Below are positions 1 to 64,000 of a stretch of 64,000 nt of DNA, one piece after another. Each line of letters opens with the position of its first letter. Within the stretch, counting starts at the first letter, position 1. Made by a program: the position numbers and the translations under genes. The DNA lies in the NCBI GenBank assembly GCA_964016885.1, contig OZ024743.1, positions 230,826,001-230,890,000 of the forward strand, read 5' to 3'. Source of the DNA: Eledone cirrhosa. Its lineage: Eukaryota. The notes beneath the pieces were generated by a model. The model did no database searches. It was given only the letters and a program-made list of their open reading frames with translations, and was not told the DNA's origin.

Positions 1-8
1 AGTTAAAA

Positions 9-497
9 ATACATTATGAAGAGAGAAGAAACATTTAGATATAATTAGTAATAAAATGTATCATACCTAAACTGTTCCTAAATTACTCGACTACGTAGTT
101 TCGTGGCATAAACAAAAACAATATATCAAAGATATAGAGTCCTTGCGAGGTCTGCCGACTTATCAAGAGGATACCTCATTTTACTAGTCTCAAGAACGCG
201 TCTACACGACGTGAGAAAGAATCCCAAAAGGCGGAGGGGGAGATAGTCACGCGATATAACGGTCGAGAAACAGAGCTAAGCCTCTTATAACCACGAAGAA
301 AATACCACGGAGGCGGAGGGGTATTCATATCGAGGTATCCTCTTGATAAGTCGGCAGACCTCGCAAGGACTCTATATCTTTGATATATTGTTTTTGTTTA
401 TGCCACGAAACTACGTAGTCGAGGAATTTAGGAACAGTTTAGGTATGATACATTTTATTACTAATTATATCTAAATGTTTCTTCTCTCTTCATAATG

Positions 498-500
<3 letters not shown>
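9..500. repeat. ~170 bp inverted repeat (9-177 / 332-500) of an HHR-bearing pLTR/retrozyme-like element, ending in (TA)n
   Basis: 332-500 is the near-exact reverse complement of 9-177 (e.g. gaggtatcctcttgataagtcggcagacc vs ggtctgccgacttatcaagaggatacctc). Confidence 0.9.
338..425 (+). ncRNA. Type I hammerhead ribozyme, U3-A8 core variant (second copy on minus strand ~86-173)
   Basis: tcctc-TTGATAA-gt(c)ggca...tgccac-GAAA-ctacgta-GTC-gagga: stem I tcctc/gagga, stem II, palindromic stem III ACTACGTAGT, GUC cleavage triplet. Confidence 0.75.
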
Positions 501-520
<20 letters not shown>

Positions 521-528
<8 letters not shown>

Positions 529-1090
529 CGTAAAATAAAAAAATTATAGTAATTAATTCATTTACTTAAATTTCACTCCAACTAATTAGTTTCTGAAAGG
601 GGATATTCATAGTCTCCAAATGGAGACCATAGAGAATCCTTTCTTCATCAGAGAGTCATTCTCGGCTAAGATTCCTGACGATTCGTGGACACTGGGATCA
701 AATACAAAAATAATTTAGTGGACGGAAAAAAGCTAGCGTGGACTAAATCCCTAACCATTGAAAAGTTCACTGTCTTCCTGGTCAGTGGCAAATTCAAAAG
801 AATCAATCACGTGACATCGAGGTTAATCAGTGAGGTGTGGAATGTTAAAAAGACAGTAGCCAAGTTTAATACTATGAAACATAGTAGTAATTTAGGCAAA
901 TTTTTGCTCAACAAAATAATTTGGAGATAATTATAAAGAATTACTATATCTACCAACATATTTATACAGATGTATACTTACGCTAGCAAATATATAGGGT
1001 TTGTCTTAGTAACTTTGTGGTTCATTACAAAGAGATGCAGAACAATTATATAAAAGACGTAAAATAAGAAAATTATAGTAATTAACTCAT
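521..1090 (-). mobile_element. ORF-less ~530 bp HHR element (family A), ~1.1 units with ~40 bp terminal direct repeat, between (TA)n tracts
   Basis: aaaagacgtaaaataa(a/g)aaaattatagtaattaa at both 523-560 and ~1052-1088; homologous to 15522-17297 and 50472-51028. Confidence 0.85.
575..656 (-). ncRNA. Type I hammerhead ribozyme (family A)
   Basis: Minus strand: actct-CTGATGA-agaaagg...cctttca-GAAA-ctaatta-GTT-ggagt; palindromic stem III ACTAATTAGT. Confidence 0.8.
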
Positions 1091-1762
1091 ATATATATAT
1101 ATATATATTTATATAAAAGAAGTATCGTATAAGGTAATCCAAGTATCCAAGTCGAGGTTATGAGTAATCTGTACAGTGGATTTTGATAATTTGGCTCGTG
1201 ATAACAGTACTTAAAATCAAATGTCAAAGCAAGCACCGCATATAGCAATTGTTAGACACACCGAGCCAATTAAACATTTGTTAATACTTGGAATAAACAC
1301 TTATGTATAGCTTATCCGTGTTATTGTTCACTCCTTCATTATATATCTAAATCTCTCTCTCTATATATATATATATATGTGTGTGTGGGTGTAAGTGTAA
1401 GTCTGTGTGTGTGTGTATGTGTGTGTGTGTGAGTGTGAGTGAGTGTGTGTGTGTTTGTATGTGCATACACAGAGAAAGAAAGTGAAAGTGAGAGAGAGGT
1501 GGTGAGATCGAGAGGGAGAGTGTGAAATACACAATCCTGGATGATGTTAATAGCCAATTATTATTTAAAACACTACGCCCAATGTGATTATAATAAGCGA
1601 ATACCACTCTTTTAGTTTTATATAGAACCATTGGTTGCGCAGACACAAAACGGAATAAAAGCCTTGAAATACACAAATAGGTACATAAGCATACAAATGT
1701 TTATCTATCTATATATCTATTTACCCACCTAGTAGTCAGATGTTCGAAAACACAGGCACACC

Positions 1763-1900
<138 letters not shown>

Positions 1901-1925
1901 TATATATACATATACATATATATAC

Positions 1926-1978
<53 letters not shown>

Positions 1979-2043
1979 CATATATACATATATATATATA
2001 CATATACATATATATACATATATATACATATATATAAATATAT

Positions 2044-2590
2044 TTCTTCTCCCCTTATTTTTCATATATTTACCTAAACGGCGTTTCTATGTTTCTCTCT
2101 TTCTCTTTTACTGCTCCCTCGTTCTCTCTGTTTCTCTTACTTTCTTTCGTCCCCTCTGTCATGTCAGTTAACACTTTCTCTCTACTGATCTCTTCCTCGC
2201 ACTTCCACTCACTCACTCTCTGTTTCTCCCCTTCTTACTTCCACCCGTCCGCTACGAACCCGATTTTCCTTCTTTCTAACATCGGATTCACTAGCGTAAG
2301 TTTTTCGCTCGCTCATTTATTCACCCAGCTTATACTGACATAATAACCATATTGCTTGTGTTTCTTTCCATCTTCGGTTAGCTTTCCCCCGTGTTGTTTA
2401 CTTGTCTCACTCGCTTTCCGCGTTTCAATTGTCCTAATAACTTATTTTAGTTATTGTCGCACCAAGGTATATGATTTTTAATGCGATGAAATACCAATGA
2501 TCGTTGGCAAATCACTGATGAGGGACTCATTTTATAACATGCAATCCATGTGCAACCATGCAGTATTCTTCTCCCCATATTTTTCATATA
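2044..2590 (+). mobile_element. ORF-less ~520 bp terminally redundant element (family C); related to 59390-60140
   Basis: ttcttctcccc(t/a)tatttttcatata at both ends; gcgatgaaataccaatga..gttgg..atcactgatga..ggact shared with the 59.4-60.1 kb copies; flanked by (TA)n. Confidence 0.7.
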
Positions 2591-2668
2591 TATACATATA
2601 TATATACATATACAAATATATATATATATATATATGTGTAGGTGTGCGTACACATATATGTATATAAT

Positions 2669-2758
<90 letters not shown>

Positions 2759-3019
2759 GAAAGGTATAGAAAGTATTGTAGCAAGAAGCCAACAGTATTC
2801 CATAATATATAAGTGACTATAGCGTCAAAATGGGAAAATAGTTAACGTAAGATGTGGGAAAATAATTCAAACTCCTTTTCCTATATATATATATATAGGA
2901 AAAAGCATGACGCCGACGGCAGAGCTCAAGCCGTTTCCACTATTTACCACTCTATTATCCTACGTATTGATTATTCTGGTGCGTATTGGTCCATCTGGTT
3001 CCTTACCACAAATCATTTG

Positions 3020-3058
<39 letters not shown>

Positions 3059-3061
3059 AAT

Positions 3062-3104
3062 GGTATGTATACGTACATACATATAGGTATACAGATATAC
3101 AGTA

Positions 3105-3139
<35 letters not shown>

Positions 3140-3149
3140 AACATGCATG

Positions 3150-3201
<52 letters not shown>

Positions 3202-3930
3202 TATGGGTTTATCGAACCTTTATTATAATGCTCGATTTGTTTGTAAACAAACAGCCCGAATTATTAACCGTACAGTGTTCGGGAACCATCGTTGCCCTTA
3301 TGTTCAACACTGAGAAAGGAACAAGAACTAGTTTCTTGGTTATTAGCTGTTATCAGCACCCTATGTCTTCCTGTCAGTTGATTGAACGTTTGAAAGTATA
3401 TATTTTCCTTATGCATATTAACAGCTGAGCAGCCTAATTTGCATATCGAGTGAGTTTGTCGGCCGGGTGTACAGAAAACGATAAATGGAAAAAATGAAAT
3501 TTCATTTCTCACTCTTAGTACGGCTGATACTTAAATATAAGTATATATACGTACATACATATATGGATACAGACGTACAGTAGTATGTATATACATATAT
3601 ACATGCACACATATATATATATGTACGTATGGGTTTACCGAACATTTATTATAATGCTCGGTTTGTTTACAAACAAAGAGCCCAAATTATTGGCCGTACA
3701 GTGTTTGGCAACCATAAGGAAAGTATATACTTTCAAACGTTCAATCATCAGACAGGAAGGTATACGGTGCTGATGACAGCTAATAAGCTATAAACTAGTT
3801 CATCGTTCCTCTGTCAGTGTTGAACAAAATGGCAACGATGGTTGCCGAACACTATACGGCTAATAATTCGGGCTGTTTGTTTACAAACAAACCGAGCATT
3901 ATAATAAATGTTCGGTAAACCCATACGTAC

Positions 3931-4011
<81 letters not shown>

Positions 4012-4130
4012 CATGTATATACATACTACTGTACGTCTGTATACCTATATGTATGTACATATACATACTTATATTTAAGTATCAGCCGTACTAAGAGTGA
4101 GAAATGAAATTTATTTTTTTCCATTTATAT
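3062..4130. mobile_element. Tandem plus inverted copies of a ~430 bp ORF-less HHR unit (family E); other copies at 17741-17885, 54420-54535, 58390-58795, 59090-59365
   Basis: Unit starting atgtacgtatgg(g/a)tt(t/c)accgaacatttattataatgctcgg repeats at 3195 and 3621, then is inverted from ~3715. Confidence 0.85.
3764..3806 (+). ncRNA. Minimal type I hammerhead (family E; G12 mutated in this copy)
   Basis: acggtg-CTGATGA-cagct aata agcta-TAAA-cta-GTT-catcgt. Sister copies at 3321-3362(-), 58519-58562(-) and 59214-59256(-) have GAAA, so the consensus core is intact. Confidence 0.7.
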
Positions 4131-4756
4131 AAATGCAAGTTTAGTAAAATCGAAGCTTCGGCTGTAGCCAAGCCAACGACATACAACGAGGAATGTACTA
4201 TCAAACACTCAATGAGGAGACTCAGATTAATAACATTCCTTATACGCCATGACAAATTTAAAACTGTGGCAGGCAAGCCTAGCCAGCACACCGAAGCAAC
4301 GAAAAAACCAATAATTTAATAAACAAACCTGGACCATCTCTGGACCAAAATCAACAATCCAGCTTCCGAAAGTATACAAGTTTTTGATGTTTTGAAGATC
4401 GAACTGGGGATTCATGTTATCAAGAGGTTTCCGTTCTGCGCCTTGACCTGGTGTGGTATGAAGTGATAGGCCATTGTTGTTGGCAGTGGCTAATGCCTCA
4501 ATTATCACCTGCTTTCTCTCAACAAGTGAAATAACCCCGGGTTTTTTTTATGAGCAAATTCAAAATGTGTACAAGAGAATTGTCATACCTGCACAAACTG
4601 AATACGAAGCACTCGACCAGGCGTTATTAAACAATCATAAATAATTAATCAATCAATTGAATTATCTAATTAAATTAATTAATTAATTATTAGGCTAAGG
4701 AGATAATACAAATGGAAGTTTAGTAAAATCGAAGCTTCGTCTGTAGCCAAGCCAAA
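4131..4756. repeat. ~580 bp ORF-less unit with 46 bp terminal direct repeat (family D)
   Basis: aaatg(c/g)aagtttagtaaaatcgaagcttcg(g/t)ctgtagccaagccaa at 4131-4176 and 4710-4756. Confidence 0.75.
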
Positions 4757-4769
4757 GATATATATATAT

Positions 4770-7700
4770 GAAAAGAACATGGAGAGTGTATTTAACAGCA
4801 TTGGGGATAGAACCCCTAACTACACTGTCGGGGAGCAGTCTGGTCGCTAAGACTCTGCTGGCTTAGAGTCACAGGGAGGACCAGTGGATGATGGATCAGT
4901 TGTCTCTGAGACAGATATACGGAATGCAGCGTTGTCCTGCAGAGGAGCCATCAATATGGGCACTCTGAGTGTGGGGCTATCGGACGCTGGGGGGAGAGAG
5001 GAGTTGGGTCGTCTGTTCGAGGGGAGTGGTGTGCAGATACTTGCGATCCCGGAGCGCAGGATCCTGCACGGTGGGCCCAGGGGGAGTGTGAGGATTGGGA
5101 AGAGGAGCCAGCTCATCATCACATCACCAGTGAGGAACATGACCAATGCTGCAGTAGGAGTAGGTTTTGTTTTCAGCACAAAAACCAATATATTGGGGAG
5201 GGAAATAATACCTGTCTCCCCGCGAGTGTTGAGGGTGGGTGACCTTCGGTGGAGGCTCAAGACTAACGGTCATCTCGGCCTGTGGTCCAACTGAGGGAGA
5301 CAGTGATGTGAGTGCGGAGGATTTCTATGAGGAGGTGTGTGGAGCTGTCGGCGCCGCACCGGCTCACAGAATCCTCCTTGTTCTGGGGGACATCAGTGCA
5401 CATCTAATTTGGGAGAGCAGTGAGGATCATTGGTGGTGCTTCCATAACAACACCAACCGAAATGGAAGACTACTGAGAGACACCCTGCTGGAGGCGAACT
5501 TGATAGCAACCAACCTAAGGTTTAGGAAGAATCCGGGGAAGATGTGTGCCTACGTCTCAGATGTACGCCTGTCCGAGTTCCAGATTGATTTCATTCTGGT
5601 GAGGAGGAGGTGGCGGAGTGGTGTTCTGAGTACAGGGCCATGCAACTATTTCAGCTTGTTGTGAGTGAGGTCCAAGTGGGCTTGGGGGAGAGCAGTGCTC
5701 GGCCTCAGAGAGCTATCTGTGACTGGGGAGCTTTCAAGGAAGATGATACGCTACAAGAGAGGTTCACAGTAGAAGTGAGGAACATTTCAGTGTTCTGTGT
5801 GAAGAGACAGAGGAGAGAGAGATTGGAGGGACTGGGGAGAGTGTGACGGGGAGGTATGTGTATTTCACCAGTGCAGTGGCGGAAGCAAGTGAGACCCCGG
5901 TGCCGAGGAGAAAGAGCAAAAGGAAGCACGTCAGCTCTGCAGACCCAAAGGTATGTGCAGCCAGAGAACACCTGACAGCTGCCAAAGACCAATTCTGTGC
6001 TGATCTTGCGGAGGAGTGGAGATGATGAGGGAAGATCTCTCTACCGCTTACACTGAATCCAGAGAGCAGGCACTGATAGAGAGGATCAGAAGTGTGGAAA
6101 GAGCCGTTGGCAGGTCTGGATGTAAGGAGAGCTGGATGATCATCAGCGAGATCACAGGGAGAAAGACAAGGTGTTCGAGTCAAATCCAGGGAACATGGCC
6201 CGAGGATAGGAAGGGGAAATGGTTGGACCATTTTAGGACCATACTAGGATAGCCGCCCTCCATAGCCTAGAACACTGGGGAGATCAGGCGGCTGGTTGAG
6301 GAACTCGATATTGAGACAGGACCTTTCACCAGAGAGGAGCTTCAGATGGCCAAGAAAAAGATCAAAGAGGGCAAGGCTCATGCAGAAGTTGGAGTGGCAT
6401 CAAAGGTGTTGAAGAGGTGTGATTTTGATGATATCATCCTGGGGTTCTGTAACCAGGCACTGGATAAAGAGTTGCCCCGAATCAGTGGAGGATCAGTAAT
6501 ATCGTCCCAGTGGGAAAGAAGGGAGATCTCTCTAACACCAACAACTACAGAGGGATCTCACTGACGTCACTTGTGGCAAAGACCCTCAACAGGATGATTC
6601 TTAGCGGGATCCAGCCCGAGATGGAGAGGATACTCAAGGACAACCAGAACGGCTTCAGAGAGGGAAGATCAACCGCCGGTCACATCCTGATGCTGAGGAG
6701 GATATTAGAGGGAGCTAGAGCAAATCCCTTCATGCGGTCATGGTTTTCATTGACTTTGGAAAGGCCTTTTATTCTGTGGACCGTCAATGCCTGCTGAAGA
6801 TCCTACAGGTTAATGGAATCACCAAGAAGCTACTGGACCTGATATCACTGCTCTACACCAACACCAATGTCCAAGTCATTACACCTGATAGGATGACGGA
6901 GTTCTTTGAGATACTGGCTGGAGTGTTCCAGGGAGATACATTGGCTCCCTACCTTTTTATCATCGTAGTGGACTATTGTATGCGCCTTGCGCTGGAGAAA
7001 CACCAGGATTCTGGCTTTTATGTGGCACCGGCTCAGAGCAGGAGAGTTAAGGCAAAACAGATATCGGATGTTGAATTTGTCGACAACATAGTTTTGGTGA
7101 CAGGCACAGTGAGGGAGGCAGAGGATTTGATGCAGGAGATGGAGACTGTGTCGATGGGTGTGGGGCTGAGAATGAATGAGATTAAGATAACATATCTGGT
7201 AGGAAAGGTTAAGAAACCAGGGAAGATTGCTAATGTAGGCGGGGAGCCGCTGGAATTGGTTGAGGACTTCCTGTGTTTTGGGGCAAAGATTGGGAATACG
7301 GAAGATGATGTGGTCGGGTGGAAGAACAGGGACTGGGCGGCGTACCGCATCTTGAGGTCGGTGTGGAGGTCGGACCTTCGTAAATACCTGAAGATCTGCT
7401 TCTTCGTTGCTGTAGTGGGATCTGTGCTGCTGTACGGGTTTGAGACTTGGACACTGACCAAGAAACTCGCCCAGATGGTGGATGGGTGCTGCATGGGGGT
7501 GCTGAGGATGGCTTTGAACATTGGTCAGTATGCACTGAGGATGAGGGGCTCGGAGCTGTGCGGGAGCCTCCCAAAGGTCAGCTCAAGAGTGACACAGAGG
7601 AGACTGAGGTTAGCTGGACATGCTCACCGACATCCAAAGTTGACACTGCACCCGGTACTCCTGTGATAACCCCTTCATGGACACACTGGGGGAGGAGGAC

Positions 7701-7830
7701 CGAAGTGAACATATGTTGATGCCCTAATGACAAACACTGTTCTGTTGGAGACGCATGACATGGCAGCGATAATGAGGGACAGAGACCGCTGGAGAGAACT
7801 CGTCCATGGATCTCGGGAATTTTACCCGCC

Positions 7831-7832
<2 letters not shown>
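4770..7832 (+). mobile_element. Degenerate RTE-clade LINE (APE endonuclease + RT; frameshifts and stops)
   Basis: EN motifs GVGF, VISACGPT, LVLGDISAH, TNRNGRLL, QIDFILV; RT motifs NYRGISL, QNGFREGRST, FIDFGKAF, GVFQGDTLAPYLF, decayed FVDN, RRLRLAGH; 3' end runs into (TA)n. Confidence 0.92.
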
Positions 7833-7929
<97 letters not shown>

Positions 7930-9017
7930 CATTGCTCTCTGTTTGCCTAATAGTTTAACTTATAAGAAATCGTTACACCTAATCGTATAATTCAGAGTTC
8001 AGTGTCGTCAAACGTATCCTAGGTAACTACAGCTGAGTGCAAGCTATTAACCCTTGAGACTATCAATGATACTACGATGCAGAATATAGATATTATATGG
8101 CACCTTTCTATTTCTTTCAAATCCTTTAAACTCTCCAATAAGACTCCATGCCATCATTGAAACTTAGCGTAAATCAATAAACCCCAGTGTCAAGGCTATT
8201 AACACACCATACAATAGGTGTGTGCGTGTCTATATGTATGTAGATATGAATGCATTTTTAACTCTCTCTCCTCTTTCTTATTTTCTTTCTTACTCTTTCT
8301 CTTTTTGTCTCTCGTTCTCTCTCGCTCTCTATTTTTTTCTCTTCTCTCAGTCTCTCTTTCACTATCTCCTTCTCTCTATCTATCTTTCTTTCTCTTTTTC
8401 TGTCTCCCCCTACATACATACATCATTACCTACATACATATATACAGTATATGCATTAATAGTATATTGAAAAACTGAATTAATTACAACTCAATACAAA
8501 ATATCTTTCAAAGTTAGGCATATATTTTTGTCGAGACAAGTCGGTGATATGATCACTTAGAGACTCCCTCTTTTATTCGTACCTTAATATATTTAATTAT
8601 ACTCTTTTATTATACTGTACTCAACTGTATTCTACTGAATAAACGATCATATTTAGAAACACTTGCTATCATTACTGTATAAAATTATAGATACACGACG
8701 TTACAAGACCTGTTGATATGTTGACGTTATCAGTGTCAGATTGTTAATATTTTTGTGGATTTTCTTTATATTTTTCACGCGTCGTTCTGCCAATAAGTGC
8801 AATAGTGTCGCATTCTGAACCATTCATTCACATTAAATTATTGTATCATTATATCAATATTCTAAAAGATCAATGTGTGCGATACTGTTTCTGCAACAAA
8901 TTATTTGTCCATGTGATTTCGAAATTCTTTCTTTATTTTTTTGTGGGGAGGTTGGAGTTATTAATTCTTTTATTTTTTTTATCTTTTAACGAATTTTTTC
9001 CTTTTTTTTTATTTTTT

Positions 9018-9048
<31 letters not shown>

Positions 9049-10029
9049 TGAAATATCGTTTGTCAAAAAATGAAAATATAATAATGAATTTGATAGCCTT
9101 GGTTCCACATATGTGTCAGCATAATGAAGAACTGAATGACTGAAAATTATTATTTACTGTTTCAATAGGTGCATGAAAATTTTGATGACTTTATGACAGA
9201 ACACTTGTTCGCACAAATCGATCGACGCTCATCCTAGAAACGCTCTTCCTGAGGACGTCTACAAATGTTTGTGCATGAACGAAGATTCTCACACGATTGG
9301 ATAAAGCCTACTGATGCCCTGGGAGGGCATGAATCCTATCTAATATCAAACGAGAATATACACCAGAGAATTGTGGACATATTCAGGACAGCTTAGTTAA
9401 AATAGTTTCTGAAATTATATACAAAAATATATACAAATATGCTTATAGCTCGATTAAGAATTAAGGATTGATGAATCAGTCAATTATATATATTTATGAA
9501 GTAAGGTCTTGAAAATACACGAAAGAACTCTTATTCTGTGACGATACGCAGAACGAAAAGGAAGAGTTCAGTCTGTAATATACTTCGATCACCAACTGCT
9601 ACGTGGGGTTTGATTGGATTTTTTTGTTCGCAGGCAACACTGTTTCAATAAGTTTCAAACAAATTCATTACTCTTATAAAGGAAATAAATTTACTATATG
9701 TTTTGTCTATTGTCTGCACTCTGCATCAGCTAGTTTCAACATAAAAATAACATTGTCAAAGAAACTAGAAGAAGGGTGCGAAAAACTAACATTATTCGGG
9801 AGCTTGCATTGAACCATAATCTATTAGAAGCAATTGCAAAGACACAACATAGTGTTTTAAAGACCTTCTATACAGAAGTATGCTGTTTATGTCATAGTCG
9901 TGCTATTGCACGTTTAGTTGAGGTTCACTTCACTTATCACTTGAAGGTCCAGGATTTACATTGTTACGAAGTTTACCGGCCATTCCTTGATCTTATCCGC
10001 AATTTCTTCTTCTTTGTATTCTTGTAATC

Positions 10030-10290
10030 TCTCAATTCGGAGAGATTGTGGCTATAACTAGAGCGATTCTCTGATCTCCGAGGTACGCACTTGAGCGAGT
10101 AAAGTTACTCCAGAGAAGCTTCGGAGAAATCCCATTTCAGCCGCTTGTATTCGCGATCTTATTCCTTCGGTTCATGGCCATATGTAAGGGTAGGCACGTA
10201 TACCAAATTTAAGATAGCGAGTTTGGCTTTTACACTTACCTGACTTCTTCTGATTACCGAAGTCTGATGGTGGCGCATTACTGTACCAGA
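10030..10290 (-). mobile_element. RTE LINE C-terminal fragment
   Basis: Minus-strand translation across small frameshifts gives LVYVPT.TYGHE..RIRSRIQAAEMGFLRSFSGVTLLAQVRTSEIRESL, typical of the RTE thumb region. Confidence 0.75.
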
Positions 10291-11372
10291 CCACGAAACC
10301 AGGCACATAATTTAGTCTGGATAGAGATAACCGATGCTGCGTAAATGATTAAACATTAAGTACGTTGACATGCAAGCCGGACAAATAATCGTATTTCTTT
10401 GTAAATCGGTAAAATACATTTAACCAGTTTCAGACCTGGTGGAGCTTTTATCTAAAGGTGTGTACGCTATACATAAATATATATGTATGAGTGAGCGTAT
10501 ATTTATACTGTTTGCTTCGACACAAATTTATATACTCGCCTCCAATCACCAGATACTTGTGCATTGGTGTGTCTATGGTGGAATTTACTATCTAAAGGAA
10601 TGTTGCACTGCAATTAAACATGTGTCTATATGTTTATAATCGAAGATTTAACCACAACCATGAAGGTGCAGGTTGGTTAACTTAATATTTTTTAGTATTT
10701 TAATTTCTTTTCTGTTTTGGCAAGCTTTTAATGCTAAACAAGTTGTAACTGTCGTATTACATTTTTAATAATGCATTAATATGGGTAAATATAATGAATT
10801 ACACACACATTCACACATACACAAGCACACGCCACAAACTTACACACAAGCACACTCGCAAACACATAATAACCCATGCATACAGATACTCGTATTAGAG
10901 TGGAATTGTATCCATGATTGCTTTTTACATGAAGAATATAGAGGATTATAAAATGATTTAACTTAATAAGCCAGAAATTAATTCACATACCCATAATTAA
11001 AAAAATGTCCGTAGCAGTGAAATATTTTTTTTTTAAATTGGCAAAGGTGACAAATCTTATGTTTCAGTTGATAAATAAATAATTAAAAATATGTAAGATT
11101 CTGCTATTTTATTTTTGGTATCTATGGCAAAAACGTCTGAGATGTTGCTGGCTTCTTAACTCTCCCCCATGAAACATGCATGTAGTAAGGCATGCATGGC
11201 ACTTAACAACTAATGGAATCCTAAAAGCTTCGCATTGACATACGGCGTGATTTGGATTAAGACCGAGGGATATGTATGTATTTCTATATTTCTGTATGTG
11301 AAACTAATATAACATTTGTACTGCCTCTTCGCTTCCACGTTTTTTTGTTTACTGTTTACTGTCTCCACTTTG

Positions 11373-11496
<124 letters not shown>

Positions 11497-12836
11497 AAAT
11501 ACATATGCATATATGTCCCCAACATCATTTAGAGGCGAAAATGCCGGAGGAGAGAGAGAGAGGCATATATATACATGAGTGTGTATGTATGTAGTATGCA
11601 TGTATGTATGTATGTAGTATGCATGTATGTATGTATGTATGTATGTATGTATGTATGCATGTATGTATGTATGTATATAAATGCACAGACGCCATTTAGT
11701 TCACAGTTCATACCATAATATTTCTACATCATTAGGCTAGGTGCGGGTGAGCTCGTATATGGGCCTCTATATGGCTGCGTGTGTCTTTTATATAATCTTT
11801 CCCTCTCAAACTCAAACATTGCTATTTTCCATAAATGCTATGCATAAATGAATTTGCATGCAAATCAACATGCTGTATGCACGTGCATGTCAAATGGAAT
11901 CACTAAGTCGAGCGTTCATTGGCTTGGATTGTGTACTTGATATGGCGGCGACAAGCATTTGTATATATGCAAATGGTGCAGGAATCGGACAAAGCCAATG
12001 TATATATTTGTTTGTGTTGGTTTCATTTTTTTCCATCCGGTTTATGAATACGTCCCTCTTTGCGTATCTGTATATGTATTTGGCTCCATGTATGTATGTG
12101 TGTTTCTTTGTATGTGTGGCTGTTTATATATGTTGTTTGTGTATGTGTGTGTGTGTGTATGTGTATGCGGGACTGTGTGTTTGTTTATCTTGTATATGTC
12201 TGTCTGTCTTTTTCCTCGAACATACACTGACTCTACGTCTGTGTATATGTGTAATTATTTTCCTTGTATGATTATATAAATCTGACCAACCATAGGTGTG
12301 TATCTTAGTGTATGTGTGTGTATGAATTTGGGTAGTTGTTTACTTATGCTTGTGTTTCTTCCTATGAGTGTGTATGTCACACTGAAAAAGTAATCAAGTG
12401 AGTGTATCGTATTTAAGTTTGCCTTCGAATCTTTAAGTAAGTGTGTTTATAGTTTTCTATGATCCCTGTCTGTATGTGAGTCTGTAAATATATAAGGTGT
12501 AATAGTTATTTTTTATTGTTTTAGCATGCACGAGTATGTTTACATATTTGTGTCTGTATGCGGTAGTGTTTCTTTTGTTCATCTGTTGTATGTGAAAAAA
12601 TAGTAATAAACGTGAGAAGATATGGAATATGAAGAAAAGGAAAAGAATGGCAAGGGCAAAGATTGGGAGCTAGGGACGTTTGTGGTGGGGGTTTACAGAA
12701 AGTAATGATGTTTTAAGGCAATAATTCGAGCAGATGGTCCGGCATTCTTGATTTAATCGAAGACAGATAGCCACAGAGACATCTATATGTGGATGCATAT
12801 CCCATAATATATGAAGTGTGTATGCAAATATGTATG

Positions 12837-12924
<88 letters not shown>

Positions 12925-12925
<1 letters not shown>

Positions 12926-14830
12926 ATAATAATAAATTTGAAGACTGAAATCCAAAGAGGGCTCGATAAGGATGAATATATATCAGATATATAAGAACCG
13001 TAGCGCAAATATTTATTAAAATAACAGATTAAAGTTTAAGCAAAGAAACGCTACTTTCACCCTTAACGGCATCTTCTGAAACTAACAAAGTCAATCTGTG
13101 AATGGTTCGTGGAAACGTTCCCTGGTAAAGAACGAAAAAAAAAACGGAAAAAGACGCGAAGATAATACGTCATTAATTGGATGCGGTAAAAACAATTACA
13201 CGCAATGACAAAACCACGTTTATGGTATAAATGCAATCGTAGACTAATATTCTATTAGGTGGTTCATGGAGACGTTCTCTGGCAATGAACGGAAAAAAAC
13301 GAAGATAATAAGTCATTATGTGGAACAGTGAGAACAATTACACGCAAATCAAAACCACGTAAATAGTACAACTGAAGGCGTAGACTAAAATTCTATTTAG
13401 GAAACCGAATGATTCTCGGCTTCAGAGTTAAAAATAAAGTAAATAAAATACTGAGGTAATTGAAATTAGAGATAACATACACGCATCAATTAGGTATATG
13501 CACAAGCATACGCGAAAACACTCGCCATAGGTATGCAAATACAAGCACGTACACAACAAAAAGCAAAAAAAAGCACGCACGCACATACAGAACCCAACAA
13601 AAACACAAAGTACACATATACACACATCATACATACGTACGAACCCGCATACTCACACAGGCGCAAAACTCACGTATACACATAACCAAATGCACATGTA
13701 CCAGTATATATAATATATACGCCAATAACATAAACAAGCAAATATACGTACGAGAAAGTATACGTATCTTCACAAAACATACAGGTAATATATACTTACC
13801 TATCCGAATAAGTAATGGTATTAACATAACATATACTTAGCTACCACATCAAGACAACACATCTGCGTATAGTTCGTACTATCCGTTAGGGTATAATGTG
13901 GGACTGTAATACAGGAAAGCTTTGTGCAATTTATGTTTACAAGTCGAAATTGCCTCAGATTTTTTGTTTAAGATGTGGTCTTTGGCGTCTAATATTTCCA
14001 GGGCCTCACCGGCGCAGAGGTCACATGGTCTTTTATTTCCGTTATACGATCGAGCCTTAGTTAGGATCTCCCAGTGTAACTTATATTGGGCGTGGTTGTA
14101 TTTTAGAGTCCAGATATAAGCTGAAAGTGACGTCATTTTCCTTTTTAAAGGGTTAAGAAAAGGATGGTATGCATGTAAAGACGCTGCTTGAATTTATTGC
14201 CGGTTAACTCTATGTAGGCCCTAGGGGACGTGGGTGGTTCAACCTTACATTTGTAGACAATGTTACTAAAGAGGCATTTCCCGTATAGGGGGCAGTCAAC
14301 CCGATTCCTACAATTACAGTTAGTACTGGCTACGGGGTTGCACGTGTTCCTATGGCTAGGAAATTTAGCTCTGGTGAAGCTGTGATGTTATGTGCTGTAA
14401 TGAAGCTGTGATGTTATGTGCAAGGTTTGGAGTCGTAGATTAAGAAATTTTAATGGTATTTCTATTAAAAAATGTTACTATATTTATGTGATGGGGAGAA
14501 ATGCTTCATAATAAGGGAGAGAAAGATTTTGCTAATAGAAATATTAGTCTACGACTTCATTTATACCATAAACGTGGTTGTGTCTTTGCGTGTAATTGTT
14601 TTCATCGAACCAAACAATGACGTATTATCTTCGTTTTTTTTCCAGTTCTTAAACCAGGGAGGGAACGTTTCCACGAACCAAAGTATCGTCTTCCTGTCTT
14701 TCTTCGGTTGCAACGTTTTTTGAAATATTTACTTCTGCGTTCACAGATTGACTTTTTCAGTTTCAGAAAGATCTCGTTAAGGGGGAAAGCAGCGATTATT
14801 TGCTTAAATTTTAATCTGTTATGTTAATAA
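12925..14830 (-). mobile_element. 5'-truncated Penelope-like element (GIY-YIG remnant 13879-14340) with pLTR and inverted pLTR copy (14560-14825)
   Basis: CNCRNRVDCPLYGKCLFSNIVYKC..AYIELT..FKQR..TSLSAYIWTLK..WEIL..CDLC..LNKKSE..CKH; 13020-13260 recurs inverted at 14560-14825; ~160 bp tandem duplication 13103-13400. Confidence 0.85.
13033..13083 (-). ncRNA. Type I hammerhead-like motif with A4 core (CAGANGA); copies at 14759-14810(+) and 39765-39814(-)
   Basis: agttt-CAGAAGA-tgcc gttaa gggt-GAAA-gtagcgtttctttg-CTT-aaact; the 39.8 kb copy reads agttt-CAGATGA-tccc gttaa gggt-GAAA-gc...gCTT-aaact. Confidence 0.6.
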
Positions 14831-14839
14831 ATAAATAAA

Positions 14840-14948
<109 letters not shown>

Positions 14949-15485
14949 GTATATATATATATAATATTAAGGATACTATTTATAGTTATGTATATTTTAA
15001 ACCATAAACAGGGAAGGTCAGTAATGTATTATTACCTTATTACCAGTAAGATAAATAACTCAATGTAATAACGTCAGTTGTTCTACAGAGCAGTTATATA
15101 GAGTTCAAAAGAATCAAAGCTATGTTAAAAGCATTCGTATATAAATGAGACACACTTGCATGCTCCATCTGTAACTAACGCATACACCACCTACTAGATC
15201 TGACTATCAAACTATCCTCTTGCATTATCTGTGTTATCTGCCGAATGTATTTTAATTTTAATTTTGATTTTGATTTTAAATTTGAATTGCTGTACAAATA
15301 TAGTATAGTATTATATGTCACTCCACTGAACAGCAATATATATATATGTATCTATATATCTCTTGTTGGATAGGAGGTCAATTATATGTACAAAACATTG
15401 AAAAATGCTCCGAAGTCCCAAGCCTAGGTTTGCATGAAACAATTGTAAGTGAATAAATGCTTTGAACATAGCTTTGATTCTTGTG

Positions 15486-15526
<41 letters not shown>

Positions 15527-16480
15527 ACGTAAAATAAGAAAATTTCTTAAAAAAATTTTTTTATTTAAATTAACTTACTTAAATTTTCACTCCAACTACT
15601 TAGTTTCTGCAATGGGATAAAGACAGTTACGTAATGAACTGTTGAGAATTTCATTGCGTCATCAGGGAGGTCATTCTCAGCCGAGTCTCCAGGCGATGCG
15701 CGGACACTGGGGACTCATATAAAAATAATAATAATTCGGCAACTGGAACAGCTATCGAGGACTGGATTCCAGCCACTGAAAATTCTCACTGCCACTGATC
15801 ATATGGCCGATTCTAAAGAATCAATCACGTGACAGAGAGGCTAGTCAGTAGGAATGGGATGGTAAGATGACAGACGCCTACTAACACCCCCCCCCCCCCC
15901 CCAAAAAAAAAATTTAGAAGTGGTTTTGGCAGGTTTGCTCGACAAATCAGTGATTTGGAGATACATATAGATAATTTAATATATCTACTAACATAAGTGG
16001 AGTGAAAATTTAAGTAAGTTAATTTTTTTTTTTTTTTTTTTAAGAAATTTTCTAATTTTACGTCTTATATATTATTGTTCTGCATTCTCCTGCATTGAAC
16101 CACCTAGGTACTATGACATAACCTGTGTATTTGCTGGCATTAGCGTACATCTGTACGCTTATGTTAGTAGATATATTAAATTATCTATATTTATCTCCAA
16201 ATCACTGATTTGTCGAGCAAACCTGCCAAAACCACTTCTAATTTGTTTTGGGGGGGGGGGGGGTGTTAGTAGGCGTCTATCATCTTACCATCCCATTCCT
16301 ACTGACTAGCCTCTGTGTCACGTGATTGATTCTTTAGAATCGGCCATATGATCAGTGGCAGTGAGAATTTTCAGTGGCTGGAATCCAGTCCTCGATAGCT
16401 GTTCCAGTTGCCGAATTATTATTATTTTTATATGAGTCCCCAGTGTCCGCGCATCGCCTGGAGACTCGGCTGAGAATGAC

Positions 16481-16560
16481 CTCCCTGATGACGCAATGAA
16501 ATTCTCAACAGTTCATTACGTAACTGTCTTTATCCCATTGCAGAAACTAATTAGTTGGAG
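16481..16560 (+). ncRNA. Type I hammerhead ribozyme, canonical core (family A)
   Basis: ctcc-CTGATGA-cgcaatg...cattgca-GAAA-ctaatta-GTT-ggag. Confidence 0.85.
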
Positions 16561-17033
16561 AGAAAATTTAAGTAAGTTAATTTTAAAAAAAAAATGTTTT
16601 AATGAAATTTTCTTATTTTACGTCTTATATATTATTGTTCTGCATTCTCCTGCATTGAACTACCTAGGTACTATGACATAACCTGTGTATTTGCTGGCAT
16701 TAGCGTACATCTGTACGCTTATGTTAGTAGATATATTAAATTATCTATATTTATCTCCAAATCACTGATTTGTCGAGCAAACCTGCCAAAACCACTTCTA
16801 AATTTTTTTTGGGGGGTGTTAGTAGGCGTCTGTCATCTAACCATCCCATTTCTACTGACTAGCCACTGTGTCACGTGATTGATTCTTTAGAATCGGCCAT
16901 ATGATCAGTGGTAGTGAGAATTTTCAGTGGCTGGAATCCAGTCCTCGATAGCTGTTCCAGTTGCCGAATTATTATTATTTTTATATGAGTCCCCAGTGTC
17001 CGCGCATCGCCTGGAGACTCGGCTGAGAATGAC

Positions 17034-17113
17034 CTCCCTGATGACGCAATGAAATTCTCAACAGTTCATTACGTAACTGTCTTTATCCCATTGCAGAAAC
17101 TAATTAGTTGGAG
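17034..17113 (+). ncRNA. Type I hammerhead ribozyme, canonical core (family A, second tandem unit); third copy on minus strand ~15590-15669
   Basis: Identical motif to 16481-16560. Confidence 0.85.
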
Positions 17114-17625
17114 TGAAAATTTAAGTAAGTTAATTTTAAAAAAAAATTTTTTCTAAGAAATTTTCTTATTTTACGTCTTATATATTATTGTTCTGCATTC
17201 TCCTGCATTGAACCACCTAGGTACTATGACATAACCTGTGTATTTGCTGGCATTTGCGTACATCTGTACATGTTAGTAGATATATTAAATTATCTAGATA
17301 TATATATATATATGTAGATAAATCTACCAAAAGTTTACGGTAGTGTCCAATCCGTATGAAGAACTCAATGTAATCCGGATATCATGAAAAGAGAAGATGC
17401 ATTCAAAAACTACTTTCGGTGAAAAATAAACGGAAAACAGAGTCAAGATAAATTAATAAAATAATGAATAAACAAAGAAACAGTTCCTTATATTAAAAAA
17501 TTCATCATTTTACGATCGTTTCTAGGATATATATGTGTTAGAGTTGGTATGCATATTCTATAGATCTATGTACAATATTTATACAAAATAACAGAGGGAA
17601 TATACATACCTACACATATATATGC

Positions 17626-17684
<59 letters not shown>

Positions 17685-17902
17685 TTGTATATATATATAT
17701 ATATATATGTATATCTATATATATGTATATATATATATATAAGTATGCATACGTACATACATATATGTATACAGACGTACAGTAGTATGTATATACATAT
17801 ACATACACGCACACATATATATGTACGTATGGATTCACCGTTAATATGAGTGGGAAATGAAATTTCGTTTCATTTTTTCCGTTTATATATATATATATAT
17901 AT

Positions 17903-18018
17903 ATAGGAACAAGTAAGACCCCGACGGCTGAGCTCAAGCCGTTTCGACGGCTAATTCCGTACAGAATTAGCCGTCGAAACGGCTTGAGCTCAGCCGTCGG
18001 GGTCTTACTTGTTCCTAT
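17903..18018. repeat. Perfect 55 bp-arm hairpin containing the 3' half of a hammerhead (family F; fragments also at 2897-3020, 58891-59020, 60146-60198)
   Basis: Arms 17903-17957 / 17964-18018, loop cgtaca; right arm carries GAAA-cggct tgagctc agcc-GTC-ggggtc. Confidence 0.85.
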
Positions 18019-18119
18019 TACCCAATCTACTACCCTAAGTATTGAGTACTTTGGTGCGTTATGGTCCACCTGGTTCCTTACCACATTTCCTTCGCTATAT
18101 ATATATATATATATATACG

Positions 18120-20384
18120 GATTAGCAAATAATAGTTAAATGCAGTCCACTTAGGTGAAGTCCAGTTATGGTATTCCAGGTAGTGGATGATATTAACGCT
18201 TGGCTTGGTTTGTCTGAACAAGGCGTTTTTATAGTGATGCTGCGGGTATGCTGTAATTCCTATGTTGTAAACACTTGGAGTAATAATAAATCAGGAAAGA
18301 AGGTTTACATGGTTTGCTATACAAAAAGTTTTTAATCACATAGCTTACATTTGTTTCACTGAACTGGTATGTCTAGAGATCGCTATCCGCTTAATTTTGC
18401 GTTACTCGATCGCCAATACAGAATTATAACCAGTCAGATCTTCGGAGCATGCGAGAATGAAGAAAATACACAGGCAAGAAAAGAAAAGAAAATACAGGCT
18501 ACTATATGGAGTAGTGATGGCATTCAATTAGAACAATATCAACAATTACAACAATGCTATCAATAAACTATTTAAGGAGACCCTGACATTACTTAGGTGG
18601 GGGTATATAATGTATCTAATGTTACGGCGTGAAAACCAGCTGTCATAAGGCAAAAAGTATCGTAGTGTGTATCAATTTTAAATTATAAAGATAAGCTAGT
18701 TTTTACAGTCTTTCTCTTCATCTTCAACAGTATACATGAGTGTGACCACTGTCAAAGCTCAATAGTTGTAGAGTTAATACAGAGGTTAACGAATTAATAT
18801 ACACATATATCTACGCACACACACACACACACATACACATACACACACCCACACATATACATATATATAAATATATATACACATATATACACATGCATGT
18901 GTACATAGACACATACATACACATCAATATACACTCGTACAAAAAATATACATACATGCAAAGAGAAAAGCGTGCTAATTGTAATTATGGCAAAAAGAAG
19001 GTAAAGTAACATTGTAGTAGTGAAATGAGAAAAACTCGGATCTAGGATCAAATGATTGCAGCAGTTAAGAAGGAGTAAGATTGTTGGTAGATGAGCTACT
19101 TACAGACAATTGTGTGGTATAGACTTGTGAAGGATATAGTATACTTAATGAATATAGACTTAATGAATATAGACTTGTGAAGGATATAGTATACTCAATG
19201 AAAAACCGTGCACTTATGGGTTCCACCACCCTCGCCAGAAAAATATGGGAATTGAAGGACAGCAACACTAACTACACTATCAACTGGTCGAAGTTGTCGG
19301 CTGCTAAAACCTATAGTACAGGTATGTTCTATTGCGGGCTGTGTGATCTTGAGCTATTGTATATCCTTAGAAATGTTAAAAGGCTACTTAATAATAAGTT
19401 AGAAAGATCTATCTTCTGCAGACATAGAATAGCCACTAAATTCATAAGATTCAAACCTCCGTGAATCGAACCAACATAAGATAGCTTTAAATTAGGATAC
19501 CTACTACCCACAGAAATATATTCATTAAGTATACTATATCCTTCACAAGTCTATACCACACAATTGTCTGTAAGTACCTCATCTACCAACAATCTTACTC
19601 CTTCTCAGCTGCTGCAATCATTTGATCCTAGATCCGAGTTTTTCTCATTTCACTACTACAATGTTACTTTACCTTCTTTTTGCCATAATTACAATTAGCA
19701 CGCTTTTCTCTTTGCATGTATGTATATTTTTGTACGAGTGTATATTGATGTGTATGTATGTGTCTATGTACACATGCATGTGTATATATGTGTATATATA
19801 TTTATATATATGTATATGTGTGTATGTGTGTATGTGTGTATGTGTATGTGTGTGTGTGTGTGCGTAGATATATGCGTATATTAATTCGTTAACCTCTGTA
19901 TTAACTCTACAACTATTGAGCTTTGACAGTGGTCCCACTCATGTATACTGTTGAAGATGAAGAGAAAGACTGTAAACACTAACTTATCTTTATAATTTAA
20001 AATTGATACACACTACGATACTTTTTGCCTTATGACAGCTGGTTTTCACGCCGTAACATTATATACATTATATACCCCCACCTAAGTAATGTCAGGGTCT
20101 CCTTAAATAGTTTATTGATAGCATTGTTGTAATTGTTGTTATTGTTCTAATTGAATGCCATCACTACTCCATATAGTAGCCTGTATTTTCTTTTCTTTTC
20201 TTGCCTGTGTATTTTCTTCATTCTCGCATGCACCGAAGATCTGACTGGTTATAATTCTGTATTGGCGATCGAGTAACGCAAAATTAAGCGGATAGCGATC
20301 TCTAGACATACCAGTTCAGTGAAACAAATGTAAGCTATGTGATTAAAAACTTTTTTGTATAGCAAACCATGTAAACCTTCTTTC

Positions 20385-20388
<4 letters not shown>
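18120..20388. mobile_element. Penelope-like element remnant: GIY-YIG C-terminus (19195-19464, +) between ~870 bp inverted repeats (18291-19160 / 19521-20388)
   Basis: TTLARKIWELK..INWSKL..CGLCDLE..LLNNKLE..CRH; the two arms are near-identical reverse complements. Confidence 0.88.
20230..20335 (+). ncRNA. Type I hammerhead-like motif with C4 core and long stem II; mirror copy 18343-18448(-)
   Basis: gc(t/a)-CCGAAGA-tctgactggt...accagttcagt-GAAA-caaat-GTA-agc. Confidence 0.55.
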
Positions 20389-20457
<69 letters not shown>

Positions 20458-20516
20458 ATATATATATATATATACATATATACATATATGTATATATATA
20501 TATATATATATATAGT

Positions 20517-20584
<68 letters not shown>

Positions 20585-20599
20585 ATATACATATATATA

Positions 20600-21485
20600 C
20601 GAGGTGTGTCAGAAAAGTTCCAAGATTGATGTCACAAAAGATGTATTTCAAACCCAAACTTCACACTAAGAGTTTTTTTCCTTCAAAGTAATTCCCTGGA
20701 GTATGTAATGTAATCTTAGCTCTCGGCAGCGATCAAACTTTTTTCTTCATAATTTTTTATACATGTCCTCTTTTTCAGGTCGTCAAACAATGAGCACAGA
20801 GCAACGAACAAACTTGAAGTTTCTGGTACGGTTGGGGAAATCTCCGTCAACAGCACTGGGATTGCTGCAGCAAGTGTATGGAGAGGAGACGATATCATGC
20901 TCACGTATTTTTGAGTGGTGCAATATAACCCCAGGAGCGGAAGACCCTCAACAACCAGGTCTGAGGTCAACGTTCAGCGCGTCAGGCTGATGGTGCGGAG
21001 CGATCGTCGGCTGACTGTTCGACTGATGGCAAATGAGCTGGGCATGAATCGGGACAGCGTCAGGAAGATTCTCACTGAATATTTGGACACGCGGGAAGTC
21101 TGCTCGAAGATGGTACCAAAACTGCTGAACAATGGCCAGAAGGGTCGACGCATGCAAGTGTGACAGGACATCCTCGAGCGTCTTCAAACCGAACCAGACT
21201 TATTAGGTACAGTCATCACCGGTGATGAGTCATAGATCTTTGAGTACGACCCAGACAAGACCCGTTTTGAAGACGTGGACGACATCAAAATGGCCGTGAC
21301 GACGGAACTGCGGAGGATCCCGGAAGAATCCTTCCAGGAGTTCATGCAAGCGTGGCAGAAAAGGATGGAAAAGTGTATTAGACTCCAAAGGATTACTTTT
21401 TTGAAGGAGAAGACTCTTAGTGTGAAGTTTGAGTTTGAAATAAATCTTTTGCGACATCAGTTCTGGAACTTTTCTGACACACCTC

Positions 21486-21486
<1 letters not shown>
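20600..21486 (+). mobile_element. Internally deleted mariner (Tc1/mariner) transposon
   Basis: TIRs cgaggtgtgtcagaaaagttcca...; TA flanks; transposase pieces MSTEQRTNLKFLVRLGKS, PRSGRPST, DRRLTVR, MVPKLL, ITGDES*IFEYDP joined directly to the C-terminal RFEDVDDIK..WQKRMEKCI (middle of the DDD domain lost). Confidence 0.93.
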
Positions 21487-21539
<53 letters not shown>

Positions 21540-21543
<4 letters not shown>

Positions 21544-22090
21544 TAAAACATGTCTATAGAATCACCAGATAAAATATATACCATTTCCTCTCCCAATTAG
21601 CATAATTAACCATATAAAGAATCGAATAAGGCTTCTATGAATAAGAATAAGAATCGAATAAGGCTTCTATGAAGAAATCTCCAACAAATAACCGAAATCA
21701 CCACTTCCCGCCGGCTGCGACGGAATATTTATCGAATATTTTGACAGCGTAATCGCCCAGATATACAGTTAATTAAACAGAATTAAGTGTATAATAAACT
21801 AGGAGAAAAGTTAACACATTTATTTATCTCGACCATGGTTTCGTCCGCATTTTAAGATATCCGATAGCTTCGCAACCTTGAGCACCGGACTCTTCAGGAA
21901 GTTAGCTCAAATTTAGACAATACATTTTCCAAAGTGATCGCACCAAGAATACATTCAAAAAGGGCTAAGAATCGTGACGTAGCAGCGCTCAGGTTAGAAG
22001 GAATGTAGTTGGTTGCTTACGTTTGGGGGCTTTTTGCTAGAAAGCGCAGCACAATACAGCCAAATTTGTATCTAAACCAAACGGGATATT
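21540..22090 (-). mobile_element. ORF-less HHR-bearing element (family G); partial second copy 27966-28182
   Basis: tcataaaacatgtctatagaatcaccagataaaat... shared by both copies; lies between (TA)n and (CA)n/(TA)n. Confidence 0.7.
21826..21902 (-). ncRNA. Type I hammerhead ribozyme, canonical core
   Basis: Minus: ttc-CTGAAGA-gtccg...cggac-GAAA-ccatg-GTC-gag; palindromic stem III ACCATGGT. Confidence 0.8.
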
Positions 22091-22108
22091 ATTACATATA
22101 AAGGTTTG

Positions 22109-22182
<74 letters not shown>

Positions 22183-22809
22183 ATAATAAAGTACCAGTAA
22201 TGCACTGGGTAATTGCTGGCCTTGTGCCTAAAGTAGAAACAATTATCTTTCACTTTTCATAACATTGTCTAAAAAGGCTACAGAATGGATTTCCAAATAA
22301 GGGCACGAAAATTTAATGAAAACTTGTTCACGTGACAGCCATAATTTCATTTATAACCAACCAAAAAAAAAAGCCTTCGTGAGCCCCTTTTTTCAAGTAA
22401 AAAGAAATTCAAACACTCATATATGAAAAAACAACCTATGACAACCCCCCCCCCCTCTTATTTGAAGAACTATAGTAACGCGAACTGGCGCGAAATTTAT
22501 TATAATTTTTGACAAACCAATCAAATTACTTCTCGAAAAACGTGGCATTTCGAGCCACTTTTTCCATATAAAACAAGTAACATTCAGAGACCAACCAGAT
22601 GTGAGGAAAACCACAGACCCTCCATCTCAACTCACCTTTCGAAAAGCAGAAGAACTGCGAAACCGGTAAAGGAACCAAATAAATATATATATTTTTTTTA
22701 AAAATAAGACTCCAGTTGCATTTTCGATTTCATCTCTTTTTCTTTATACTTTCAATCGTGTAGGACACCTCGGTTATTTTTCAATTTGTAAAAAAACCTC
22801 ACTTTCTAA

Positions 22810-25800
22810 TTGATACCCACCACACGAAGACCGAAAATGCCACCAAAGTCTCAACAAAACAACAACTCACTGAACCAGGACATCTTAAATGAACTGAAAC
22901 AGATTTCCTCTAAACTATCAATTTTGACCAACAAAGTGGACCAAATACACATCTATAAAAAAGGACCCCACGAAGAAACAGAAAATACTCAAGAGACGAA
23001 TATTACTCCAGTATTAACTAAGCTAATCGAAACCATTGAAACAGCAATGCTCCAAAAGCTGGAACAACCGTTAGAACCCAATCTACGAGATGCCCACTCA
23101 GTGAAAAACACCCTAATCAACATATGGACTCGAAAGCTCCCAGCCCGCAAATTCGTCCTTTGGAATCTCCTAAAAAATAATGGCAAGGCAGACATATATG
23201 AAAAGTGGCTAAACTCTACCACAATCATCCTCCCCAAAAAACTCCAAATAAAACCCATCCCGAATGAACCAGAAAACCAACAAAGACTTAGGGAAAAGAT
23301 GGCGTTGGAAAAATTTAAAATAGAAATAGAACTGTTGTGATTAAGAGCCAACTCCAACGAAAAAAAAGTCAAGTCACTCGACCAACAGATGGACACAGAA
23401 ATCTCAAAGCACTCTGAAGGACTACTCTACAAAAAAACCCTAAAATTTTGTTAAGAAAACTGTGAAGATGAAGAACTAACATCCCCCCAGCGATGGGAAA
23501 AAAACGCCACCTGGTTCAACAACTACGAAATGGACTTCAAAAATGAACAACATACAGGTAACCCATTTTTAAAACAAACTAAAACTCACACACCACATGC
23601 ACAACAAATAAAAAAAAAGTAACAAAACGTCCAACATAACCCCAGCAAAACTATAACGATAATCCCAGAAACCATAGACAAAACTATAACCCTACTAATA
23701 AAAACCAAAGATCCCCGAACACAATGCAGGACATGATCCGAATATCACAACCCACACAAAAGCTATACCAAAACCGTAGACCCCTGCCCACACAGAGCCT
23801 GTTCCAAAACCGTAGATCCCAACCCACACAAAGGAACAAAATCTACAACCCGGACTATCAACAAACAGAACCTCAATACGTCCGAAACTTCTATACAAGA
23901 CCACACAACAACAAGGTTAATACCATTAGATATAATAATACCATTGAAAAAACATTCCAGAAAAATCATTTTTTAGACCAAGGCTACAGGACACACGACA
24001 CCCGGTGGCACAAAGCGATTTTGAAAAACCGAAAATAATTAACCTTTCAAATACAAACCTGTCAGCCCAACAAGTAAAAATTCTCTTCAAAGGACTGAAA
24101 TTCACACCAACACCACAATACTCTAACCCCAATGAGCTAAATGACGCTATCTCACACTTCTGTAGAAAATTACGTCTCACAGAGGAATTCTTTGATAAGG
24201 AGAATAACGACGAATCAATTGTACGGAATAAAAGCAGCTACAACCCAACAAAAGGTAGAAACAGAGTTCTGGACAAATTTTGTGACCACATAGCTACCAT
24301 TCCATACCATGAACTACCGCAACCTAAACCCAAACCCAACACGAGTCGAAGGGAAATTGAGATTATCCATGAACTAAAAACAATACGGACATTATAATTA
24401 AGGAAGCGGACAAGGGAAGTACTGTTGTCATTATGGAGGCTGAAAAATATAAAAATTCTATGTTCTCTCTCTTACAAAATACTAATTACTATGAAAGAGT
24501 AAAAAACTACCAGCAATCAAAAACAATGACCAGATTAAACACACTGATTTATCGATACCAGGAAGACCTAACTAAAAAGGAACGCAATTATTTAACACAT
24601 TTTGAATACAAAACCAGCAACATTTACGGACTTCCGAAGATCCACAAGTGTAAAATAATCAACGATGCCTATAAACAATCCACCTCAGCCTGCGTGAACA
24701 CACAGTACCCCACAGACCTTAAATTAAGACCAATTGTAGCGGGCCCACATTGTGAAACACACAGACTGAGCAATTTTATAGACATACTACTGAAACCAAT
24801 TCTGAAACACATACCAAGCCTTGTAATAGACGATCTGGACCTCCTAAACCACCTCCCCAAACATGTCAACAACGACACTAGTATTGTGTCTTTCGATGTA
24901 GTGAATCTCTACACAACGATCCCACACCAATACGGACTAGAAGCAATAGGATTCTGGCTAGAGAAATATCCCAATGAGATACCTGACAGAATAGAAAAAA
25001 GCTTCATCACCGAGGGATTAAAATTCATCTTACAGAACAACTTTTTTGATTTCGATGGCAATACTTACAAGCAAATATCGGAGAGTCCGATGGGTACAAA
25101 AGCCGCTCCAACTTATGCCAACTTAGTCATGGCATACTTAGAAGTCCAGATATATGAACAGTCCAAATCAAAATACGGATTGAACTTCCACAAATATTTA
25201 TCAGAGAATTGGAAACGCTACTTGGATGATTGCCTCATTCTTTGGTCCCACACACTCGACCAACTGAAGGATTTCAAAAACTTAATAAACGGCATCAATA
25301 ACCACATCCAATTCACAATGGAATACAGCCAAGATCAACTCCCATTTCTGGACATCTTAATCTTAAAAAAGACACAAATATTGAAACTGACATACACTAC
25401 GAACCAACAGATTCCAAACATACCTGCTATTCACCTCCAACCACCCAAAGCACACGAAGACGAACATTCCTTTTAACCTAGCAAGAAGATTTTGCACAAT
25501 TGTCTCCAATTATGAAACGCGAAATAAAAGACTTCAAGAATTAAAGGAAATTCTACTCGAAAGAGAGTACCCACTATTATTAATAAATAATGGATTAGAA
25601 AGGGCTAAAGCAATAGGCATTGATGAATTACGAAAACAGAAACAAATTCAAGGTACGTCCAATATTCTATCATATATCTCAACACACAACCCAAGAAATG
25701 CGGAAGCTTACAACACTATTCACAAGAACATCCTACTACTAAAACAAAACCCATGAATGAAAAAAGCCATTGAAACACACAAAATAATCAAAAGCAAAAG

Positions 25801-26267
25801 ATAACCGAAATCACTGAAAACATTACTCACCAATGCCAAATTACCTACCATAAACACACAATCAAGTGTCAAAAAATGTGGTCGCTCTAATTGTGGAACC
25901 TGCACTCACACCATTGAAGGCAACACGTATACATTTAAACCAGGACAAAATGTTACTGTAAAAAATCACTTCACTTGCTCATCAAAAAATCTACTTTATG
26001 CCATTAAATGTAAAGGATGCAATTAAGATTATATAGGACAAACTAAACTCACACTCAGAAACAGAATGACAGTTCATCGCCAACAATTACGAGATCCAAC
26101 CACGAGACATGTACCACTAAGGGTACATCTAGACATATGCGCAAGTAATAAGACACCCAAATTCCTTCCCATTTTAACTTTGCGCTAACAATACAACAGA
26201 ACAAATACGAATAAATAAGGAAAATATGTTTATTCAAAAATATAGACCAGCATTAAATATGGTTTAA
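22810..26267 (+). pseudogene. Disrupted PLE polyprotein: RT + C-terminal GIY-YIG endonuclease
   Basis: IINLS..L.KGLKFTPTP, ADKGSTVVIM, IYGLPKIHK, LRPIVAG, SFDVVNLYT, MGTKAAPTYANL, WKRYLDDC, LPFLD; EN KCGRSNCGTC..NLLYAIKCKGC..YIGQT..RMTVHRQQ; several stops and frameshifts. Confidence 0.9.
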
Positions 26268-26491
26268 TATACAATATGTCAACACCATAACATGCTAACC
26301 ATCCAAACAGACACATACACACACACATAACAGCTTCTACTGTAGAAAATAAAAACCCGAACTAAATAAACCTTAACATACGTTTGCACTGACAATACAA
26401 CAGAACAAATACGAATAAGTAAGGAAAATATATTCATTCAAAAATATTCCTACTAAAGGAATCATTTTTCTACACACACACACACACACAC

Positions 26492-26544
<53 letters not shown>

Positions 26545-27697
26545 TCTTCATCTTAACATGCTAACCATACTCCCACACACATAACACCCATACACACACA
26601 TAACAACCCGTACACCCACAACTCCCTCCCCCATTTCTACTAATAGAACCACTTTCCTACACACATATATACACACACACAAACTATATATTCTCTCCAT
26701 CTTAACATACTCGCACACACACATACCACCCATATACACACACACACAACTCCCTCCCCCATTTCTACTAATAGAATCATCTTCCAATACACACATACAC
26801 ACACACACACATACACACGCACACACACACACGCACACACACAAGCACACAAATAAACATACATATATTTACTTCAATAGAAAATCTGAACTCTGACACC
26901 CCAGCGAACTAACCATATTCACTGTACCTGAACAATTCTCCCAATCCCATTTCTCTTGACCACTATCTTTCCCTTGTCATAACATTCTCTATAAAGGCTA
27001 CAGAATAGATTTCCAAATAAGGGCGCGTAAATGTAATGAAAACTTGTTCACGTGACAGCCAAATTTCATTTATAACCAATCACATCACGTTTATTAAAAA
27101 AAAGCCTTCGTGAGCCACCTTTTTTTTAAGTAAAGAAATTCAAACACACACACACACACACAACACACACACACACACACAAGCACACAAATAAAAATAC
27201 ATATCTTTACTTTCTTTATTCAATAGAAAATCTGAATTCTGACACCCCAGCGAACTAACCATATTCACTGAACTAGAACAATTCTCCCATCCCTTTCTCT
27301 TGACCATTATCTTTCACTTATGATACAATTGTCTAAAAAGGCTACAGAATGGATTTTCACATAAGGGCGCGAAAATTTAATGAAAACTTGTTCACGTGAC
27401 AGCCATAATTTCATTTATAACCAACCAAAAATAAAGCCTTCGTGAGCCCCTTTTTTCAAGTAAAAAGAAATTCAAACACTCATATATGAAAAAACAACCT
27501 ATGACAAATCCTCCCCCCCTCTTATTTGAAGAACTATTGTACGCGAACTGGCGCGAAATTTATTATAAATTTTGACAAACCAATCAAATTACTTCTCGAA
27601 AAACCTGGCATTTCGAGCCACTTTTTCCATATAAAACAAGTAACATTCAGAGACCAACCAGATGTGAGAAAAACCACAGACCCTCCATCTCAACTCA

Positions 27698-27735
27698 CCT
27701 TTTGAAAAGCAGAAGAACTGCGAAACCGGTAAAGG
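27698..27735 (+). ncRNA. Minimal type I hammerhead in pLTR, U3-A8 variant (5' pLTR copy 22635-22672)
   Basis: cctt-TTGAAAA-gcag aagaa ctgc-GAAA-ccg-GTA-aagg; stems I, II and III all pair perfectly. Confidence 0.8.
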
Positions 27736-28202
27736 AACCAAATAAATATATATATATTTTTTAAAAATAAGACTCCAGTTGCATTTTCGATTTCATCTCT
27801 TTTTCTTTATACTTTCCCTCGTGTAGGACACCTCGGTTATTTTTCATTTTGTAAAAAAAACCTCACTTTCTAATATATATATATATACATATATATACGT
27901 GTTTTGCAACGGGTCACTTTGTGGCTCAATGAAAAGTTAATAAATTAAATAATCAGAGCTATATATCATAAAACATGTCTATAGAATCACCAGATAAAAT
28001 ATATACCATTTCCTCTCCCAATTAGCATAATTAACCATATAAAAAATCGAATAGACCGAGCTATAAGAATAAGGCTTCTATGAAGAAATCTCCAACAAAT
28101 AACCAAAACCAGCCCTTCGCGCCGGCTGCGACATAATATTTATCGAATAATTCGACAGCGCAATCGCCCAGATATACAGTCACATATATATATATACATA
28201 TA

Positions 28203-28316
<114 letters not shown>

Positions 28317-28410
28317 GTAGGAGGTGAGTTTTATTGTAGTACAATAAAGCAATGCAGATATCGGATAAGAAGCACTCTACAGTTTGTAGGACTGGAGTAT
28401 GCATAATATA

Positions 28411-28730
28411 AGATCAAAAGATGGTTAAAGGAGTTCCATGTATTTTGTTATGCGCATTTCAAAAACAAACATCATCATGAAATAATATTTGTGTTTTCAT
28501 CAGATAAAACAGGAGAACATGATATGAAGGCTAAAAAACACTTGTGGATAGTGCAGTTTTAAATCTACATATGTAGATTTAAAACTGCACTATCCACAAG
28601 TGTTTTTTAGCCTTCATATCATGTTCTCCTGTTTTATCTGATGAAAACACAAATATTATTTCATGATGATGTTTGTTTTTGAAATGCGCATAATAAAATA
28701 CATGGAACTCCTTTAACCATCTTTTGATCA
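28411..28730. repeat. ~320 bp spacer-less palindrome centred at 28570/28571
   Basis: ...ttttaaatctacat|atgtagatttaaaa...; ~160 bp arms with about one mismatch. Confidence 0.92.
28632..28698 (+). ncRNA. Type I hammerhead ribozyme, canonical core (family H); mirror copy 28443-28509(-)
   Basis: ttttat-CTGATGA-aaaca...tgttttt-GAAA-tgcgc-ATA-ataaaa; palindromic stem III ATGCGCAT. Confidence 0.8.
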
Positions 28731-28733
28731 TAT

Positions 28734-28940
<207 letters not shown>

Positions 28941-29138
28941 TTGTATTTATGTGTGTGTGTATGTATATATACATATATATCATTCTTGATGATCCCATTC
29001 ATATGACATCATCCTGAATGATGATTTCATTGCGAATACGAATAAAACAGTCCTAATCCTGTTGACGTCATTTACCGGTATAATTAAGATGCCTATTTCC
29101 TAACAAAGTATTGAGTACATTTTCACCTCGAGAACCTA

Positions 29139-29182
<44 letters not shown>

Positions 29183-29264
29183 TCCCTCTCTTTCTCTCTC
29201 TCTCTCTCTCTCCCCCTCTCTATCTCTCTCTCTCTTTCTTTCTTTCTCTAGCTTTCTCTCTCTT

Positions 29265-29299
<35 letters not shown>

Positions 29300-29338
29300 A
29301 TATACAGACACACATACGCACACACACGCACACATACA

Positions 29339-29375
<37 letters not shown>

Positions 29376-29972
29376 ACACACACATGTATATATATATATA
29401 TATATCGAATACTCATATAACACATGGCTGTAAAGATGCGCGCACGTATGTATATATGGATGTATGAATGTATGTATGTATGTTTGACTGGATGTGTCTA
29501 CATATGTATGTAATTATACATGTATTCAAATATGTGAGATAGTATGTTCTTCTATATGTATATGTGGATGTATAAAGAGCCCTCTGCATATATATGAAAG
29601 TCCTAGCATTCTGACACGTAGTATGAGGTACATGAGTTGGCTGGAAGGCGACGAGAAATTTGTGATTGTTGTATGGGTGATAAAGGCTAATGAAGTGGTA
29701 GGTGGTGGTGACGTCACTGATGGAGATGATAGTGGCGGTGCTGAGAATGTTAGAGGCTGGATTTAACACCATAAAGATAGGGAAGAGAAAATCTTGAAAT
29801 AGAAACAATGTGTTTTCTGTAGTTTGTGAGATAATGGCAGAGATATATATATAAATATGGACACCGGTTTTTCTCCATAACAAATGTAGAAATATTGGCA
29901 ATCATACGCCCACACAGAACCGCGCGCACCCATCCACCCACACACATACACACACACACATGCACGCACACA

Positions 29973-30007
<35 letters not shown>

Positions 30008-30409
30008 GTTTATATATATATATAAGAAAAAACAGGGGTTGTGTAGTTGCTGGATAAGGTGTACTTATAAATAAAAACGGGAAAAAAATTTCCTTCATCA
30101 GTTGTCTGCTGGGGATCTTGGATATTTCTACGCATTAAATACAATATACCTAACCCCAGTGCATCAATAAAATAAAGGAAGTTATTGGGATAAAAAAAGG
30201 AGAGCGAAAAAAATATATAACAGAAGGGAAAAGGGAAGAAAAAGAAAAAAAAAACAGAGAAAAAACGGGAAACAAGAAACCAAATAGGGAAACCCGAAGA
30301 AGACGTGTGTGAGCAACTGGAAGAGAGAGAGAAAATTATATACACACACACACGCATATATATAGATAGATAGATAGATAGATAGAAAGATAGATAGATA
30401 GATAGATAT

Positions 30410-30440
<31 letters not shown>

Positions 30441-30459
30441 TGTATAGATATATGCACAA

Positions 30460-30541
<82 letters not shown>

Positions 30542-30782
30542 GTAGAACATGTGATTTAAAGTTTTGGACACTATTCCTTCATCATACGAAATAGAAAAAA
30601 TATCTAAAGTGAGAAGACGACGGAACGGAAAATTGAAAATAAAAAGAAACACTAATGTATTCAATAAGTCAGTGTAGGGAAAGAGTGGTCAGCGGGTATC
30701 TTCTCAGTTATTTAGATAGTTTTAGAAAGGAAAATATTAATTGTATATTGTAAGTGGTCATGCGTATATATATATATGGCAT

Positions 30783-31473
30783 GACTGTCCATAGATCCCA
30801 AATTAAAATACGGGAATACAGGAAAATACCACTGAGTGAACACATTGATACCTGTGCCGCCCAAAATCATCCCAACTTCAGAATCTTTCCCCTCTACAAA
30901 TTTAAAGATAATGCCACCCACACCCAGCGCATCAGCAAGGAATCATACTTCATTAACAAATACGGACCCCGTCTAAAAACTTCTCCCTAAGACGAACCCA
31001 CAACATACACACGTCAACATACATACCTACATCAGCACACATCTCTACCCACATATAAACACAATGACACACGTAAACACACATGCTCTATGTTGCAATA
31101 CAAAAAAATATATGTGCATATATATGTATGTATATATGTATATATATATATATATGTAGTGAATGTGTGTATGTGTGTATATATATATAGTGAATATCAT
31201 TTCACACCTTTTATTGTTAAGATGTTTGATGTTCTATTAAGAGAACTGATTTTACTGAAAAAATCGAATAATGTACACCATTTTACCAGGGGGAAAAAAT
31301 ACTGGTCCACCCACACACACACACACACACATATATACACAAACACATACACACGCGTACATCAACATTCAATGAGACTTTTACACACACAGACACACAC
31401 ACACGCACTTTTCTTTATAAGACAAAAGCTGAAAAATATCTTTTGACCTTCGAATGACTCTGCTATATATACA

Positions 31474-31508
<35 letters not shown>

Positions 31509-31598
31509 TTATCTTAATAGCCATTTGACACACATCGCTGCAGGCCATTGTCGCAGCATCGAACACCTTACTACTACTACTACACACACACACACACA

Positions 31599-31653
<55 letters not shown>

Positions 31654-32143
31654 ACACATACACACATATTTGTTGTGAAAGAGTCATTTCTCAATCTTGG
31701 CGCAAGACCAATTTTTTATCAAAATGACCTCTACCGACCAATCAAAATTGTTTTGACCAATAATTTTTGCTGGAGCCACTTTTTTAACATTTTAACATAA
31801 AAACAGTCTTGGCGCAAAATCAACTTTTTACATTCACATGACCTCTACCGACCAATCAAAATTGTTTTGACCACAAGCATTTTTGCAACACAAAAATAAC
31901 GCTGGAGCCACTTTTTTAACATAAAAACAGGTAGAATTCCCAAAACTAATCAGATCAGAGCAAACAGCACGGACACTCTATCTCAAAATTATTTTTGAAA
32001 AGCATTTAGAAATGCGCAACCGGTAAAAACTTAAAACCACAACTGAATACTAACCCATACAATCACTAATACTCTTTTATTCCTAATTAAACCATTTTTC
32101 AACTGTGAACAATTTGTCAGCATTTTCTATTCCGTTTACCAAT
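30783..32143 (+). mobile_element. 3' fragment of a second Neptune-like PLE family (EN C-terminus + 3' region)
   Basis: TVHRSQIKIREYRKIPLSEHIDTC..KESYFINKYGPRL; homologous to the reverse complement of 41390-42840. Confidence 0.85.
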
Positions 32144-33099
32144 ATATATATATATATATATATATAAATATACATTTCTATATATGTATATATATTAATA
32201 CATGTTTGTGTGTGTGTGCATGTATATGTGTGTGTGTGTATGAGTGTGTGTGTGTGTCTGTATGTGTGTGTATTGGATATGTGTTACTATTTTCTATCAC
32301 TAACAATTTACCGCCCAGCAAAATGCACCTCTACTGTTACTTATTACCACAAATCTACTACCAAAATATTTAAAACTGACATTCCACTACTTTGATTATA
32401 ATAGAATGTTTCATTTATGAAACTTGCCACACACTATCTCAATTAAACTTAATCGATTTTAATATGGTTTAAATTTAAATTTGAATCGCACTAATTTAAT
32501 TAGAAATGTGTTTATTTAATTTAAGTATGATATAATAATTTCAATTAATTAATCATAATTTGACATAATATAGCTTCGTTCATTAGTGGTGAGGTTAAGG
32601 GATATCAATTAGATTCATATACAAATAAATAAATGAAGAAACAAGATCTAGACTCCATTTCAATTACTATGTTCTTCTTTCAAAATAACCGAGTGGAAAA
32701 GAATGGTGAGGGTACATTTCATTTCTCCTTCGTTTCGCAACGGCATACGTTAGATTCGTTCCCACTGATCGATACCGTAGTCAATTGTCTTTCAGCCAGT
32801 TCGATTAACTACTTTTCAATTAATAGTCAGAAGTTATGTAGACGTCTAAGGAATTTAAAAAAAAATAATAGTTTGTTATGAAATCGATAGCCTTCTATGA
32901 GCTGTTACTGAGTTAGAGGCAACTGCACGAAACACTTTAATAATAATAATACACGAAGCAAAGTTCTTGTACAACAGTTAAACTATTATGAAATAAATAC
33001 TGCTGGACTATAAAATATCGAATGAAGAACAAAAGAAAGTTAATAGAAATAGCTACAAAACCTAAAAAAAAAAAACAAAGGAATTGTACTCAGTCTTCC

Positions 33100-33740
33100 A
33101 GGCGGCTAATAAGTTCAAAGCAGAAACCATATTAACAGCTGCGTGGAAAAGGAAAACAAAGAGACAACAGAAATTGTGAAAAGCTTAAAATTCAAACTGA
33201 AAACAAATCTACAAAATACCATGTTAAAATGATTGCTAGAAACTATCTTACACGGACAATACTGAAAACTCTTAATAGAGAGGAAGCAGACAATCAAAAT
33301 GCAAGCACTGGACTAAATGCTGTGTCAGAAAGCTTTCTAGATGAAGCACAAGACCAAATCCTCCCCGCCAGAATTCAACAGAAATATATTATGAAGCAGA
33401 ATATAGTACGTAATGTAGGAAGTTCTGAAGCAACTGTTAAAGGGTGCTTATAATTGGTTGGGCATATTAAAATGGTCAAAATAAATGTTGAAGAAAATGT
33501 AAGAAAAATTTAAGGTGGAATATTTACGATGAAAGAGATTTGTCCTCAAATCGAAACTGATGTGCAGCAGGGGTGATTATGCGAACAGTAGAAAAGCTAG
33601 ACAGTTTAGACCAAAAGACGAGAAAGCTATTGATTAGATACGATGTATTACATACACAGATTGACATAGACACATTGTATGTGTCAAGACAAAAGGGAGA
33701 AGATCGGCTGGAAATGCATATTTCCTTAGAGTGCGAATTT
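33100..33740 (+). mobile_element. Heavily decayed R4/Dong-like non-LTR fragments
   Basis: LHGQY..ESFLDEAQDQILPAR..KYI (C-terminal region) and LDSLDQKTRKLL..HTQIDIDTLYVSRQKGEDRL (post-RT motif). Confidence 0.55.
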
Positions 33741-33948
33741 GACATGCCATAATTAATTGACTGTAGCACTAAGAAAACGTTTAAACAAAATCGGCGACTA
33801 CATAAAAGCATGCAATAAATGTTTATATTCAATGAACATAGAGTAGCCTCGCTATAAAAGAAGAAAAAAACATTTTTTCGAAACGAATAAAATATTCCTC
33901 TGCGTCTATCTCTGTAAGCATATTAAAAAAAAAAATTATTTATATATA

Positions 33949-34070
<122 letters not shown>

Positions 34071-34088
34071 GATATATATTTATATATT

Positions 34089-34191
<103 letters not shown>

Positions 34192-34200
34192 TTATATATT

Positions 34201-34237
<37 letters not shown>

Positions 34238-34656
34238 ATATAATTGGTTTTCTCTGTTCAACGTGATTGCAAAAGAAAAAATTCATATTATTTTCCATGT
34301 GGTCTCTTTCCTTGTTGATTTGAAAGAATAAATGAACAACATATGAAGAATAGCAGCAAAACATTATACTACCATGGGAAATCATGTTTTTCTACAGTGT
34401 ACGAATCACTATATATATATTTCGATATACATATACATTGATTTTAACGCAAACTGACACAAATAAGTACACCCTTATGTGCTCCATACATATATATATA
34501 TTCACAAATGCGTGCACATACACTCACGAAAGCCGACAAAGCCACAAAAAAGCATATATTTACTTATGCAGACTAAAATTCTAACGTATATTTTGTTCTA
34601 CATCCCGGCAGAGATATTTGTATAGTCAGACTATTTTCAAGACCAATATGCCTGTT

Positions 34657-34773
<117 letters not shown>

Positions 34774-34887
34774 GATATATATGATATATATATATATAAA
34801 GAGAGAGAGGGGGGAGACAGAGAGATATGGATATATATATGAAGATAAAGAGAAAGAGAAACAGGTACACACACATAGGTATGTGTG

Positions 34888-34958
<71 letters not shown>

Positions 34959-35071
34959 ATATACATGCATATATATATATATATATATAAATATATATAT
35001 ACACGCATACACACACCTATACAGCTTCTGTTGACGTTTCAATTTCGAATTGTTATTATTATATATACATT

Positions 35072-35262
35072 AGGTCGGTGGATTGGCAGTATCGGTAGAG
35101 GGTCGAACACCATGCTTTCCAGTATAGTTACGTCCCTTTGCGGTCTGAGTTCAAATCCCGCCGAGGTTAACTTTGCCTTTCACCCTTACGGGGTCGATAA
35201 AATAAAGTACCAGTAAGTTACTGGATAATTGATGGCTGTGTTCCAAAAGTAGAAACAATTAT
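35072..35262 (+). mobile_element. tRNA-derived SINE; related copies ~52140-52300 and 22185-22243
   Basis: A-box-like tggcagtatcggtag, B-box gagttcaaatcc, body ctttgcctttcaccct..ggggtcgataaaataaagtaccag, tail agtagaaacaattatt. Confidence 0.75.
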
Positions 35263-35524
35263 TATATATACGTTATTATTTAAACTATCACAAAATAAGA
35301 CCAGCGTGGTTTTTTGATTTTTATTATTGTAGGAGAGAAAAAGAAAAACTTGGAATGAACAATGCAGACAGTTCCATAGCTGACGGAATCAAGTCTAGAG
35401 ACTGCTTGCAAAATAAACAAAATATTTAGCATGACAACAATGATAAACTGATGGATCAACAAAAGATACATTCACATAGAATTGCTTATATCTCGGTGAA
35501 TATATATATATATATATTAGTATA

Positions 35525-35629
<105 letters not shown>

Positions 35630-35630
35630 A

Positions 35631-35668
<38 letters not shown>

Positions 35669-35673
<5 letters not shown>

Positions 35674-36020
35674 ATACTTTGGGAGGGTCATGTTGCCAAT
35701 AAGAAAATGGCGTAGGATAGAAGAAAGGAAAGGCACAGAAACGAAGAAAGAAATCCCCAGTCACTGAAGAGGTCACAGAGTGTGTGACGAAAGAACTATG
35801 ACTATATATATATAAACAACTATCTGGTTGTGGAACCAACCAACCAACCAGAAATTTATAAATTTGTAAATTTATAAATATTTAATAAATTAAATTGAAG
35901 TGAAAGCAACTGGTGCGTGTGTTTCTTATTGGCAACATGACCCTCCCAAAGTATAACAATATCGGTTTCAACACACGATTTCAGATAAAGAATCTTGCTA
36001 AACAAATTCAGAAACGAAAT
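35669..36020 (+). mobile_element. Solo pLTR fragment of the 54.5-58.3 kb PLE family with a short inverted 5' piece
   Basis: Matches 58030-58342; begins with inverted ttgttatactttgggagggtcatgttgccaataagaaa. Confidence 0.85.
35759..35803 (+). ncRNA. Minimal type I hammerhead in pLTR; mutated copies at 54697-54741(-), 58085-58128(+), 61681-61725(-)
   Basis: agtca-CTGAAGA-ggtcac agagtgt gtgac-GAAA-gaa-CTA-tgact. Confidence 0.8.
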
Positions 36021-36035
36021 ATATATATATAATTG

Positions 36036-36100
<65 letters not shown>

Positions 36101-36134
36101 GTATATAAATATATATATGTATATATATACATAT

Positions 36135-38625
36135 TCCTTAGTTAAGAAAAGACCACACATTTCACAAGGAAGACGTTATTTAAAGAAAGTTAACATAGTT
36201 TCAGTATATGTGAGGAATAAGGAGTGTAATTACAATTTAATGTAAGGAATAATAATAATAATAATAAGGTGTGATTATAATAATAAGGAGTGTAATAATA
36301 GTTTAATGTAAGGAATGCTAATAATGATAATAATAATAATGTCCCTTTACAATTGTTTCGCTACTCCATATAATATTTCTGGATCATTATTGATCTGATT
36401 CAGATGAAGATATGTAACTTAGGTAAAAAATGGAGCAGCTCTTCAGAACGTCAAAGTATAATGAAAATATTTATAAATATACTATGGAATAAGAAATATA
36501 AAGTAAGTAAAGAAAGAAGGTTACGTGAATGTAATATTGCATATATTGGTATTTCACGACGGTGTTCTGGATCTATTTAATTTCTGTTATAGGCAAGCAT
36601 TATTCATCTGTCGAAACTGTATTAAGCGTTGTCTGCCTATGCATAACAAGATGGCCGCCTGAGTATATTTACCTTACTAATTAGAGCTAGGTCTCAAGGA
36701 AATTAACTCCTTGAGTATTTTGAAATTTAGAATAGCTAAGAAATGCTAATGAGCTTAAGTGAGAGATAGTGTAGGGGAGGTAACTGATAATAATCCAAGT
36801 CATTGTTAAATATTTAACATGTTAGCTATATGTAAAGTTGAGATTATGATTATGTTGGGTGAAATATTCTATTGGCAAAGGAATTCGCCCTTCGATGTTG
36901 ACAGCTAATAGTTAACTCGTTTCTATCGTTTATAGGTAGTGGTCGTGATAGAGTTATGTAATAGGCCTCGGTAACACAGAGATCACAACAGTTTATTCGT
37001 CCATTGAACGCTTGGGCTCTAGTTAAGATATCCCATGTTAGTGAGTGTTCAGTGTTGGTTAATTTAAGGTTTTTAATGAGCCTAGCTAGAGATGTTGAAC
37101 ATCTATTGCTAGGGTCACGGAAGGGAAAAGAGTGCGCATTATAGCGTACCTTAAAAGGGTTAGAGGTAGAGTCAATATAGGAGCTAGTATGTGATGCTGT
37201 TTTAACAGTGCACCTATATACTATATTGGGTGTAAGGCATTGTCCGTTTAGTGGGCATGCGTTAGAGTAGCGGCAATTGTAATTACTGCTGCGGTTAGTA
37301 AGAGTAGAGTTGTTTAAACTATGCGGCTGGTGTGTGCTAGAAGGATTAGATGGGGGAGGTATGCTACTAGAGTAAGTATTTGTGTAGAGGCGTGGTTTAT
37401 TTGAGGGGGGTAGTGGTACCGTGGTGTGGGAGTTATACTGTCTTAGTTTATGATGGTTACTGAATGCGGTGTGGCTAGCTAGGTTAGGTGTTGTGGAGAA
37501 TGAGATTTTAATGTTGTTTTTATTAAATAGTTTGTAGTATCTATGGTTAACGGGGAAATGTTTAGATAGGATAGAGAAGAAGCGTTTAGGGATATTAGTG
37601 GCTACATTAGATGAGATAGGAGGAGGGGGGTGGGTTTAATCCAGGTGATATTTCTAGACCTATTTCTTCTAGGGGCACTAGTAGAGTTGGCAAGAGCTTT
37701 CATAGGGTTATTATTACCTGGGCGATTATTATTTGTCATCCATTGCTCGTTCCTATTCTAGGGTTGATTCTGAATCTGCTACTAGGAGTGGGAAGTAAGC
37801 CTCTACCACCATTACGGTTCCCTGTATAGGTGCTGTTACTTCTAAAATACCGGCGTATCTGGCTACATGCTATTGTATTTCTAGTGCTAACGTTAAACTT
37901 ATTATGGTTGTGGTGAAGTTCTGTGTTATGGCATTTAGGTATGTAATAAATGGACTGTTCATAACCAGATTCAGAAAGGGCCTTATTATAATATGGCGCA
38001 TGGTTCATAAACATGTCATCATTAGCGGATAGCATGGAGATCCTATAAGAGATATATTTAATGACTGCTCTAATTACTACCGGTGGATGGTTAGAGTGCG
38101 GGCTAATATATGTAAGTATTTCACCTGGTTTATGATAAGGGTAATATAAGTTATTGTTAAGAACTAGGGTAACGTCCAGGAAGCTTACTACCTTATGGTT
38201 CGGTTCGATGGTGATAGAGAGACCATTATTTTAAAAAGAATTATGTAATTGTTTTTTGAGCAAGTCGATGCCTCGATTAGTGCAATTGTGGATTGCAAAT
38301 AGGGCATCGTCCCTATATATTCCACCTTGCAGGGGTTGAATTTCAGCTTTGATGTTATGTAATAGGTAGATTCCAACTAAATCGGTGATTTGCGCAGAGT
38401 CGCTTGAGCCCATAGTGATGTCGAACCTGTCTATCCTGTCCTTTCTGGTCCAGCTTGAGCCATATAATTCAATGATGGTCTGCCTAGCCATAAGTATGAT
38501 GTCAATCTCGTTATTAGTTATGTCAGAGTTGGTGCTGGCTAGGGTTAATGCTTTGTTAAGCAGTGCCGAGGTCATTGAAGCGTTGAAGCTGTCAATGTCG
38601 AATTGGAGGAACCTCATCGATTCCT
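36135..38625 (-). mobile_element. 5'-truncated Penelope-like element (RT + GIY-YIG; possibly Hydra clade, tentative)
   Basis: RT: FLQFDIDSF, FDITMGSSDSAQITDLVGIYLL, GIYRDDA, FLDV, HSNHPP; EN: NCRYSNACPLNGQCLTPNIVYRC..YIDST..FKVRYNAH..WDIL..CDLC. Confidence 0.88.
36344..36450 (-). ncRNA. Type I hammerhead with long stem II in the PLE 3' region
   Basis: Minus: cgtt-CTGAAGA-gctgctcca...tggagtagc-GAAA-caatt-GTA-aagg. Confidence 0.75.
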
Positions 38626-38904
38626 GAAACTATGTTGACTTTCCTTAAATAACGTCTTCCTTGTAAATTTGTGGTCTTGTCTTTGCTTAACTAATAAATA
38701 TGTCCAGCTCTGTGCACCTAATCTCTGCATGAGCCCAACCATGAAGCTGCCTTCCACTGCTTATTGCACATTGAGCACATGCCTTTACGCTTTTGGCTTC
38801 TAACAAATTCACCAATCTCTCTTCTCCTCGCCTATATCCATCTCTCCCTTTAAGATTGGTTTACTCGTGAACTGTATATATATACACACACACACACTCA
38901 CACA

Positions 38905-39062
<158 letters not shown>

Positions 39063-39640
39063 GTTCACGAGTAAACCAATGTTATATACATATATACACA
39101 AATATATGTATATAGATTTTGTACATATATAAACGGCATTAATATCTTCTTATGACCTTTTGTAAATAGAAAAAGTCGCTGTTGAAATATTTAAAGATTC
39201 TGATATCTCTTCTTTCTATTGGTTTTCTCTTGAATCTCAAAATTGTACCAGTGTGTGATAACATTTCTCTCAGTTATCCCTATCTGTAAGTCACTATCGA
39301 AACATCCCTATTTATATACATACAAATATATAGAGAGTATAAATTCATTCTTAATAAAAAAAAGAAACAACTTGTTTTTAATAAATGGTTATGAAATATG
39401 TAATTAATAAACGGTAACGTCATAAATTGTGTGTTATCGTATAAGACGTTTAGTAACTGACACAGAATGGCTCGGCGTTGCTCGGGATTTGCTCTAGGGT
39501 TCTTATATACTTATATATTTGATATGTATTCATCCTTATCGAGCCTCGAGGAATAAATAAGTTTGTTTATATTTTGTTATTGTGTATGCAAAAATATCTG
39601 CACACGAATATATAATTATATGGATTTTAGTCTTCACATT

Positions 39641-39753
<113 letters not shown>

Positions 39754-39892
39754 TAACAGAATAAAGTTTAAGCCAAAATCGTTGCTTTCACCCTTAACGG
39801 GATCATCTGAAACTAAAAAAAATCAATCTGCGAACGCAGAAGTAAATATTTTGAAAAACGTTACACACTATATATATATATATATATATATG

Positions 39893-40193
39893 CACTGCGT
39901 CATAATGTCGTAATGCAGACAGATATTATAAGGGCGCAACATTATATCTATGTATCTATCTAAAAAGAGAAATACTAAGAATTATAGAGAGATATCGCTA
40001 AATCACCTAAGGGCATTGAAAATTTGAAATATCTAAATCACCCTATGGCATTGAAAATTTGAAATTTCTTTTTCTCAAAATACTCATACGACCATAAGTA
40101 TTACATGTGTAAAGTTTGAAAACATCGGTTGGGTGTTTCTCGAGTTTTAGGATGTTAGTCAGACAGACAGACATTCTCTGTTTTAGATATATA
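39893..40193 (-). mobile_element. Short non-autonomous Helitron-like fragment
   Basis: tgtgtaaagtttgaaaacatcggtt...(acag)n...ttttagatatatag end resembles the end of 44721-45924. Confidence 0.4.
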
Positions 40194-40372
40194 GCTAATG
40201 AGCTACGATAATGGTGGTATGTAAACGCCTGTATTTCATTTAGGATTGCTCGTCAAGTCATCTGTGAAATTGTATTGTAGACGGGCAAAAACACACCATA
40301 GTCATATATAATTATTATACATAGGGTTTTCCTTTCAATCTCTGTACCATTGTCTTTCTGTCTCTGATTGTT

Positions 40373-40449
<77 letters not shown>

Positions 40450-40450
40450 G

Positions 40451-40489
<39 letters not shown>

Positions 40490-40490
40490 C

Positions 40491-40521
<31 letters not shown>

Positions 40522-40800
40522 CTTAGTTTTCACCTCAATCTCTCTCCCCAACACACCTTTTCTCTCTCTTTCTCTCCACCTCGCTCTCTTTTATTATATT
40601 ACCATGCATATATTGCATATTTTGAATCTTTGGTACTTTCTCTACAAATAATTTCTTCATCATCCTCACATCTTCATATCAACTTGTTTCTATTTCCTTC
40701 CGCATTTACACATGTATTTACATCACCAAGATGCATTGAATCTCACTTTCACTTGTTGCAAGTATATGTGTGTGGTCATAGAATTATGCATGTACACACA

Positions 40801-40844
<44 letters not shown>

Positions 40845-41207
40845 CGTGTGTATATATATTATATGTATATATCACTTTGTACCAGCGTAAATGCGCATGC
40901 TTATGCGGATGTGCAACTGTTCATAAGCATAAACACTGACATATATCCACGTGTAAGATATAATTTGTTTGCTTCTATATAGATTCTTCACATATCTTTT
41001 GATAATTCACAAGATAAGAGTGTAAATTGTATGACAAAAATATAGGAATGAATTTTTTTGAGAACCAAAAACAAAAGCAAGGTCTTTCAGATTTATAACA
41101 GAGTGGGGATAAAAATATTACAAAGAGTAATAATATTGATAGGTTAATGTTGATAACAAGCATAAATCTATTATATGGCTAAATAATCTCATAAATATAC
41201 AAATATA

Positions 41208-41264
<57 letters not shown>

Positions 41265-41265
41265 G

Positions 41266-41357
<92 letters not shown>

Positions 41358-41389
41358 AAAATAGAGGTGTAACACACGAGTTATGATAT

Positions 41390-41878
41390 ATTGGTAAAAG
41401 TAAAAGAAAATGCTGACAAATTTTTCCCAGTGAAAAATAGTTTATTTAGGAATAAGGAAAAATTAGTAATAGTATTGGTTAGTATTCAGTTTTGCTTTTA
41501 AGTTTTACCGGTTGCGCATTTCTAATGCTTTTCAAAAATAATTTTGAGATAGAGTGCCCGTGATATTTACTCTAATCTGATTAGTTTTGGAAATTCTACC
41601 TGTTTTATGTAAAAAAAGTGGCTCCAGATGTATGTAAAAATTCTTGTGGTCAAAACAATTTTGATTGGTCGGTAGAGGTCATGTGAATGTTAAAAATTGA
41701 TTTTGCGCCAAATGTTGATTTGACTCGGCTGATTGAGAAGTCAGTGAAAAATAAGTCTTTCAAGACAAATATGTGTGTGTGTGTGTGTGTAGTAGTAAAG
41801 AGGTTCGTTGTTGTGATAATGTTCAGCAGGGATGTGTGTGCGAAACGCAGCCTGTTGACATCCAAATGCCTATTAAGA

Positions 41879-41926
<48 letters not shown>

Positions 41927-44168
41927 TGTGTGTGTAGCAGAGTAATTTGTGGTAGAGGGATGGTCAGTAGGTCAGTAGGAATGTGTCTGTACGTGTGTGG
42001 GGGATATATTATCATGTTAAAAGATATTTTTCAGCTCCTGCCTTATACGGAGAAGTGTGTGTGTGTGTGTGTATATATGTCTCTTTGTATGTTAATGTAC
42101 GCGTGTGTGTCTGTGTGTATATAAGAGTGTGTGTGTGCGTATGTATGTGTGTGTGTGTGTGAGAATGTGTGTGTGTGGGTGGACCAGTATGTTTGTGATA
42201 CCGGTAAAAATGGTGTACATTATTCGATATTTTCAGTGAAAACGATTCTCTCAATAGAACATCAAACACCTTAATAATAAAAGATGTGAAATGATTTATA
42301 GTATTGGCATAATACCAAGGTGTGTGTGAGTGTGTCCAGATTGTACGTACTGCAAGGGGAATCCATTAGGCCTTGCCGTATTGGAATACTTGTGTACAAA
42401 TATGTATGTGCCCATCAGTGTGCAATGCATGTGTGCGTATATGTATGTGTGTGTATCGGCACGTTTATATCTATAGACATCAAAAGGTATGCAAATTTGT
42501 GTATATTTGTGTTGCACGATAGAACATGTGTGTTTACGTATGTCATTGTGTTTATATGTGGATAGAGATGTATGTAGGGTGTATGCTGATGTAGGTATGT
42601 ATGTTGACGTGTATATGTTGTGGGTTCGTCTTAGGGAGAAGTGTTTAGTCGGGGTCCGCATGTGTTAATAAAGTGAGATTCCTTGCTGATGCGCTGTGTG
42701 TGGGTGGCATTATCTTTAAATTTGTAGAGGGGAAAGATACTGAAGTTGGGATGATTTTGGGCGGCACAGGTATCAATGTGTTCACTCAGGGGTATTTTCC
42801 TGTATTCCCGTATTTTAATTTGGGATCTATGGACAGTCAGGCGTTGGCGGAGGCTGTTTTTGGTCTGGCCTATGTATCGTTCTCGACAACCTGAGCAAGT
42901 TAATACATATATTAGATTTTCTGATCCGCATGTGAAATTGTGTTTTACTATAAAACATTGTTCCTCTTTGAAATAGAATTCCGAAAACCTCTATTAGGTT
43001 GATGCATATGCCACAGTTGGGTCTATCGCATTTTTTTACTGTGGGTTTCGTTGTTGTGGTTGTCTGAACTTTGGCATGTGTTAGGATGTTTTTCATTGAC
43101 CTAGATTGTCTATTGCTCTTTATGATATCGTGTGTTCGTAGGATTTGGTTCATTCTATGGTCATTTTTCAACACAGGGATGTTCTGGAGGTATCAAAGGC
43201 CTCATTGTTGAGGGGGATGTGTGTGGAGATGTATGGAAGAGCTTTTAGTTTCGGTTGATTTACTTTAGGGTGTCTAAGGTTCTGAGTACTGAGTTTTAGG
43301 GCACGTTGGATTCCATTGTCAATTAGTGATGCAGGGTAATCCCTGCCTATGAGTCTGTCCTTTAGTTCTTGTAGCCGTAAGTAGCAGGTATTTTTATTGG
43401 AGACTATAGTACAGATTCTCTTGGCTAAGTTGTAGGGAATATTAATTTTAACGTGTCTAGGGTGGCAAGAGTTGAAAGGAAGATATTGCTTGGAGTCTGT
43501 GGGCTTGTAGTTTATGTCTGTTTCTATTTTTTTGTTATGGATCTTAATGAGGATGTCGAGGAAGGGGAGTTGTTGATGGCTGTATTCCATCGTGAAGTTA
43601 ATATTCGTGTTGAGCCCATTTATAAGAGTGTGAAATTCTTTAAGTTTCTCGATGTTTTCTTGCCAAAGGATGAAGCAGTCATCTAGATATCGCTTCCAGT
43701 TCCTTTCTATGTGTAAGTGGAGAGTGTTTCCAAATCTGTTTAGGACTTTAGTGTAGAGGGTGATTTCCAGGTATCCCATGACTAGGTTGGCATAAGTGGG
43801 GGATGTTTTCGTTCTCATAGCGGTCCCAGATTTCTGCCTGTAGGGATGTTATTGAAAACGAAGTAATTGTTCTCCAAGATAAATTATTTGTCCCTCTATC
43901 ACGAATTTTTTTTGATGCGTTGTGGGAGTTCATTGTGGTAATTATCCAGCCAGAATTGGATAGCTTCTATTCCTAGGTTGTGGGGATGTTGGAGTATAGG
44001 TTGACTACATCGAACGTCACTAGTAGGGTTTGTTCAGAAAGGGGCATATTAGGGAGGTGATTGAGCATATCTAGGTCGTCCCTTATATAGCTTTTGATGT
44101 GTTTGAGAAAAGGCTTGAGAAGGGTATCAATGAAGTTGCCAAGCGGTGAGTTTCGCAAGCGGGGCCTG
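41390..44168 (-). mobile_element. 5'-truncated Neptune-like PLE (RT + GIY-YIG, frameshifted)
   Basis: [84 protein letters not shown]. Confidence 0.92.
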
Positions 44169-44224
<56 letters not shown>

Positions 44225-44272
44225 ATATTTATATATATAATTATATAGATAGATAGATAGATATAATTATAT

Positions 44273-44397
<125 letters not shown>

Positions 44398-44398
44398 T

Positions 44399-44477
<79 letters not shown>

Positions 44478-44564
44478 GGAAAAATTTGAACAGGGACAAA
44501 ACAGAGAGGCAGTACAATAAATGTTTATTAATTTCACGCTCAGGAGAGTGGGGGGTAGGTGGGG

Positions 44565-44598
44565 GACGACGTTTCGGGTATAAGCCCTTCCTCAGGTG
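44565..44598 (-). ncRNA. Minimal hammerhead-like motif in a ~130 bp insert
   Basis: Minus: cac-CTGAGGA-aggg cttata ccc-GAAAC-GTC-gtc; stem I is only 2 bp. Confidence 0.5.
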
Positions 44599-44608
44599 AG
44601 AAGTGTAT

Positions 44609-44689
<81 letters not shown>

Positions 44690-44720
44690 CATATATATAG
44701 AAACATATTTATATATATAA

Positions 44721-45924
44721 CTTGCAGCAATACCCAGCGTTGCCTGGTTAGGTGAAATAATATCTGCTTTGATGAAAAGGTGTTGATCTTAGCGACTGCG
44801 AGTTTCTTGAAAATCGGTCGTAAGGTGTAGCAAAGGGCGAAATGTTGAGTGAAATCGTATGGAATATGTGGGGTGTGGAAAAAAATCGTATTTTGAAGAG
44901 TTAAACGTCTGCCATTCCGTCCCTGAACAAAAAATGCAAACTGTAAAGCTTCTATAAGATGTGTAATGATAGGTTCTATCGTAGTATAACAGTTAAACCA
45001 AATAAATTGATTTATGTGTGAGGTGGAGCTGCAGTTTCGAATTTGAACGAAATCGGTTGAAAAATGTGGGAACTAATGATAGGTCGCCGTCCCTGAACAA
45101 AAATTGCAAAGTTTAAAACTACTATAAGATGTGCAATGATAAGTTCTATCGTAGTATAAAAGTTGAAACAAATAAATAGATTTATGTGTGAGGTGGAGCC
45201 GAAGTTTCGAATTTGAACGGAATCAGTTGAAAAATGTGGGAGATAATAATAGATTCTATCGTAGTATATGTTGAACAAAATAAATTGATGTGTGAGATGG
45301 AGCCGAAGTTTCGAATTTGAACGAAATCGGTTGAAAAATGTGGGAGCGAGAGCCGAAATAGCGGGAATTTGAGCGAAAAGGTGGTATTTCCAAATATTTA
45401 AGAGGCTGCCACGCCGTTCCTGAACAAAAAGTCCAAAATGTAAAGCCACTTTAAGACGTGAAATAAGGAGATCTAGCGTAGTGTAAAAGTTGAACAAAGT
45501 AGGTTGATTAATGTGGGAGCTAGAGCCGAAAAAGTTTGACTCTAAAAGTGGTATTTTTGAAAATTTACGCGGCTGCCACGCCGTTCGTGAACAACAAATG
45601 CAAAATATAAATGAATTACAGGATGTGCAATGATCAATTCTATTTTGCTTTAAAATTTGAATGAAATCGGTGGCAAAATGTGGGTGCTAGAGCCAAAAAT
45701 CTTATTTTTCGATACCTAAAAAAAGGTGACCCCCCTATCGATGTTTATCTGCAGAATGACCCCGGAATGAAAAACGATACGTTGCTATATAGAAAGCACT
45801 CCCCGATGAATACTCTATGAGCCTGTAAAGTTTCATGAAAATCGGTCGTAAAATTTAGGCCCCTATAGGTAATACACAGACACACAGACACACACACACA
45901 TACTTAATTTTATATATATACAGA
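44721..45924 (-). mobile_element. Non-autonomous Helitron-like element with internal tandem subrepeats
   Basis: Minus strand starts TC after A (45924) and ends CAAG|T (CTAG-like) with a subterminal GC hairpin gcaacgctgggtattgc; internal repeats of gaaatcggttgaaaaatgtggg. Confidence 0.65.
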
Positions 45925-45929
45925 TAATT

Positions 45930-48900
45930 GGTACGGGGTAGAGAAGTCCCCTAAGTCCAGTAAGACAACTTCTCTAGTGCTGGTGGCACGAATAAAAGCA
46001 CTCAGTCCATGCTGTAAAATGGAGGGGTAAAAGGGCCCCGAGTCCAGTAAGACGATCTCTATAGTGCTGGTGGCACGAATAAAAGCACCCAGTCCATGCT
46101 GTAAAGTGGAGCTGGTGTTAGGAAGGGCATCCGACCAGTATATATACTACTGCCAAACACTATAGATAAAACGATTGAAATTTGCAACGACTGCGTAAAC
46201 AGCAATAACACTAACCATGTTAGGGCTGCACACGGTAGTGGGGTGGCTGGTGTGGCAATGTGCGAGAACTCCTCGACCGTCATCAAGCAATCGCACAAAA
46301 ACAACTGCGCAAACGACAATAACACTAACCATATTAGGGTTGCACACGGTAGTGGAGTGGCTAGTGAGGCCATGTGTGAGAACCCCACGACCGTCATCAA
46401 GCAATCGCACAACAGGAAAAAGAACGAGACGTCGCATCTCAGAGTTGCCACACATAATGTTGGCACTCTAACAGGTAGATCTGGTGAGATAGCGGAGATG
46501 CTGGAGAGAAGGCATGTGGATGTGTGCTGTGAGCAAGAGGTGAGATGGAGAGGTACCTCTGCAAGACTAATCACAGGCAAACATCGTAGTTATAAGCTTT
46601 TCTGGGTGGTTAATGATGATGGGTTAGGTAGGGTGGGCATATTACTGTTTGAGAGGTGGATCAATAAGACAATATAAGTACTTTGAGTTAGTGATAGAAT
46701 AATTAAGCTTAGATTAGTTGTAGGCAAGAGACTCCTCACAATAATCTCTGCCTATGCTCCACAGGCAGGCCTAGGTAAAGAAGAGAAAGAATGCTTTTAC
46801 GAGCAACTTTACAAACAGCCTCAATGATAGAGGACAGAGACATCGTTATGCTAGCAGGGGACTTCAATGGACATGTTGGACAGCTCCAGGATGGATACAC
46901 TGAGGTACATGGTGAGCACGGTTACGGCTCAAGAAATGAAGAAGGTGTGAGGCTTCTTGAATTTTGTGATGCAATTGCACTAACCATTTGCAACACTAAC
47001 TTCCAGAAACCTACCAACCACCTAATAACCCACAAATCAGGCTAGCACATAAGCCAGATTGTCTTCCTGCTAGTTAGATAGCGAGACAGACAGATGGTGT
47101 CAAATAATAAGACATGCCCTGGGGAAGAATGTACCCCACAGCATAGGTTAGTCGTTAGTGACATCTCAGTAAGTATGAGAATGAATGGGACATACATGAA
47201 GGTGTGGAAAAGAAAGGTCTGTAAGTTAAAAGACCTTTCATTAAAATATAAATTTAGCAAAGCCCTTCAAGGCGTGTATGACGAAAAATAAGACGATTTA
47301 GAGTTATATGACATAGATGATAACTGGAATTTCTTACGTGACAACGTACTGCAGGCTACTGAAGAAACTTGTGGTTGGGGTAGAGCTTCAACCAGACAGA
47401 GAGTGACCTGGTGGTGGAAAAACACGGTAGATAGGGCCATTAGAGACAAAAGACTGGCATGGAAGGCTTGGAAAAATGGTGGGAGTAGGGAAGGATACAC
47501 AGCTACTAGGAGAGAAGCTAGACGTCAGGTATACTTAGCACTGGGGGAGGCTGAGGGTAGGAGATTTGCCAATATTCTGCGACGGGAAGATCAGAGACGT
47601 GCGGTGTTCAGTATTGCAAGGCAGTGTGTCAGTGCAAATCAGGATGTTGTTGGAGATAAATGTGTCCGGAATGATGCCGGTGTACTTAGTGTCACGAATG
47701 ATCAAAAAAGGAGGCCTGAAAATGTCGCTATGAGAGACTGATGAATGTGGAGAATGAATGGGACAGAGAGAAATTACCCAACAGAGGGACCAGCTATTGA
47801 AATTGACGAATATAGGGCACAAGAGGCAATTAAAGAAATGAAGAATGGTAAGGCTTTTGGATCGTCGGGAATAGTTGCTGAGATGCTGAAGACATCAGGT
47901 GAAGTAAGCATTAAACTGGGTGCACGCATCATCAATCAAGTTATACATGGTGGTGTCATACCCAAAGACTGGTGCAGCAGTATTCTCATAAATTGTTACA
48001 AAGGTAAAGGGGATGCTCTAGAGAGGAGCAATTATAGGGTCATAAAGCTGATGGATCAGGTTATGAAATTGGCAAAGAGAATATTAACGTAGCTGTTAGT
48101 GAAAGGGTCAAATTAGATGATAATGCAGTTTGGTTTTGTGCCACGGAAAAGTACAACATATGCTCTCTTCTTAGTGAGGCAACTACAAGAGAGGTTCTTA
48201 GAGAATAATAAGCCAATATTATTCTCAGCTTTTGTTGACCTAGAGAAGGCCTTTGATAGGGTACTCCGATCTGTCATCTGGTGACCCCTAAGGTAACTAG
48301 GTGTAGAGGAATGGCTGGTGAGGGCAGTGCAAGCTATGTACAGGGGTGCGGTCAATAAAGTGAGAGTATGTATGGAGTTTCGTGACAAATTCCAGATACA
48401 AGTAGGTGAACATCAGGATTCGGTCCTCAGCCCGCTCTTGTTCATTATAGTCCTCCAAGCCATAACAGAGGAGTTTAAGACTGGATGCCCATGGGAACTT
48501 CTATATGCTGATGATCTGGTTCTTATAGCAGAATCAGTAGAGGAGCTAGAGAATAAATTCTGGCTATGGAAACAGCAGTTGGAATCAAGAGGACTGAGAG
48601 TGAACATAGCTAAAACTAAATTGTTGATAAATAGAAGAGAGGACAATACACCGATTCCATGAGGGAAATGGCCATGTTAGATATGTAGGAAAGGAACTGG
48701 CATAAATTCCATAAAATGTACCCAATGCAGATCTTGGGTACATAACATACGTTGTGGGATAGTAGACAAACTAACAGGTAGGGAAAACTACGTATGCAGT
48801 AGATGTACAGGGAAAGTTGGTAGTATTAATCGCAGTAATAGACACATTTTTCCAATGCAGGTGGGTTCTATAGAAATGGCTGATAGCTTCCGGTACCTAG

Positions 48901-49447
48901 GTGATCAGATTAGCATAGGATGCGGGTGTTCCGAGGCCATAGTATCTAGAATAAGGACGGGTTGGAAGAAGTTTATGGAGCTGCTTCCTTTGTTGACAAA
49001 GAAGGGTTTCTTCCTGCATACGAAAGGACGGTTATATGATGCTGTGTGAGATGCGCGATGCAGCATGGTAGTGAGACATGGGCGCCCACTGTAGAGGATA
49101 TGCGACGGCTGGAGAGAAATGAACAAGTAGGCTCAGCTGGATGTGCCATGTCAATGACAATGAACGACCAAGCATGAACGAGTTGAGAAAGAAACTGGTT
49201 ATAAGAGGGTTAAGTTGTGGTGTGCAGGAGATAAGGCTGAGATGGTATGGACATGTGAGCGCATGGAGGATGACAGCTGAGAAAAGAAGTGCCAAGAAAT
49301 CTCAGTAGAAGGAAGACATGGGCGGTGGTGGTGAGGGCAGACATCAAATCGCTGAAACTCACCGAGGAGACCGTGACAAGTGGAGAGATGCTGTGCTGAA
49401 TAGGACCCGTCCAACCCTTGCAAGCAGGCAAAAGCGGACGTAAAATG
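45930..49447 (+). mobile_element. Near full-length degenerate RTE-clade LINE
   Basis: EN: LRVATHNVGTL, VDVCCEQEVRWRG, ISAYAPQ, LAGDFNGHVG, RNEEGVRLLEFC; RT: YKGKGDALERSNYR, QFGF, FVDLEKAFD, QDSVLSPLLF, LLYADDLVL; 3' end joins (TA)n. Confidence 0.93.
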
Positions 49448-49465
49448 TATATATTATATATATAC

Positions 49466-49539
<74 letters not shown>

Positions 49540-49816
49540 ATATATATAAGGCCCGCTAAATAGGAGGGAGCATCAAGAAAGACAATTACAAGAAATCTAA
49601 AATGTATAAAAAAACGCTGTTTCCACACAAACGACAGAAAAGAATATCAGTCATGTTGTGGATCGTTTTACATTTGAAAGTCATTTATTCAGAATCTGAT
49701 TGAATATTTGCCAGCAAGCTGTTTTGTTACTCGATTTTGGACTTGTATCAATTGGCGAACGACGAAAATCGTCTGGCTGACGCAGTACATAACATAAACA
49801 TAAAAAAACATATGCT

Positions 49817-49902
<86 letters not shown>

Positions 49903-50361
49903 CACAACCATGCACATCTACATATATGTGTGTGTGTGTGTACGTGTGTATGTGTATAAGTGTATGTGTGTGAGTCGATATACCTGTGTATGTGTTTCCG
50001 TACGTAATATTTTACAATATGTAATACGTATTAACATATTTTTACCATAATTTCAGTATCCAACTTAACGTAGTTGCCCACAGCAGAATTTATTCTTTTA
50101 AAAATTATTGTATTTTCATCTAGATTTATTTTATGATGTATTTAATTACACTTACACATAAAGAAAATCATACCCATGCACACTGAACATACACACACAT
50201 ACACTCACACACACAAACATACACACACACATACATACACACACACAACACAACACACGCACATATATATATATTTACATATTAGTGTGCATATGTGTGT
50301 GTGTGTATTCATTTATGCTTACATGCTTGCATACGGAAATACATACATATACACGTACTCA

Positions 50362-51028
<667 letters not shown>

Positions 51029-51578
51029 ACATGCAAGCACATATATTAGCAAGTGGTGTGAGAAAAAGTAGCTTAAACCAAAACTGATCATTTTCATTAT
51101 ATATTTAGATATCTTCAACAAATTCGTCCTCAACATTTCTCGTTTCGGTGGCGGAGCAACTCACCTCGTTTTAAATAGAACTATTTTACCCCAACACCCA
51201 ATCACTGTCCTCTAATTAATTAATGTTCTTTATCGCCTTAGATGTATATTTACGTAAAATAGTGCTTCACATTTCAAAAGAGGGAAATGAGACATAGACA
51301 TGGCCAGGTGAAAAGATAACTATTCAAAGTTTTGCTCATGTTTGTTCTTCTTTCTTAACAACGTACGGTACTCAGCTATAAGCAGAATTAACAATTAGAA
51401 AAAAATTGCTTTGAGATACTTGTGAGTAAAGGCCAATTAAAAATCTGGGAATATCCTCGACCACCACATATTCTTTTTCTTCCACTTTACTGATTTCATA
51501 TTCCATATCTATATTCATTTATTCATATAATCCATGTATAAACACACACATACAAATCACCCTCTCTCTCCCCCTCTC

Positions 51579-51624
<46 letters not shown>

Positions 51625-51903
51625 TATATGTATGTAAAAACTAATCAGAAATAAGGCAAACGACATAATACCATGAAGGAATATATTTGATTAACGCTTG
51701 AAATCATTGAAAAAGAGTCGTAATGTTTCACACCCAAGGCCTTCATCAGAAGATAGAATGAGGAATAAAAGATGAAATAGAAAGATAGAGTGTGAGAAGA
51801 GAACGGAACGGAAAGAACATTCATATATTATACAGAATGGGAAGCAGGATAAAAAAGGCAAGACTTTCTGAAAATTGAAGAAGAATTTATTGATAGAAGA
51901 GAT

Positions 51904-52012
51904 TTACTTACGCGAGTTTCATAGCAGTTACATTACAGCCTGAAAGATCTAGATTGTAATATAATAAACTATAGTGCAATACACTTTTACCGTACACACA
52001 TCATCAGAGTAA
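51904..52012 (-). ncRNA. Type I hammerhead-like motif with long, poorly paired stem II
   Basis: Minus: ttact-CTGATGA-t...t-GAAA-ctcgc-GTA-agtaa. Confidence 0.6.
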
Positions 52013-53712
52013 CTGCTTAAAACTTAAGCTGGTGGAAGAAGATATTTGTTTAAAAATAGGAATTTATACATATATACACTTTTATTAAGCCATCACACAC
52101 GTATTCGTGGTAGCGCGTGTAAGGCACTATATATGTAAATTTGTACCAGACAGAATAGCAGTGTCGTTAGAATCTCGGATAGAATGCTTTGTGGTATTCG
52201 TTTCGGCTCACTGCTCTTTGAGTTCTAATCACACAGTGGTCAACTTTGCCATTCATCATTTCTTGGTCGATAAAAAAATGCCTGTCAAATACTAGAGTCT
52301 ATTTGTCTAATATATCCCTTTCTCACTTCCATTCTTTTACTCTCTCCAACTTTCTTTGGAAGAAATCTGTTGTATTCAAACCTGGAGAGCACATGAACTC
52401 CGCCAGGTTTTAAAATTCTATAGAATCGCAGTATGACACTACGGTGACTTTAGGAACCCATCGAGAGTTACGGGTCCATACATACGTACAAGGGGCTAAT
52501 TGGATGAGTGGAGAACCTGAAAATAGCCAATAGATTGTTTCTGAATCCACTGAAGATGCAGTAGGTGCAATAACTACCAACAAGTGTAGTTATAATTTTA
52601 GACAAGTCGTTAAAGAATGAGTGTGCATACACTGTGTTTGACCAATCAACGCTTGACGTGAAGTGAAGTAAGGCTTGTTAGAATATAGAACGGAAGGTAT
52701 ACGTAGGCGGGGAAAGTTGATTGATGCAAGTGAAAGAAAGACAGTGGTAAATAAAAAGGGAAATAGATAGAGTTATACATAAGCACATATCTCTCCTATC
52801 TTTATATCTTCGCATATTTTGTCGTAGCAATAAAATTCCTCTTAGGGACTGCGGCCATCTGTGCCAGAAAGGAGTTGACTCCATTATCTACAGACAGTTT
52901 ATCTCTGTCTACTACCTTTCTTATTTATAATTCTCTCTCTTTATGTTACTGCATAGATATATTTCATTCTCTCACTCCTTTTTTTCAGGTTACATATTTT
53001 TCATTAGTTCCTTTAAAATATTGTCAAAGATTGGATAATATCAATATATTTTTGGAGGACTATAGACCATGGACGCGAGAGTTTGACCGGTGACAAAAAC
53101 GTTTATCTCTCAAGGAATAACGAAAGACAAAATTAAAATTAGAGACGTTTCCATTCAGAATATAAAGGGAGGTAATTAAATATTGCAAGTCATTTTATAG
53201 GCTGCAAACTCACTCTTCGTGTTGACATATACATTTAAATAACTATTATTACAGGATACTTTATCGTATTCAATATTTAATCAACATATCTTCATTACAA
53301 TGACAGATGACTTTAATTAATAAACATTTACAAAGGAATTCGAAGAATTCTGTACCATTCTCGCGTTGTTGTCTGCAATTAAGACGTGAATCAAGCGATA
53401 GAACAGCTGCGTTTTTGACTCGAAAATATATTACGTACTGCCTTTGGCATTTGTTATACTGAATAAGGACAATGGCAGTTCATATGATTACATTAATTTC
53501 AGTTACTTTTAACAAGGAATACTTTTCGAAATGGTCGTATTCAGTTTCAACGCGATATTAAACTTTTGCATTATATGTTGTGATTCAGTAACTAAGAACA
53601 TTGCCTAATTTGCAATAGAGGCTTGTATATAACACATTAGCAATATTGTCAGATGTGTTGCCAGGTGGCATACTATAAATATCCGTTAAAGTTCCATTAA
53701 ATACTTGATATA

Positions 53713-53913
<201 letters not shown>

Positions 53914-53994
53914 GGATCAATCGACTTTCGTCGACTCGGACCAAGGAAACTGTTTTCGTCGGTCTTTCTAGTTGCTAGTACTATCTACCGGTCG

Positions 53995-54085
53995 CAACTC
54001 CAGGTAGTAGGAGCAACGTGAAATAAAGAGTCTTGCTCACGAACATAACGCCTCGCCCGCTCCAGGAATCGAACTCATATCCTCA
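53995..54085 (-). mobile_element. tRNA-derived SINE fragment
   Basis: Minus: B-box gagttcgattcc followed by gagcaagactctttatttcacgttgctcc. Confidence 0.6.
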
Positions 54086-54180
54086 TATATATATATCCCG
54101 TTAAGCTTGTAAGTAGCGATTCCTTGGTTTAACTTTAATCTGTTATTTGAATAAATACACACATACACACACACACACAC

Positions 54181-54368
<188 letters not shown>

Positions 54369-54544
54369 AACCAAAGAATCGCTACTTACACGGTTAACGG
54401 GATATATATATATATATATGTATACGGAAAAAATGAAACGAAATTTCATTTCTCACTCTTAGTACGGCTGTTACTCGAATATAAGTATGTATACGTACAT
54501 ACATATATGTATACAGACGTACAGTAGTATGTATATATATATAT

Positions 54545-57500
54545 TGTTATACTTTGGGAGGGTCATGTTGCCAATAAGAAACACACGCACCAGTTGCTTT
54601 CTCTTTAATTTATTATAATAAATTTATAATAAATCTATAAATTTATAAATTTCTGGTTGGTTGGTTGGTTCCCCAACCAGATAGTTGTTTATATATAGTC
54701 ATAGTTCTTTTGTCACACACTCTGTGACCTCTTCAGTGACTGGGGATTCCTTTCTTTGTTTCTGTGCCTCTCCTTTGTTCTGTCCTACGCCATTTTGTTT
54801 CTGTGTGTGTGTTGTGTGCTCAGTCTGCGCATGCGCCACATCCGGGTGTCTGTGTGTGTTTATATTCATTTATTTATTTGTTTATATATATATAGAAAAA
54901 TCATTTACAAAACTACGCTGGAGCCTCAAAAACAAAAACAAAAACAAAAGCAACAATATACGCACACACATATACAACACACATCCCAACAACAACAGAC
55001 ACACAGACACAAACAACAATAACAACAACACACACACCAACAGCAACAACAATAACAACATACCCAGAAACAACAACAACAGACATGCAGACACAAACAA
55101 CAATAACAACACACACAACAACAATAACACACACGGAGACAACAACAACACACATCAACAACAGCACACATCAACAACAACAACACACACACATTCAATG
55201 CCTCTCACCACCACCACAATCTTAACAAACACACAGACACAGAAAACAAGTAATGGCACAGAAATCACAGAAATAAGGGAAAGTAATAGGATTAAAAAGA
55301 GAAGGGAGACTAAGGACAAAGAGAATAACCAAGACGAACACACAGACACACAAAATAGGGTAGATAACAACAATGAGCCAGTGGAAAGAGACAGGAGTAA
55401 TTATGAGAGACATAGAAACAACCATGAGGCTGTTGGTGGAAATAGAAATAGAAACAACACAACTAACAATAATAATAGCACTAGTACACTTAAAGCAGCA
55501 GCCTGGAACTCTACGTTTTATAATCCCTCCGATAAATCATTCGACCTGCGGCGAGTCCACGCCACGACTTTACCATTTAACAAACGCACGCAATTGCCGT
55601 CGCAGGTCGATGAACAAACAGAATCACAATTTAGTATAGCTAGATCCGAACTTAGAAATATTATAGAACAGTATAGCAAGAAGCATAATAAAATGGAGGC
55701 CCAGCAACTGGGAGAAAAATCTGCAAATGGCTTGCGTAAGCTCATGCAGCGCTCACGTAATGGAGAGATAGCATGCTTTCCAACAGACAAGTCTGGCAGA
55801 ATGTCGGTTGACAGCCTGCCAAACTACATCCAGGCAATGCAACCCCACATCACTAACACAAGAGAGGTAACACCACAGGAGCATGAGGATAGAGAAAAAG
55901 CCCTCAATGCCCATATGGTGATGTGGACGAATATAATGCAGCCCAACAAAATGACTGCCAACAACTTCCAGGCCTGGAAGAATGACGTGCCGGCGTTGTA
56001 TGGGCTTCGAAAAGACCATAACACGGGCTGTGACCCTGGCGCGGGACCACCAACACGGCCAGTCTGTGGAGCTAACATTGCTAGTAACTACAGACTGTCC
56101 TATTTCCTCTCCCTGATCATACGCCCCATCACTGAAATGTCCCCAGATGTATGTGACAGCACGGAGGACCTCCTCAGCAGAATCGGCGTGAGTAACCGAT
56201 CTGGGGACCTAACAAACTGTATAATAGGCAGTATGGATGTTGTGTCCCTGTATCCATCTATTGACGTGGATTTTGCTGTGGAGAAATGCGTAGAAATGAT
56301 CAGTGAGAGCAAGGTTGAGTTCCGTGGGATTGATACCAGTGAGCTGGGACTCCTACTTAAGCTTACCTATAGTAATAATTACCTAGACACATATGACCTT
56401 AGCAACCTGCGCCCTACAAGACCAGCAAGAGGCAGACAACCTACCATTACCTCAATGGCCAAGAAAACCCACACAGATAGATGGAACGGGTGGACCAGAG
56501 CCATACGGACACCCGAAAACCACGATGAACTGATGAAAATGATTGCACATGCGGTAGGGGCCAGCATAAAACTAACCCTTAAGGAACATATGTTCAAATT
56601 TAATGGAAAAACATATGCCCAAGAGGAAGGAGCAGCAATTGGTGTTAGCATTGCAGGCGACATAGCTAACTTATTCATGGTATGGTGGGACAGTAGACTT
56701 AAACTTAAACTTAAAGAACAATTAGAAGACCCCTTAACCCTGATAATGTACTCCCGCTACGTAGATGATATAAACATCCTAGTTAAGACACCCCCACTAG
56801 AGAACAGTCAGGAACTATAGAAAAACACAATGGAAAGCATCCAGCAAATAGAAAACTCCATCCACCGGAGCATTAGAGTTACTATAGACTACCCAAGTAA
56901 ACACCCCAACCATCGATTACCTGTACTAGACACAGAACTCTGGTTAGATACCATTAACAACAAAAAACAAATCCTCCATTCCCATTATGCCAAACCCATG
57001 ACTTCCAAACATCTGAACCACCGAAACTCGGCCGTTTCGGACCATACCAAAATCAACATACTGATTGCGGATTTGGTACGGGTGATGAGAAATGTGTCCC
57101 GCATGTGCAACCCCGAAGAACTAAAGAGACACATACAACACTTCATCCACCGTATGCAGTTCTCTGGCTACAATCAGAGAGATAAAATCACAGTGTATAG
57201 AGGAGCCAGAACCAAATGGGAAAAAATGGTAAATAATGACATAAATGGGACCTGCACCTTGTATAGGAGCAAATTTTGGAATAGAATAGAAAGAACTAGG
57301 AACAAGGCTAATAGAATAAACTCATGGTATGATAGCAATAAATACCAGAGTGTAATGTTCATCGATCCAACCCCTAGAGGTGAATTAGCTTACAAATTTA
57401 GAAGGGCCCTAAATAAACATAAACTCAATATTAAGATAGTAGAAAGACCAGATATCTCCGTAAAAACACTTATTAGCAAGACATAGCCTTTTCAAATACC

Positions 57501-58338
57501 CTCATGTATAGATAAGAAATGTATAACCTGTAAAATAAGCCCCCATATTAACTGTAAAACTAGAAATGTAGTGTATAGCATAATATGTACTGAAGGACAA
57601 TGTAGAGACAAAAATATAGTGTACATAGGTGAGACAGCTCGTAGTGTAGGGGAACGGATAAATGAACACTGGCGAGACCTTCAAGATAATAAAGAATCAT
57701 CTGTACTCTACCAACATGCTAAAATAGAACACAAGGGTAAATTAGAGAACATAGAAATAAAAATAGAATCTACACACAGAAAAGACGCAATGTTTAGACA
57801 AATTACAGAGGCAATAAACAAAAGAATTACAACCAAAATTAAATAGAAAATATGAGTGGAACAGCAACATCACAACTTACAATTAAGGACAAAATGAAAA
57901 CACACACACACATAGAACAAACAACCAACCAGTAACATGTAAATAAACAAATAAATAAATGAACATAAACACACACAGACACTCGGATGTGGCGCATGCG
58001 CAAACTAAGCACACAACACACACAGACACAAAATGGCGTACGACAGAACAAAGGAGAGGCACAGAAACAAAGAAAGGAATCCCCAGTCACTGAAGAGGTC
58101 ACAGAGTGTGTGACGAAAGAACTGTGACAATATATAAACAACTATCTGGTTGTGGAACCAACCAACCAACCAGAAATTTATAAATTTATGAATTTATTAT
58201 AAATGTATTATAATAAATTGAAGTGAAACAACTGGTGCGTGTGTTTCTTATTGGCAACAAGACCCTCCCAAAGTATAACGATATCGATTTCAATACACGA
58301 TTTCAGATAAAGAATCTTGCTAAACAAATTCAGAAACG

Positions 58339-58342
<4 letters not shown>
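54545..58342 (+). mobile_element. Penelope-like element (third RT type, possibly Nematis-like) with inverted 5' pLTR (54545-54885) and 3' pLTR (57885-58342)
   Basis: 54545-54885 is the reverse complement of 57945-58280; RT + GIY-YIG ORF between; (TA)n on both sides. Confidence 0.93.
54900..57885 (+). pseudogene. PLE polyprotein (Asn/Thr-rich N-terminal part, RT, C-terminal GIY-YIG) with two in-frame TAG stops and a terminal frameshift
   Basis: TDKSG, LYGLRKDH, TRPVCGA, GSMDVVSLYPSID, GAAIG, SRYVDDI, LPVLD, RMQFSGY, C..C..C..NC..NVVYSIIC..YIGETARS..ERI.EH; TAG at 56818 and 57484 (the latter is TAC in the 62.3 kb copy). Confidence 0.9.
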
Positions 58343-58377
<35 letters not shown>

Positions 58378-58790
58378 CATGAACACATATATATATGTAC
58401 GCATGGATTCACCGAACATTTATTATGATGCTCGGTGTGTTTGTAAACAAACATCCCGAATTGAGCCGTACAGTGTCTAGCAACTATCGTTGCTCATTTG
58501 TTCAACACTGGCTAAGGAACGCTGTACTAGTTTCAAAGCTTATTAGCTATCGTCAACAACGTATATCTTCCTGCCAGATGGTTGAACGTCTGAAAGTATA
58601 TACTTTCCTAATGCATATTAACGGCTGAGCAGCCTAATTTGCAGATCGAGTGAGTTAATCGGCCGGGGTACCGAAAACGTTAAACGGAAAAAAAGAAACG
58701 AAATTTCATTTCTCACTCTTAGTACAGCTGTTACTTAAATATAAGTATGTATACGTACATACATATATGTATACAGACGTACGGTAGTAT

Positions 58791-58892
<102 letters not shown>

Positions 58893-59014
58893 CGAAGGCA
58901 ATGTTGTAAGGAACCAGGTGCACCATAACGCACCAAAGTACTCAATACTTTTGTTTTTAGGCCAGAATTAGCCGTCGAAACGGCTTGAACTCAGCCGTCG
59001 GGGTCCTACTCGTT

Positions 59015-59074
<60 letters not shown>

Positions 59075-59389
59075 CACACATATATATATATGTACGTATG
59101 GATTCACCGAACATTTATTATAATGCCCGGTGTGTTTGCAAACAAACATCCCGAATTAATCCGTACAGCGTCTAGCAACCATCGTTGCTCATTTGTTCAA
59201 CACTGACAAAGGAACGCTGTACTAGTTTCAAGCTTATTAGCTATGGTCAGCAACGTATAGCTTCTTGCCAGATGGTTGAACGTCTGAAAGTATATACTTT
59301 CCTTATGCATATTAACGGCTGAGCAAATTTGGATATCGAGTGAGTTAATCGGCCGGTGTACCGAATATATATATATACATATTTATATA

Positions 59390-60140
59390 TATGAGAAAAT
59401 AGAGTGCTGCGTGATTGCACATGGGTTACATATGAATATAATTAGTCCTTCATCAGTGATCTTCCAACCTTGATTGTTATTTCATCGCTTTAAAAATAAT
59501 ATACCTCTGGTTGGTGCGAACAATAACTAAATAAAGTTATTGGGACAAGTAAAATAGGGTGTAGCGAGCGAGACATGTAAACAATCAAAGATGGTATTGC
59601 AACGGAAAGATAGGAAGAGACAAGTACATGATATCTATAAGCTTAAGCTTGGTGAAATCATGGAAGAGATATACAGACCATCCGACCTGGGTGAGATGTG
59701 AGAGAGAAAAGGATTTCACATAGGTCAACCGGGAGGAAGTGAGTGAGGGAAAGAAGCAGAGAGTGAGTGAGTGGAAGTGTGAGGAAGAGACCAGCTGAGA
59801 GAGAGTGTGACTGGCAGAGGAGGGGGGGGTAAAAAGAAGGTGAGAGATACAGAGAGAGGAGAAGCAGTAAGAAAGAAATAGACAATCGCAGCTGAGGAAA
59901 ATTAATAAATATAAGAAAAATGGAGTGCTGCGTGGTTGGACATGGGTAAAATTATGAGTAAAATTAGTCCTTCATCAGTGATCTTCCAACCTTCACATCT
60001 CACCCATGGTCGGATGGTCTGTATCCTATTTTACTTGTCCCAATAACTGTATTTAGTTATTGCTCGCACCAACCAGAGGTACATGATTTTTAAAGCGATG
60101 AAATACCAATGAAGGTTGGAAGATCAGTTATGAAGGACTA
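59390..60140 (-). mobile_element. Family C: ~1.2 tandem units followed by inverted pieces
   Basis: gagtgctgcgtg..attagtccttcatcagtgatcttccaacctt at ~59402-59472 and ~59923-59993; 59994-60140 is inverted. Confidence 0.75.
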
Positions 60141-60196
60141 CTTAGAAATAGCCGTCGAAACGGGTTGAGCTCTGCCGTCGGGGTCACACATTTTCC

Positions 60197-60267
<71 letters not shown>

Positions 60268-60648
60268 GCTTGTGTGTGGTTGCAACGTATATTTGTCGAA
60301 TTCATGTAAATTTTCTCTTTCGATATATTTTAATATAATTTGTTTCAGGACATTGGAGAAGCTCCGTGGAGTGATTTCATCACCATTTGGAGCTGCTAAA
60401 GTTTGAAAATGAAAATCCTACAATTCCACATAAAAACATAATTTTAACTTAACCTAAACTTCGGGTTATTCTGGTATGTTGTGAGAGAAAATTCAGCGCC
60501 TTCAACGACGGGGAATACGGCAAGTTTAATTATCTATATATGGTTATGAGGCAACATTTAATCATTATATATAATTAAGATTATTAAACACGCATAATTT
60601 TTTCGTTCAAATGAAGACAAACAGACACATACAAATATATATATAAAC

Positions 60649-60754
<106 letters not shown>

Positions 60755-60760
60755 ATATAT

Positions 60761-60813
<53 letters not shown>

Positions 60814-61074
60814 ACGACAGGAAAGTGAAACGAAGTGAGCCCATCCCCATCTCTTATTCACCCTCTCATTATTTCTGTCTCGTCCTGTTTTTGTACTTCT
60901 ATGTTGAAACTTTATGTTACTGGATAGTATTGCTGCTGCTGTTGTACATTGAATAGTACAAGCAAATAATTATTGCTGACGTTGCAGCATTTTTCTTTGA
61001 TCAGAGCCACCAATAAGTCGCCATAATACTGCCTTAAAACTAAATTTATTTTATTGATGTCAACCATTGTAACT

Positions 61075-61179
61075 CTTCTTCTTCTTCTTCTTCTTCTTCT
61101 TCTTCTTCTTCTTCTTCTTCTTCTTCTTCTTCTTCTTCTTCTTCTTCTTCTTCTTCTTCTTCTTCTTCTTCTTCTTCTT

Positions 61180-61210
<31 letters not shown>

Positions 61211-61246
61211 TTCTTCTTCTTATTCTTCTTCTTATTCTTCTTCTTC

Positions 61247-61282
<36 letters not shown>
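61075..61282. repeat. (CTT)n grading into (ATT)n microsatellite
   Basis: Read directly from the sequence. Confidence 0.97.
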
Positions 61283-61508
61283 TTTACATCCATATTCTCA
61301 TTAATTGTTATACACTAAAACAACCACTATCATTGATATAATCATTGTCGGCATCAAAAAGCTTCACATCGATCTTATCATCGGCATAGCAATACACCCT
61401 TCTCCTACTTCAGCATAAATATATATATAATATATATATATAACTATATATATTATATTATATATATATATATATAATTATATACATAAATATATATATA
61501 TATATATA

Positions 61509-62452
61509 TTGTTATACTTTGGGAGGGTCATGTTGCCAATAAGAAACACACGCACCAGTTGCTTTCACTTCAATTTATTATATATTTATAAATTTATGAA
61601 TTTATAAAACTACAAATCTACAAACTTATAAGTTTCTGGTTGGTTGGTTGGTTCCACAACCAGATAGTTGTTTATATATAGACATAGTCCTTTCGTCACA
61701 CATTCTGTGACCTTATCAGTGACTGGGGATTCCTTTATTTGTTTCTGTGCCTTTCCTTTCTTCTGTCCTACGCCATTTTGTTTCTGTGTGTGCGTTATGT
61801 GCTCCGTTTGCGCATGCGCCACATCCGGGTGTCTGTGTGTGTTTGTGTTCATTTATCTATTTGTTTATTTATTTACATGTTGTTGGTTGGTTGTTTGTTC
61901 TATGTGTGTGTGTGTTTTCATTTTGTCCTTAATTGTAAGTTGTGATGTTGCTGTTCCACTCATATTTTCTATTTAATTTTGGTTGTAATTCTTTTATGCT
62001 TACTGCCTCTGTAATTTGCCTAAACATTGCATCTTTTCTGTGTGTGGATTCTATTTTTATTTCTATGTTCTCTAATTTACCCTTGTGTTCTATCTTAGCA
62101 TGTTGGTAGAGTACAGATCATTCTTTATTATCTTGAAGGTCTCGCCAGTGTTCATTTATCCGTTCCCCTATACTACGAGCTGTCTCACCTATGTACACTA
62201 TATTTTTGTTTCTAAATTGTCCTTCAGTACATCTTATGCTATACACTACATTTCTAGTTTTACAGTTAATATGGGGGCTTATTTTACAGGTTATACATTT
62301 CTTGTCTATGCATGAGGGTCTTTGGAACGGGTATGTCTTGCTAATAAGTGTTTTTACGGAGGTACCTGGTCTTTCTACTATCTTAATATTGAGTTTATGT
62401 TTATTTAGGGCCCTTCTAAATTTGTAGGCTAGTTCGCCTCTAGGGGTTGTAT
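61509..62452 (-). mobile_element. 3' fragment (GIY-YIG + pLTR) of the 54.5-58.3 kb PLE family
   Basis: TPRGELAYKFRRALNKHKLNIKIVERPG..CIDKKCITC..YIGETARS..; C-terminus LQPKLNRKYEW. Confidence 0.92.
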
Positions 62453-62460
62453 TGATATCA

Positions 62461-62511
<51 letters not shown>

Positions 62512-62513
<2 letters not shown>

Positions 62514-62962
62514 GAGTGAATTTCTTGGTCAGTGTCCAACTCTCAGACCCATAGAGCAGCACAGACTCCACTACAGCAATAAAGAGGCGGATTTTCAGGT
62601 CTCCTCAAAGGTCCGACTTCCACACCGATCTCAAGCTGTGGCACGCCGCCCAGGCCTTGCTCTTCCTCACAACCACATCATCTTCCGTATTCCCAATCTT
62701 TGCTCCCAAATACAGGAAGTGACACAGAGGAGACTGAGGTTAGCTGGACATGCTCACCGACATCCAGAGTTGACATTGCACTCAGTACTCCTTTGCGAGC
62801 TCCTACATGGACACACTAGAAGAGAAATACCAAGGTTAACGTATGTTGATGCCCTAAGGACAGACACCGGTCTGTTGGAGACGCGGGACATGGCAGCGAT
62901 AATGAGGGACAGAGACAGCTGGAGACAACTCGTCCATGGATTTCAGGAATTTTACCCGCCTT
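62512..62962 (+). mobile_element. RTE LINE 3' fragment (same family as 4770-7832) with an inverted 5' segment
   Basis: 62719-62960 matches 7589-7830; 62512-62720 is the reverse complement of ~7266-7473. Confidence 0.9.
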
Positions 62963-62964
62963 AG

Positions 62965-63233
<269 letters not shown>

Positions 63234-63343
63234 ATATATATATATATATATATAGGTAAATTATTCCGGGTTGAATCGGAGGTGACCACAGTAAGTAAGG
63301 TACTCAATACATAGCAGAGTATAAAAGTTTTAATATACATGAG

Positions 63344-63390
63344 ATTCTACAGGACTAGAACTGTTTCATTCTTTAGAAATCATCAGGAAT
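63344..63390 (-). ncRNA. Type I hammerhead ribozyme with a full stem III
   Basis: Minus: attc-CTGATGA-tttc taaa gaat-GAAA-cag ttctagtc ct-GTA-gaat. Confidence 0.75.
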
Positions 63391-63442
63391 GTCATATATA
63401 CATATAATACATGTGTATATAAATATATATTTATAATATATG

Positions 63443-63804
<362 letters not shown>

Positions 63805-64000
63805 GTATCGTGAGAGAGTATATTTTTAAAGGGATAAGCGATACATATTGTTAGTTGCCAAAAGCTGGTGCATTTGTGCTCAATACTTGTTCCTACAGGG
63901 TTAAATATCGGAAGGGTTAATATTTAGCGGGCGAGAATATAATCAGACCAATTACAAATGAAAGTATTACAAAGGAGAATACATACTGTTAGAACATGTT

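What the first reader, a model, noticed from the sequence alone, without database searches (positions are those of the whole stretch)
521..1090. Terminally redundant monomers of family A and covariation in stem II
Seen: the copies at 521-1090 and 50472-51028 are one ~530 bp unit plus 30-40 bp of repeat. In RNA sense they start ~17 and ~28 nt after the predicted cleavage site. Stem II is gaaagg/cctttc here but gcaatg/cattgc at 16.5 kb, and its apical hairpin is gtctcc/ggagac here but tttcc/ggaaa at 50.5 kb. Inference: the compensatory changes show the fold is selected, and 1.1-unit copies are what reverse transcription of a circular or multimeric RNA would produce.
Basis: partly seen in the sequence, partly recalled or inferred. 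Interest (0 to 1): 0.75.

Follow-up and report, generated by a model that had tools for sequence, protein, structure and literature searches.

The report
Two-armed Penelope-mobilised hammerhead retrozyme
These are copies of a non-coding 530-base repeat with a predicted self-cutting RNA fold, present thousands of times in this animal genome, whose fixed outer ends and mirror-image arms show it was likely copied by Penelope-type jumping-gene enzymes from a multi-unit or circular RNA.

Summary
Both copies are one 527-529 bp unit plus 30-41 bp, starting 19 and 28-30 nt after the predicted hammerhead cut. The family has at least 7,566 intact ribozyme cores. Stem II covaries: one pair occurs as A-U, C-G, U-A and G-C. 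The 1.1-unit form is rare, 3 of 137 position-ordered loci. Its redundancy comes from a fixed 3' end, not from a monomer with terminal repeats. 234 of 253 segments end at one of two sites (+60, +177 after the cut), nearly always against a microsatellite. Most loci are head-to-head pairs using one site each (76 against 3 same-site pairs). This is the Penelope 'tail' signature, and protein-coding Penelope-like elements in this window show it too. The two arms share private changes (10.0 against 0.87 per 1,000), pointing to one template. 5' ends are 3.2-fold enriched just after the cut, yet 175 of 230 arms read through it cleanly. A multi-unit template is supported; circle versus partly cut linear multimer is unresolved. 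No RNA data; cleavage untested; partner element not identified. The scan noted this architecture, and probably this family, earlier in this genome.

The parts
521..1090 (-). Family A single-arm copy: 529-bp unit plus 41 bp; 5' start at +19, 3' end at site a (+60)
575..656 (-). Predicted type I hammerhead: stem I 652-656 with 575-579; CUGAUGA 645-651; extra nt 644; stem II 638-643 with 595-600; apical hairpin 612-627; extra A 594; GAAA 590-593; palindromic stem III 580-591; GUU cut between 580 and 579
   Evidence: activity not tested
498..523 (.). (TA)n at the 3' end (RNA sense) of the copy; likely target
1089..1108 (.). (TA)n at the 5' end of the copy
15518..15997 (-). Left arm of a head-to-head family A insertion, 3' end at site a in (TA)n 15489-15524; predicted cut 15594|15593
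15998..17297 (+). Right arm: starts within 1 nt of the predicted cut (15999), runs about 2.3 units across cuts at 16557 and 17110, ends at site b before (TA)n 17298-17313; stem II gcaatg/cattgc
50472..51028 (-). Family A single-arm copy: 527-bp unit plus about 30 bp; 5' start +28 to +30; 3' end at site a; core mutated (CAAA, UUU), cut position 50530|50529
50368..50471 (.). (TA)n at the 3' end of the 50.5 kb copy

Best explanation
Family A is a non-coding, hammerhead-bearing repeat whose copies end at two fixed sites in (TA)n, likely a non-autonomous Penelope-like retroelement (retrozyme) copied from a multi-unit RNA, circular or only partly self-cleaved. Inferred steps: a Penelope-type RT/GIY-YIG protein binds the RNA and cuts both strands of a (TA)n target. 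Each cut end primes cDNA inside the RNA, one at +60 and one at +177 after the ribozyme cut. Both cDNAs run 5'-ward on the same molecule, usually through the ribozyme site, and stop at variable points. They are then joined to each other, giving a head-to-head pair; if only one is kept, a single arm results. The two window 'monomers' are single arms that began at +60, passed one ribozyme site and stopped 19-30 nt short of the next. In about a fifth of passes copying stops there, most simply because the RNA had been cut. Shown: copy number, two 3' ends and their pairing, shared template marks, 5' enrichment, covariation. Inferred: transcription, cleavage, the enzyme, RNA topology (my odds: circle 0.45, partly cut linear multimer 0.4, jumping between monomers 0.15).
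For: 3' ends: 129 at a, 105 at b, 19 elsewhere of 253 segments in 137 loci; 227 of 234 a/b ends abut a microsatellite. In the set not anchored on an end: 44 a, 48 b, 9 other of 101. Pairs: set 1 has 29 ab, 1 aa, 9 with another end of 39; set 2 (anchored on a) has 47 ab, 1 aa, 1 bb, 8 other of 57. Two RT/GIY-YIG-type elements in the window show the same pairing with ends about 60 and 168 nt apart. A purified Penelope-type protein cuts and extends both strands and starts at two internal RNA sites that define the genomic tail (PMC11167929). Arms of one insertion share derived bases at 10.0 per 1,000 sites against 0.87 between insertions; median divergence 3.6% against 7.2% in 54 pairs. 5' ends: 14 in -26..-1, 50 in +1..+26, 15 in +27..+52; 18.4 expected, p 8e-11; both arms stop there in 13 of 79 pairs, Fisher p 2e-5. 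178 of 209 crossings of the cut site are exact. -15..+8 is invariant across four subfamilies (23 of 23 columns; 68% overall).
Against: No autonomous element with a matching terminal repeat was found. Stops peak at +6..+18; only 2 of 230 are at +1, so trimming or stalling must be invoked. The enrichment rests mostly on joint stops: it is weak in single arms (8 of 55, 4.2 expected, p 0.06) and in arms whose partner stopped elsewhere (15 of 117, 9.3 expected, p 0.04). Survival falls from 54 of 213 (first to second pass) to 5 of 54 (second to third), p 0.01, which a circle copied at a constant stop rate would not give. One 13-unit array is a mosaic of units 1.3-10.8% apart, so not every array came from one circle. 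The core is atypical (extra bases at both ends of stem II, GUU triplet, 3-bp stem III), and RNAalifold prefers a fold that sequesters the core.
Confidence: 0.8

Rival explanations
1. Same element and enzyme, but the template is always a linear read-through multimer; no circle is involved and the ribozyme only trims some 5' ends.
For: In vitro a Penelope-type element used uncleaved RNA as its main substrate (PMC11167929). Survival drops after the second pass. Large mosaic arrays that could act as sources exist (L260). Joint stops after the cut fit a linear 5' end.
Against: Successive units in an arm are as alike (median 3.2%, 58 arms) as the two arms (3.6%) and share derived bases (119 shared), unlike the mosaic array. 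Most loci have under two units per arm, so linear sources would tend to shrink copies each generation (inference).
Confidence: 0.4
2. The excess of 5' ends after the cut site reflects RT stalling at the folded hammerhead or neighbouring hairpin, or annealing of two cDNAs at local palindromes, not RNA cleavage; the ribozyme may be inactive in the copied RNA.
For: Peak at +6..+18, just 3' of stem I. An AAAATTTT palindrome sits at +6 in two subfamilies and two junctions overlap exactly there. Stops are also raised inside stem II (23 in 476-500).
Against: The invariant 12-nt palindrome just before the cut and the invariant TCACGTGA show no joint stops, while 13 pairs stop jointly just after the cut, including subfamily S2 whose representative lacks the +6 palindrome. 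One window arm begins within 1 nt of the cut.
Confidence: 0.25
3. Head-to-head pairs arise by fold-back (self-priming) of a single cDNA, and 1.1-unit copies by later deletion or unequal crossover of satellite arrays.
For: Self-priming was proposed for Penelope inverted junctions (PMC3846280 passages). 21 of 79 pairs have 5' ends within 15 nt, 9.2 expected. L260 shows array-internal reshuffling.
Against: 58 of 79 pairs have unrelated 5' ends, and either arm can be the longer. DNA-level reshuffling does not explain two fixed 3' ends paired one of each.
Confidence: 0.07

Closest known systems
Metazoan non-LTR retrozymes (Cervera and de la Pena 2020, PMC7229834: parts 2-3 of 6, Discussion and passages read; Li, Clavereau and Pollet 2026, 10.64898/2026.07.22.740005: parts 1-3 of 5 read)
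   Same: Non-coding tandem unit with one type I hammerhead per unit, palindromic short stem III, low GC, thousands of copies, Penelope-like elements proposed as mobilisers.
   Different: Unit of 520-570 bp, above the 170-400 nt given for invertebrates. Long stem II with apical hairpin, short stem I, no canonical loop 1/loop 2 layout. Mostly two-armed insertions with fixed ends rather than long arrays; the parts read do not describe insertion ends. Circular RNA not shown here.
Penelope-like element terminal repeats with 'tail' (Frangieh 2024, PMC11167929: parts 1-2 of 4; Craig 2021, PMC8557442: passages and section 11; Arkhipova 2013, PMC3846280: passages)
   Same: Two internal 3' ends downstream of a hammerhead, tail at one end only, inverted 5'-truncated partner, (TA)n targets.
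   Different: Tail is about 117 nt, not 30-40. No ORF. The whole element is the repeat unit.
Minimal hammerheads of metazoan PLEs (Cervera and de la Pena 2014, PMC4209133: part 1 of 4)
   Same: Short helix I, long helix II, unpaired base 5' of stem II, palindromic helix III suited to dimer folding, opposite-strand pairs 100-700 bp apart.
   Different: A further unpaired A before GAAA, a 51-nt stem II domain and a GUU triplet. I found no such variant in the passages of PMC3088659 returned; that is not a full survey.

Membership tests
Non-LTR retrozyme | Type I hammerhead core in each unit of a short tandem repeat | tested here: met
   CUGAUGA in 95 of 98 instances (one per locus), GAAACUAAUUAGUU in 85 of 98; 96% of cells paired in stems I-III; 88 distinct complete units of 520-570 bp. 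The pattern used to collect instances already demanded parts of the core.
Non-LTR retrozyme | Non-coding, dispersed in many copies | tested here: met
   No ORF of 100 aa or more overlapping 521-1090; 7,566 core matches; no Penelope ORF found continuing from an arm among the mapped loci.
Non-LTR retrozyme | Canonical hammerhead with loop 1-loop 2 tertiary layout | tested here: not met
   Stem I of about 5 bp, stem II domain of about 51 nt with extra bases at both ends; closer to the PLE-type variant. Mussel retrozymes also lack the contacts, so this is not decisive.
Non-LTR retrozyme | Self-cleavage of the transcript | not testable with these tools
   Indirect only: 5' ends enriched after the predicted cut.
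Non-LTR retrozyme | Expressed as linear and circular monomer RNA | not testable with these tools
   No raw RNA run was available to lay. Units fold better than shuffles as circles (z -2.8 to -9.3 sense, -1.4 to -3.5 antisense, 12 shuffles each).
Penelope-like element insertion | Two alternative 3' ends (tail) with the tail at one end | tested here: met
   234 of 253 segments; 76 ab pairs against 3 same-site pairs.
Penelope-like element insertion | 5' truncation with adjacent inverted copy; microsatellite target | tested here: met
   96 head-to-head pairs in 137 loci; 227 of 234 ends in microsatellite; 44 of 96 junctions overlap by 2 nt or more.
Penelope-like element insertion | Sequence homology to the terminal repeat of an autonomous RT/GIY-YIG element | tested here: inconclusive
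   None to elements in the window or next to arms; no short-stem relative. Only a short motif resemblance 3' of a start site of the 18-20 kb element. Genome-wide search was limited to the top 40 candidates per query.
Plant LTR retrozyme | LTRs with type III hammerheads and 4-bp target duplication | tested here: not met
   Type I topology and tandem units; ends lie in (TA)n, so no duplication can be read.

The most novel reading that the evidence does not exclude
The genome keeps a record of both fates of the ribozyme. A Penelope-type dimer primes both ends of one DNA break on a single retrozyme RNA at two sites 117 nt apart. On a ligated circle both polymerases roll through the junction; on a cut molecule both run off together at the ribozyme-made 5' end. 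This would be sequence evidence for circle-templated, double-primed retrotransposition, with an unusual hammerhead variant that is active in vivo.
Probability: 0.35. Interest if true: 0.7.

Novelty: new variant of a known kind. Interest (0 to 1): 0.48.

Why it matters
How animal retrozymes move is proposed but, in the papers read, not shown: circular RNA copied by a Penelope-type enzyme. This family gives exact predictions (start sites +60 and +177, one per target strand, one template, run-off after the cut) that an existing in vitro Penelope assay could test. It also explains the Penelope 'tail at one end only' as one start site per strand. The kind of element is known and the scan has met this architecture repeatedly in this genome, which limits surprise.

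Tried and rejected
Rfam scan: no match. Top-score DNA searches are biased toward full-length copies, so they were not used for end statistics. A-to-G editing marks: no strand excess in shared or private changes (ratios 0.6-1.1). An A>C excess came largely from a few sites near +6..+8 and site b and is treated as an alignment effect. Search for a short-stem relative in an autonomous element: 48 matches, nearly all deletion derivatives. tblastn of window Penelope frames against fetched loci found neighbours but no arm continuing into an ORF; one query was off-frame. Sequencing runs: no RNA holder listed; the three runs of unrecorded kind cover flanks as well and say nothing on expression. R-scape was not available; replaced. 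Two-type covariation alone was rejected as evidence: 524 of 17,578 variable column pairs show it. Apical hairpin covariation could not be counted reliably because the register shifts between subfamilies. My note that 9-500 was a two-armed element was wrong; it is MITE-like. Literature searches for this mechanism or family returned no description of it; an octopus repeat annotation has no 'hammerhead' or 'ribozyme' in its main text. Supplements were not read, and bioRxiv supplements are closed; they may list this family.

Full report
Observation. The copies at 521-1090 and 50472-51028 are 85% alike and each consists of one unit (529 and 527 bp) plus 41 and about 30 bp. On the minus strand each carries a type I hammerhead layout: stem I, CUGAUGA, one extra base, a 6-bp stem II with a long interior and apical hairpin, one extra A, GAAA, a palindromic 3-bp stem III and GUU followed by the predicted cut. 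Counting from that cut, the copies start at +19 and +28 to +30 and end at about +60 in (TA)n. The 50.5 kb copy has a damaged core. The third locus, 15518-17297, is a head-to-head pair whose right arm begins within one base of the predicted cut. Rfam does not recognise the motif.

Family size. The window is G000:C4:230826001-230890000 in a 3.0-Gb genome. Earlier scan notes call the host a cephalopod; I did not test that. Exact matches: 7,566 for the full core pattern, 8,080 for an 18-mer upstream of the first end, 1,795 and 1,064 for two end-plus-TA patterns, with reversed controls at 0. 88 distinct complete units fall into four main subfamilies and two singletons.

Covariation. Among 98 instances, one per locus, stem II haplotypes are GAAAGG/CCTTTC 23, GCAATG/CATTGC 18, GTAAGG/CCTTAC 18, GTAATG/CATTAC 18, GGAATG/CATTCC 2, with 19 others mostly single mutants. 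On 50 of these sequences (45 loci, 5 window copies; 47 distinct) 96% of cells pair, against 30-47% for slid controls; two of 14 pairs show changes on both sides, both in stem II. Since copies are related, I ran an all-pairs control on 74 units: of 17,578 variable column pairs, 524 show two pair types, only 5 show three, and the stem II pair is the only one of these at 100%. The stretch -15..+8 is invariant across four subfamilies. So the fold is under selection in the source lineages, on the strength of a few events. Stems I and III hardly vary and give no covariation. RNAalifold prefers pairing the core with stem III, which may mean that a lone ribozyme is mostly off.

Ends. I sampled loci in positional order on contig C1: 60 of the 63 loci among the first 100 of 8,080 matches, and 79 further loci from the first 100 of 1,795 site-a ends. 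Two near-duplicate loci were dropped, leaving 137 loci and 253 segments. 3' ends fall at site a (+60; 129) or site b (+172 to +185 by subfamily; 105), 19 elsewhere; 227 of the 234 abut (TA)n or (TC)n. 96 head-to-head pairs were found: 76 ab, 2 aa, 1 bb, 17 with another end. In set 1, which was not anchored on an end, the figures are 29 ab against 1 aa (p 3e-8). The redundancy is therefore a by-product of a fixed internal start and a variable stop.

5' ends. The edge is sharp: 14 in -26..-1. Both arms stop there in 13 of 79 pairs (Fisher p 2e-5). The longer invariant palindromes nearby show no joint stops. Against a pure run-off reading: the peak is +6..+18, and single arms show only a weak excess (8 of 55, p 0.06). 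175 arms cross the cut site, 223 crossings in all, and 178 of 209 crossings scored are exact, 10 differing in length, which disfavours error-prone jumping between cut monomers (inference).

One template. Arms of one insertion differ by a median 3.6% against 7.2% to other loci of the subfamily (54 pairs scored, 48 lower; 17 pairs with different best subfamily and pairs with short overlap were skipped). They share derived bases at 10.0 per 1,000 sites against 0.87 between insertions. Successive units within an arm differ by 3.2% (58 arms). This fits one RNA molecule, or RNAs from one source locus. It does not separate a circle from a homogeneous linear multimer. Survival drops from 54 of 213 to 5 of 54 between passes (p 0.01), and one 13-unit array is a mosaic; both weigh against a simple endless-circle picture.

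The likely machinery. The window holds RT and GIY-YIG fragments (3 of 10 frames hit Pfam). The element at 54.5-58.4 kb and its relative at 35.7 kb form pairs with two ends about 60 nt apart. The element at 18.1-20.4 kb has ends 168 nt apart; in 20 top-scoring loci, 4 had a partner arm whose end was in view and all used the other site. Its C-terminus carries CxxC and CxH motifs like those described for the Hydra clade. Frangieh et al. (PMC11167929) showed that a Penelope-type protein cuts and extends both strands, starts at two internal RNA sites that bound the tail, and does not need ribozyme cleavage. Craig et al. and Arkhipova et al. describe inverted partners, a tail at one end and (TA)n targets. 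Cervera and de la Pena proposed circle-templated copying by such elements, and Li et al. link retrozymes to Penelope terminal repeats by phylogeny. I found no autonomous partner with a matching repeat.

Verdict. A real, abundant, Penelope-type non-autonomous hammerhead element; a variant of known animal retrozymes with a larger unit, an atypical core and a long tail. The two-armed reading was reached before I consulted earlier notes; those notes show that the scan met the same architecture in other families, and probably this family, in this genome. Interest 0.48.

Noticed in passing
window 9-500 (and L273:754-1246): MITE-like element with 169-bp terminal inverted repeats (99% alike), duplicated in tandem just left of the window, very high depth in public runs; the family A copy sits in the TA run at its right end.
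   Followed up: partly
window 54541-58371, 35500-36081, 61415-62456: Penelope-like element with RT-like and GIY-YIG frames and a small hammerhead core (CTGAAGA...GAAA) in its terminal repeat; head-to-head pairs with two ends about 60 nt apart.
   Followed up: partly
window 18118-20393: Young (98% identical, 2,499 candidates) Penelope-like family with Hydra-like endonuclease end and two ends 168 nt apart; sequence just 3' of its first end resembles that 3' of family A site b by a short motif. Candidate partner class, untested.
   Followed up: partly
L260 (G000:C1:152492674-152499362): 13-unit family A array ending at site b, units 1.3-10.8% apart and mosaic; possible source locus or product of unequal crossover.
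   Followed up: partly
site b ends in L121-L259: (TC)n runs of 5-24 units occur at 21 of 72 terminal b sites scored and at 0 of 58 internal ones: possibly reiterative copying at priming, or later slippage.
   Followed up: partly
window 22239-27874, 42466-43848, 36100-38629: Further decayed Penelope-like elements, the first with 570-bp direct terminal repeats.
   Followed up: no
family A unit, about +295: An 8-nt palindrome TCACGTGA (E-box-like; label recalled) is kept in all five subfamily representatives; possibly part of an internal promoter.
   Followed up: no
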